Positions 1 through 64,000 of a DNA stretch of 64,000 nucleotides are shown piece after piece. Below the pieces are notes generated by a model. It had not been told where the DNA came from. It did no database searches and saw only the letters and a program-made list of their open reading frames with translations. The position numbers and the translations under genes were made by a program. The stretch's first letter is position 1. Each line of letters opens with the position of its first letter. Source of the DNA: Leucoraja ocellata (taxonomy: Eukaryota); assembly GCA_036785375.1 (NCBI GenBank), contig JAWMAR010000245.1:1488001-1552000 (forward strand), in the 5' to 3' direction.

Positions 1-1670
1 AGGTTGTCGCCAGGATGAAGTCGTTTGTCTCTGTTTTATCGGCGACCTGCTACGACTGTGACAGTCGCCGGCAGTTGACTGTCACAGCAAGGAGTCAAGA
101 CAATAGACAATAGGTGCAGGAGTAGGCCATTCGGCCCTCCATAGATGCTGCCTCACCCGCTGAGTTTCTCCAGCATTTTTATCTACCTTTGATTTTTTCA
201 GCATCTGCAGTTCCTTCTTAAACATTTTGTCTACTCCACATGTTGATGGATCTTTTCTGCACTCTTGCAACTTAATGGCATCCTTCCTACAGCTGGGCAA
301 CCTGAAATGCGCACAGTCCTCCAAGTATGGTCTCACCCATAAATGGAACAGGGCAGCATGATGTCCCAGCTTTTTTACTCTATATCTTTCCCAATGAAGG
401 CAAGTGTTCCAAATGCACTGCAGTCCACCTGTCTCGTTACCTTCATGGAATCATGCGCTTGTACTTCCAGATCTCTCTGTTCTGCAGCACTCTCCAGCGT
501 CTGAAGAAGGGTCTCGACCCGAAACCTCACCCATTCCTTTTATCCAGAGATGCCGCTGCCTGTCCCACTCCAGCATGTTGTGTCTATCTTTGGTGTAAAC
601 CAGCATCTACAGTTCCTTCCCACACTTTTCCAGAGCTCTACCATTTATCAATCAATCAATATCAGTTCTATTCGTCACTTGCACATCAACTTTGTAAGTT
701 TGGCCGTGGTTTGACAAAACCAACCCTTGTGATATTAGAGGCGGAGAGCCACTACTAAGCCAGAGCCTCACCTGTAGTTAAAGCAAATTGGTTAAAAGTA
801 ATAACCCCATCAGCAAGCTTTAGAAATGAATGTTTAATACATGTTAAATCTGAGGAGGAGAAACAGCATGCAAGGGGAAAACCAACGTAGAATTATAAAT
901 CTGACATGGTATAATACACGGGATTGCATGGAAATGATGCAAGACTCTTAAAGATAGTGGAGTCAGGGGATATGGGGAAAAGGCAGGAACGGGGTACTGA
1001 TTGGGGGTGATCAGCAATGATCAGATTGAATGGCGGTACTGGCTCGAAGGGCCGAATGGCCTACTCCTGCACTTATTGTCTATTATATTTCTCATTTCTG
1101 CATGTTCTCCTTAAAAAGCGGTTGTGCACTCATCTTGAAGAAAGCACAATTGCCTTTTAAGGAACACACTCTGAGATGGGAAATATCACGACTTCCACAC
1201 AATTGATGTCTATTTCAGCTTTATAATTCATCTTTGGAGTTCCCACCCATGTCATTTCTCAACACTGAGTTAATCTCTCCAGCTGACAAGAACAGGTCTG
1301 TGCTTGAGGAACTTGCATGGAGAGAGAGCCTTCACAGCAATACCCATGTCTAACAGATGGCCCAAGATCATTTCACAGCGAGTTGCTGATTCGAGTGAAT
1401 TTTGTGTCTCATGCATACTCATATGATAGCAGGGCATGTCCTTGAGATGTATCTTGCCACGTTTATCTTCCAAGCTGACTACTTCCTGACAGGAAGGGAA
1501 ATATTAGAAGCGAAGATCGTGCTATCAGTTCGGATTTCTGCAATTCTCAATGTCATGTCAGTAAAAAGAAAAACAGATAATAAGTAGTTAAACAATAAAA
1601 TAAGTGAAAAGCTCTTGGGTGAATGTAAATAAACCAAACCAAAAAGCCTTAAAAATGTCAATAAACTAAA

Positions 1671-1998
1671 AGCCCTGTCCCACTGTACGAGTTCATTCCA
1701 AGAGCTCTCCCGAGTTTAAAAAAAATCAAACTCGTGGTAAGCACGGAGAATGAACGTAGCGGGTACGTCGGAGCTCGGGGACGTCTCCTAGCAGCTCGTA
1801 CCGCTAACGGCAGGTACTCGGGAAGACTCGTTAACGGCAGGTAAGCACGGGAAGACTTGTGAAGATTTTTCAACATGATGAAAAATGTCCACGAGAGCCC
1901 TGAGTACCGACGAGTGGCCATTAACGTAAATCTCCGAGTTCGAATCAGGGCAAACTCGGGAGAGCTCTTGGAATGAACTCGTACCGTGGGACAGGGCT
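1671..1998. mobile_element. MITE with about 47-bp terminal inverted repeats (PIF/Harbinger-like)
   Basis: AGCCCTGTCCCACTGTACGAGTTCATTCCAAGAGCTCTCCCGAGTTT ... AAACTCGGGAGAGCTCTTGGAATGAACTCGTACCGTGGGACAGGGCT; TA-rich flanks; CpGs retained. Confidence 0.85.
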
Positions 1999-2357
1999 AT
2001 TAAGCAAATGAATTCTGCACTAGGAAATCATTGTTCCTAGCGATGATTGCACAGACATTGATCTTATGTTTTTGCTAAAACAACGTCAAATTGTAAGGAA
2101 ATAGATCCCTATTTAACTTTCATGAACTTTGTAAGTTAAGTGGACTTTTCTCAATACAGCTACCTTCTATGGCACCATTGTCTTGTTTGAAACAGTTGCA
2201 AAGTGTGTCCCATGCACAATCGCAGAGCTCAGACATTAAATAGGATAACATTAGAAAAACATGAGATGATTTTATCTTCTAGCTGGAGGAAAAGAAGAAT
2301 GAAAGGTATAAGCTTGTGCTTTACACTGAACTTGGTCTTCTGACTTTGGAAAGTTAC

Positions 2358-2506
2358 CTGTTGGATGTTCCCGATGGATTTCGTTTTGGTGCTTTGTCTT
2401 GATCCAACTTCCAGGTGCAGAGTAGAACCGCATATGCACAGCCTGGCTGTGAGACCATCAGCTCAGGGGACCCTTCAGACCCTGGATTCACTGTGAGGCT
2501 GTCGAC
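2358..2506 (-). CDS. ITFG2: ITFG2 coding exon 6
   Basis: GACAG acceptor; [32 protein letters not shown]...; donor GTAACT. Confidence 0.92.
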
Positions 2507-5500
2507 CTGTCACAACAGAGGCAAAATATTCAGGCAGCATACTGTAAAGCAACCACGTGCGAGCAGTATTTTCTTCACTGCCTTCTGGCTGGGGAAAGTA
2601 AATCATGAGGTGGTTTCACAACAAGGCGAGTCAGTGAGCCACAACACCTCAGATGCATGCATTTTTATTTCATGTTCCCCCTTTACTTTATTACTCTGCT
2701 CCACCCTGTATCCAGAACTTCTCTTGTCTCTTCTGTATTATTCTTCCCTTCCTCCCATTTAATTGGTGACAAGGTTTTCAATTGCCCAGGTGTCACACTT
2801 TGCGATTCCTCACCTGGATCCACTCCCTGAGTCTTTGGCCCACCTGTGTGCAAATGCTGTCTTACCTCTAACAACAGTGGCACAGCGGCTAGAGCTGCTG
2901 CCTCACAGCGCCAGAGACCTGGGTTAGACCCTGACCCCAGGACCTTGAGTTTACACCATCTCGCTGACCAGGTGGGTTTCCTCCAGGGGTTCTGGTTTCT
3001 TCCCACATCCCAAAGGAATGTGGATTTGTAGGTCAATTGGCCCTCTGTAAATTACCCCTAGTGTGTGGAGGAGGGATAACATGGATCTAGTATGAATGTG
3101 CGACCTATGGTCAGCGTGGACTCGGTGGCTGAAGGGCCTATTTCCATGCTAAATCTCTAAACTAAACTAAGCACATTGGCTATATAGTATTAAGATGACA
3201 TAGGTTTGAAAATTTTATTGCATCGTTGCATCATCTTCCTTAAAACTAAACTATTTAATCAAACTTTAGATCTCAGCTCTGAATACTTGATTGAGCATGT
3301 TTTTCTAAATTCTTCTTCTAACAAGAACCTTGGAATATTCTCGTGTACCTTATGATAGCAGGTTACGAATCCATACCTGTCCTTCCAAAAGCCATTTTTT
3401 CAGCAGTACCAGCTGTCCAGAACAATCAACTGAAGAGTCTTCCCATCGGAATGCTCTGACGACGCGGTCAGTGTAACCCACCACCATTTCACATTTTCCA
3501 TCTCCGTCTGCATCAAGAAACAAGTTATTTAATTATGTAGGAACAAGGAACTGCGGACGCTGATTTACACAAAAGGGCACATTTGCTCAGCGGGTCAGGC
3601 AGCATCTGTGGAGAACATGGATAGGTGACGTTTCACAGAGTGCTGGAGTAACTCAGCGGATCAGGCAGCATCTGTGGAGAACATGGATAGGTGACGTTTC
3701 ACAGAGTGCTGGAGTAACTCAACGGGTCAGGCAGCATCTCTGGAGAAAACGGATAGGTGGCGTTTCACCCTTAGTTGTGAGAAACCTTTCTGCTTACTTA
3801 TTTATGTACTTTGTCTTCTTTTGCTTCCAAAGGGTTTGCCCCAGTTAAACCAGCTCATGAAACAAAGAGTAGCTGGTGTATCTTTGTCTTGTACATATTG
3901 CTTGATAATAGATGGAACAAAAGAGTATGATCTTCCCTCATTGAGGCAGAATACCTGGTCCTAGATGCTAGGGGACACCCCCCCCCCCCCCCCCCCCCCC
4001 CAGATGTAGGGAAAGTTTCCCCCCCCACCCCCCACATTTGCTGGACCCTCCTCCCACCGGTTGCTGTGGCGCCAGTATAAAGGGGTGAGAGGAAGGGGTG
4101 AGACAGGGACTGGGACGTGATGGCGGAAACAAATGAGCTGAGGGAGGATGGGCAGATGGAGACAAGCGGGAAGAGGTTGATGGGGTCTAGAGACAAAGGC
4201 TGGGTAGATGTTTCCATGCTGTACCTTTCCATCAATACTCCACTAATTTTTTAAGACTATGAGACTTTTAGATATATTGCTAGAATTACTGTGTTACTCA
4301 CCGTTCCTTGTAATGAATCATTTTACAACAAATCTAAACCCTTTCACCTTCTTGACTTGAGTTGATCTCAACAGTAGTTTCCTTCAACTCACCGATGTCA
4401 CTAATGAGCATCACCTTGGTGTTAGCAGGGATGTGCTGCATGTATAACGCTTTCTGTTCATCACTAAACAAGCAGTCGTGGTGACCCGAGATGTCTGACT
4501 TGGTTGAGACGCTGCTGAGATCAAAGATATGGAACCAACCCTCAGCTCCCACAGCTACAACAAAGTTCTGGAAGAAGGGACAAACATATAATCTTATTAA
4601 AGGTTCTATGCTTAATCATCCTGTTATCTGTGAAGTACATCAATGAACTGGACACAAACTTAGATGGGTTGGTTAATAGTTTGCAGACAATAACAAAAAT
4701 AGGTGGAATTGCAGACAGTGAAATTTTGTGATTTGATTGTTACTACTGTTGATTCATCTCCTGAATTTTACAAAAATGCTAATTTCGGTAGAAAGATCAG
4801 CACTTGATCTTGAGTAGTGCAGAGTAATACAGTCTTTATTTTTTTTAAATTTACTCCCCTTCTGTTGAAAATACATCAATTTTAATTATTAATTGCCTTT
4901 CCACAGATGCTGCCTAACGTATTGTCAAAGGAGCGTACAGCACAAAGCAGGCTCTTCGGCCCAATTCATCCGTGCCGACCAGATTTTATAATTCAACAAG
5001 TCTCATTGCCTGCCTGTGGCCCATATCCCTCAACACCTTCCCTATCAATGTACCTGTCTAAATGTTTTCAAGAGAGAAGATTTAGCTCTTATGGCTAACG
5101 GAATCAAGGGATATGGGGAAAAAGCAGGAACGGGGTACTGATTTTGGATGATCAGCCATGATCAACTTGAATGGCGGTGCTGCCTCGAAGGGTGAATGGC
5201 CTCCTCCTGTACCTATTTTCTATGTTTCTAATGTCTTTCAAACATCGCCATTGTACACACCTCTACACCTTCCTCTGGCAGTTTGTTCCATATAAACATT
5301 ACCCCCAGTGTGAAAAACATGCTCCTCAATCTCTTAATTCTTTCCCCTCTGATCTTAAACCGATGGCCTCTAGTTCTGGACTCCTTTGCCCAGTAAAAAA
5401 GGCTACGACCATTCATCTTACCTATGCATCTCAGGATGTGGTACAGTATATCTCTACAACTTCACTCCTTAAGGGCCTGTCCCACTTAAACAATTTTTTC

Positions 5501-8500
5501 AGCGACTGCCGACACCCGTCATAGTCGCAGCAGGAGGTCGAACATTTTCAACATGTTGAAATTTTTCGGCCATCTGCTGCGTCTATGACGGCTGCCGGCA
5601 GTCGCCGAAAAAAATCGAGTAAGTGGCATAGGCCTTTAAGTTTCCCACGTTCCAGAGCACAAACGTCCCGGCTTATCTTGCCTATTCCTATAAGCCAAGC
5701 CCTCGAGTCCTGCTAACATCATGGTGAATATTTTCAGCAACTTTTCCAGGTTAATGAAATTTCTCCTCAACCAGAACTGCACCCAATACTCCAAATGTGG
5801 TCTCGCCAATCCTGTTTACATCTGTAGCATGATGCCCCAACCCCCTGTACTCAACATCCTTACTGACAAAGGCAACTGTGCCACACATCTTCACCATCGT
5901 CTCCCTGTGTTAACATGCTCAAGGGCCTGTGCATCTGCACCCCAAAGTCTCTCTGCCCTGCCACACTCTCCACTCTCCTACCATTTGCTGTGCAAGCCCG
6001 GCCCTGATTTGACTTACAAAAATACATTCCTCTACATTTATCAGTGTTAAATTCCATCTGCCATTCCTTGGCCCACTTCCCCAGTTAATCCAGATCTGTT
6101 CGTAAACATAGATAGCCTACTTTACTGCCCACAATAACACCATTTTTCATGCTAAAGGCACTTTTACTATCCACATTAACTACATTGTCATCCATATCAT
6201 TAAAATGGATGACAAACAGCAGTCGAGCCAGCACAGATTCCTGCAGGATACCACCACAACCAAGGCTCCACTATTACCCTCTAACTCATTCCACCAAGCT
6301 AAGCCTGAATCCAATTGTCTAGAGCACTCTAAATCCCATGTGATCTAACCTTCCTGACTAGTCTTCCATGCCGGTCCAAATATCATGTCCACTGCCCTGC
6401 CTTCGTCGATTTTTAAAAAAATCATGGTTTACCCAATTTTGTTAAAGAAAATAATTCCCCAGCTAACTTCATCTCTGAAATCATCACGGACCTGAAAATT
6501 ACATATTTCTCAAATAAATTAACATTCAATTCAAGGCATGTGACATACCTTCCCTTTGTTGCAGATGTCTCCTACACCTACGCAAGTCACCTGGTAACAA
6601 AGAAAAGGTTAACAAGGTAGATGAAGCCCACACTTCTCCACTAACATTCATTCACAATTAGATCTCTTTAGCATATATACATTTTATTATATCCAATCTA
6701 CCACATGTAGAATGTTTGAAATGACAGCTCTAAATCTGACTGCGTTGACAACATTTTCACCTTTCTTGAACAACTCTTTAAAGATGCATATCCAATCTGA
6801 ACAATTCTAAAGACAACCAAGAACAAATTGATACAATTCTTTTTTAATTGCCATTTGTGTGCCAACAACTTTGCGTATTTAAAATTGCACATTCAATATG
6901 AAAGTTTTGTTGTTCGAGCATAAAGCCCAAAAAAGTGTTAACTTTAAATCTAAAATATTAAAGATGTAACATATTTTGTAGATTAAATAATTGCAGCCAG
7001 AACTCTGGTTAAAATAAACTTGATCTTTATTAAAAAGAAAGTAATTCTACCAGAGCTCTATTTGTACTTGAAACACTTCAACATAATAATAAATACATTC
7101 TACGTCTTTTATTTCAGTTTCGTGGAAGAGAAAAACTACGCAGCAGGAAATAAATTGCCACTCACGGACAAATCACTGGACACTGTGTTAACCACACAAA
7201 AAACTGGTCAGTAAGGGGGTCAGGGGTTATGGGGCGAAGGCAGGAGAATGGGGTTGAGAGGGAAAGATGGAAAGCCACAAATGTATGGCAGAGTATACAT
7301 GCAAATGGACTAATTCTGCTCCTATAACCTTTGAACTTATGAACCAATTCTTTGTGTGAATGAGTACAGCAAAAAAGCTCCCAATTAAGTAGCTTGGAAA
7401 ATCGATTATGGAAAGATAGTTCAAAGATCTGATAACTGTGTGGAAGAAATTGCTCCTGAGTCTCGTGGTTTGTTGCTATCATGTTTTTGGATCTTCTGGC
7501 CCACGGGAGTGTGGAGAAGATGGATTGACCATCATTATATTGGCTGGGTTCGATGGAGTCACGAATGGGAAGTCTGGTTTGTGCGATGAACTGGGCTACA
7601 TCCACAAGTCTCTGCAATTTTTGGTGGCCTTCTCTCACCCTCTTAGGTAATGTATTCCAAATAAATCTAAATTTCCCAAGGGTCTCTTGTCAATTAATCC
7701 AATATGTCACCTGCCTACCCACCCTCTCAATGGAAACAATTCTCATCCCATCGCCTCCAATCAACCCCATCAAAATCCAAATTATTTTAAGCCCTTTATT
7801 TAATCTCCCCATACTCACCCTCCGTCTCATGAAGAACAATTTCAAATTCTCTAGTGTCTCAATTCCTTCATTCTGATTACTATCCTAGCAAATCTCTTCT
7901 GTTAATTTAATAGGGTGGTGAGAATGTGGACAGTGCTAGAAAGAAGAACATTAATTGGATTGGCCCATCTTTCCCATTTCAAAGTTTTAGCACATTTGTT
8001 TTAGCACATCGATGATAACAAAGGGAAGAAATGGTGAAAACGAGTCAGCATGTTTCAGTAAGAAAGGGAAAAAGTGAAAAAAAATCTGTTCATACCATCC
8101 CAATGCAAGACCGTGTGATCCATGGCTTGCAGTCATCGTTTTTGTATACATATAGTTTCCCATTGGTATCCCCAACCACCAGTTCATTCAACTGTAACAG
8201 AATCAAAAGGAAAGCAGAAGGAATCAACACAAGCTTTGATGGAAATGGATACTACTCAAAGGCTATAACTTGAGTTTTAAATCTGTGTTTAGAGAAGTTA
8301 ATCAGTAATGACAGACACAAAACACTGGAGTAACTCAGATGGTCAGTCAGCATCTCTGGACAGAAGGAATGGGTGACGTTTTGGGTCGAGACCCTTCTTC
8401 AATGATGCAGTGAGTTGTCTGTTCACAATTTTAATATATACATTTTTTATATTTGGCCTCTGTATTAGCTGTGGCTCTTAATTCAAAAAACTTCTGCAAA

Positions 8501-9873
8501 GAGATGGGCTTTGGCATGTCATTGGTATAGTTCCTCAATATACAAGGGTTTCCGCCTTTCGGTGGTACAGGCTGTAAAAAGGTTTGCCAGACTGCCATTG
8601 GCATTACTTGTTCAGAGAGGATCTGGTCTGGCCACGGTCGAGTTCCTGTAAATATTGAGGGATTCTGACCAAACACTGGAGCCCTTTCCTGCAGGACCAG
8701 TATCATCTGGTCTTGGACAGACACTGGCATATTTCCTACAAACATTAATGTATCTTGCCTGACGCTGGTGATGTTCACAGGGCTGGACTAACACAGCTAC
8801 ATATCCAGTAAACAGTGGTATTCTGGGTTGATAATGTTTTAGCTCCTGTCAATGTTGAAGGAGAATAACTGGGCACTGTTAGTATGATGCTGCTGCACCC
8901 ACTGAGTTTCTCCAGCACTTTTGTCTACCACTGTTAGTATACCCATATCACTAAGAATTGGCATTGTCTCTGTAAATGTAACTGCTCCTTTTTGACATTG
9001 GTTTACTTCCTGGAAATATTGAGGCATTATATTCTGCCATTAACACTCTTCCTGTGAACGTTATGGACTGTTCTGACTTTCACACTGTTTTCTTACATAT
9101 TAAGGACAACAATTTGATTTTTCCGTGATTGTTAGAGGGGCATCTCCAACGTTGATCTTGTTCCTGCAAAGATCAGGAAGTTTCAGTGTGTAAGAAATAA
9201 CTGCAAGATGCTGGTTGAAATCGAAGATAGACATAAGAGGCCGAAGTAACACAAAAAGGCTGGTGATTCAGGCCTGTTGCTGGTACATTTTCTGTGACCA
9301 TTAAAGGGGATTAGCCTCATACAGGTAGGTAGGTATCTTAATAGGCACAGATCATTTAAACATTACTGGACTGGTCCCTGTGCTAATGTGGTGCTGGGTG
9401 GTTATCCCAGGGTATAAGCAGGATCCCAAACCATTTAAACACACAAAGTACTGCAGAGGCCGGTTTGCAGGACAAAAAACACCAAAGATCTACTCTATAA
9501 TCTTTGAAAAACACTGACTAAGTGCTGGAATAACTCAGAGGATTCAGTCTGAAGCAGGGCGTCTCCTGTCCACAGACGCTGCCCGACCCGCTGAGCCTAC
9601 TCTCCAACACTGTGTGTGTAGGAAGGAACAGCAGATGCTGGTTTATACCGAAGACAGGCACAAAATACTGGAGTAACAGAGCGGGACAGGCAGTATCTCT
9701 GGTGAGAAGGCATAGGTGACGTTCCGGGTCAGGGGAAGCGGTGTGGTTTTTTTTTTGTTTGAACGCAGATGACTCACCCCGTCGTTGTCGGCGTCTCCCA
9801 GGCAGATGGCCTGTGTGAAGAGGTTGCCGGTGAAGTCCAGCGCCGCTCTCTCCACATAGCTAACGGAGCGCAT
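2358..9873 (-). CDS. ITFG2: ITFG2 (KICSTOR subunit, integrin alpha FG-GAP repeat containing 2), coding exons 1-6; continues beyond window start
   Basis: Exons on - strand: 9873-9778, 8191-8096, 6590-6549, 4567-4393, 3507-3377, 2506-2358. All have AG/GT boundaries with consistent phases (0,0,0,1,0,2). The translation [49 protein letters not shown]... matches the vertebrate ITFG2 N-terminus as recalled. Confidence 0.95.
2873..3170 (+). mobile_element. V-SINE (HE1-like)
   Basis: Same head, V-domain and (TAAAC)n tail. Confidence 0.8.
3377..3507 (-). CDS. ITFG2: ITFG2 coding exon 5
   Basis: TGCAG acceptor; [24 protein letters not shown]...KKWLLEGQ; donor GTATGG. Confidence 0.95.
3586..3767. repeat. 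About three copies of the same 66-bp unit
   Basis: Same GTTTC|ACAGAGTGCTGG junction as at 26521-27109. Confidence 0.9.
4393..4567 (-). CDS. ITFG2: ITFG2 coding exon 4
   Basis: TTCCAG acceptor; [16 protein letters not shown]...[15 protein letters not shown]; donor GTGAGT. Confidence 0.95.
5473..5635. mobile_element. Short MITE, same TIR family
   Basis: TTAA|GGGCCTGTCCCACTT ... AAGTGGCATAGGCCT|TTAA. Confidence 0.8.
5640..6410 (-). mobile_element. Older CR1 LINE fragment
   Basis: Degenerate [10 protein letters not shown] and RPHLEY..QFW motifs. Confidence 0.7.
6549..6590 (-). CDS. ITFG2: ITFG2 coding exon 3
   Basis: ACCAG acceptor; [14 protein letters not shown]; donor GTATGT. Confidence 0.93.
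8096..8191 (-). CDS. ITFG2: ITFG2 coding exon 2
   Basis: TTACAG acceptor; [32 protein letters not shown]; donor GTATGA. Confidence 0.95.
9778..9873 (-). CDS. ITFG2: ITFG2 coding exon 1
   Basis: ATG at 9873; [32 protein letters not shown]; donor GTGAGT. Confidence 0.95.
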
Positions 9874-9958
9874 CACAGCGGCAGATGGGTGGGTGGTCGG
9901 CGCCGCCGGGCCCGAGGCCTACCTGAACCCGCCCGCAGCCGCCGCCATGACAGCGGCC

Positions 9959-9972
9959 GTCGCCATGGCAAC
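9959..9972. promoter_or_regulatory. RFX X-box in the ITFG2 CpG-island promoter
   Basis: GTCGCCATGGCAAC matches the palindromic X-box GTTGCCATGGCAAC at 13/14 positions, about 90 nt upstream of the ITFG2 ATG, within a CpG-rich island (about 9770-10040). Confidence 0.65.
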
Positions 9973-10170
9973 GGGCCTGCTTCACCACGCCGCGTCCATA
10001 GCCCTGGACTCACAGCAGGCGCCTGCCTGCCTGCCTGCAGCAACTGTAAAGGGGTCAGGATGGTCTCCAGCACCAAAAGCAGTTCCAACTCACTCACTTA
10101 CTTTTATCGCCTTGCGTAATTTTGTACAGAATATTTGGAATTCTCTACCCAGGTTTAGGTTTTTTATTAT

Positions 10171-10620
10171 TGTGTAGGAAGGAACTGCAGATGCTGGTTT
10201 ACACCGAAGGGTAGACACAAAGTGCTGGAGTAATTCAGTAAGACAGGCAGCATCTCTGGAGAGAAATAATGGGTGACATATCAGGTCGGGACCCTTCTTC
10301 CATTCCTTGGACAGCATCTATTTTGATGTGTAGGAAGAAACTGCAGATGCTGGTTTACACCGAAGGGTAGACACAAAGTGCTGGAGTAACTCAGTAAGAC
10401 AGGCAGCATCTCTGGAGAGAAATAATAGGTGACATTTCAGGTCGGGACCCTTCTTCCATTCCTTGGACAGCATCTCTTTTGATGTGTAGGAAAGAACTGC
10501 AGATGCTGGTTTACACCGAAGATAGACACAGAAAGCTGGAGTAACTCACTCAGCGGGACAGGCTGCATCTCTGGAGAGAACGAATGGTTGACGTTATGGG
10601 TCGAGACCCTTCTTCAGACT
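10171..10620. repeat. Three-copy 156-bp tandem duplication of the Penelope terminus
   Basis: Units start TGTGTAGGAA at 10171, 10327 and 10483. Confidence 0.85.
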
Positions 10621-11188
10621 GGTTAAGGATAAGGGAAACCAGAGATATAGAGGATGATGTAGAGAGATAAAGAACAATTAATGAAGTCTCTTTTTCACAC
10701 CTTACCCTTATCTCTAGTCTTCCTCTCCCCTGACTCTCAGTCTGAAGAAGAGTCTCGACCTGAAACGCCACCTATTCCTTTTTTCCAGAGATGCTGCCTA
10801 TCCCGCTGAGTTCCTCCTGCTCTTTGTGCCTATCTTAGGTTTATTATTGTCACGTGTGCCGAGGTACAGTGAAATGCTGTAGGTAAACACAAAATTGCTG
10901 CAGTAACTCAGCAGAAAGCTAGGGTTACTTGAAGTTAGAGAAAACAATATTCATACTGCTGGGTTGTAAGCTTCCCAAGTGAAATATAAGTTGATGTTCC
11001 TCCACTTTGCATGTGGCCTCACTCTGACAGTGGATGAGGCTCAGGACAGAAAGATCGGTGTGGGAAAGGGAGGGAGGTCATTCTGGTTTCCAGCAGCAAA
11101 AGCAGTTCCAACTTATTAAAGCTCACTTATTTTATCATTTGTGTAATTTTGGAGAGAATCTTTGGAATTCTCTACCGAGGTTTAGGTT

Positions 11189-11793
11189 CCGTAGAGACCG
11201 TTCCCTTTTCAACTCCCTGGTTAACCCGTCCCTTCCACCCAAACCAGCTCCGCCTCAGGTACTTTTCCCTGCAACCGCAGGAGATGCAACACCTGTCCCT
11301 ATACCTCCTCCCTTCCCTCCGTCCAGGGACCTCACAGTCCTTTCAGGTGAGGCAGAGGTTCACTTGCACCTCATCTATTGTATCTGCTGTTCCAGGTGTG
11401 GACTCCTATACATTGGCAAGACCAAGCGCAGGCTCGGTAATCGTTTTGCTGTACACCTTCGTTCAGTCTGCCTAGACCTACTTAATCTTCCGGTTGCTAA
11501 ACACTTTAATTCCCCTTACCATTCCAAACTTTTTTGTCCTGGGCCTCCTCCACTGTCAGAATGAGGCCAAACACAAATTGGAGGAACAGCAGCTCATATT
11601 TTGCTTGGGCAGCGGTATGAAAATTGATTTCTCTAACTTCAAGTGCTTTCAAGACAAACCCTTGCTTTCCCTCTCTCTCTCTGTCCCTCCCCCATCCTAG
11701 TTCTCTGACTAGTTTCACTGTCCTCCTGATTAAATATCACTGATTGTATGCCTCTTTGTCAACTTCCCCTCAGCTAACAATGAACAATTCTAC
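11189..11793 (+). mobile_element. Penelope-like retroelement fragment (GIY-YIG endonuclease and 3' UTR)
   Basis: LIYCICCSRCGLLYIGKTKRRLGNRFAVHLRSV...PVAKHFN is the PLE GIY-YIG signature; frameshifted; followed by the typical C-terminus (LEEQQLIFCLG..GMKIDFSNF). Confidence 0.85.
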
Positions 11794-14160
11794 ATTTTGG
11801 AGAGAATCTCTGAATTTCTCTACCAAGGTTTAGGTTTATTATTGTCACGTGTACCAGGATACAGTGTAAAGCTGTGTTTTGTATGTTATCCAAACAAATG
11901 TATAGTTTTAGTTTGTCACGTGTACAGTGAAACGATCTGTTAATTCTACATGAATACAATCGAGTCAAACCCAGGCACAATAGATGGGTGGAAAAGAGAT
12001 TTGAAAAGTAGAGTAGTTGTAGTCAAAAGGAACTGTGAGTTGCTGATTTACAAAAAAAAGACACAAAGTGCTGGAGTATTGCAGCAGGTCAGATAGCACC
12101 CACAAAAAAAGTGGTGAACACTGTGGTGTCCATCACAGGACTGATCTAGACATCAAAAAGCTGGAGTAACTCAGCGCGTTTGCGTTACTTCAGCTTTATG
12201 TGTTTATCTTCGGTGTAAACCAGCATCTGCAGTTCCTTCCTACACAGGTACTAACCTCCCCCCCCCCCCATCAAATGGATCTCCAAGAGACAGTCAGCAT
12301 CAAGGACCCACACCACCCTGCCCATGCTCCCACTTCACATTGTCAACACACAAAAACATAATTTACACGTACATTACATAGATTATGATCATTGCTGCCT
12401 TCGTATTCTTCTTCTTTGACTCTCAATGAGGTTATCAACCACATCGAAAACGCCAAGAAAACACATCAATGCTGCTACATGACAAATTTTGTAGAGGCAT
12501 CGATGTGCTTTCCTGACGTAATGTCGATGTGCATGATAACCTAAGGAAATGTCTCAGATGACTGTATTGATCACGCACAGACAGGTGAGATTAGTTTAAC
12601 ATGGCATCACATTTGGTATGGACATTGTGCATCGAGGAACCTGTTCCAGTGCTGTACCCTTCTGCGTACATGTACAACTCCTTTTATTCCATTTGCTTGG
12701 ACACTGATCAATGAAATACAGAAGCTTGAAAGTGCACACCACGAGACTCTGGAACAGTTTTCCCCGCTGTTATCAGACTTCTGAACAGTCCTATAAGCCA
12801 GGATACTGTCCGATTCACCTCTACCCCATTGCGGACATTGGAGTTTATGTCTGGAACTGATGCCCTACAACATTGAGAACTATATTCTGCACTCTGTATC
12901 TTTCCCTTTACTTTACCTGTTTTCCCTGAGTTTGTCTTGATTTTAATTCATGTATAGTATTAACTGATTTATTGTGTTTATTACACTGTATCACTCTATG
13001 ACTCTATGTTAGACAGGTACATGGATAGGACAGGTTTGGAGGGATATGGACCAAGTGCAGGCAAGTGGGAATAGTGTAGCTGGGACATGTTGGCCGGTGT
13101 GGGCGAGTTGGGCCGAAGGGCCTGTTTCCACACTGTATCACTCTATCACTCTTATCACATGTGCTGAGGTACAGTGAAATTATTTTTATTGCGTGCTATC
13201 CAGTCAGTGGAAGGACTAGCGTGATCCATCGATCCATCCATAGTGTGCAGATACAGGATAAGGGAATAACATGCAATGCAAGATAAAGTCCAGTAAAATT
13301 CGATTAAAAATAGTCCAAGGGTCTCTAAGCCTTTCCTATCCATGTACCAAATAATGCCTTTCAAATGCTGTTATAGTATCTGCCTCAACTACCTCCTCAG
13401 GTAGCTCGTTCCATATACCCACCCCTTGATGGCAATACGGTTGGAGAAATGTTATTCACATTATTCCCTTTATCATGTGGATGGCTGGATTGTAATCTTT
13501 TATTGTCTTTCCATTGACTAGTGCGCACGCAACAAAAGCTTTTCACTGTACCTCAGTACACATGACAATAAACTAAACTAAAAATACATGCAGTTTATTA
13601 AATTAACCCACTTTCTGTATTTGCCCGGGACCTAATAAACCCCATGTATTTTTCATCTCCAAACAAATTTGGTTCGACCAGCCCCGACACGGGGTTCGAT
13701 CGGTGGTGCAGGGGAGCTGACTTCCCCCCCCGATGCAGGAGCTGTTCGCCCCGATGCAGAGGGCCCAAACGCCACCAGCTACAGGAGTCAAGATCGTCCC
13801 GTCAACGGCGGGATCGAGTCCCCCGACCATGGGAGAGTAAAGAAGGGAAGAGATTTTTCCGCCTTCCATCACAGTGAGGAATGTGGAGGAGTCACTGTGG
13901 TGGATGTTTATGTTAAAACGTATTTTGTGTGTTCTGTTGCTTTTTATTGGTATGACTGACTTGGCAAATGTAATTCCTCCTATGCTGCAAAACATACTTG
14001 GCTAATAAAGTATTATTGTGATTGTGAATTGCCGTGAAGGGTTTATTTGTGGGGAAACGTAAAAATGCAGATGCTGCTTTTTATTTCAACCAAAGATAGA
14101 CACAAAATGCTGAAGTAAATCAGCAGGTCAGGCAGCATCTATGGATAAAATAGACAGGCA

Positions 14161-14554
14161 ATAGAAACATAGAAAATAGGTGCAGGAGTAGGCCATTCGG
14201 CCCTTCGAGCCTGCACCGCCATTCAATATGATCATGGCTGATCATCCAACTCAGTATCCTGTACCTGCCTTCTCTCCGTACCCCCTGATCCCTTTAGCCA
14301 CAAGGGCCACATCTAACTCCCTCTTAAATATAGCCAATGAACTGTGGCCTCAACTACCTTCTGTGGCAGAGAGTTCCACAGATTCACCACTCTGTGTAAA
14401 AAATGTTTTTCTCATCTCGGTCCTAAAATACTTCCCTCTTATCCTTAAACTGTGACCCCTAGTTCTGGACTTCCCCAACATCGGGAACAATCTTCCTGCA
14501 TCTAGCCTGTCCAACCCCTTAAGAATTTTGTAAGTTTCTATAAGATCCCCCCTC
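14161..14554 (-). mobile_element. CR1 LINE 3' end flanked by a 248-bp direct duplication
   Basis: [19 protein letters not shown] motif; (CTATGTTT)n tail. Confidence 0.9.
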
Positions 14555-14942
14555 AAAAACGTATTTTGTGTGTTCTGTTGCTTTTTATTGGTATGACTGA
14601 CTTGGCAAATGTAATTCCTCCTATGCTGCAAAACATACTTGGCTAATAAAGTATTATTGTGATTGTGAATTGCCGTGAAGGGTTTATTTGTGGGGAAACG
14701 TAAAAATGCAGGTGCTGCTTTTTATTTCAACCAAAGGTAGACCCAAAATGCTGAAGTAAATCAGCAGGTCAGGCAGCATCTGTGGATAAAATAGACAGGC
14801 AATGCTTGTTCTTCAGAGATGCTGCCTGGCTCTTTGAGTTAGTTACTGCAGCATTTTGTGTGTATTATTTGTGAGGGGTGAACTCCTCTAGTATCTTTGA
14901 GGAGAAGTTGCCAGAGCTGCCATGCTGCCATGTGCTGGGGGA

Positions 14943-14976
14943 GGGGGGGCGGATCTAGGCGCCTCTGGAAGCTTCT
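14943..14976 (+). promoter_or_regulatory. FKBP4 proximal promoter: GC box plus heat shock element
   Basis: GGGGGGCGGA followed by cTCtgGAAgcTTCt (alternating nGAAn units), about 140 nt upstream of the ATG in a CpG island; FKBP4 is an established HSF1 target. Confidence 0.55.
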
Positions 14977-15107
14977 CTCCCGCCTTCATCCCCTGCTCCT
15001 CCCTCTCTCTCCCCCTTCCTTCCGCCATCACACGCTCGGCGGCAGCGGCAACTACACACACACACTCACCTCACCTCCTGCAAGGCTGCCGGCTCCTCAC
15101 AGCCACC

Positions 15108-15215
15108 ATGACCGCGGGCGAAGAGAAGGCCGAGCCGCAGGTGGCGGCGAAGGAGACGGAGAAGGAGGAGGAGGGCGACGACATCAGCCCCAAGGGCGAC
15201 GGCGGGGTGCTGAAG
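15108..15215 (+). CDS. FKBP4: FKBP4 exon 1
   Basis: GCCACCATG; [11 protein letters not shown]...[12 protein letters not shown]; donor GTGAGG. Confidence 0.95.
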
Positions 15216-18200
15216 GTGAGGCCCTGTGGCGGCTCCGCTCTTTGTCCGACTCGGGCGGGCGGGCGTGGGGCCGATACTCCAGGCCCCAGGAGCGGTGCTG
15301 AGGCCTTCCTTTCTGGGCCCCAACCCCGCATTGTTCCCGGTCCCCTGCTATCCCCATTCCCTCCTCACTGCGGGCTGAGTGGCCCCCCAGCCATAGCAGT
15401 CCCGGTCCCTGCATTCCCCTCCCCACCTCACCCCCTGCCTCCGTCCCTCTCACCCCCTCCCCATCCCCTCTCACATCCTCTCTCACCCCCTGCCTCCTCC
15501 CCTGTCCCCTCCCCACAGCCAAGCCCATTCACTCCCTCCATACTCGGGACCCTTGCAACAGTACTGCAGCATGTCCATGGCGACCACGTTGCCCCATCTA
15601 CGCCTCTCCCGTCCCCCCCCACACAGAGGCTGCCTGGCCCTCTCAGTTTCTCTTGCATCTACACTAGTCCCACCTGCCCATTCCTGGCGCATATCCCTCT
15701 AAACCATCCCTATCCGTCCTTGTACTTGTTCAAATATCTTTTAAACGTTGCAATAGCACCTGCCTCAACTTCCTCCTCTGGCAGCTCATACCCACCACCC
15801 ACAGGGTGAAATTGTTGCCCTTCAGGTTCCTATTAAATCTTCCCCCTCACCTTGAACCTCTGCACCCCATTTCTTAATTTCCCCCTACCCTGGGTAATAG
15901 ACCATGCGCATTCACCGTACCCCCCATCGTGATTTTATACACATTGGTAAAATCTTCCCTTCTTCCTCCTGTGCTCCAAGGAATAAAGTCCTAGACCAAC
16001 CTCTCCCTCCAGCCCAGGCCCTCAGTTTATGGCAATATCCTTGTAAATCTCTGCGCCTTTCCTAGAGAGGATTTATTTATGAAAATAAACTAGTGTCACA
16101 AGTACAGTGAGATGCAAGTACAGTGAAAATCGTCCTTGCAGCAATATTACAGGCATGTAGATTTAGAGATGACACTCTAAAACATAAATTATACTGGACA
16201 TGGGGAAAATAAACACGAGTGCAAAGCACAATTGGAGAACAAGTCCATGATAGTGCACAAGGTGGTCTATAGTGTCCCGTTGCAGAGGTAGGATTAGAGT
16301 TGTGCAGGTCTGTTCAAGACCTGGTGGTTCTAGAAAATTCTGGCTAGTTCCAGACTGCCTCCTCACTTGTTCAGTGATTGTGGATGCACGCTGCTCAGTG
16401 ATGTTGCTAGTGACATCTGTGTCCCATGCACTTCTGGAAGTTTACTGGTGGTCGGAGGAGGAAGGGAAGGGAATAATACCAGTCCCAACCATCAAACTTA
16501 CCACGCCTTTGTAATGCAATGCATCTGTTCTTGTCTTTTAAAAAATCAATCGCTTTTTTTCTGCACAAGAAATAAAAACTGAAAACGCTCAGCAGGTCGG
16601 GCAGACTTTGTGGGGAGTTTGATGACTTTTTAATCGGTTTTCATATTCAATGCACCATTTGCCTTTTAATTTCCATTTAACACAAGTTTAGGCTTGTCTG
16701 CTAAGTTCAGACAGATTCCAAAGTCCAAATCACCTGTAATTTGGCATAATTTAGTAATCCACTAATGTTTCCTTGAGTGTGAAATGGAAATGGTACAGGA
16801 AAAGTTCTGATTTGGGCATAGAACAGTACAGCACAAGAACATGTCTTTCAACTGACAATGTCTGCTTAACATAATGCCAAGACCACCTTTACCTGCCTGC
16901 ATATAATTCATATCCTTCCATTCCCGTCATTTTGTTTAGTTTAGAGACTAGTTTAGTTTACAGCGGCCCACCGAGTCCGCGCCGACTAGTGACAATTTAC
17001 AATTTTACCAAGCCAATTAACCTACAAACCTGTAGGACTTAGTACTGTTGGAGGAAACGTAAGATCCCGGAAAAACGTAAGGTCACGGGGAGAACGTATA
17101 AGCTCCGTACAGACAGCACCCATAGTCAGGATGGAACCCAAGTCTCTGGCACTGTGAGGCAGCAACTCTACTGCTGTGCCACCCTCTGCCAACCCCCAAA
17201 ATAAATCTCTCCAAAGATTGATAGCTAAACTAGCTTGACAAACTCGGATCAAATCTGTATTTCCCAGCTTTTTTCAAAAATGTCATCTCTGAAGATTTTC
17301 ATCCTTTGACAGCTTCAATCAATGTAAAGTCTTCCATCGTAAGAATTATTTGAGATTAATTGGAACATGAAAAAATAAAATATTTTTATTTGGATATAAG
17401 TGATATCCTCAATAGCTTTTCAACATTCAAACTTTTGTGAATGGAACATTGACCCTAACGTGAAAGTATATTAAACCGATAATCTTTCATGTTTTCTCAC
17501 AGCTGGTGAAAAAGGAAGGCACTGGAGATGAGACCCCAATGACAGGAGACAAGGTGTCTGTCCACTACACTGGTGTACTCTTGGATGGGACTAAGTTTGA
17601 CTCGAGCAGAGACCGGGATGAATATTTCACGTTTGATCTTGGAAAGGGTAAGAATATTTGACACAAGCGTTCCTTGCATCTGAAACAACACAAGCCTGAA
17701 TTGACTCAGCTTCACTTGCGTAACTTGACAAAAACATCAAGAAACTATTTGCATAACTGTTCAAAATAAATATCAGAGGCAGGTGATGTTTTGTGAACAT
17801 CTTTTCAATTTTGTGTGCAAGGTGGGTAGGTTACGCAATTAATATTTAGATGTGCTGCATTATGTGAAGTACTTTAGATTTTAAAACAATCTTAATTTTG
17901 TTATATTTATTATTTTGAACTACAACTTGGGTAGTGAATCTATGGAATTCATTGCCAGAGATGGCTGTGCAGTCAATGGATATTTTTAAGGCGGAGATTG
18001 ACAGATTCTTGATTAGTAAGGGTGTCAAGGGTTGAGAGGAAAAGTGACTAGTGGGGTGCTGCAAAGCTCGGTGCTGGGACCTCAGTTATTTACAATATAT
18101 ATTCATGATTTAGACAAGGGAATTAAACGTAACATCTCCAAGTTTGCGAATGACGGAAAGCTGGGTGGCAGTGTGAGCTGCGAGGAGGATGTTATGAGGC

Positions 18201-21200
18201 TGCAGGGTGACTTGGATAGGTTGGGTGAGGGGGCAGATGCATGGCAGATGTAGTATAATGTGGATAAATGTTCCACATTGGTAGCAAGAACAGGCAGATT
18301 ATTAACTGAATGGTGTCAGGTTAGGGAATGAGGAGGTGAACTAGACCTGGGTGTGCATGTACATCAGTCACGGAAAGTAAGCATGCAGGTACAGCAGGCA
18401 GTGAAGAAAGTTAATGACATGCATGTTGGCCTTCATCACGAGAGGATTTGCGTTTAGGAGCAAGGAGGTCCTACTGCAGTTGTACTGGGCCCTGGTGAGA
18501 CAACACCTGGAGTATTGCGTGCAATTTTGGTCTCCTAATTTGAGGAAGGACATTATTGCTATTGAGGGAGTGCAGAGTAGGTTCGCCACGTTAATTCCTG
18601 GGATGGCGGGACTGACATATGATGAAAGAATGGGTCGACTCTGCTTGTATTCATTGGAATTTAGGATGAGAGGGGATCTTATAGAAACATGTAAAATTCT
18701 TAAAGGATTGGACAGGCTAGATGCAGGAAAATTGTTCCCGATGTTGGGGTATTTCAGAACCAGGAGGTGACAGTTTAAGAATAAGGGGTAGGCCATTTAG
18801 GACTGAGATGAGGAAAAACATTTTCATCCAAAGAGTTGTGAGTCTGTGGAGTTCTCTGCCACAGAAGGCAGTGATAGCCAATGTACTGGATGTTTTCAAG
18901 AGAGAGTTAGATTTGGCTCTTGGGGCTAAAGGAATCAAGAGATACGGGGGGAAAGCAGGAATGGGGTATTGATTTTAGATAATCAGCCACGATCATATTG
19001 AATGGCGGTGCTGGCTCGAATGGCCTACTCCTGCACCTATTTTTTTGCTATGAAAGATAGTAGACTCGATGGGCCGAATGGCCTAATTCTGTTCCAAGAA
19101 CTTATGCTTATTTGGTTCTTGATCTAAATGGTTACAGAACTAGCGGGAACATATTTTCTAGGACCATCTAGTTTAGCACAAACTAAACCAATATCTTGTA
19201 CTACAAGGTCAGTGCCCAATTTGCATTAAAATTACCTAACGTCACACTCTATATATGATTACTTAACTTCCCTTTGGCAACCTGAATCTAAATTAATTGC
19301 TTAGGTGGTGGAGAAACTCGCAATATTTATGAATTATCTAGGTAAGCATGTGAATTGCCAAATGTGGAAACCAATGGACCAAAATAGTAAATGAGATTAG
19401 TATAGATAGGTACATGGAACCGTACATCAAAGGAACAGGCCCTTCTCCCCACGATATCCATGCTGAACATGATGCAAGGTTAGACTGATCTCTGGCTGCC
19501 AGTGATCCAAAATGCTTGGTAATCGACATAATTGATTACTTGGTACATCAACATGGACATAGTGGGCTGATGGGCCTGTTTCTGTACTATATAACCATAT
19601 GGATTGGATATTATAATTGGTGTATGCATACATCCACACATGAAGTAGAATAATAACTTTCCTTGTTTGTGACCAGGCCAAGTTATTAAGGCATGGGATA
19701 TCGCAGTGGCCACCATGAAGATCGGAGAGATCTGCCAGATCGTCTGTAAACCGGAATATGCCTATGGCTCAGCAGGCAGCCCACCAAAAATCCAACCAGA
19801 CGCCACTCTTGTATTTGAGGTGCGCTTTCCATTTGTTTAAGAAGGAACTGCAAATGCTGGAAAATCGAAGGTACACAAAAATGCTGGAGAAACTCAGCGG
19901 GTGCAGCAGCATCTATGGAGCGGAAATAGGCAACGTTTCGGGCCGAAACCCTGAAGGAAATAGGCAACGTTTCGGGCCGAAACCCTTTCGGGTTTCGGCC
20001 CGAAACGTTGCCTATTTCCTTCGCTCCATAGATGCTGCTGCACCCGCTGAGTTTCTCCAGCATTTTTGTGTACCTGCGCTTTCCATTTGATCATCAGCCT
20101 CAAACGATGTCTTGATATTTGTACTATGACTGTTCGTTCTCTTTTTGAATTTTTAAGAATTTCGACTGTGCGGAAGGATAAAATATCATTGTTGCAATAT
20201 GATTAGCTGAGGAACTACACGCCAATCTCAGCATGATGTTCTTGTTTGCACAACAGTTACAGTTTCACTGCTGCATGAAGGAGCAGTTATGTAAATTTAA
20301 ATAGCCCCTCAGTCCCATTCAGCAATGCATTGAAAATGGAGAAAATCAATCAAGGGTGTCTGAAATAAATATTGCAGTCCAAGGGTTCCCAACCTGGAGT
20401 AAATTTACCCAGGGGGTAAATTTGTTGATTCTGGATTTGTACATATTTTTCCTCATTTGACTGACTGTGTTTGGTTCTGTTCATCATTAGTTGTTCATAA
20501 ATAAATAAAATAACATTGTTATGTGCTATTAAAGTTGCCTGGGGTAAACGGGACGAAAAAGATTGGGACCCCCTGTTATAGTCTGTTATATTAAACATGA
20601 CTAGCCAGATATAGAGTCTTCAGCCAAATTTGCCCACATCGACCAACATGTCCCATCTACACTGATCCCACCTACCCACGTTTGGTCCATATCCCTCTAA
20701 ACTAGTCCTATCCATGCACATGTTTAATTGCTTCTTAAACATTGTCCCTGCCTCTGCTGGCAGCTCGTTCCCTACACCAACCACCCTTTATGTGAAAATG
20801 TTACCCCTCAAATTTCTATAAAATCTTTCCCCCGACACCTTAAACCTATGCCCTCTGGTTCTCGATGGTGTCCACCCGATCTTTTCCTCGTGATTTTATA
20901 CACCTCTATAAAATCACCCTTCATCCTCCAGAGCTCCAGGGAATAGAGTCCCAGCCTACTCAACCTCTTACTATAGCTTAGACCATCAGGCCCCGGCAAT
21001 ATCCATGTATATCTTCTCTGCACCCTTTTCAACTTTACAACAAATTTCCTATAACATGGTGCCCAGAACTGAATACAATCCTCCAAATATCTAAATACAC
21101 AATATCTGGCATATGAATAATTCCCATTATTATTCTTGCTTTTAAGATTGAGCTGTTTGAGATCAAAGTAGAGGATCTGTCTCAGGATGAAGATGGTGGA

Positions 21201-24200
21201 ATCACTCGCCGAATCCGAAAGAAGGGAGAAAGCTATTCCAAGCCCAATGAAGGAGCCTCAGTTGAAGGTAAGGCTCTTGATTTTATCCTCGTGACATTTT
21301 GCACCAGGCTTCTCTCAGTAAGTCACCTGAGTCACCTATGAAAGGTTATCAATCGGAAAACGACGGTTCTCTCCAGGAAATATAAGAATCCACACAAGAA
21401 TATGTTGCCTTTCCTGAGAATCACATTTTGGACTAATCCTTTTTCCGAAGGACTTTACAGAGCAATGAGTTTACTTGGCAAAAAATCAATTTGATGTGCT
21501 TATTGGTGGTGTGCTTATACAGAAACAAATAAACCAAATTACAGTATTCTACTCTTGTGTTTGACCTGGGATAGAGTTAATGTACACTATTGCCCACTTT
21601 TTCCCTTAGAGAGAGTGCATGAGTCAGAGAGTCATACAGCACGGAAACAGGCCCCTTGAGCCAACCATTCCATGCTGACCCACATGTCCCATCTAAGTTA
21701 GTCCCATTTTCCCGTTTTTGGCCCACGTCCCTCTAAATCTTTACCATTCCAGTGTATTATAGTTACTTCCTCTAGCAACTCGTTCCATATACAAACCACC
21801 CTCTGAGTAGAAAAAGTTGCCCCATAGATATCTATTAGTCTCCTCAAATCTATGTCCTCTGGATTTCCCTATCCTGGGGAAAAAAGACTGTGCATTCACC
21901 CTATCTTTTCTCCTCATTATTTTATTGATGCATTTATTACACTATAACTTAGATGTACTATAACAACATTTAAAAGACATTTGGACAAGTACATGGATAG
22001 GAAAAGTTTAGAGGGATATGGGTCAAATGTGGGCAGGTAGGACTAGTATAGACGGGGACATGTGTATTAAGGAACTGCAGCTGCTGGTTTAAACCAAAGA
22101 TAGAAACAAAATGGTGGAGTAACTCAGCGGGACAGGCAGGCAGCATCTCTAGTGAGAAGGAATGTGTGACATTTCAGGTCAAGACCCATCTTCAGACTTC
22201 AGTATAGCTGGGGCATCTTGGTCGGCATGAGCAAGTTGGGCCGGAAGGCCTGTTTCCATTCTGTATGACTGATTCCATGCATTTCCGTATAACCTCAAGC
22301 CACAGTTAAGAATGTGCATTTGCTTTGAGCTCAAAAACTTTCTTAAATAGTTCTGTTTCTGCATATCCTTTCTTTCAGTCCATCTGGAAGGCAAATGTCA
22401 GGGTACGATCTTTGACAACCGCGATGTCTCATTCATCATTGGAGACGGTGAAGAACACCACATTCCTCCAGGCATTGAGAAGGCGCTGCAGGAGATGGAA
22501 AAAGGAGAAGAAGCTATTATATCTTTAAAACCAAAGTAAGTTTAAACGTCATGGTCCCAGAATTTTTATTTACAGTCCTTCCCAAATTATTTTATCAAGA
22601 AACAAAGATGAAGGAAATGTGGAGGAACAGCAGGGACTTCGTTTACAAAAAAAACACACAGTACTGGAGTAACTCAGTAGGTCAGGCAACATCCCCGGAG
22701 GACATGGGTAGGCAGCGTTTTTGATCCGTGGCCTTTCTTCAGACTGATTGGTTGGAGAGGAAAGCTGGAAAAGAGAGGTGGGGGGCAGGTCAAAATGTGT
22801 AGGGAGGAACTGCAGATGCTGGTTTAAATCGAAGATAGACACAAAATGCTGGAGTAACTCAGCGGGACAGGCAGCATCTCTGGAGAGAAGGAATGTGAAA
22901 GGACAAAACCTGACATGGATACAGGTGAGGGAGGGGGGGGGGGCTTGATTGGCAGATGGGTGGACGAAGGCCAGAGATGAAAATAAAACAAAAGGCTGCG
23001 AAACAGGGAGGGAAGAGAAATGTGAAGCCAGAGGAAGGGATATAGTGTCTCGACCCGAAACGTTGCCTATTTCCTTCGCTCCATAGATGCTGCCTCTCCC
23101 GCTGAATTTCTCCAGCATTTTTGTCTATCTTGTTGCTTTATCAAGGTTGCCAAAGATAGAATGATCAGGTGTGAGTGTTAAGTGCCTGATCCACAACTGT
23201 TGACAATTTCTAAATGAAGCCACCTTGACCAGAAATACACAGCAAATACAAATAAAAAGTTATTCTGATTGGATCTTGAAGAGACTATCCCTGAAATACC
23301 TTTCCATTTTTGTCAAAAAAGAGTAGTGACCACAGAATACAAATCATTACAGTGGACAAAGATAGAAAATTATGTGCATTGATGGAGCCTGATTTGAAGA
23401 GATTACTCCGTTGAGGCTAGAATTATTAACATGCAGATAGAAAGGTGTAGAGTCCACTGAGTTGCAAGTTATAATTTATTGAGCGGCACAGTGGCGTAGA
23501 TGATGGTGCTGCTGCCTCACAGCTTCAGAGATCTGGGGTCGATCCTGGCCTTGTTTGCCATCTATGCAGATTTTTCATGATCTTTCATGTGGATTTCCTC
23601 CGGGTGCTCCGGTCTCCTCCCACATCCCAAACGAGTGCAAGTTTGTAGGTTAATTGGTCTCTGTAAATTGCCCCTAGTGCCTTCCTTACAATGCTATGTA
23701 CGACAACGATCTCAACTTCTACTGAAGTGTGGATGGCCGTTGGCTCGCTAGAAGGTCGTCCGCCCTTTGGCAGGTCTTGTTTTTGGTCCTGCTGGGGGTC
23801 CACAGTCTCCTCGCCTGGCAAACCAGGTGGGGGAGACGGTTTAGTCGCCGACTATCCGACCATGGAGCAGGTAGCACGGGATTACATGGTACCCGTGACG
23901 GGGGGGGATCTCCCCTGACCTGACCTGATAACTAGTGAAGCAACAGGTAAAGTCTGACTTAGCCCCAAAATCGGCGTGGTGGTGGGAACTCTCCCCCCCG
24001 ACCTGATCTGAAGTGGGATAACATTGAACTAGTATGAACTGGTGATCAATGGTCGGCGTTGACTCAGTGGGCCTGTATCCATGCTGTATCTCTAAACCTA
24101 TCATTGGTGGCTTATATGAAAATTAAAGAATCGCTGCAATTGAAACATCTTTACATCATTTCATGATTACCGTGAAGGTACCTTTCACCTAGTGTTGTTT

Positions 24201-27200
24201 CCATAGGTACGGATTTGGAGAAGCAGGGAACGCAAAATTGAACATTCCACCAGGTGCGAACTTAGTGTACGAAGTTGTGTTGAAGAACTTTGAAAAGGTA
24301 TGAAGCAGCAAGATAATAATGTTTGTGTCCACAGATGTTCTGTTGCCATCAGAAATCGAGATCCTGTCACTTAAAATGTCATTGGAAACAGCCAGCTTGC
24401 AATGCATTGTCATAATTGTAGCCCAAGTTTTATTCTGTAGAGGGAAGGTCAAGTAAATCATTAATGTCTTTATCCTATGTTATTGTGACATTATGCCCAA
24501 CATTTTATTTAAACAGGGTTTTGGTTCTAGACTTTAAAATAAGTTCTTGTGGGGGGGGGGGGGATTTGAGGTCCATCCAATTTAAACAAACTGTTGTGGG
24601 GGGATGGGACAATTGTCAGAGCAAAGTTTGTTCTTGCCTTAAAGTGTGAATGCCTTTTAATAAGATTCTGCTGGATAATGTGCGGAGGGAGATAAAAACG
24701 AATATTTTCTTTGAAACCTAGCTATTGCCACTTAATTGCTTTGCATATAGACTAAATCATTTTTGATTTATCAGGCAAAGGAGTCTTGGGAGATGAACAT
24801 CGAAGAAAAACTGGAGCAGTCTGCCATTGTCAAGGAGAAGGGCACCTCCTATTTCAAGGTAACAACATTGCAGCTAAAAGTTTCAGCCTGGATAAGTTAC
24901 ATGTAGCCTGGTTTACAAAAGGAATTGCAAAGTATAATTTAATGTATAATAGATTTTTATTTCTTCCATCATTAGTGTTCAGGTTTGCATTCAGTAATTT
25001 CTGTTTTGCTGAACTGCCGTTGCGGCATTTATGATGCATCGGCCTGGGATATTTCCTCCATAGTGGAGATTGCTGACAAATAATTTGACGTAGGCGGCAA
25101 GACTTTATAGGTCAGAATCTGTCTCGCAAATCCGCTAAGTTTTTTTGTTGATGAAATAACGAGGGTGAGTCAGTAGACAATGTCCATGTGGACATTCACA
25201 TGGCCTTTGAGAAGGTCCTGCCGGGTAGGCTTGGCTGGAAGGTTAGGTTGCTTGGGATCCAGGGAGAGCTAGCTCATTGGATACATCAATGGTTCGATTG
25301 TGGAAAGCAGAGGGTAATGGTGAAAGATGTATTTTGTGGATTGGAAGCCTGTGACTGCTGGTGTGCCACAGGGATTGGTGCTGGGCCCATTGTTCACCAT
25401 TTATATAAACGATTTGGATAAAAATGTCCAAGACATGGTGAATTAGTTTGCAGATGACACTGGAGATATTGTCACGGTGAAGAAGGTTATCAGAAATTGC
25501 AATGGGATCTTCATCAGCTGCATAAGTGGGCCAAGGAATGACAAATGACATCTAATTCAACTAAGTACGAGGCGCTGAATCATGGGATGTCACAACAGGT
25601 TAGGACTTTTGCGGTGTAGGGCCCTAGGAAGTCAATAGGTGCAGGAGTAGGCCATTCGGCCCTTCGAGCCAGCACCGCCATTCAATGTGATCATGGCTGA
25701 TCATCCCCAATCAGTACCCAGTTCCTGCCTTCTCCCCATATTCCCTGACTCTGCTATTTTTAAGAGCCCTATCTAGCTCTCTCTTGAAAGCATCCAGAGA
25801 ACCTGCCTCCACCTCCCTCTGAGGCAGGGAATTCCACAGACTCACCACTCTGTGAGAAAAAGTGTTTCCCCCTCTCCGTTCTAATGGCTTACTCCTTATT
25901 CTTAAAGTCATAGAGTGATACAGCATGGAAACAGGCCCAACTTGCCCACACAGGCCAACATATCCCAGCAAAACAAGTCTCACCTGCCTGCTTTTGGTCT
26001 ATATGCCTCCAAACCTGTCCTACCCATGTACCTGTCTAACTGTTTCTTAAATGTTGGGATAGACCCTGCCTCAACTACCTACCCTGGCAGGTTATTCCAT
26101 ACATCCATCTTTGTGTGAAAAAGTTACCCCTCTGATTCCTATTAAATCTTTTCCCCCTTCACCTTAAACCTATGTCCTCTGGTCTTCGATTCACCTACTC
26201 TGGGTGAGACTCTCTGTATCTACTCGATTTATTTTATATACCTCTTCAAGGAATAGAGGACCAGCCTACTCAACCCTATAGCTCAGAGCCTCTAGTCCTG
26301 GCAACATTCTCGTAAATCTTCTCTGTACTCTTTCCAGCTTGATCTGTGATATATAGTATTATAGACAGAAGGACCAAGGAGAACAAGCACAGAATTTCCT
26401 GAAAGTGCTGTCACACTTAGATAGGAGAGTCAATGTGGCATTTGGCATGCTGGTCTTTATCAGTCAGGTCATTGAGTATAGGCGTTATGCAGTTGAACAA
26501 CACAGAGGTGAGACAACTGAGTGCTGGAGTAACTCAGCGGGTCAGGCAGCATCTCTGGAGAACATGGATAGGTGACGTTTCACAGAGTGCTAGAGTAACT
26601 CAGCATGTCAGGCAACAGCTCTGGAGAACATGGATAGGTGACGTTTCACAGAGTGCTGGAGTAACTCAGTGGATCAGGCAGCATCTGTGGAGAACATGGA
26701 TAGGTGACGTTTCACAGAATGCTGGAGTAACTCAGTGGATCAGGCAACATCTCTGGAGAACATGGATAGGTGACGTTTCACAGAGTGCTAGAGTAACTCA
26801 GCATGTCAGGCAACAGCTCTGGAGAACATGGATAGGTGACGTTTCACAGAATGCTGGAGTAACTCAGTGGATCAGGCAACATCTGTGGAGAATATCGATA
26901 GGTGACGTTTCACAGAGTGCTGGAGTAACTCAGTGGATCAGGCAGCATCTGTGGAGAACATGGATAGGTGACGTTTCACAGAGTGCTGGAGTAACTCAGT
27001 GGATCAGGCAGCATCTGTGGAGAACATGGATAGGTGACGTTTCACAGAGTGCTGGAGTAACTCAGTGGATCGGGCAACATCTGTGGAGAACATGGATAGG
27101 TGACATTTCGGCTCGGGTCCCTTTTTCAGACTCGACACAAGGAACTGCAGATGTTAGTTGACCAAAAAAAAAACAAGGATGCGCTTGAAAAGATATTTCT

Positions 27201-30200
27201 TCACCCACAGAGTAATATTTCTCTTGCATTCTCTACGCAAAAGGGTTATGAAGATCCGACTGCCAAGTCCATTCCATACAAAGATTAATAGATATTTAGA
27301 TGTTAAGGGACTCGGGAGAACTGGACTTAGTGCAGGAAAGCGGCGCTGTAGTTTAAAAATAATTGTGATCTTACTGAAAGGCCAAGCAAACGTAGACACC
27401 TGAGAGGTCGTTTGCTTCTATGCACTGGGGGGTATATTTATCTTCAGAAGCTTGCCCATTTTAATCTTCATATGCTGTCAGCTGCAGAGTGAGAAGTGTT
27501 ACCATTGACACTAAACACTGCATCAAACGTTTGTGAATGATGCATTGTTTAGAGCCAATATTAATACAATTACTCATTATTAAGGCCATGCATTATAACA
27601 TGCAAAGTACTTTGTTACTGGAGTATGCAAAGTGATTCTTCTCAGCCATGCCAATGGGAATATCCACATCTAAATTATTTTTAAGTAGAAGCATTGGCAT
27701 CTAAATAATAAATAGTGTGAGGCAATAGTTTTGAAGCTGGATAATGCAGTCGCTGGTTTTAAGATCTTTCTCTCAAAAGCTGAGTATCTGGGAAATGTTT
27801 GAAATCTTCACAGTTGTTCAGGAAAACATGCTTTCATCAGATAATCCTTGCAGTTATATTACATTTTGGTATAAAGCACCAGACTGAAGATCATGACAAT
27901 TGGAGGTAACATTGTGTGTGGGCAGAAAGTTAAATGGGATTCCATATTTATATAAATGCAGAAGTAAAGAAGATAGACTAGTTTCTCTGTGGTGTTAACG
28001 TGTACCGCTAACATTAGTCGTTCAGTTTCCACGTGTAACGTGTCGTGTTCTCTTTGTCGCCAGGATGGAAAGTACAAGCAGGCCACCATCCACTACAAGA
28101 AAATCGTGTCTTGGTTGGAACATGAGAGCGGGCTGGTTGACGAATCACTAAAGCAATCTAATGCCCTGCGGCTGGCAGCCCACCTAAACCTTGCTATGTG
28201 CTACATCAAAATGGATGAGAATTTGCAAGCTGTAGAGAATTGTGAAAAGGTGGGTGTGCTAACAGAAACCATAACGTCTCATTAAAGATCTATGGCATGT
28301 TCCAGTTTTGGTCTCCTAATCTGAGGAAATAGATTCTTGCCATAGAGGGAGTACGTAGAAGGTTCACCAGACTGATTCCTGGGATGGCAGGACTTTCATA
28401 TGAAGAAAGACTGGATAGACTCGGCTTGTACTCGTTAGAATTTAGAAGATTGAGGGGGGATCTTATAGAAATTTACAAAATTCTTAAGGGGTTGGACAGG
28501 CTAAATGCAGGAAGATTATTCCCGATGTTGGGGAAGTCCAGAACTAGGGGTCACAGTTTAAGGATAAGAGGGAAGTCTTTATTCCTTCTTAAAACAGTGT
28601 CGTGTAATTAATCCTCAATATCTTTGCATTTACTTTCTTATTCTAACATCAGTGATCTTTAGCGATAGCAATATCTGATTGTTGGTCCTAAGTTCTGGCA
28701 CAGACCAGGGTTGGGGAAGGAGTTAAAATCATGTTTCGAGGACTCAACGGTCTTCCTACTCCTGTTATCCTTCAGTGAGATTATACCGCATTGGTAGTCC
28801 AGTCCTGGTTCAGTCCATTTTTCTCATCTTTGTCCTGTAACCACAGTACTATTGGATATTTCGCTGCCATCTCCAACTTCGACTTCGCCAGTTATGAAGT
28901 AGTGGCAGTGAGACAATCAAGCAGACTAAAACCAAAGACTTTAAGAAGGAACTGCAGATGCTGGAAAATCGAAGATTGACAAAAGTGCTGGAGAAACTCA
29001 GCGGATGCAGCAGCATCTATGGAGCGAAGGAAATAGGCAACGTTTCGGGCCGAAACCCTGAAGGAAATAAGCAACGTTTCGGGCCGAAACCCTGAAGGAA
29101 ATAGGCAGCGTTTCGGGCCGAAACCCTTTCTCCAGCACTTTTGTCTAACTTCAAAACCAAAGACTGATTTCTCCTGACAGTTAAGACAAAAACCACATCT
29201 CAAACCGGGTCGCCGACCTGCCCTTGGAATCGTGGATGTCATTGCGATGCCTACAGCTTTACAGCCAAATAGCCAGAGTCCTTGTTTGCATCTGGGTGTA
29301 CATTGTCTCATGCTAGACTGATCTATCCTGTGAGTAAGTCATTATCAGCTCCTTGCCTGTCCTATTTGCATGCGTTTGGCACAACCAAACGGAAGCGGAG
29401 CTCGCACGTGACATAATTTGCGTCATACTTACCAATCAGCTGGGCAGGAAGCGGGCCGACTGAATTTGGGCAGTGGCGTCATCACGCAATGCCACGTCGG
29501 GCGGTGACGTCATCGCGCTAGGCGTACGCCATCAAGACGCTGCGTACGACCGCAATGCGTCTGCGTGCCGACAGGCCGTTGGCGCGCAAAGATTTCAGAC
29601 ACTCAGATTTTCGGAGCCCCGCGCGATGTCGGGACCAGCCCCGCACAACTCCGCGCTTCTAAATGGGACCGGCCCCGCGTGGCCATACGGTGCCCATACG
29701 CCTCAAGCGACCACGAGGTTGCGTAATATGCGAGCCAAGGTCGCGTAAGTGGGACAGGCCCTTATGTCATTATCAGCTCCTTGCTGGTAATTTTTAGCAT
29801 TTCCAGAGAACCAGAGTATCTATCCTTATCGGAGATAGATAAAGCCTTCAAATCTTTATTCAAACTGGAAAAACGGGTCATTCCACTATCTTCCATGGTG
29901 TATGACTACCACACGCCTATTTCACTTCACCTGTTATATGATGCCAAGGTAAACTAACGTCTAGCTGGCCACAATATTGTTCTTTGGTCATGCATATAGA
30001 GGGTTTGAAGACTTTTTGTTCCATATCTGTCATATGCTAAGAGAATGGAGCGACTGGGCTTGTATACTCTGGAGTTTAGAAGGATGAGAGATTATCTTAT
30101 TGAAACATATAAGATTATTAAGGGTTTGGACACGCTAGAGGCAGGAAACCTGGGGCCACAGTTTAAGAATAAGGGGTAAGCAATTTAGAACGGAGACAAG

Positions 30201-32743
30201 GAAACAGGTTTTCACACAGAAAGTTGTGAGTCTGGAATACTCTGTCTCAGAGGGTGGTGGAGGCCGGTTCTCCGGATACTTTAATGAGAGAGCTAGATAG
30301 GGCTCTTATAGATAATGGAGTCAGGGGGTAAGGGGAGAAGGCAGGAACGCGGTACTGATTGGGGATGATCAGCCATGATCACATTCAATGGCAGTGTTGG
30401 CTCGAAGGGCCGAATGGCCTACTCCTGCACCTGTTGTCTATTGTCTATCAGATAGAAGATAGGATAACAGGCAGTAAGATGATTACTAAAATGTATATAC
30501 GATTCTGCTTTTATTTCAGGCGTTAGAGCTGGATGCAAACAATGAGAAGGCTCTTTTCAGAATGGGCGAGGCGAGACTTGCCATGAATGATTATGAACTG
30601 GCAAAAGCCAACTTCCAGAAGCTTGTGCAGCTCTACCCCAACAAGGCAGCCAAGGTGCAAATTGGCATCTGTCAGAAGAAAATAAAAGAACAATTGGATC
30701 ACGAGAAAAAGATCTATGCGAAAATGTTCCCAAAGTTTGGAAATAGCGATACCAAGGTAAGTAATGTTAACAGACTCAGTCATTTAAAGGGAAAATCACT
30801 GGAATTTATATAAACTGGAAAATGTAATTAAGTCAACATAACATTACATAAATGAACATACCGTCCCTTCACATACTTGATATAGACATACAGTGTGGAA
30901 ACAGCCCCTTCGGCCCAACAGGAGCCGAAACCCTGAAGGAAATAGGCAACGTTTCGGGCCGAAACCCGGAAGGGTTTCGGCCCGAAACGTTGCCTATTTC
31001 CTTCGCTCTATCGATGCTGCTTCCTCACCCACTGAGTTTCTCCAGCATTTGATTTTCCAGCATTTGCAGTTCCTTCTTAAACATGTATTCATGTGTAGGT
31101 AGCTGACAACCCAATGTATGAACATTGAATTCTCCAATTCTCCCCCCTCTTTTTTTCTGATCCCTCTCCTGTGCCTCAACAAGGCGTACAACCACTTCCA
31201 CTTCCCCTGTTCCCTTCACCTGTTCCCTTCACCTATATCCATTCTCTGGCTTCACATTTCACTCTTCTCCTTATCTGAAACCCTTTAGTTATTTCAGGTC
31301 TTTGTCCACCCACTTGCCTATCAAACCCCTCGCTTGTATCCACCCATCACTTGCTAGGCTTTGTCCTACCTCAAGTTCAAGTTTACATTGAAACTTCTCC
31401 GGCTTTCTTCCGTCACGCACAATCAGACTGATGAAGGGTCCCGACCCAAGATGTCACCTATCCATGTCCTCCAGAGATGCTGCCATACCTGCTGAGTTAC
31501 TCCAGCACTTTGTTTTTGTTTTTTTTGTAAACCAACCTTGTTGGTTCCTTGTATCTACTTGTTTGGTATTATCTAGAGACACAAGGAACTGCAGATGCTG
31601 GCTTACAGAACGAGATACAAAGTGCTAGGAGCAACACAGCGGTCAGGCTGCATCTCTAGGGAACATGGATATGCGATGTTTCAGGTCAGCATCTCCTACA
31701 CAGATGCTGCCTGACCTGCTGAGTTACTCCAGCACTTTGTGTCCTTTTTAATGTAGCATTTGATTTAATTGGATAGCATGCAAACAAAAGCGTTTTACTG
31801 TTCTTCACTACACATGATACTCAGAATAAAAGGACATACCTTTCGAAAGGAAAAGAGGAGGAATTTCTTTAGCCAGAGGGTGGTGAATCTGTGGAATTCA
31901 TAGAAACATAGAAATTAGGTGCAGGAGTAGGCCATTCGGCCCTTCGAGCCTGCACCGCCATTCAATATGATCATGGCTGATCATCCAACTCAGTATCCCG
32001 TACCTGCCTTCTCTCCATACCCTCTGATCCCCTTAGCCACAAGGGCCACATCTAACTCCCTCTTAAATATAGCCAATGAACTGGCCTCGACTACCCTCTG
32101 CGGCAGAGAGTTCCAGAGATTCACCACTCTCTGTGTGAAAAAAGTTCTTCTCATCTCGGTTTTAAAGGATTTCCCCCTTATCGTTAAGCTGTGACCCCTT
32201 GTCCTGGACTTCCCCAACATCGGGAGCAATCTTCCTGCATCTAGCCTGTCCAACTCCTTAAGAATTTTGTAAGTTTCTATAAGATCCCCTCTCAATCTCC
32301 TAAATTCTGGAGAGTATAAACCAAGTCTATCCAGTCTTTCTTCATAAGACAGTCCTGACATCCCAGGAATCAGTCTGGTTGCCGGCTGTGGAGGCCAAGT
32401 CTTTGGGTATTTTTAAAGCGGAGATTGGCGGATTTTTCATTAGTACGGGTGTTGGGTTTTGGGGAGAAAGCAGAAGAATGGGGTTGAGAGGGAGAGATGG
32501 ATCAGCCACGACTGAACGGTGGAGCTGACGCGATGGTTAGCTACTTGATGAAGTTATGATAATAATGAACCTAAACCTGGATATACACGACTGTTCCCAC
32601 AGGAAGAAGTTCTCAAATCAAAATCTGAAAAGGATGCGACCATAGAGGAAGAGAATAAGGAGAACCGGGATGAAGGAGGCAAGGGAGAGCCCATGGAGAC
32701 AGACACCAACCAAAAGTCCCAAGAGTTGGATGCCACAGCATGA
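15108..32743 (+). CDS. FKBP4: FKBP4 (FKBP52 peptidyl-prolyl isomerase / Hsp90 co-chaperone), complete 10-exon CDS, 470 aa
   Basis: Exons 15108-15215, 17503-17647, 19677-19819, 21147-21267, 22379-22535, 24207-24297, 24775-24858, 28064-28249, 30520-30756, 32603-32743 sum to 1413 nt. All introns are GT-AG and in phase. Kozak context GCCACCATG. Domains FK1, FK2 and TPR are present. The FK1 loop AGSPPK is FKBP52-type (FKBP51 has AGSLPK). Confidence 0.96.
16327..16356. promoter_or_regulatory. Intronic heat shock element (FKBP4 intron 1)
   Basis: gTTCtaGAAaaTTCtg(GCT)agTTCcaGAC: a perfect 3-unit HSE extended in register; a second TTCtgGAAgtTTA lies at 16432-16444. Confidence 0.6.
17503..17647 (+). 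CDS. FKBP4: FKBP4 exon 2
   Basis: [38 protein letters not shown]...FDLGK; CAG / GTAAGA. Confidence 0.96.
18041..19045 (+). mobile_element. CR1-clade LINE 3' fragment (RT C-terminal part and tail)
   Basis: [33 protein letters not shown] and [19 protein letters not shown] motifs; frameshifted. Confidence 0.9.
19677..19819 (+). CDS. FKBP4: FKBP4 exon 3
   Basis: [47 protein letters not shown]; CAG / GTGCGC. Confidence 0.96.
19836..20074. mobile_element. Penelope-terminus fold-back mini-element with 15-bp TSD
   Basis: Inverted arms; TGCGCTTTCCATTTG duplicated at 19821-19835 and 20075-20089. Confidence 0.85.
21147..21267 (+). CDS. FKBP4: FKBP4 exon 4
   Basis: [40 protein letters not shown]; AAG / GTAAGG. 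Confidence 0.95.
22379..22535 (+). CDS. FKBP4: FKBP4 exon 5
   Basis: [51 protein letters not shown]; CAG / GTAAGT. Confidence 0.95.
24207..24297 (+). CDS. FKBP4: FKBP4 exon 6
   Basis: [30 protein letters not shown]; TAG / GTATGA. Confidence 0.95.
24775..24858 (+). CDS. FKBP4: FKBP4 exon 7
   Basis: [28 protein letters not shown]; CAG / GTAACA. Confidence 0.95.
25150..25625 (+). mobile_element. Older CR1 LINE RT fragment
   Basis: Degenerate AFEKV..RL..K, GVPQG.VLGP and FADDT motifs. Confidence 0.7.
26521..27109. repeat. Nine-copy 66-bp tandem array derived from the Penelope terminus
   Basis: Unit GTGCTGGAGTAACTCAGCGGGTCAGGCAGCATCTCTGGAGAACATGGATAGGTGACGTTTCACAGA starting at 26521, 26587, 26653 ... 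27049. Confidence 0.95.
28064..28249 (+). CDS. FKBP4: FKBP4 exon 8 (TPR1-2)
   Basis: [23 protein letters not shown]...[13 protein letters not shown]...ENCEK; CAG / GTGGGT. Confidence 0.95.
28941..29152. mobile_element. Penelope-terminus mini-element with three 34-bp units and 13-bp TSD
   Basis: AAAACCAAAGACT at 28928-28940 and 29153-29165. Confidence 0.85.
29355..29762. mobile_element. CpG-rich MITE, same TIR family, left end damaged
   Basis: Right TIR AAGTGGGACAGGCCCT; left remnant GCCTGTCC. Confidence 0.7.
30031..30448 (+). mobile_element. CR1 LINE 3' end in FKBP4 intron 8
   Basis: Shared CR1 tail ending CTCCTGCACCT(RTTGTCT)n, 71 nt upstream of exon 9. Confidence 0.85.
30520..30756 (+). 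CDS. FKBP4: FKBP4 exon 9 (TPR2-3 and C-terminal helix)
   Basis: [45 protein letters not shown]...[18 protein letters not shown]; CAG / GTAAGT. Confidence 0.95.
31901..32380 (-). mobile_element. Young CR1 LINE 3' end
   Basis: ORF 31990-32361 [29 protein letters not shown]; tail intact. Confidence 0.9.
32603..32743 (+). CDS. FKBP4: FKBP4 exon 10 (terminal coding part)
   Basis: CCCACAG acceptor; acidic tail [46 protein letters not shown] then TGA; followed by about 2 kb of repeat-poor AT-rich 3'UTR-like sequence. Confidence 0.88.
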   Translation, partial: EEVLKSKSEKDATIEEENKENRDEGGKGEPMETDTNQKSQELDATA

Positions 32744-34169
32744 GTATAATGTGCAGTTTCAGGCTGCATTACTTGTTTGTGTTTTTTTTTGTTTTTTTAA
32801 TTTGAAATAGTACAGTATCCTGTGTGTATAATATATGCACCAGTAAAGAGTTGCATTTACCTACTCGCCTGAATCTCACAAGCTATTTAAAAAAAGGGAC
32901 AGCACATTGAATGAGCTTTGGTTGGGAGCAGTCTCTTTTACTCTGGCCTAGCTTTGGTGCCCTGCTTATCCATTAATGGTGAATGAGGCATGCCCGCTAA
33001 GGGGTATTTAAGAAATGGAAACTGGAATAAGCAATTGGTAAGCATGTGTTAACTGTTCTAACTTGAAAATGGGTTTATTTATTAGCAAGACACTCTCCTG
33101 TACCTTCCCAACAACGGTGTCACTGCACCTTTTTCCCACGAATGGTCTACTGTAACACGTTTCTCTTGCTTGTAAGGTGAACCCGAGAAATAGACATTGT
33201 GTTCTCGCGACTTGGGTAAAATTGTAATTGGGTCCGTTACTGAGGTGCTCTTAATTATTTTACAGTAAAGAATCTTATGGTTTTTCTGTCTGCAATTTAC
33301 ACACTTTCTATCATTGGGTCATGCAGCAGCTATATTGTAACGTTTACTGTGTTCCACAAAAATGGTTAAATATTGTTTGATTGTTGTCCATCATCAAAGT
33401 TACAATTGTGGAGGAGATAGCCATGTATTACATATCATGTGGGAGGCGAACTATCCATTCAGTTCAACAAGTTCTATGTGCAACTCAAGCCATTTCCTTT
33501 CTAATCTAATCGTATCAGTGTTTCCTCCTCCTCTCCATTTCGGCCGAATGGGCTTATCCAGCTAAATGCAATTATATACTGCATGGTGGCAAATCTGCAT
33601 TCTATTCAGTGTTAGTGAAGCTTTTCTTCAATTCCTGAGTGAACTTGCTCATTGTGAATTGGCCCCTGGGGAAATAAATTATCCCTGTGACCCATCTTCT
33701 ATTCTGATTACTTTAGTCTCCCCCCCCACCCCCAGAAATATTTTCTCCTTGTAAACCATCTTGAATCTGTCCTAATTTTAAAGAGGTCCGTTGGGTGACC
33801 CACCAGTTTACTGATATCAAAAAAGTGCCCCCGGTCTCTTCTATCCCGATGGTTAAAGCTCTTAATTTCTAGTATTATTTACAAACCTATTCCAGTACCA
33901 CGATATGAATCTCCGTGTATAATATCAAGCATGTCTTTTCTCTACTCAATTTATTGCACTAATGAGCGAAGAGAATTCGTATGTATTTCAGAATGATCCA
34001 AAAAAAAAGTTCCTTTAGTAGTTTTTCATATAAAGTCTGTCGGCTCTTAAATTCAAACTTCCTTGACGTCATTGCTGAACCCCTTCACAATTGATTAAAT
34101 GTTTTTCAACACTTGTTTGACAAATTCGAACTGTGGCGTTCTTGACAATACCTCCCGGATGTTGCTCAG

Positions 34170-34175
34170 AATAAA
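34170..34175 (+). terminator. Candidate FKBP4 polyadenylation signal (alternative at 34780-34785)
   Basis: AATAAA followed by T/GT-rich sequence in the repeat-poor region after the stop codon. Confidence 0.45.
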
Positions 34176-35163
34176 ATCTAAATGATTTCTGATTGTTTCA
34201 AGATAGATCTTGATTTGCATGTGTGTGTGTGTGTGTGTTTATTTTTGCTCCCTTCTCTTGGTCCTTTTGAATCAACATATATACCACTTTTTTTTTGGCA
34301 TCTTAACATACTGTACTCCTTAATAGTTGCTGGATTTTCATTGTTGTACATAATCTTATTCTATTAAGGAAATACCAGTTTAAATCTTGTTGCTATGTGA
34401 AGAGATACCATGGAAATTTAGTGCTTTCTCACCTTCATTTGTGTGTCAACTTTGAATCTTAGTTTTGCTGATAAAGCTGCATCAAGGTCATTACCAGTGC
34501 CTCCAATCTAGCCCAAAGAGTGTGGTTTTACAACAGCTTGAATCTATTTGAGCACAAGCCACCCATCCAAAATCCAAGACTATTATTTACCTTGTAAATT
34601 TAGCTCCTTAACAAAATTTAGATATAAAATGGGATTTGCCAAGTAAAAGTGCATGGGGATATATTTTCTGCTTTACACTGTGGTCAAAAGTAAGAATTTA
34701 CCCTCGACAAGTGTAAGACATTCATGGTGATTTTTGTTTTTGTAACTATTACCTTCAATTCTTCAACATTTCAATTCAAAATAAAACATGAAAAGCCCTA
34801 CTTTGTATGTTTTAACAAATCTCTAGAATGCAAATGGTTCCGTTCCCACAGCTTTCAGCCTTTGAAGACATCGCAAAGGTTCTTCTGTGGGCCAAATACA
34901 GAGGTTTCCTTCTCTGTACCAAGGCCACTTCTCAAGAGAACACGCCTGAAAGAAGGAGGATGTGTTTCAAGTTCTGTGCGACACAGTAATGTTTGGCCTC
35001 TTGCCTTTCTGGTGATGCCCATTGTACAAGATCTTCATCCAGAAAAATGTTCTTCAGCTTGAGTTATACATAAAATATTGTATGTAAATACCCTTTTTGT
35101 ATTGAGGGGAGAATAAGAGTAAACACAATAATAACAATGTAGGATCTTGATGCTCCGAGTGCA

Positions 35164-35166
<3 letters not shown>

Positions 35167-35225
<59 letters not shown>
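35167..35225. repeat. (AT)n microsatellite
   Basis: About 29 AT units. Confidence 0.98.
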
Positions 35226-35228
<3 letters not shown>

Positions 35229-38016
35229 GGTGCAGAAACTGGGGTATTGATATTTAATTATCATTTAATAGGATCTGAAGTTAACTTGCCTGTTCCCCTT
35301 ATTTTCTGCCATGCAAGACTTTGATTAGATTAGATTAGATAGCCTTTATTGTCATTCAGACCGAAGTCTGAACGAAATTGCAGCAGTCATACATATAATA
35401 CAATAAAAACAACAATAAACACATATTAACATCCACCACAGTGAGTCCACCCAGCATCTCCTCACTGTGATGGAGGCAAAAGTCTTAGGTCTGCAGTCTC
35501 TTCCCTCCTCTTCTCCCTCTGCGCTGAGGCTGATAAGACCCACTTGGGGCATTGTGTGCAGTCCTGGCTGCCTTGCACCTGGAGGAATGCCGTTAAGTTG
35601 GAAAGGATGCAGAAAAGATTCATAAGGATATTGGTGGTTGCACCTTCTTTTCATCCGGACCCCAGTTCCTGAACCCCCCCCATTGCATGCAACATACTAT
35701 ATTATTAAAGCAAGTGAGGACCTGGCTGATTACAAAAGGCTCTGAGGCAGAGTATAAATGGAATCTGAGAGCATGGCAAGTGACTGGCGGCAAACGCAAG
35801 GGAATACAAATATATAGGAACAGAAAACGCTTGAGTGAAAATTGAAGTTGATCAGAGATTAAAAAGAAAATCTCTTCATGGAGAGATTTGTTGAGCACCA
35901 CAGTGGTGTAAGCTGTAACACCACTGCCTCACAGCACCAGAGATCCAGGTTTGATACTGACCTTGGATGCTGTTTACGTGGAGTTTGCATGTTTTCCCCA
36001 CGACTGCGCAGGTTAGCCCATGGTTCTCTGGTTCACCCACACATCCCAAAGGTGATTGTGAGTATTGCTAAGCAATTTGGACTTGGTACATTGGCCCTCG
36101 CATGTAGGTGAATAGTAGAATCTAAGGAGAGTTGTTGAAAATATGGAGAGAATTTTTTTTAAATCCCACCTTTTGAATTATTATTAAATAAATGGGCCTT
36201 TGCTAAAATTCCAGTCAGTATTTCCGATTTGTATTGAAAGACTTCCCAGATCCATTTATGGATGTTTCAAGACTCTACATCCCCCCCCCTCCCCCGTAAT
36301 AGATCTGCTGTAGATTTTCAAATTTGAAGTCCAAAGAGAATAGTTTGCTGCCATAGACAATAGGTGCGGGAGTAGGCCATTCGGCCCTTCGAGCCAGCAC
36401 CGCCATTCAATGTGATCAAGGCTGATCATCCACAATCAGTTCATGCCTTGAAAGCATCCAGAGAACCTGCCTCCACCGCCCTTTAAGTGAGAGAATTCCA
36501 CAGACTCACCACTCCCCGTGAGAAAAAGTGTTTCCTCGTCTCCATTCTAAATGGCTTACTCCTTATTCTTAAACTGTGGCCCCTGGTTCTGGACTACCCC
36601 AACATCGGGAGCCATGAGGCTTTGTTTAGTTTAGAGATGCAGTGCGGAACCAGGCCCTTCAGCCCACAGAGTCCGCTTTGACCAGCGATCCCCGCACACT
36701 AACACTATCCTACACACTGGGGACAATTTACATTAATACCAAGCCACTTAACCTACAAACCTGTATGTCTTTGTAGTGTGGGAGGACGTACAAACTCTGT
36801 ACAGACAAGTTAGGGTGAACAGGGTCTCGGGCAGCAGCTACTACACCATGCCACCCGCAGAGGTGTTCAGGACTGAATAATTAAAGGAAAACCACAAATT
36901 TTTTATCCAATCGCTTATATTCTGCATGGCTATTAGTCATAAGGGACGTTGGAAAGCAAGTAAAGACAAATCACACAAAATAATTTACTGTAATAAATGT
37001 CACTGCAATAAAAATGTCACTGGTTATAAATAGCAGGCCCTCATTTAAGTACCCTCGAACTACATCTAATAAAGAGCAGATCACAAAACGAGCAGGGCTC
37101 ACACTGACGCAGCAGGTAAGAGCTGCTGACTTGCAACATAGAAATTAGGTGCAGGAGTAGGCCATTCGGCCCTTCGAGCCTGCACCGCCATTCAATATGA
37201 TCGTGGCTGATCATCCAACTCAGTATCCTGTACCTGCCTTCTCTCCATACCCCCTGATCCCTTTTGCCACAAGGGCCACATCTAACTCCCTCTTAAATAT
37301 AGCCAATGAACTGTGGCCTCAACTACCTTCTGTGGCAGAGAACTCCAGAGATTCACCACTCTCTGTGTGAAAATTTTTTTTCTCATCTCGGTCCTAAAAG
37401 ATTTCCCCCTTATCCTTAATCTGTGACCCCTTGTTCTGGAACATCCGAGATCCGGGTTCAATCCTGAGCTCCGGTGCTGTCTGGAGTTTATACGTTCTCT
37501 CTGTGACCGCATGGATTTCCACCGGGTGCTCTGGCTTCCTCACACATCCCAAAGGCATGTGGGTTTGTAGTAAAGTGTAGGCCTCTGTAAATTGCCCCTA
37601 GTGTGTAGGGAGTGGATGAGAAAGGATTACAAAAGAACTTGTGTGAATGGGTGATCAAAGGACGGTGAAGACTCAGGTGGGCCACAGGGCCTGTTTCTCT
37701 CAATCAATTAATCATTTTTGCTAATTAATCCATTTGTCAAATGATCCGTTTACTTGCTGTTTGTATTCCCTCTTCCTAGGTGGCAGCCTTGCCCAGATTC
37801 TGACATCTTCCAGGATAGGTGTAAATGGTGTAACATTTTACATTTTCCACCCTACAGAATTAATTTTAGACTGAAGATGTACAGATGTGATAAACTTGAA
37901 ATAAAATAATCCGCTGGTCCGACAGCAGCCACGAAGAGGTAATTACAAGTCAGTTAGTTTAATGTCAGTAGTGGAAAATTATTGCAAGAAAAATCAGCGA
38001 GGCTGCAAATAATGCC

Positions 38017-38265
38017 CCCGGGGCATGAACATCGAATTCTCCCAATTCTGTTAGTCCTTGCTGTCTCCTCCCCTTCCTCAGCTCCCCTGCTGTCTCCTCC
38101 CACCCTCCAGCCTTCTGGCTACTCCTCCTTTTCCCTTTCTTGTCCCCACCCACCCCCACCCCCGATCAGTCTGAAGAAGGGTTTCGGCCCGAAACGTTGC
38201 CTATTTCCTTCGCTCCATAGATGCTGCTGCACCCGCTGAGTTTCTCCAGCTTTTCTGTGTAACCT
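38017..38265 (+). mobile_element. Penelope-like element 3' end, younger subfamily, with hammerhead motif
   Basis: ORF end GMNIEFS, pyrimidine-rich UTR, CTGAAGA-AGGGTTTCGGCCC-GAAA-CGTT (38171-38198), then terminal repeat. Confidence 0.75.
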
Positions 38266-38446
38266 GCAAATAATCTATATGGAAAGAGGGATTGGTGAGG
38301 AATAGGAAACGTGCACTTGTTTTGGAGATCCTGCCTGACTAATTAAGTTTTTTTGAAGATAGACAAAAATGCTGAAGAAACTCAGCGGGTGAGGCAGCAT
38401 CTATGGAGCGAAGGAATAGGTGACATTTCGGGTTGTGTCCTGCGCA

Positions 38447-39100
38447 TAATAATAATAATTTTATTTATAGAGCACTTTAAAAACAAACATAGCTGCAACA
38501 AGGTGCTGTACATCACTAATCATTGACAAAAAAGTTAATACACACCAAAAATAACAATCAAAAGAAATAGTAGGAAAAGACATGTAAAATAAAGAAACAT
38601 CAAAAAAACACCACAAACAGAAGCAAAGCCTCAGGCATAGTCAAAAGCCAGGGAGTACAAATGTGTTTTAACACTGGATTTGAAGATGGACAGTGAGGGG
38701 GCCTGTCTGATGTGCAACAGCAGGGTGTTCCAGAGTGCCGGAGCAGCAACAGAGAAAGCTCTATCCCCTCTGAGCCTCCGACTAGACCTCGGTACCTCTA
38801 GGAGCAGCTGACCAGCTGGCCTGAGGGACCGGGCAGGAGCGTATGGGTGGAGCAGCTCAGAGAGGTAAGGCGGGGCGAGCCCATTCAGAGATTTAAAAAC
38901 AAATAACAGTATCTTAAAATGAACCCGAAAGTGCACCGGGAGCCAGTGGAGGGAGGCCAGAATTGGCGATATGTGCTCCCTCTTTCGAGTCCCTGTTAAA
39001 AGGCGACCAGCAGCATTCTGAACCAACTGGAGACGAGCCAGTGAAGAACGAGCAACACCAAAATAGAGCGCGTTACAGTAATCCAGCCTAGATGTAATAA
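38447..39100 (-). mobile_element. L2-clade LINE 3' end
   Basis: VQNAAGRLLTGTRKREHISPILASLHWLPV...GLAPPYLSELL...GDRAFSVAAPALWN; 3'UTR and (TTA)n tail. Confidence 0.9.
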
Positions 39101-39836
39101 GAAGTTATGAATTGGATCATTCTCACAGATATCTCTGCAATCAGCTGTGGAGATGGGAAAGGCCAGTCTTTGATCAACTCACTGGAAGGGCAAGCTGGTG
39201 GAGCTCGCTGGCTGGGGGCACTGGCTGGTGGAATGGTCGGCGGGCACTGGTAGAGGGCCGTGACATTGCCTATTTCCTACAGGGTTTCGGCCCGAAACGT
39301 TGGCTATTTCCTTCGCTCCATAGATGCTGCTGCACCTGCTGAGTTTCTCTATGGAGCGAAGGAAATAGGCAACGTTTCGGGCCGAAACCCTTACGGGTTT
39401 CAGCCCGAAACGTTGCCTATTTCCTTCAGGGTTTCAGCCTGAAACGTTGCCTATTTCCTTTGCTCCATAGATGCTGCTGCACCTGCTGAGTTTCTCCAGC
39501 ATTTTTGTCTACCTAAGCTTTAAGACTTGATCCCTTGACTGGTTTTTAAGATGGTGGTCACCAAGTGCAGGTTGGAAGGGTCGAGTCTGAAGAAGGGTCG
39601 CGACCTGAAATCTCCCTTCCCTCCGCAGATGCTGCCTGACCCGATGAGTTCCTCCAGCCCCTTGTGTCTTTGCGAGGGGAAACCTTTGCTCTCTCTCCTA
39701 TTCTCTGTGGCTTGCAAGGTTATGTTCAGGGACAGGCTAGCCGATACCAATCACACGTTGGAACAGTGGGAGGGGCGGCAGGGATCACAGTGAGGGGGGG
39801 TACGGGACAGGAACGTGGCTGTAGTAATGAGTGGGT

Positions 39837-40080
39837 AATTGTTCTTTTATTTTCTTCTGACAGATGCCAATTTGCACCTTGGCTGCCTTGTTGGGGTAGA
39901 GCTGCACAAGCTTCTGGAAGTTGGCTTTTGCCAGTTCATAATCATTCATGGCAAGTCTCGCCTCACCCATTCTGAAAAGAGCCTTCTCATTGTTTGCATC
40001 CAGCTCTAACGCTTGAAATAAAAGAATCGTATATTCATTTTAGGAATCATCTTACTGCCTGCTATCCTATCATCTATCTG
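39837..40080 (-). pseudogene. FKBP4: Inverted partial duplicate of FKBP4 intron 8 end plus exon 9 (pseudo-exon)
   Basis: Reverse complement of 30449-30695. The exon part (40012-39837) is 175/176 identical. The acceptor CAG is changed to CAA at 40013 and the copy is truncated before the donor. Confidence 0.95.
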
Positions 40081-40468
40081 ATAGACAATAGGTGCAGGAG
40101 TAGGCCATTCGGCCCTTCGAGCAAGCACCGCCATTCAATGTGACCATGGCTGATCATCCCCAATCAGTACCCCGTTCCTGCCTTCTCCCCATATCCCCTG
40201 ACTGCTATTTTTAAGAGCCCCATCTAGCTCTCTTGAAAGCATCCAGAGAACCTGCCTCCACCGCCCTCTGAGGCAGAGAATTCCACAGACTCACTACTCT
40301 CTGTGAGAAAAAGTGTTTCCTCATCTCCATTCTAAATGCCTTACTCCTTATTCTTAAACTGTGGCCCCTGGTTCTGGACTCCCCCAACATCGGGAACATG
40401 TTTCCTGCCTCTAGCGTGTCCAAGCCCTTAACAATCTTATATGTTTCAATGAGATTCCCTCTCATCCT
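40081..40468 (-). mobile_element. CR1 LINE 3' end fused to the inverted FKBP4 exon copy
   Basis: [21 protein letters not shown] motif; tail abuts the duplicated unique sequence at 40080. Confidence 0.9.
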
Positions 40469-41713
40469 TTTAAATCCCTCTCAATATCACACTCTGTAAG
40501 TATTAGCTTATTACTCTGCTACCTTCCCACACAGATGGGGAAAAACAAGATGGGCAGCACACTTTGGGGGCCTAAGAGACCTGCCCCATGGTACAAACCT
40601 GTACCATAGAGGAGAAGAAGGGTTTCGACCCGAAACGTTGCCTAGTTCCTTCGCTCCATAGATGCATTTTTGTCTACCCTCGATTTTCCAGCATCTGCAG
40701 TTCCTTCTTAACCACGGTTCAAACTGCATCAGTTCAGTTATTTTGCTTTTTGAAAGAAAAGGTTGGGTTGTGTTAGATGAGAAAGCTGATCTATTTGATA
40801 GGGAAAGAATGAGTAGATATCGCGGTTGATAACTTTGACGCCTTGTGTTCAGGTAATTCGAAGACACGCTTTTGAATACGAGAAGGAAAGCATCCAAAGT
40901 AACTCTGATTAATTGAATTCTTCCTCCTGAAAGGATGGCGTGCATCTACACGCTCCCAGCCCGGTTATTTTGTCTGACTGCACTGAAGTAGTGCTTCAAG
41001 TGTGTTTACGTCCCAGGGTGAACAAAGCCTAAGATGATCACTGCTCGAGCTGGCCCGGTGTCAACAATGCAGATAGCTTATCGGGCCAGCACATCAATGC
41101 TGGACCACCAGCGCGGGCGGGCCCCTGTACATGTAAGAGCAGGTCAGAGCTGCTTCTCTCCCAGGGACAACCAGAACGAATTTACACCCCAGACAACGGA
41201 AATACATGAAGCAAAGTGAGACCACTCTCACAGAGAGTGGTGAGTCTGGATTCTCACAGAGAGTGGTGAGTCTGTGGAATTCTCTGCCTCAGAGGGCGGT
41301 GGAGGCCTGTTCTCCGGATGCTTTCAAGAGAGAGCTAGATAGGGCTCTTAAAAATAGGGGATATGGGGAGAAGGCAGGAACGGGGTATTGATTGGGGATG
41401 ATCAGCCATGATCACATTGAATGGCGGTGCTGGCTCGAAGGGCCGAATGGCCTACTCCTGCACCTATTGGCTGTTGTCTATAAAGTGAGGCAGAGTGGTG
41501 CAGCAAAGCCGGAGGGCCGGGTTCGATCCTGACCTCAGGTGCGGAGTTTGTACCTTCTCCCTGTGACCACGTGGGTTTCCCCCGGGTGCTCTGGTTTTCC
41601 CCCACGTCCCCAAAGACATGCGGGTTTATAGGTTAACGGGCCCTCTGTAATCTGCTGCCCCTAGTGTGCAGGGAATGGACAAGGAAGTTGGATAATGGAA
41701 CTAATAAAGTTCC

Positions 41714-42225
41714 ACGCTGCACCATCGAGAGCATCCTTGCCAACTGTATCACAGTATGGAACGGCAACTGCTCTGTCTCCGACCGGAAAACTCTGCAGAG
41801 GGCGGTGAAAACTGCCCAACGCATCACCGGTTCCTCACTCCCCTCCATTGAGTCTGTCCAAAGCAAGCGTTGTCTGCGGAGGGCGCTCAGCATCGCCAAG
41901 GACTGCTCTCACCCCAACCACGGACTGTTTACCCTCCTACCATCCGGGGGGCGCTACAGGTCCCTCTGTTGCCGGACCAGCAGGTCCAGGAACAGCTTCT
42001 TCCCGGCGGCTGTCACTCTACTTAACAATGTACATCAGTGACTGCCAATCACCCCCCCCCCGAACTCTCCTCCCACAGGAAAAAAGAAGTCTACAACTAT
42101 GCATGTAAACAGATTTATTTATTGAAATCATATTCTATGTCGCTCTTCCAGGGAGATGCTAACTGCATTTCGTTGTCTCTGTACTGTACATTGACAATGA
42201 CAATTAAAGTTGAATCTGAATCTAA
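41714..42225 (+). mobile_element. Rex1/Babar LINE 3' end
   Basis: RCTIESILANCITVW.GNCS..DRK.LQR.VKTAQRITG..LPSI...HP.HGLFTLLPSG.RYRS; (GAATCT)n tail. Confidence 0.9.
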
Positions 42226-42696
42226 TGTGAGTGGGACATCGGGTTCGTTTCCACACTGAAGGCGAGCACAGCCAGTAGGGCAACAGAATCCATCAAGTCC
42301 AGTGAAAGTATGGATGAAGGGTTCAGCGTCACAAGGGGAGAGAACGAGATGGGGACTCTTTGCAAGATGCCAACTGACTTGGATAACAACACTTTAGCTT
42401 GCAGCTATGCAATTAAATGGCAGTAAAAGAAAAGCATTCTTCAATTGAATTTCTAGAGAAGTAGTTTTGACATATTGAGCACCACTTTCAAGATGAAATA
42501 TTTGATTCTGCTGCATTTAACAGATTATTCTATTATCAATAGTCGTTTAATATGAATCCTTCAGATAAGCAGTAAACGCAATGAATTACAGATGCTGGTT
42601 TACAAAAATAGAAAGACGCAAATTGCTGGAGTAACTCAGAAGGTCAGGCAGCATCTCTGGGGAACATGTTTTGAATCTGAAGAAGGGTTCCGACTC

Positions 42697-42950
42697 GAAA
42701 CGTCACCTCTCCACAGATGCTGCCTGACCCGCTGAGTTACTCCAGCACTCTGTGAAACGTCACTTATCCATGTTCTCCACAGATGCTGCCTGACCCGCTG
42801 AGTTACTCCAGCACTCTGTGAAACGTCACCTATCCACGTTCTCCACAGATGCTGCCTGACCCGCTGAGTTACTCCAGCACTCTGTGAAACGTCACCTATC
42901 CACGTTCTCCACAGATGCTGCCTGACCCGCTGAGTTACTCCAGCATTTTG
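42697..42950. repeat. About four copies of the same 66-bp unit (opposite orientation), preceded by a hammerhead core
   Basis: Repeated GAAACGTCACCTATCCA.GTTCTCCACAGATGCTGCCTGACCCGCTGAGTTACTCCAGCACTCTGT. Confidence 0.9.
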
Positions 42951-45218
42951 TGTCATTCCTTCAGATAAACAGGTTGACAACTATCAAAGAATAATAATTT
43001 TGGTCTCTGATGTTGTCTGATATATTGACCATATTTTGATATCACCCCGTGAGCCATTGTTATCTATTCCTCTGCATCTTTAATGTCCACACTCACTCAT
43101 TTTCCCTCTCACTGGCGTACCTGAGCGTTTGATCGCACTGGGCCTGCACTCACTGGAGTTCAAGAATGAGGGGGGGACCTCATTGAAACGTACCAAATAG
43201 TGAAAGGCTTGGATAGAGTGGATAGAGATAGAATTCCATTCTGATTGTAGTTTGTTTGGTTGTTTGTTTGTTTGTCTTTTTGCACAAAGTCCACGAGCAT
43301 TGCCACTTTTCATTTCACTGCACATCTCGTATGTGTATGTGACGAATAAACTTGACTTGACTTGATGTGGAGAGGATGCTTCCACTAGTGGGAGAGTCTA
43401 GGACCAGAGGGCACAGCCTCAGAATTAAAGGATGTTCCTTTAGGAAGGAGATGAGGAGAAATGTCTTTACTCAGAGGGTGGTGAATCTGTGGAATTCTTT
43501 GTCACAGAAGGCTGTGGAGGCCAAGTCAGTGGATGTTTTTACGGCAGAGAAAGATAGATTCTTGATTAGTGTGGGTGTCAGGGGTTATGGGGAGAAGGCA
43601 GGAGAATGGGGTTAGGAGGGAGAGATAGATCAGCCGAGATTGAATGGCACAGTCGAATTGATGGGCTGAATGGCCTAATTCTGCTCCTATAATTGATCAC
43701 CCTATGACATGCAGAGAAAGACTACAAAGTTTGTTTTGCCTGTGTGTGAAGCAACTAAAACGTGCAGCCAGTGAGGGAGATTTGGCTGCAACATCTTCAC
43801 AAAAGTACTGTAATTTGGACAATGTTTGTTTTGGCTAATTATGGAGAATACTTTTACTGTTTACAGTTTCCAGTGAGCATTTTCGTGACTTCAAGTAAAA
43901 GTTTTCACTCAGGCGGCATCTGCTCAGTGAATACAGCAATCACCCCTATGCTAGAACCACACATATGAGATTAGAGATAGAACAAGCAACAGATCGTATC
44001 TTTGGCTTTCAGCACACCGTCTGATGACTCCCAGAGTGCACCCATTAGCTAAATGCCACTGTTATTGCATAGTAATCGCTGGAATTTAGAAGTATGAGGG
44101 AGGGGGGTGGGGACCTCCTTGAAACTTACCAAATAGTGAAAGGCCTGGATAGAGTGAATGTGGAGAGGATGTTTCCACTAGTGGGAGAGTCTAGAGTCTA
44201 GGACCAGAGGCCACATCCTCAGAATTAAAGGACGTTCCTTTATGAAGGAGATTGGACACGCTAGAGGCAGGAAGGTTTGGACACGCTAGAGGCAGGAAAC
44301 ATGTTGGGGGAGTCCAGAACCAGGGGCCACAGTTTAAGAATAAGGAGTAAGCCATTTAGAACGGAGACGAGGAAACACTTTTGAGTGAGTCTGTGGAATT
44401 CTCTGCCTCAGAGGGCGGTGGAGGCAGGTTCTCTGGATGCTTTCAAGAGAGAGCTAGATATATCGGAGTCAGGGGATATAGGGAGAAGGCAGGAACGGGG
44501 TACTGATTTGGGATGATCAGCCGTGATCACATTGAATGGCGGTGCTGGCTCGAAGGGCCAAATGGCCTACTCCTGCACCTATTGTCTATTGTCACTCTGC
44601 AGTCTCCTTTGTTTCTGGGTGTTTGGGTTGCTGACCCAGGCTGTGATGCAACCAGTCAGCAGGCTCTTTAACGTACACCTCTGGAAGTTTGGACTGGCTT
44701 GTGAATTTGTACATGTACAAGCCTAATTCAAGAAACCCAAACTGAAATGAATATATGTTTTAAAATAATGGTTTCATGTGGCATAGTGATCAAAGAGAAA
44801 ATAATCAACGGCTCCACAACCATAGGGATGTTGTCCGGAAACTGGGAAAAATGTACAAGTTCATGAATGTACTGGCAACATGTGTAGGAAGGAACTGCAG
44901 ACGCTGACTTGCACCAAAGATAGACACAAATTGCTGGAGTAACTCAGCGGGACAGGCAGCATCTCTGGAGAGAAGGAGTGGGTGACTTTTCGGGACGTGA
45001 CCCTTCTTCAGTCCGATAGTCAGGGGAAAGGGAGACTTGAGATATGGAAGGAAAACCGCGTGAAAATGCCAGATCAAAGCAGACGATGAGCAAGGTTACT
45101 GGCTTCCAATCCGACCCCTTCCTTCCTCCAGAGCCAGTGCTAATCCTGATCCCAATGTTCTCACCTGGTGTCGTTTGGAACAAAGACTTGCTTGGACAAT
45201 CTGAGGTGGGCTGTGTAG

Positions 45219-45942
45219 AGTGAATGGTATGTTAGCATTCATAGCAAAAGGATTTGAGTATAAGAGCAGGGAGGTTCTACTGCAGTTGTACAGGGTCTTG
45301 GTGAGACCACACCTGGAGTATTGCGTACAGTTTTGGTCTCCTAATCTGAGAAAAGACATTCTTGCCGTAGAGGGAGTGCAGAGGCGGTTCACCAGGTACA
45401 CAAAAAAGCTGGAGAAACTCAGCGGGTGCAGCAGCATCTAAATGTTCACCAGAAGGTTCACCAGACTGATTCCTGGGATGTCAGGACTTTCATATGAAGA
45501 AAGACTGGATAGACTCGGCTTGTACTCGCTAGAATTTAGAAGATTGAGGGGGGATCTTATAGAAACTTACAACATTCTTAAGGGGTTGGACAGGCTAGAT
45601 GCAGGAAGATTGCTCCCGATGTTGGGGAAGTCCAGAACAAGGGGGTCACAGTTTACGGATAAGGGGGAAATCTTTTAGGACCGAGATGAGAAAATCATTT
45701 TTCACACAGAGAGTGGTGAATCTGTGGAATTCTCTGCCACAGAAGGTAGTTGAGGCCAGTTCATTGGCTATATTTAAGAGGGAGTTAGATGTGGCCCTTG
45801 TGGCTAAAGGGATCAGGGGGTATGGAGAGAAGGCAGGTACAGGATACTGAGTTGGATGATCAGCCATGATCATATTGAATGGTGGTGCAGGCTCGAAGGG
45901 CCGAATGGCCTACTCCTGCACCTATTGTCTATGTTTCTATGT
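45219..45942 (+). mobile_element. CR1 LINE 3' end interrupted by a short Penelope-terminus insertion (about 45396-45452)
   Basis: [19 protein letters not shown]...; GTTCACCAG repeated around the insert. Confidence 0.9.
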
Positions 45943-46607
45943 TGAGCAGATGCAGAGATTACTTCTGTACATATGACAAAATCACACTTCATTCTCTCAA
46001 CATATGACAGTCCCGCCATCCCAGGAATTAACCTTCTGTGATGCTCCTTAGAAATACACTGTCTTGAATGTTCAATTTAGTTTAGTTTGGAGATACAGCA
46101 CAGAAACAGGCCCTTCGGCCCATCGACCAGCGATCCCCACACACTAACACTATCCTACACACACTAGGGGGACAATTTACATTTGTACCAAGCCAATTAA
46201 TCTGCACACCTGTACGATTTTGGAGTGTGGGAGGAAACCGAAGATCTCGGAGAAAACCCGCGCAGGTCACGGGGAGACGGTACAGACAGCACCCGTAGCC
46301 AGGATCGAACCTGCGTCTCTGGTGCTGTAAGGCAGCAACTCTACCACTAGGCCACCATTCCGCCCATGCTAATTTGGCAAGCATTAATAGTGTACAATAA
46401 AACTTGCATTAACATGGAAAGCCAACCACATCTTTTATTTGTCAGTGTAAAAGAAAGTTCCAAATAGAAGTCTGGGCGGCAGAATTTGTTCAGGCAAATC
46501 GTTATCTTTGGATTGACTGAGCGGTCGAGTGATACGGCACGGAAACAGGCCCTTCGGCCCAACTCGTCCATGATGCCCCATCGAAGCTGGTCCCACTTGC
46601 CCGCACG

Positions 46608-47159
46608 TTAGTTGCTGAGCTCACCAAGTTCACTGAAGGGTGAAGGAGATTTGGACTCTCCGTCACTGCTGCCTCCTCTCCTGGGCGGAGGGCACATAAC
46701 CTCGTGGAACTCGGCAGCCCTTGATGCTAAAGGCCCCCTCTCCTTGGCCCGTGACGGGTTCAGTAGCTCCTGAAGGTGCTTGATGTAGCTGATCGCCGCC
46801 CTCAAGGTCTCCACTTTGCTGAGTCTTTTGTCGGCAAAACCCTCGGGCAGGTGCTCCCTGAGGCGTGCGTAGCCCTCGTTGACGTAGCGCACCCTCTGCC
46901 TCTCCCTCTCGTTGCGTTTCCTGATGAAAGCGGGCTCAAAGGAATAGTCATAGACGCCCAGGTGACTGTGCAACGGCAGGTAGGACATCCTGCTGGCATA
47001 GGCTTCATGCAACGTACTGTCCAAGTAGGCTGCTTCGACGGGAAATGTCAATGGCAAACCCTCGGAGAAAGGCACCCCAAAGTAGTCATGTACCCTGGCC
47101 AAAGACATCCCCATGGGTCCTGGGTAAGGGATTACTCCTTCTTGCTGATTATTATCCAT
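46608..47159 (-). CDS. ASCL4: Achaete-scute family bHLH transcription factor, ASCL3/4/5 class, most likely ASCL4 (183 aa)
   Basis: [31 protein letters not shown]...[24 protein letters not shown] bHLH domain; single coding exon; head-to-head with PRDM4, as ASCL4 is in human. Confidence 0.9.
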
Positions 47160-47441
47160 TTTAAATTCCGGAGTTCAAACACAACAGCTTTCCTTTATAC
47201 TTGCCCGGGAAGAATCCAGAAAATCTTCAGTTTCAACTTTTCAAACATGTGAGGACAACATCAGGAAAGGAATGGGTTAACCTGGAATTTCACAGAGAAC
47301 ACAGGCTGTCCTACACGTCTATGTTCGAATCCCTGTGTCAAAAATGAAATAGAAAGGTTACTAGGAAAACATTCTAACTGACTTACACTAAAGAATTTAA
47401 AATCTCATATTCAGAAATAACAAACAATGTTTCAACATGTT

Positions 47442-47688
47442 GTTTAAGAAGGAACTGCAGATGCTGGAGAATCGAAGGTTACACAAAAAAGCTGGAGAAA
47501 CTCAGCGGGTGCAGCAGCATCTATGGGGCGAAGGAAATAGGCAACGTTTCGGGCCGAAACTCTGAAGGAAATAGGCAAGGTTTCGGGCCGAACCCCGAAA
47601 GGGGTTCGGCCCGAAACGTTGCCTATTTCCTTCGCTCCATAGATGCTGCTGCACCCGCTGAGTTTCTCCAGCTTTTTTGTGTAACCTC
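47442..47688. mobile_element. Penelope-terminus fold-back mini-element with about 17-bp TSD
   Basis: CAATGTTT(C/T)AACATGTT at 47425-47441 and 47689-47705; inverted arms. Confidence 0.8.
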
Positions 47689-47910
47689 CAATGTTTTAAC
47701 ATGTTTGTTCAACTAACTTTTTTAAACACATATATGGATTGTAATGATATTATATAATTGATTCCAAATTAATTATAGTGTACAGGGTGATCATCGAACG
47801 ACACGGATGCGGTAGGCCCAAGCCTCTGTTTCCGCATCGAAGTCTATAGATCTAGGAATATTTCTCTAGTCTATAGAACTCGGAATATTTAACTAGGACA
47901 AATGGATATT

Positions 47911-48478
47911 ATAGAAACATAGAAAATAGGTGCAGGAGTAGGTCATTCGGGCCCTTCGAGCCAGCACCGCCATTCAATATGATCATGGCTGATCATCCAA
48001 CTCAGTATCCTGTACCTGCCTTCTCTCCATACCCCCTGATCCCTTTAGCCACAAGGGCCACATCTAACTCCCTCTTAAATATAGCCAATAAACTGGCCTC
48101 AACTACCTTCTGTGGCAGAGAATTCCACAGATTCACCACTCTCTGTGTGAAAAAAAAAATCTTATCTCGGTCCTAAAAGACTTCCCCCTTATCCTTAAAC
48201 TGTGACCTCTTGTTCTGGACTTCCCCAACATCTGGAATAATCTTCCTGCATCTAGCCTGTCCAACCCCTTAAGAATTTTGTACGTTTCTATAAGATCCCC
48301 CCTCAAGCTTCTAAATTCTGACGAGTACAAGCCAAGTCTATCCAGTCTTTCTTCATATGAAAGTCCTGCCATCCCAGGAATCAGTCTGGTGAACCTTCTC
48401 TGTACTCCCTCTATGGCAAGAATGTCTTTCCTCAGATTTGGAGACCAAAACTATACGCAATACTCCAGGTGTGGTCTC
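47911..48478 (-). mobile_element. CR1 LINE 3' end
   Basis: Same family sequence and tail as 31901-32380. Confidence 0.9.
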
Positions 48479-49959
48479 CAGTTCAATTTAACCCAACTCT
48501 CCCCTTCCCCACAGCCTATGGGACAAGATGGGGTTAAAATTACACCAAAGTTTTTAATGGATGGACCAATACTATTATTTTACGGAGCATATCACTATCA
48601 GGTCGATAATATTCCTCGCTAACAACACTGTCTTCAAGTTGCTTTTAGTCAACACTTTACTCCTGTAATTTTTAAATAAAGATGCAGCACGGAAATAATC
48701 CCTTTGGCCCATCAGGTCCATGCTGACCATCATTCACCCATTCACAATAGACATTAGGTGCAGGAGTAGGCCATTCGGCCATTCAATATGATCATGGCTG
48801 ATCATCCCCAATCAGTACTCCGTTCCTGCCTTCTCCCCCCCCCCCCCCCCCGGACACTTATTATTTTTTTTATTCAAACCGTTTGCTATGTCGCTCATCA
48901 AGGGAGATGCTAAATGCATTTCGTTGTCTCTGTACTGTACACTGACAATGACAATTAAAATTGAATCTGAATCTGAATCTGAATCTCCCCATATCCCCTG
49001 ACTCCGCTATCTTTAAGAGCCCTATCTAGTTCTCTCTTGAAAGTATCCAGAGAACCGGCCTCCACCGCCCTCTGAGGCAGAGAATTCCACAGGCTCACAA
49101 CTCTCTGTGTGAAAAAGTGTTTCCTCGTCTCCGTTCTAAATGGCTTACTCCTTATTCTTAATTTGTGGCCCCTGGTTCTGGACTCCCCCAACAGTTCTAT
49201 GTAATCCCACTTTCTTATCCACTCCCTGCACTCCATGGGCAATTTTACCGAGGCCAATTGCACTGCAAACTCGCATGTCTTTGGGATGTGTCACTTTACT
49301 TTCATGTTTCATGTACCTTGTGTTTTATGACTGTTTGCAGATCAATTTCCCTTCTGGGATAATTAAAGTTCTATCGTATCGTATCGAAACCGGATCTCCC
49401 AGAGGAAAACCAGGGCGAACGTGCAAACTCCACACAGACAGCACCCGAGGTCAGGATCGAACCTGGGTGTCTGGTGCTGAGAGGCAGCAGCTCTACCAGC
49501 TGCATCACTGATTCAATGGTCTCCAGTCAGGTGGGCCTTCAAGAATTATACGAGAGGCAACATATTCTCTAAGTTAAAACGGAAGAGGTGGCAGAATGGT
49601 GTATTTGTTTCCACACTAACCTGCTCAAACCCGTTGGAAACTGAGCTTGTACATCAAGACATCAGTCACTGGGAGATCAAAGCGAAATCTGCCACTGTCA
49701 ATTTTGAGCAGATTTGTATTTGTTCTACCCTTAATCACCTCAAATTAGTGCATGCATTTTTATTTTTACAAACGCCATACGTAGAAATGTCAGCAAAGCA
49801 ATACACTACTTTAACCAGTGATCTTTCCTGAAGTGAGTTACTCATTAAATTGCTGGCGTGTTACAGTCGCAAATACTACTGACAGATTGGAGATGTATCT
49901 CATCGTAATGCATTAACGGGAAGTAAATAGTAACAGGTAAGGATGATTATAATGCGTAA

Positions 49960-50574
49960 GTGTTTAAGAAGGAACTGCAGATGCTGGAAAATCGAAGGTA
50001 GACAAAAATGCTGGAGAAACTCAGCGGGTGCAGCAGCATCTATGGAGCGAAGGAACTAGGCAACGTTTTCGGGCCGAAACCCTGAAGGAAATAGGCAACG
50101 TTTCGGGCCGAAAACCCTGAAGGAAATAGGCAACGTTTCGGGCCGAAACCCTGAAGGAAATACAAGATACAAGATACAAGATACAAGATACATTTAATTG
50201 TCATTATAGGCAACGTTTCGGGCCGAAACCCGGAAGGAACTAGGCAACGTTTCAGGCCGAAACCCTGAAGGAAATAGGCAACATTTTGGCTTGAAACCCT
50301 GAAGGAAATAGGCAACGTTCCCAGAGGTTCCCAATCACGGGTGCTGTCTGTGTGGAGTTTGCACATTCTCCCTGTGACTGCATTCGCCCGTTCTATGCAT
50401 CTAGGCATCTATGGAGCGAAGGAAATAGGCAACGTTTCGGGTCGAAACCCTTCCGGGTTTCGCCCCGAAACCTTGCCTATTTCCTTCAGGGTTTCGGCCC
50501 GAAACGTTGCTTATTTCCTTCGCTCCATAGATGCTGCTGCACCCGCTGAGTTTCTCCAGCATTTTTGTGTACCT
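49960..50574. mobile_element. Compound Penelope-terminus fold-back element with many 34-bp units and captured SINE/LINE-tail fragments
   Basis: ATGATTATAATGC at 49943-49955 and 50575-50587; internal (AAGATAC)n and a V-SINE fragment. Confidence 0.75.
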
Positions 50575-53339
50575 ATGATTATAATGCTTACTGAACAGAC
50601 TGAAATAAATGGTTAAAAAACACATCAAGGCAAACATTGAACCAAAATTAAAAGTTGTTCTCCATACATAACTCAAGAGAGATATATCAATATTATACAG
50701 TATTATTTTTGCATGTTTAAAAAAAAAAAAAAATGAGTATGTTCGGAAAACTAAATAACATCAAAGGCACCTGGGGAATTGTAGGCACAGAGACCCAAAG
50801 AGGGAAGATTGAAAGATGCATGGATTTGGGCTTTTTTGTTTTGCAGTAATTGTTTTTTAAATTTATGTAATTTTTAAAAACATTTTATCATATTATCTAT
50901 TCAATGCTGTGTTCACAGACCTGTTATGCTGCTGCAAGCACGAATGTTGTTGTTCTGTTTTGGTGTCTATGACAATTAAACACTCTTGATTTCAAAACAG
51001 AAAACTATTAAGAAGAGAGTAAGGAGAGAGAATGATTAGCGGAACGCACAATAAAGAACACAGGTGAAAAAGGCAAGAGACAAAATGTTTGAATTAGGTG
51101 AAAGGATGAAGCACATTTTGAAAAGGAATCGGTACATAGGGAAAGAAATGCCCTTTGACAAGGAAGCACAGCTCTAATTGTTTTCCTCGATTTCTGTGAA
51201 ATTTTGTGCACAATATTTCTTACCTATTTGACTGTAAGATTTGCTCAACATTTTTACAGTGTAACGCAGTCTTTCAAGGTGGCTGCCTCTTTAAGGAAGC
51301 AGAGATCACAAGCTTCTGTGGTCTCCTCAGACTTGGAATGTCTTCAAAATGTTTTCCGGGAGTATAAGTCAAGTCCTTTCCTTCTGGCTTCTGTCAAGAA
51401 AGACTTTGCTGAACTGAAGCAGCCAGTTGGTTTTTTTTTGCCTTTCAGCATTGTTTTGGACGTGCCTTTTCGGATTGGATAATTTCTCTCACATCAAAGA
51501 GCTGCCTGGATTCCACACGGACCTCCCTCCTTTTATGCAGACACATGCAATTGTTTGAATGGTGATGATTGAAATAACTTCAATACATCAAAGATCAGTC
51601 ATCAAATTACAGTCAGATATGGGGCGGCCTTGCTGCTAGTGCTGTTGCCTCACAGTTCCAGGGTCCCCGGTTCGATCCTGATCTCCGGTGCTGTCTGTGT
51701 GTAATCTCCATATGGGTTTCTGTCAGTAAAGCAGCTACTCTAAATGGCTACTCTAATTCATCTCTGCATGCAGAACGCAGTTTATAAGCAGGTGATGTTT
51801 TGGGTCGGGATCCAGGTTCAGACTGATTCAGTTTATCACCAGTACCGACCTCCCCACCAGGGGATCTACAGGAGGCGCTGCCTCTAAAAGGCGGCCAGCA
51901 TCATCAAGGACCTACACCACCCTGGCCATGCTCTCATTTCACTCCTGCCACCGGGAATAAGGTACAGGAGCCTGAAAACCATGACCACCAGGTTCAAGAA
52001 CAGCCTCTTCCCAACAACCATTAGGCTCTTGAACACTACACAACACTAACCCTAGCAACTATGATCTTATATAGACTGTCCTTATTTTTATTTCACACCT
52101 ATTGTGGTTATTAATTAATTGATCTTGTGTTTATTGCATATTATTTAGACAATCAGACTTTAGTCTGAAGAAGGATCTAAAGGATCTTTAGTCTGAAGAA
52201 ACACCTGAAAAAGGTGTTTTTTTCCCCACACAGAGTGGTGAATCTGTGGAATTCTCTGCCACAGAATGTAGTTGAGGCCAGTTCATTGGCTATATTTTAA
52301 AGGGAGTTAGATGAGGCCCTTGTGGCTAAAGGGATCAGGGGGTATGGAGAGAAGGCAGGTACAGGATACTGAGTTGGATGATCAGCCATGATCATATTGA
52401 ATGGCGGTGCAGGCTCGAAGGTCCGAATGGCCTACTCCTGCACCTATTTTCTATGTTTCTTTGTTTCTATGATCCTGACCCGAAATGTCACCAAATGTGA
52501 CAAATAAAATTGACTTTGACTCCATGTTCTCCAGAGGGCTGAATGACCCGATGATTTATGTAATTTTATTTTATAATCCAGCATCTGCAGTTCTTTGTGT
52601 CTACATATTATCTGTGTACAAGAAGAAACTGCAGATGCTGGTTTACACCCTAGATAGACACAAATTGCTGGAGCAACTCAGCGGGTCAGGCAGCATATCT
52701 GGAGAGAAGGAATAGGTGATGTTTTTGTGTGTGTATTTTGTTTACAGGCCTGTTATGTCGCTGCAAGAAGGAATGTCATTGTTCCATTGTCGGTGCAGAT
52801 GACAATTAAACAGTCTTGACCCTAATGATAGACAGAAAATGCTGGTGTAACTCAGCGGGGCAGGCACCATCCATGCATAGAAGGAATGGGTGATGTTTCG
52901 GGTTGAGACCCTTCTTCAGACTGAGAGTCAGGGGAGAGGGAGCCACAGAGATATGGGAGGGTCAGGCGTGGAAACGAGAGATCAAAGCCAGGGTAGCAGC
53001 TGCAGAGAGCAGAAACATATCTGGTCAGTTCTCTATCGGATCGGATGGAAGGTCATCAACTTCTCTTTTATCCTGACTGGACGACCTCAATATGTCAGGC
53101 TACAGAACTGTGACTGGGACATGGTGGTGAGCAACACAGGGGCCCCACAGGACAGACAGACTGCTGGTGAGGCAGCCGGCTGAGTGTTTGTAGCAATGTG
53201 ATTTATAATTTCAGGTGATCATCCAGCAACACTTTCAATAGACAATAGCAGGAGTAGGCCATTTGGCCCTTCGAGCCATTCAATGTGATCATGGCTGATC
53301 ATCCCCAATCAGTACCCCGTTCCTGCCTTCTCCTCATAT

Positions 53340-53830
53340 AGAAACATAGAAATTAGGTGCAGGAGTAGGCCATTCGGCCCTTCGAGCCTGCACCGCCATT
53401 CAATATGATCATGGCTGATCATCCAACTCAGTATCCTGTACCTGCCTTCTCTCCATACCCCCTGATCCCCTTAGCCACAAGGGCCACATCTAACTCCCTC
53501 TTAAATATAGCCAATGAACTGGCCTCAACTACCCTCTGTGGCAGAGAGTTCCAGAGATTCACCACTCTCTGTGAAAAAAGTTCTTCTCATCTCGGTTTTA
53601 AAGGATTTCCCCTCTATCCTTAAGCTGTGACCCCTTGTCCTGGACTTCCCTAACATCGGGAACAATCTTCCTGCATCTAGCCTGTCCAACCCCTTAAGAA
53701 TTTTGTAAGTTTCTATAAGATCCCCTCTCAATCTCCTAAATTCTAGAGAGTATAAACCAAGTCTATCCAGTCTTTCTTCATAAGACAGTCCTGACATCCC
53801 AGGAATCAGTCTGGTGAACCTTCTCTGCAC
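53340..53830 (-). mobile_element. CR1 LINE 3' end nested in another CR1 tail
   Basis: ORF 53525-53830 [24 protein letters not shown]. Confidence 0.9.
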
Positions 53831-53989
53831 TATCCCCTGACTCCGCTATCTTTAAGAGCCCTATCTACAATTCCACAGACTCACCACCACTCACTTCTCA
53901 CTTTCCCACCCACCCTGAGCCTGTCTCTCTGTCTCTCTGTCCAGCCCTGGGTCAGAGCCAAAGACCTTTGGTCAGAACATGGCTCTGTC

Positions 53990-54411
53990 ATGCCTGGGAG
54001 CGGCCAGCGGGGGCGCTGGCTGAGAGGAGGGGGGAAGGGGAGGAGGAACGGGGGCGAGCGGCGCATGCGCGCGTTGGAGCGGCGGCGGGAGCGAGCGTGT
54101 GGTGGCGCATGCGCGCGGCGGTGGCGGGAGCGAGCGTTGGAGCGGGCGGCGGTGTCGGGAGCGAGCGGCGGTGTCGGGAGCGAGCGGCGCGCGGCTGGCC
54201 GGCAGGCAGGCAGGTCAGTGAGCAACACACGGGAGACAACAAAGGAGCGGGGGCCGCGCCGCCCGGCGACACAGGGCCCAGCCCCCCCTCCCCGCCTTCC
54301 CTCTCCTCCCCGGGCCCCTCGACACGGGCCGGGCCGGGGTTACCGGTCGCCGCTGCTGCCGCTGCCCGGGCCCATCTGACAGCAGCTCCAGTGCAGCGGG
54401 TCTAACCTACA
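53990..54411 (+). promoter_or_regulatory. CpG island: PRDM4 promoter / non-coding first exon, with two NRF1 motifs
   Basis: Very GC- and CpG-rich; GCGCATGCGC palindromes at 54061-54070 and 54105-54114; lies about 2.7 kb upstream of the first PRDM4 coding exon found. Confidence 0.75.
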
Positions 54412-54745
54412 NNNNNNNNNNNNNNNNNNNNNNNNNNNNNNNNNNNNNNNNNNNNNNNNNNNNNNNNNNNNNNNNNNNNNNNNNNNNNNNNNNNNNNNNN
54501 NNNNNNNNNNNNNNNNNNNNNNNNNNNNNNNNNNNNNNNNNNNNNNNNNNNNNNNNNNNNNNNNNNNNNNNNNNNNNNNNNNNNNNNNNNNNNNNNNNNN
54601 NNNNNNNNNNNNNNNNNNNNNNNNNNNNNNNNNNNNNNNNNNNNNNNNNNNNNNNNNNNNNNNNNNNNNNNNNNNNNNNNNNNNNNNNNNNNNNNNNNNN
54701 NNNNNNNNNNNNNNNNNNNNNNNNNNNNNNNNNNNNNNNNNNNNN
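54412..54745. other. Assembly gap (334 N)
   Basis: Run of N between the CpG island and a minisatellite. Confidence 1.
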
Positions 54746-55290
54746 TGTGCAATGCTGTGTTCACACCCACTCACACCTTGGTCTGTATTGCCCTGGCCGT
54801 GTCTGCACTGACTCTGTGCAGGGACTGTGTTTATACCCTGTCACACCATGAGGTGCGTGGTACTGACCTACAGTGACTCTGTGCTATACTGTGTTTACGC
54901 CCTCTCACACCTTGGGGTGTATTGCACACTGACTTGATGCACTGACTGTGCCAGGAGTGTGTTTACACCCACGCTCAGCACGGGCTGCACTGCCCTGACC
55001 CTGTGCAATGCTGTGTCCACACCCTCTCATACCTTGGTCTGTGTGGTACCGACTTGCAGTGACTCTGTGCAAGGACAATGTTTAGGGCCGAATGGCCTAT
55101 TCCTGCAGCTATTGTCTATTGTCACCCACTCTCACCATGGGATGTATTGCCCTGTCTGTCTGCAGTGACTCTGCAGGGACTGGGTTTACACCCTCTCACA
55201 CTATGAGATGTATTGCACTAACTTGGGGCAACTCTGCAAGGTCTGTGTTTACGCTGACTGCAAGGTGCGTTCACATTGACTCCACACAAA
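54746..55290. repeat. Degenerate minisatellite of about 55-69-bp units
   Basis: Recurrent TGTGCA...CTGTGTTTACACCCTCTCACACC(A/T)TG...GCAGTGACTC units adjoining the assembly gap. Confidence 0.75.
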
Positions 55291-57089
55291 CCCTGCAGAG
55301 CCTTTCTGTGCCCAACCCAGGAGGGGCCGCGCCTACACTTCCAGTTCCTCCGGCACTTTGTGTTTTGCATCCTAAAGACATGCCTGTAAATTGCCCCGAG
55401 TGTGTAGGGAATGGATGGGAAAGTGGGATAACATAGAACGAGTGTGAACGGGTGATCTGTTTAAGAAAGAACTGCAGATGGTGGTAGAACAGACTTTCCA
55501 GGTGAGGCAGAGGTTCACTTGCACCTTGTTTTTACTCTGCCTTGCAATGAATCAGCACAGTTGTGCACTCGATAGTGCACTGGACAATGCCCTGTACATT
55601 AACATCTCCCCAAGTGGTGACTTCACCCTGATACTCTACTTGTTTTCTGCAGTGGGATCAAATGGATGCTTCAAGCGTGAAAATCTTTTGGGATAGAGTA
55701 AAAAAGGAGATTCATTCAGGTATATTCAATTTTTATCTTGGCATCACCTTATCTTGAAACCAACTTGTTTTCTCCATGTGCGGTACCTTCACAGAGGTGT
55801 GTAAAATCATGAGGGGTTCAGACAGGAAGAATGCAAAAGTCTTTTACCCTGAGTGAGGTAATCAAGAACCAGAGAGCATAGGTTTAAGGTGAGAGGAGAA
55901 AGATTTAATAGGAATCTGAGAGGCAACTTTTTCACCCAGAAGGGGGCGGGTGTATGGATCGAGCTGCCAGAGGAGTTAGTTAAGGCAGGTGCAATAACAG
56001 CATTTAAAAACAACACATTGATAGGAAGGTTTAGAGGGACATGGGGCAAATGCAGGCAACTGGGACGAGCTTGGATGGGCATCTAAGTCAGCATGGATGA
56101 GTTGGGCCAAAGGTTTCTGTGCCCTATGTCTCCCTGACCCGCTGATTTTTCTAGTTGATATTTCTGTTGATAACACGTTAAGAAGGTGAATTTGGAAAGA
56201 GCAGTGCACTAAAAGAAAGGAAAGTTATTTGGGATTTGGACATAGAACAGTTTTGACACTGGTTTCTATTTTATGCGTGGACGTTAAGAAGCACAGATTT
56301 AGGATCAATATAATTCAGAAAAAGTTTGTATTTTCTCGATTTGAGTATTCAGCAAATGGATGGACAGATACACGGGGAAGGATCATAAACCTGCTTCACG
56401 GTGAGGTGAGCTGATGTGCGCTGAGGTGAGTTGAGGTGAGCTGAGGTGAGCTGTGATGTGGACGAGGAGGCAGTACAAAAAGTACATCTGGAAACTCTCC
56501 TTACAGATGTTGGATTCATCTAATTTGCTTAATAGATAGGAAAAACAATGACAAAACAACTTTGCTAGTTTTATCTATACATTACTTCTGCAGATTTTTT
56601 TGAAAAGGGACAGTCAGTGAAGGATTATAGAAACAAAGAACTGCAGATGCTGGTTTATACCAAAGATAGAAACAAAGTGCTGGAGTAACTCAGCGGGTCA
56701 GGCAGCATCTCTGAGGGAGAAGGATGGAAAAAGGATCAGAAGAAGGGTCCCGACCCGAAACGTCACGCATGCTCTTTATGCAGAGACGCTGTCTGAGCTG
56801 CTGAGTTACTCCAGCACTTTGTGTTTCTCGTCAGTGAAGGAGGCACACAGTCTCCTTTGTGCTTACCATGCTGAGAACTATATTCTACACTCCATATCTT
56901 CCCCTTTGCGCTATCTATAGCACTCGAGTTTGACTTGTATGTGTAGTATTATTCGATCTGATCAGATATCATGCTTCATTTTGCATGCTATCCAGTCATA
57001 TAATGCTGTACATAATCGGTACATGTCATAATAATAACCTTCTGCCGTCACAGAATCCATGTACATTTTGATTTTTTTATTTTCCCAGC

Positions 57090-57219
57090 ATGAATGACAT
57101 CAACCTGAGTCAGGTGGGCATGGAGCAGCTGAGTGCTTCGTCCGTCAGTACTACCTTACCTGTGACAGCAACTCACCTGGGCATGAGCTCACCCACTCAC
57201 AACCCTCTCTCAGCTCCAG
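57090..57219 (+). CDS. PRDM4: PRDM4 first identified coding exon
   Basis: TTTCCCAG|CATG; [43 protein letters not shown]; donor GTAGGA. Confidence 0.9.
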
Positions 57220-60200
57220 GTAGGACACGCTGATCTAACCTGAGACCACTGACAGAGTCGTGGCGCAGCGGTAGAGTTGCTGCCTTACAGCGAATGCAGT
57301 GCCGGAGGCTGGGTTTGATCCCGACTACGAGTGCTGTCTGTACAGAGTTTGTACATTCTCCCAGTGACCTGCTTGGGTTTTCTCCGAGATCTTCGGTTTC
57401 CTCCCACACTCCAAAGGTTCATTGGCTTGGTAAATGTAAAAATTGTCCATAGTGTGTGTAGGGTAGTGTTAGTGTGCAGGGATTGCTGGCCTGCGTGGAC
57501 CCGGTGGGCCGAAGAGCCTGTTTCCACGCTGTTATCTCTAAACTAAACTAAACTAAAAGTAGACGTGGAGAGGATGTTTCCATTAGTGGGAGAATCTGGG
57601 ACTAGAGGGCTAGCTACAGACTAAAATTATGTTCCTTTGGAATGGGGATGAGGAGGAATTTCTTTAGCCAGAGGGTGGTGAATTTTTGGAATTCATTGTT
57701 ACGGACAGCGGTGGAGGCAAAATCATTGGGTATTTTTAAAGCGGAGATTGATAGGTTCTTGATTAGTAAAGGTGTCATAGGTTACGGGGAGAAGGCAGGA
57801 GAATGGGATTGAGAGGGAAAGTGAGATCAGCCATGATCGAATGGTGGAGTAGACTCGATGGGCCGACTGGCCTAGTTCTGCCCCTATGTCTTATAGTTAC
57901 TCCCCACTAGCTTATGGAAGGGCAGTTCAGGTGCCTGATAATAGAGGGGAAGAAGCTGTTCCTGAGTCTGTTGGTGCGTGCAATCAAGCATCTGTACCTT
58001 CTATGAGGGCAGCAGAGAGAGGGAGGAATGACCAGGGTGGGACAAGTCATTGATTATGTTGGCTGCTTTTGGAGGCAGCGTGGTGCAAATGGAGTCAATG
58101 GTGGGAAGGGCAATTTAGATCAGGACAATTTGAAGCCTCAGTGGAGTATATTACAAGGTTGGTGTATAGATTTGATCCTGAGCATCTAAGGAGATGAGAA
58201 TAAACTAGTTGGGACAAAAGGACTACATTCATTCATCCAGTTAGTTATTGAGTTGGAAAAATAACCATCAGGTGCCCCGCTGCTGCACAATGAAATTCCA
58301 GATAGATTAGGGAATGTGTATAATTGTTACAAATCGTCAGAGCCATTAGGTTTTTAGAAGAATCTCTGGGACAAGTGGGTTGGTTTATTACCTAAAATTG
58401 GAGAATTTACTGTTCACACAAACTGGAGAAACAGCAACTCATATTCTGCTTGTGCTTAGTTTAGCTTAGAGATTCAGCGTGGAAACAGGCCCTTCGGCCC
58501 ACCGGGTCCACACCAACCAGTGAACCCCCCACACTAACACTACCCTGCGCTCGGGACAATTTTTAAAAACATTTTAGACCAAGCCAATTAACCTACAAAC
58601 CCGCACGTCTTTGGAGTGTGGGAGGAAACCAAAGTTCTCGGGGAAAACCCACCTGGTCACGGGAAGAACGTACAAACTCTGTACAGACAAGCACCTGTAG
58701 CCAGGATGGAACCTGGGTCTCTGGCGCTGTAAGTGCTGTAAGGCAGCAACTCTACCGCTGCGCCTTCGTGCCGCCATGTTAAGTGCTTGATACATGTCGG
58801 TTTGTTTTCATCCGTTTCTCGTTGGTTTAATTGCAGGAATGCCCGTAGCGATCCCGAACCTGAGCCCTACCTTGGGCACTCTCCCCTCCGCCCTCTCGTT
58901 GATGCTTCCGATGAGCATCGGGGAACGTGGCGTCATGTGCAGCATTCCTGACCGCAATTACACGCTGCCCCCTCCTCCTTACCCACACCTGGACAACAGC
59001 TACTTCCGGCACATTTTGCCAGGTAAGCAATGACCTGACTGCAAACGGGAAACCTTCAGCATAAGATCTCTTCTACATTTGACATAGTTACAAAATGTTA
59101 TGCTTTGTTCCAGTGGCTAACACGCTGATCTCCCGGTGGCTCAGCACCAACTCCCCCTTCCCATTCCCAATCTGACCTTTCTGTCCTGGACCTCCTCCAT
59201 TGTTAATGTGAGGCCCAGCGCAAATTGGAGGAACAGCACCTCATATTTCGCTTGGGTAGTTTACACCCCAGCGGTATGAACATTGACTTCTCTAACTTCA
59301 GATAGCCCTTGCTTTCTCTTTCCACCCCTTCCAAGTTCTCCCACCAGCCTTGCTGCCTCTGCCTACATTCTATGTTTGTCTCGCGCCCTCCCCTGACATC
59401 AGTCTGAAGAAGGGTCTCGACCCGAAATGTCACCAATTCCTTCTCTCCAGAGATGCTGGCTCACCCGCTGAGTTACTCCAGCATTTTGTGTCTACCTTTG
59501 ATTTAAACCAGCATCTGCAGTACTTTCTGACACAACACAGTTCTCCTCATCTCTTTTATCCATCAGTCTGCTTTTTTTTTTATAGTTTCAAGTTCCTTGG
59601 TGTAAATATAGAATGTAGAACAGGCCCTTCAGCCCACAATGTTTTGTGCAGAACAAGATGTCGAGACCAACTCCATCTGCCTGTGCTTAACGCATATCCC
59701 TCCATTCCCCGCATATCCACGCGCCTATCTAAAAGTTTCATAAACGCCAGTATTGTATCTGCCTCCACCACCACCTCTGGAAACGTGCTCCAGGCACTCA
59801 ACCCCGTTGGGTTTAAAAAAAAAAGCTGTCCCTCAAATCTCCTTTAAACTGTGGCCCTCTCACCTTAAAGCTGTACACTCTGGTATTTGGGTTTTCCATC
59901 CAGGGAAAATTTATCAATAATTTATCCTGATCCAATCACATAATCAATACAGTAAGAAAGCCTCTTCTCCCTCAGAAGGCAAAGGAAATTGAGCACATCG
60001 CCAAACACCCTTACCCATTTGTACAGATACACCATAGAAAGCACACAATCCAGATGTATTACAGCTGAAGTTAATAAAGGCACAAGGAACTGCAGATGGA
60101 AGTCTATGGAACTGATGCACTACATTGCTGAGAACTATATTCTGCACGGTAGACACAAATGCTGGAGAAACTCAGCGGGTGAGGCAGCATCTATGGAGAG

Positions 60201-61437
60201 AAGGAATAGGCAACGTTTCGTGTCTCGAAACATCGCCGATTCCTTCTCTCCACAGATGCTGCCTCATCCGCTGAGTTTCTACAGCATTTTCGTCTACCTT
60301 CGATTTTTCCAGCATAGTATAAACAAAACAAAAGCTTTTCACTGTACATGTGGCAACAATAAACCTAAACCATGCTGGTTTGCAGGAAAAAGACAAAGTT
60401 CTGGAGAAACTCAGCAGATCAAGCAGCATCTGTGCAAGGTCCTGACCTGAAACATCACCTATCCATGTTCCCCAGAGATTCCACCAGCACTTTCACTTGA
60501 AATGAAAGTTAAAAAACGTATTTATTGTTTCCAAATAGAAAGGATTTTTTAAAGTGTTTGGGACATGGGAACTGATGGTGAAATGTTTGTTTTTACCTGT
60601 TCTCTTTTATTGTAAATCTGAAGTTGACGTTTCTCAATCTCGCACTGATTTGTCCATGTGCCTTTCCTGCAGGCATTCTGTCTTACCTGGCTGACAGACC
60701 ACCTCCCCAGTACATCCACCCCACGGCCATCAGTGTGGACGGCACTCCTGCACTGCCTGTCTCCAGCAACCCGCCTGCCCTGGATCACTATGAGCCCGGC
60801 AGCGGCGTCAGCTTGGAGACCAGCATCGTCTCGATAGACTCAAGACAGGTCGGCAGTCACGGCTCCCAGAGTCTGCACCAGCCCAGCAACGGGGAGGTGC
60901 CGCTGGATGCCAGCATCTCCATGGAAACGGTTTCCAGGGTGAACAGCCCCATCCCGACGGAAGGGATGAGCGACGAGATGGCGATGAGGGCAGAGTCCCG
61001 GACGCTGCCCCCTGGGTCCAGAGGCCACGAATCCATGAGCGTGGACTCGGTGCGGAATAACTTGGAAGCGGAGGGACAGAGCGCGGGGATGCCGATTCAC
61101 GGCAGCCCTCTGGAGCTGCCGGTTGTGATGGAACCAGAGGCCATGGCCGGTCGGGTGGGCAGCATGTCGGAGAGGGCACTGCGTGACCCCATCCACGCCG
61201 CTGCACTCAACCCTAACCCTGGGGCAGTGGCACTCCCTCCCCCCACTCCCTGCCTTCCCCTCCACGGACCGAGCCTGGGTCTGGACTCTGTCTCCGTCTC
61301 CACCATCACCGCAGACGTCTCCATGACCTCCAACCAGGTCAACGTGTCGGCGGAAACCCTGACCTTTGTGGCGCCGGCTCTGCAGATGGACGACTCCGGC
61401 TCCAATAAGGAAAACCTGGCCGACTCTTTCACAATCT
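57090..61437 (+). CDS. PRDM4: PRDM4 (PR/SET zinc finger protein 4), N-terminal coding exons; continues beyond window
   Basis: Exons 57089-57219 (ATG 57090), 58837-59022 and 60673-61437, with GT-AG introns in phase 1. [14 protein letters not shown]...GMPVAIPNL...[13 protein letters not shown]...[17 protein letters not shown]...SNKENL..FTI matches PRDM4 as recalled. A tiny upstream coding exon may exist but was not identified. Confidence 0.94.
57258..57557 (+). mobile_element. tRNA-derived V-SINE (HE1-like)
   Basis: A box TGGCGCAGCGGT and B box GGTTTGATCC; V-domain GGGTTTTCTCCG..CGGTTTCCTCCCACACTCCAAA; (TAAAC)n tail. Confidence 0.85.
58457..58775 (-). mobile_element. V-SINE (HE1-like)
   Basis: Reverse-complement copy; further copies near 16930-17190, 23484-24097, 35895-36130, 36625-36860, 37445-37700, 41490-41705, 46078-46345 and 49190-49510. 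Confidence 0.8.
58837..59022 (+). CDS. PRDM4: PRDM4 coding exon with PPxY motif
   Basis: [61 protein letters not shown]; TGCAG / GTAAGC. Confidence 0.95.
59115..59535 (+). mobile_element. Penelope-like element 3' end with hammerhead motif
   Basis: Encodes [27 protein letters not shown], then a pyrimidine-rich UTR, CTGAAGA-AGGGTCTCGACCC-GAAA-TGTC (59404-59431) and the conserved terminal repeat. Confidence 0.8.
60673..61437 (+). CDS. PRDM4: PRDM4 large coding exon (765 nt)
   Basis: [16 protein letters not shown]...LELPVVME...[19 protein letters not shown]; CCTGCAG / GTAAGT. Confidence 0.95.
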
Positions 61438-61443
61438 GTAAGT

Positions 61444-61960
61444 TATAACCATATAACAATTACAGCACGGAAACAGGCCATCTCGGCCCTACAAGTCCGT
61501 GCCGAACAACTTTTTTCCCTTAGTCCCACCTGCCTGCACTCATACCATAACCCTCCATTCTCTTCTCATCCATATGCCTATCCAATTTATTTGAAATGAT
61601 ACCAATGAACCTGCCTCCACCACTTCCACTGGAAGCTCATTCCACACCGCTACCACTCTCTGAGTAAAGAAGTTCCCCTCATATTACCCCTAAACTTCTG
61701 TCCCTTAATTCTGAAGTCATGTCCTCTCGTTTGAATCTTCCCTATTCTCAAAGGGAAAAGCTTGTCCAGATCAACTCTGTCTATCCCTCTCATCATTTTA
61801 AAGAGCTCTATCAAGTCCCCCCTTAACCTTCTGCGCTCCAGAGAATAAAGACCTAACTTATTCAACCTATCTCTGTAACTTAGTTGTTGAAACCCAGGCA
61901 ACATTCTAGTAAATCTCCTCTGTACTCTCTCCATTTTGTTGACATCCTTCCTATAATTGG
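61444..61960 (-). mobile_element. CR1 LINE 3' end immediately downstream of the PRDM4 donor
   Basis: [39 protein letters not shown]. Confidence 0.85.
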
Positions 61961-62092
61961 ATTGGATTGGTTTAACATCGCCGTTTGTGGTAAAACTAAA
62001 TAGCCATGGGATCTAAGTTGTAACGTGCTCGGAATCAGCTCCGTCATCATTATTCTGCAGCTGATCTATATCCACATGTATCTTCTGCCCAC

Positions 62093-62385
62093 CGGAAATT
62101 GGAGGAGCAGCACCTCATATTCCGCTTGGGCAGTCTGCACCCTAACGGCAATAAACATTGACTTCTCCAATTTCCGGTAGCCCTTGCTGTCTCCTCCCCT
62201 TCACAGCTCTCCATCATCCCTCGGGTGTCTCCTCTTCCTTTTTCCTGTCTTCTCCTCGCCCCCCCAACCCCCTCCCCCACCCTCCATCAGTCTGAGAAGG
62301 GTTTTGGTCCGAAATGTTGCCTATTTCCTTGCTCCATAGGGCCACTGCACCCGCTGAGTTTCTCCGGCACTTTTGTCTACCTTGT
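62093..62385 (+). mobile_element. Penelope-like element 3' fragment
   Basis: Encodes [27 protein letters not shown], followed by a degenerate hammerhead region. Confidence 0.75.
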
Positions 62386-63147
62386 ATCTTCAGCCCGCCT
62401 TCCTCACTGTCTGCAACTCCTTCAGTTCTGGTGTCGTCCGTGTGGAAGAAGGAACTGCAGATGCTGGAAAATCGAAGGTAGACAAATTGCTGGAGAAACT
62501 CAGCGGGAAATAGGCAACGTTTCACAGAAACATAGAAATAGGTGCAGGAGGAGGCCATTCGGCCCTTCGAGCCAGCACCACCATTCATTGTGATCATGGC
62601 TGATCGTCCCCTATCAATAACCCGTGCCTGCCTTCTCCCCATATCCTTGACTCCACTAGCTCTAGAGCTCTATCTCACTCTCTCTTAAATCCATCCAGTG
62701 ACTTGGCCTCCACTGCCCTCTGTGGCAGAGAATTCCATAAATTCACAACTCTCTGGGTGAAAAAGTTTTTTCTCACCTCAGTCTCAAATGACCTCCCCTT
62801 TATTCTAAGACTGTGGGCCCTGGTTCTGGACTCGCCCAACAGTGTGATTGCTTTCCTGCTTTCGGGTCCGAAACCCTGAAGAAATAGGCAACGTTTCAGG
62901 CCGAAACCCGGAAGGGTTCGGCCCGAAACGTTGCCTATTTCCTTTGCTCCATAGATGCTGCTGCACCCACTGAGTTTGTCCAGCAATTTTGTCTACACTA
63001 TTTGGAAGGGAAATCAAACTCAGTCTCATGCTATTTATTGCTCATTTGTGCAGAACTATTTTGTGTAAGCAGCAACAGAATGTGTATTGTACACCGTTTA
63101 GCATCCAGTGGGATGTTGTGAGGATTTTTGGGCCAAACAGGGGACCA

Positions 63148-63715
63148 AAAGAGGTCCTTCTGTAGTTGTACAGGAGCCCTAGTGAGACCACACCTGGAGT
63201 ATTGTGTGCAGTTTTGTCCTGTTATTTGAAGAAGGACATTCTTGCTATTGAGGGAGTGCAGCGGAGGTTTACAAGGTTAATTACCGGGATGGCTGGACTG
63301 TCATATGCTGAGAGAATGGAGCAGCTGGGCTTGTACACTCTGGAGTTTAGAAGGATGAGAGGGCATCTTATTGAAACATAAGATTATTAAGGGATTGGAT
63401 ACCCTAGAGGCAGGAAACATGTTCCCAATGTTGGGGGAGTCCAGAGTCAGGTGCCACGGTTTAAGAATAAGAATTTAGAACGGAGATGAGGAAACACTTT
63501 TTCCCACAGAGAGTCTGTGGAATTCTCTGCCTCGGAGGGCGGTGGAGGCTGGTTCTCTGGATACTTTCAAGAGAGCTAGATAGGGCTCTTAAAGATAGCG
63601 GAGTCAGGGGATATGGGGAGGAGGCAGAAACGAGGTACTGATTGGGGATGATCAGCCATGATCCCATTGAATGGCGGTGCTGGCTCGAAGGGCCGAATGG
63701 CCTACTCCTGCACCT
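63148..63715 (+). mobile_element. CR1 LINE 3' end
   Basis: [41 protein letters not shown]. Confidence 0.85.
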
Positions 63716-63773
63716 GAACCACAGAATGCTGGAGTAACTTAGCGGGTAAGGCAGCATCTCTGGTGAACATGGA

Positions 63774-63929
63774 TAGGTGACGTTTCAGATCGAGACCCTT
63801 CTTCATATTCAATAGGTGACATTTCACGTTGGGACCCTACTTCAGACTAAATAGGTAATGTTTTGGGTCGGGAACCTTCTTCAGACCCAGTAGGGGATGT
63901 TTCGTATCGGGACCCTTCTTCAGACCCCA
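63774..63929 (-). repeat. Four-copy 39-bp tandem array of degenerate hammerhead cores
   Basis: Units start TAGG at 63774, 63813, 63852 and 63891; - strand consensus GT-CTGAAGA-AGGGTCCCGACCC-GAAA-CRTC-ACCTA. Confidence 0.8.
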
Positions 63930-64000
63930 AACATCTACTGCTCCATTGCGAAATCTGCAGAAGATATGCCGCCTTTGAGGAAGTTCTCCCGAGTTTGAAG

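What the first reader, a model, noticed from the sequence alone, without database searches (positions are those of the whole stretch)
38161..38265. Minimal hammerhead-ribozyme motif at the core of the most abundant short repeat (Penelope terminus)
Seen: the repeat carries CTGAAGA + A + hairpin (GGGTC-TC-GACCC or GGGTT-TC-GGCCC) + GAAA + C + GTC/GTT. It lies directly downstream of Penelope GIY-YIG ORF ends (38171, 59404, degenerate near 62292). It also occurs without an ORF on + at 501, 10742, 31428, 39587, 42677 and 56737, and on - near 8375, 10590, 22170, 44985 and 52890. Established: this is the type I hammerhead core (CUGANGA / helix II / GAAA / NUH). Penelope-like elements are known to carry minimal hammerheads with a very short palindromic helix III that cleave as dimers, and an extra A after A9 is tolerated in natural hammerheads. 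Inference: the skate family has helix III reduced to ACGU/AACGUU, so it would need a second copy in order to cleave. Helix I is only about 2 bp in most copies, so activity is uncertain. A dozen or more copies in 64 kb, several in introns, would mean a very large genome-wide load of conditional self-cleaving motifs.
Basis: partly seen in the sequence, partly recalled or inferred. Interest (0 to 1): 0.7.

Follow-up and report, generated by a model that had tools for sequence, protein, structure and literature searches.

The report
Penelope retrotransposon end carrying minimal hammerhead
This very common short repeat is the end piece of a known kind of jumping gene and carries the stripped-down self-cutting RNA motif already described for that class; most copies are damaged and the motif is predicted to be nearly idle, but many copies begin just ahead of it, which suggests the motif likely sits at the very start of the element's RNA, on top of its promoter.

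Summary
The motif is real. It is the minimal type I hammerhead (min-HHR) of Penelope-like elements (PLEs; Cervera and De la Pena 2014), in the terminal repeat of a Neptune/Nematis-type PLE (RT, CX4CX2C linker, GIY-YIG). The genome holds 67,792 intact-core matches and about 400 terminus fragments per Mb. No trace of cutting was found: 2 of 179 solo copies begin at the cut site, while 45 begin 1-3 nt ahead of CUGA, at an initiator-like TCAGT with MTE/DPE-like matches at textbook spacing. Likely, the short repeats are cDNAs of the first 95-130 nt of uncut RNA, and ribozyme and internal promoter overlap. The 'large load of conditional self-cleavers' is overstated. The scan reported this family and the 5' pile-up before on other DNA; a word search of its notes found none on the promoter overlap. 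New member of a known kind.

The parts
38016..38054 (+). Last 12 codons and stop of the PLE ORF (…GMNIEFSQFC*), 5'-truncated; GIY-YIG motif itself absent
   Evidence: tblastn with the L197 ORF, 73% over 11 aa; same ending in L118 and L130
38055..38165 (+). Pyrimidine-rich 3' UTR, subfamily-specific (young subfamily 'C3')
   Evidence: UTRs differ strongly among 5 clusters while the motif downstream is nearly invariant
38166..38172 (+). Initiator-like TCAGTCT; inferred RNA start at A38168; supplies the 2-bp 5' strand of helix I
   Evidence: 5' ends of solo copies pile up at -2..0; motif match (Inr consensus recalled)
38171..38198 (+). Minimal hammerhead core: CUGAAGA, extra A, helix II 38179-38190 (4 bp + UUCG), GAAA, loopless AC/GU, predicted cut after U38198
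   Evidence: sequence; strict descriptor; published consensus
38185..38199 (+). MTE-like (+18..+29; 8/12 here, 9/12 in the other clusters) and DPE-like (+28..+32; 4/5) matches overlapping helix II and the GAAAC-GUH strand
   Evidence: MTE consensus and position from PMC8384218; DPE consensus recalled
38199..38263 (+). Conserved downstream segment: pyrimidine strand predicted to pair with and lock the core, then a hairpin; the copy ends at the first of two end clusters (+87-95), without the 35-nt tail
42677..42704 (+). Second intact core in the window (helix I 1 bp), followed by a 66-bp array that lacks the CUGA half
59124..59520 (+). Older ORF-linked copy (core at 59404, 15.2 C>T) in sense orientation in an intron of a PRDM4-like gene (gene name recalled)
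62081..62385 (+). ORF-linked copy with a 1-nt deletion in the core (62292)
63773..63927 (-). 39-bp tandem array of four decayed full cores (one with a 5-bp helix I)

Best explanation
The repeat is the terminal repeat of a Neptune/Nematis-type Penelope-like retrotransposon carrying that class's known minimal hammerhead motif, which is predicted to be nearly idle here and likely sits 3 nt behind the element's RNA start. Shown: the motif, its link to an RT + GIY-YIG ORF, two 3' end clusters 35 nt apart, target-site duplications, inverted pairs, and a 5' end pile-up at -2..0 with none at the cut site. Inferred mechanism: the element is transcribed from an internal promoter (initiator TCAGT, MTE/DPE-like bases inside the hammerhead); its protein starts reverse transcription internally 95 or 130 nt into the RNA, as shown in vitro for an anole PLE; copying from the first repeat runs off the 5' end of uncut RNA and inserts a 95-130-nt piece, giving the roughly 1.4 million fragments (extrapolated). 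Only 3 nt precede the core, helix III needs a second copy, and a rival hairpin sequesters the core, so cleavage would need a tandem partner and protein help; dispersed copies decay neutrally and would almost never cut host RNA.
For: ORF with PLE RT motifs, CX4CX2C linker and GIY-YIG; 1,068 homologues, best rows carrying PF00078/PF26215/PF01541. Fit to the min-HHR consensus; the Acropora Neptune row has the same architecture. All 5 lineage-level variable sites in -1..+30 are structure-tolerant (loop L1, L2; U-A to U-G at 11.4 and 1.1; C17U); none falls in the catalytic core (rough p 0.01). 5' ends: 45 of 179 solos at -2..0 against 2 at +28..30; truncation hazard 0.115 against 0.0035 per nt over 371 copies, 27 tandem and 8 edge copies dropped. 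TSDs in 14 of 49 solos against 0.7 for shuffled pairs. 3' ends cluster at +87-95 and +123-130, like the PLE tail and the two RT start sites of PMC11167929. Contigs of two other organisms show the same depth step, and one has unrelated flanks at -2/-1. Initiator 7/7 in 5 of 5 cluster consensuses; MTE 9/12 at +18 (background 0.0024; 0.01 on composition shuffles). D. virilis Penelope has an internal Inr/DPE promoter. Helix II probability 0-0.24, helix I about 0; active dimer 12-15 kcal/mol above the rival folds for the main subfamily.
Against: No RNA start was observed: no read-start pile-up in 2 raw-read runs laid on a good reference, though embedded copies swamp any signal and the runs come from another organism. 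A cap-derived extra G is weak at best: 39 of 100 listed junctions have G at -3 against 28 expected, and only 1 of 39 TSD-defined junctions shows it. Ends at -6..-3 are as frequent (hazard 0.13) and include copies with UTRs missing from my references and inverted junctions with microhomology. The DPE match is weak (background 0.17), and the promoter motifs are Drosophila-derived. No full-length 5' end of the element was recovered, so the ORF start relative to the motif is unknown. Folding ignores tertiary contacts and protein. No two-sided covariation, so selection on structure rests on 5 sites.
Confidence: 0.7

Rival explanations
1. One reading: an active dimer-dependent ribozyme whose many dispersed copies are a real load of conditional self-cleaving sites in host RNA.
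For: 67,792 intact cores; the repeat is in 48,961 of 17.6 M and 48,441 of 12.9 M RNA records of a related organism; lineage changes keep the structure; GUU triplets are common and 2-bp helix I occurs in 6 of 56 published rows (by eye).
Against: 2 of 14 cited copies intact; 2 same-strand pairs among 55 cores; helix I 2 bp in 22 of 27; rival fold; no ends at the cut in DNA or RNA; published min-HHRs cut weakly even as dimers, and the anole one only with protein.
Confidence: 0.12
2. The 5' pile-up is not the RNA start but a strong reverse-transcriptase stop at the foot of the hammerhead or its rival hairpin within a longer RNA; the initiator-like motif is coincidental.
For: The predicted rival hairpin spans about +3..+41; further ends occur at +4..+16, mostly in inverted pairs; cap-G evidence is weak.
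Against: The boundary lies 2-5 nt outside the predicted hairpin and on the +1 A of an initiator with an MTE-like match at the right spacing; a stall would more likely come on entering the hairpin from the 3' side (+31..+40 hazard is low, 0.007).
Confidence: 0.25
3. The motif is a vestigial hammerhead kept only as promoter and protein-binding sequence, with no catalytic role even in the master element.
For: 4 of the 5 variable sites also fit the promoter consensus; the conserved blocks downstream are as invariant as the core; HHR mutants did not affect anole PLE insertion in vitro; Naiads thrive without HHRs.
Against: CUGAnGA and the GGG strand of helix II (+4..+15 from the inferred start) are invariant across 5 clusters with divergent UTRs, which core-promoter motifs do not explain.
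Confidence: 0.25
4. The pyrimidine tract plus CAG before the core is a spliceosomal intron end that remodels helix I, as in D. virilis Penelope.
For: Y-rich tract and CAG in all 5 clusters; precedent in PMC4209133.
Against: The donor at the stop codon is not conserved (GT in 2 of 5 clusters); only 2 genomic hits for the joined form, one duplicated locus that is not ORF-joined; no GT-AG joint among the joints shown; solos share no upstream exon.
Confidence: 0.05

Closest known systems
Minimal hammerheads (min-HHR) of metazoan PLE pseudo-LTRs (Cervera and De la Pena 2014, PMC4209133); nearest row: Acropora digitifera Neptune
   Same: CUGANGAH core with an extra base after A9, G10.1-C11.1, loopless palindromic C-G helix III, GUC/GUU cut site, 4-bp helix II with tetraloop, location in the pLTR, mostly solitary truncated copies
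   Different: Helix I 2 bp (consensus 3; 2 bp in 6 of 56 rows); copy number 67,792 against about 4,000 (coelacanth) and 9,000 (Xenopus) by their descriptor; very low sequence diversity; no cartilaginous fish among the 56 rows or in the main text (supplementary file 1 could not be searched)
PAc, Poseidon PLE of Anolis carolinensis (Frangieh et al. 2024, PMC11167929)
   Same: HHR near the 5' end of the unit, two internal RT start sites defining a 30-40-nt tail, no reads ending at the cut, uncut RNA as template
   Different: Penelope/Poseidon clade rather than Neptune/Nematis type; PAc's ORF starts inside helix II, whereas the ORF start here was not found; PAc activity is measured (protein-assisted), this one is untested
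Neptune/Nematis EN+ PLEs (Craig et al. 2021, PMC8557442)
   Same: C-terminal GIY-YIG with CCHH-type cysteines, CX2-5CxxC linker, 5' truncation, inverted 5' copy, optional tail
   Different: No tree was built, so Neptune and Nematis are not separated; solos here often have 7-14-bp TSDs
Internal Inr/DPE promoter of D. virilis Penelope (Schostak et al. 2008, PMC2377424)
   Same: TATA-less internal promoter in the pLTR (inferred here)
   Different: There an intron separates start and hammerhead; here the inferred promoter would overlap the ribozyme core
Non-LTR retrozymes (bioRxiv 10.64898/2026.07.22.740005)
   Same: PLE pLTR-derived, type I HHR; reported in one chondrichthyan
   Different: Defined as tandem units each with a complete HHR; this repeat is dispersed, and its common 34- and 66-bp arrays lack the CUGA half

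Membership tests
PLE min-HHR | CUGANGA + extra base, GAAA, NUH core | tested here: met
   (intact in 2 of 14 cited copies; invariant in 5 of 5 cluster consensuses)
PLE min-HHR | Helix II closed by G10.1-C11.1 | tested here: met
   4 bp + tetraloop; G-C in 138 copies, G-T (CpG decay) in 40
PLE min-HHR | Palindromic 15.2/16.2 without loop (dimer helix III) | tested here: met
   C-G in all clusters; decays by CpG loss in about 40% of copies
PLE min-HHR | Helix I of about 3-5 bp | tested here: inconclusive
   2 bp in 22 of 27: below the consensus but within the published range (6 of 56 rows, by eye)
PLE min-HHR | Location in the pLTR of an RT + GIY-YIG element | tested here: met
   116 ORF-linked copies among fetched loci
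PLE min-HHR | Two-sided compensatory changes among families | tested here: not met
   only one-sided U-A to U-G changes within this genome; a relaxed genome search showed no second family in the 100 of 8,638 matches listed
PLE min-HHR | Self-cleavage as a dimer | not testable with these tools
   indirect footprints negative
Canonical type I hammerhead (Rfam Hammerhead_1) | Match to the covariance model; 6-bp helix I with tertiary loop | tested here: not met
   no hammerhead family among 22 matches at E<=1
Neptune/Nematis EN+ PLE | PLE RT followed by C-terminal GIY-YIG | tested here: met
   (GIY-YIG below the Pfam cut-off, E 0.002-0.02)
Neptune/Nematis EN+ PLE | CX2-5CxxC linker | tested here: met
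   CNRRRCNTC-type motif in the ORFs; diagnostic
Neptune (as against Nematis) | RT phylogeny | not tested
   no reference set was at hand
Non-LTR retrozyme | Tandem units, each with a complete HHR | tested here: not met
   2 same-strand pairs among 55 cores in 1 Mb; the only full-core array in the window (39 bp) is decayed
Inr+MTE/DPE core promoter | Motifs at fixed spacing from +1 | tested here: inconclusive
   Inr 7/7, MTE 8-9/12, DPE 4/5; the RNA start itself was not observed

The most novel reading that the evidence does not exclude
The minimal hammerhead is written on top of the element's internal Pol II core promoter (initiator 3 nt ahead of CUGA, MTE/DPE inside helix II and GAAAC-GUH), so one 35-nt stretch is promoter as DNA and a locked, protein-released ribozyme as RNA; the million-fold short repeat is the run-off cDNA of that uncut 5' end. 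The layout may be general: by eye, 9 of the 56 published min-HHR rows have TCAKTY 4-9 nt ahead of C3 (about 1.5 expected).
Probability: 0.35. Interest if true: 0.6.

Novelty: new member of a known kind. Interest (0 to 1): 0.3.

Why it matters
As a motif it is ordinary: PLE pLTR hammerheads have been known since 2014, and this adds a cartilaginous-fish family with an unusually high count. Its use is as a natural record of PLE mechanism. Hundreds of thousands of insertions mark where cDNA synthesis started (two sites) and ended (just ahead of the hammerhead, not at its cut). That supports the in vitro finding that uncut RNA is the template and makes the open question of what PLE hammerheads do directly testable. 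If promoter and ribozyme overlap, part of the conservation read as ribozyme selection would be promoter selection, and the short helix I would be explained.

Tried and rejected
Rfam scan: no hammerhead hit, only palindrome-driven miRNA matches below gathering score. Intron ending at the CAG before the core: rejected. Cleavage footprint in the genome (lead from note e1-9886385): patterns for copies restarting at +29, +28 and +30 gave 121, 111 and 281 hits, many of them 1-nt insertions or local duplications; no excess at the cut. Cap-derived G: weak and inconclusive. A second hammerhead family in this genome: none seen in the 100 of 8,638 matches listed. First read-laying used a reference with a deletion across the core and says nothing about it. 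No RNA holder was listed on record by the run search; the raw RNA runs laid came in by species label and are from another organism than the best holders. Single-cell strand bias (3-8:1 over the repeat) was not interpreted because the kit is unknown. A full-length element with its 5' UTR was not found among 20 RT-bearing loci or 137 tail ends. Lunse et al. (PMC5785218) is not held; seen only as a citation in PMC6765202. The Atlas did not hold the PRDM4-like exon, so that name stays recalled. Literature searches for chondrichthyan PLE hammerheads or promoter overlap returned no paper whose listing describes either; subscription journals and Repbase are not covered.

Full report
Observation. The repeat is at all 14 quoted places. 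At 38171 it reads CTGAAGA A GGGT TTCG GCCC GAAA CGTT. A strict descriptor (CUGANGA, optional extra base, paired helix II, GAAA, palindromic pair, UH) found 2 copies in the window (38171, 42677) against 1 hit in 50 shuffles, and 27 in a blind sample of 100 stretches of 10 kb against 0-1 in 5 shuffles (stretches). The 3.44-Gb genome has 21,383 exact copies of the commonest 28-mer and 67,792 matches to an intact-core pattern, with 0 for the reversed control. The terminal piece occurs as 406 fragments per Mb in the blind sample and 78 in the window, about 1.4 million by extrapolation. Helix II is 4 bp with a tetraloop, and helix I is 2 bp in 22 of 27 intact copies. Rfam gives no hammerhead match.

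What it belongs to. [quoted passage not shown] Pfam GIY-YIG scores are below the curated cut-off, but 1,068 homologues were found, the best of which carry PF00078, PF26215 and in part PF01541; the closest named ones are shark and ray proteins at 60-66%. The linker marks the Neptune and Nematis clades (PMC8557442, passages and section 6); no tree was built. Of 116 ORF-linked copies among all fetched loci (a partly pattern-selected set), 87 fall in 5 clusters whose pyrimidine-rich UTRs differ widely while the motif and the 100 nt behind it are nearly identical. The copy at 38171 belongs to the youngest cluster (median 92% to consensus in the blind sample, 96% in the window) and carries only the last 12 codons. 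Hallmarks of PLE insertions are present: 131 of 406 fragments are in inverted pairs, 3' ends cluster at +87-95 and +123-130 (numbering from C3 = +1), and 14 of 49 solos have 7-14-bp duplications against 0.7 for shuffled pairs.

Is it kept as a ribozyme? Across 406 fragments, the lineage-level variable sites between -1 and +30 are five: two loop bases, U-A to U-G at 11.4 and at 1.1, and C17U. All are tolerated by the hammerhead and none is catalytic (rough p 0.01). No two-sided compensatory change exists, and conserved blocks downstream are as invariant as the core. The motif fits the published min-HHR consensus, and the Acropora Neptune row has the same build (PMC4209133: main text parts 1-2 of 4, supplement file 2 parts 1-2 of 3). 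That paper reports weak cleavage even for dimers, and the anole PLE hammerhead cuts only with protein, is not needed for insertion in vitro and leaves no read ends at the cut (PMC11167929, parts 1-2 of 4). Folding predicts that GAAGAAGGG pairs with the pyrimidine strand just behind the cut site: helix II probability 0-0.24, helix I about 0, and the active dimer 12-15 kcal/mol above the rival folds for the main subfamily (tertiary contacts and protein are not modelled). Partners in cis are rare: 2 pairs within 3.5 kb among 55 relaxed-intact cores.

Footprints of cutting. If cut RNA were copied, insertions would begin at +29. Only 2 of 179 solos begin at +28..30. Genome-wide patterns for restarts at +29, +28 and +30 gave 121, 111 and 281 hits, many of them 1-nt insertions or local duplications, with no excess at the cut. 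In RNA of a related organism the repeat is abundant (48,961 of 17.6 M and 48,441 of 12.9 M records), with no place where many molecules begin or end. Embedded copies would swamp such a signal, so this is weak evidence.

Where copies do begin. 45 of 179 solos begin at -2..0; the truncation hazard is 0.115 per nt at -2..+1 against 0.004-0.02 elsewhere, apart from -6..-3 (0.13), which includes copies whose UTR was not among my references and inverted junctions. In solos the match to the element falls to near background between -2 and -3. Contigs of two other organisms show the same depth step. Position -2 is the A of TCAGT, a full initiator match in all 5 clusters (consensus recalled). Counting that A as +1, bases +18..+29 match the MTE consensus at 9 of 12 places (8 in the young cluster; background 0.0024, 0.01 on composition shuffles), and +28..+32 match the DPE at 4 of 5 (background 0.17) (MTE consensus and position from passages of PMC8384218; DPE consensus recalled). 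D. virilis Penelope has an internal Inr/DPE promoter (PMC2377424, passages and section 15). By eye, 9 of the 56 published min-HHR rows have TCAKTY 4-9 nt ahead of C3, against about 1.5 expected from a rough base composition. A cap-derived G is only weakly suggested: 39 of 100 listed junctions against 28 expected, and 1 of 39 TSD-defined junctions. No RNA start was observed directly.

Mechanism. Most likely the element is transcribed from an internal promoter 3 nt ahead of the core. Its protein starts reverse transcription 95 or 130 nt into the RNA; copying from the first repeat runs off the 5' end and inserts the short piece, while copying from the last repeat gives the 5'-truncated ORF-bearing copies such as 38171. 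With only 3 nt ahead of the core, helix I cannot exceed 3 bp in the first repeat. Cleavage, if any, would need a tandem partner and protein. Promoter, internal priming and protein dependence are inferred. Rivals are an RT stop at the structure (0.25), a vestigial ribozyme (0.25), an active genome-wide load (0.12) and an intron end (0.05).

Novelty. The motif class, its dimer logic and its spread in truncated copies are published. I found no cartilaginous fish in the 2014 paper (one supplementary file not searchable) and no listing that describes one in searches; a 2026 preprint reports retrozymes in one chondrichthyan (part 1 of 5 and passages). Lunse et al. was not available and is known to me only as a citation (PMC6765202, passages). 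PMC3138052 and PMC6155905 were read in passages only. Earlier notes of this scan describe the same family and the 5' pile-up on other DNA, one in this genome; I had recorded the pile-up before seeing them. A word search for the promoter overlap found no note. Verdict: real, a new member of a known kind, interest 0.3; the promoter-ribozyme overlap is the one lead worth a bench test.

Noticed in passing
window 19922-19986, 29026-29127, 39395-39460, 50049-50319, 50449-50521: 34-bp reiterated unit (+8..+41 of the young terminus, lacking the CUGA half). Its junction has 890 exact hits in the genome; the first 100 listed lie mostly in the distal parts of C1, C16, C23-25, C33 and C34, none on C2-C14. 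Possibly recurrent template switching inside palindromic insertions in high-recombination regions.
   Followed up: partly
window 3586-3768, 26519-27109, 42708-42952: 66-bp tandem arrays starting at +21 of the terminus (GAAAC onward); the same start accounts for 21 of 27 tandem fragments in the blind sample.
   Followed up: partly
window 63773-63927 (-): 39-bp array of four full but decayed hammerhead cores, one with a 5-bp helix I: a tiny retrozyme-like arrangement.
   Followed up: partly
L197:5339-5460 (-): A solo terminus beginning exactly at the T before CUGA is inserted into the ORF of another copy of the same element, with a short duplication.
   Followed up: partly
window 30147-30695 and 39837-40373: 550-bp inverted duplicate (90%) containing an FKBP4-like TPR exon.
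   Followed up: no
window 46611-47174 (-), about 58830-61445 (+): A bHLH ORF (Pfam HLH) and exons of a PRDM4-like gene (name recalled); the copy at 59404 lies in sense orientation in its intron, with a damaged helix III pair.
   Followed up: partly
window 38199-38263 and equivalent copies: AGATGCTG (+48..55) and CAGCATCT (+106..113) form a predicted 8-bp long-range helix enclosing two hairpins, next to the two 3' end clusters; a candidate protein-binding and RT-start structure.
   Followed up: partly
   Followed up: no
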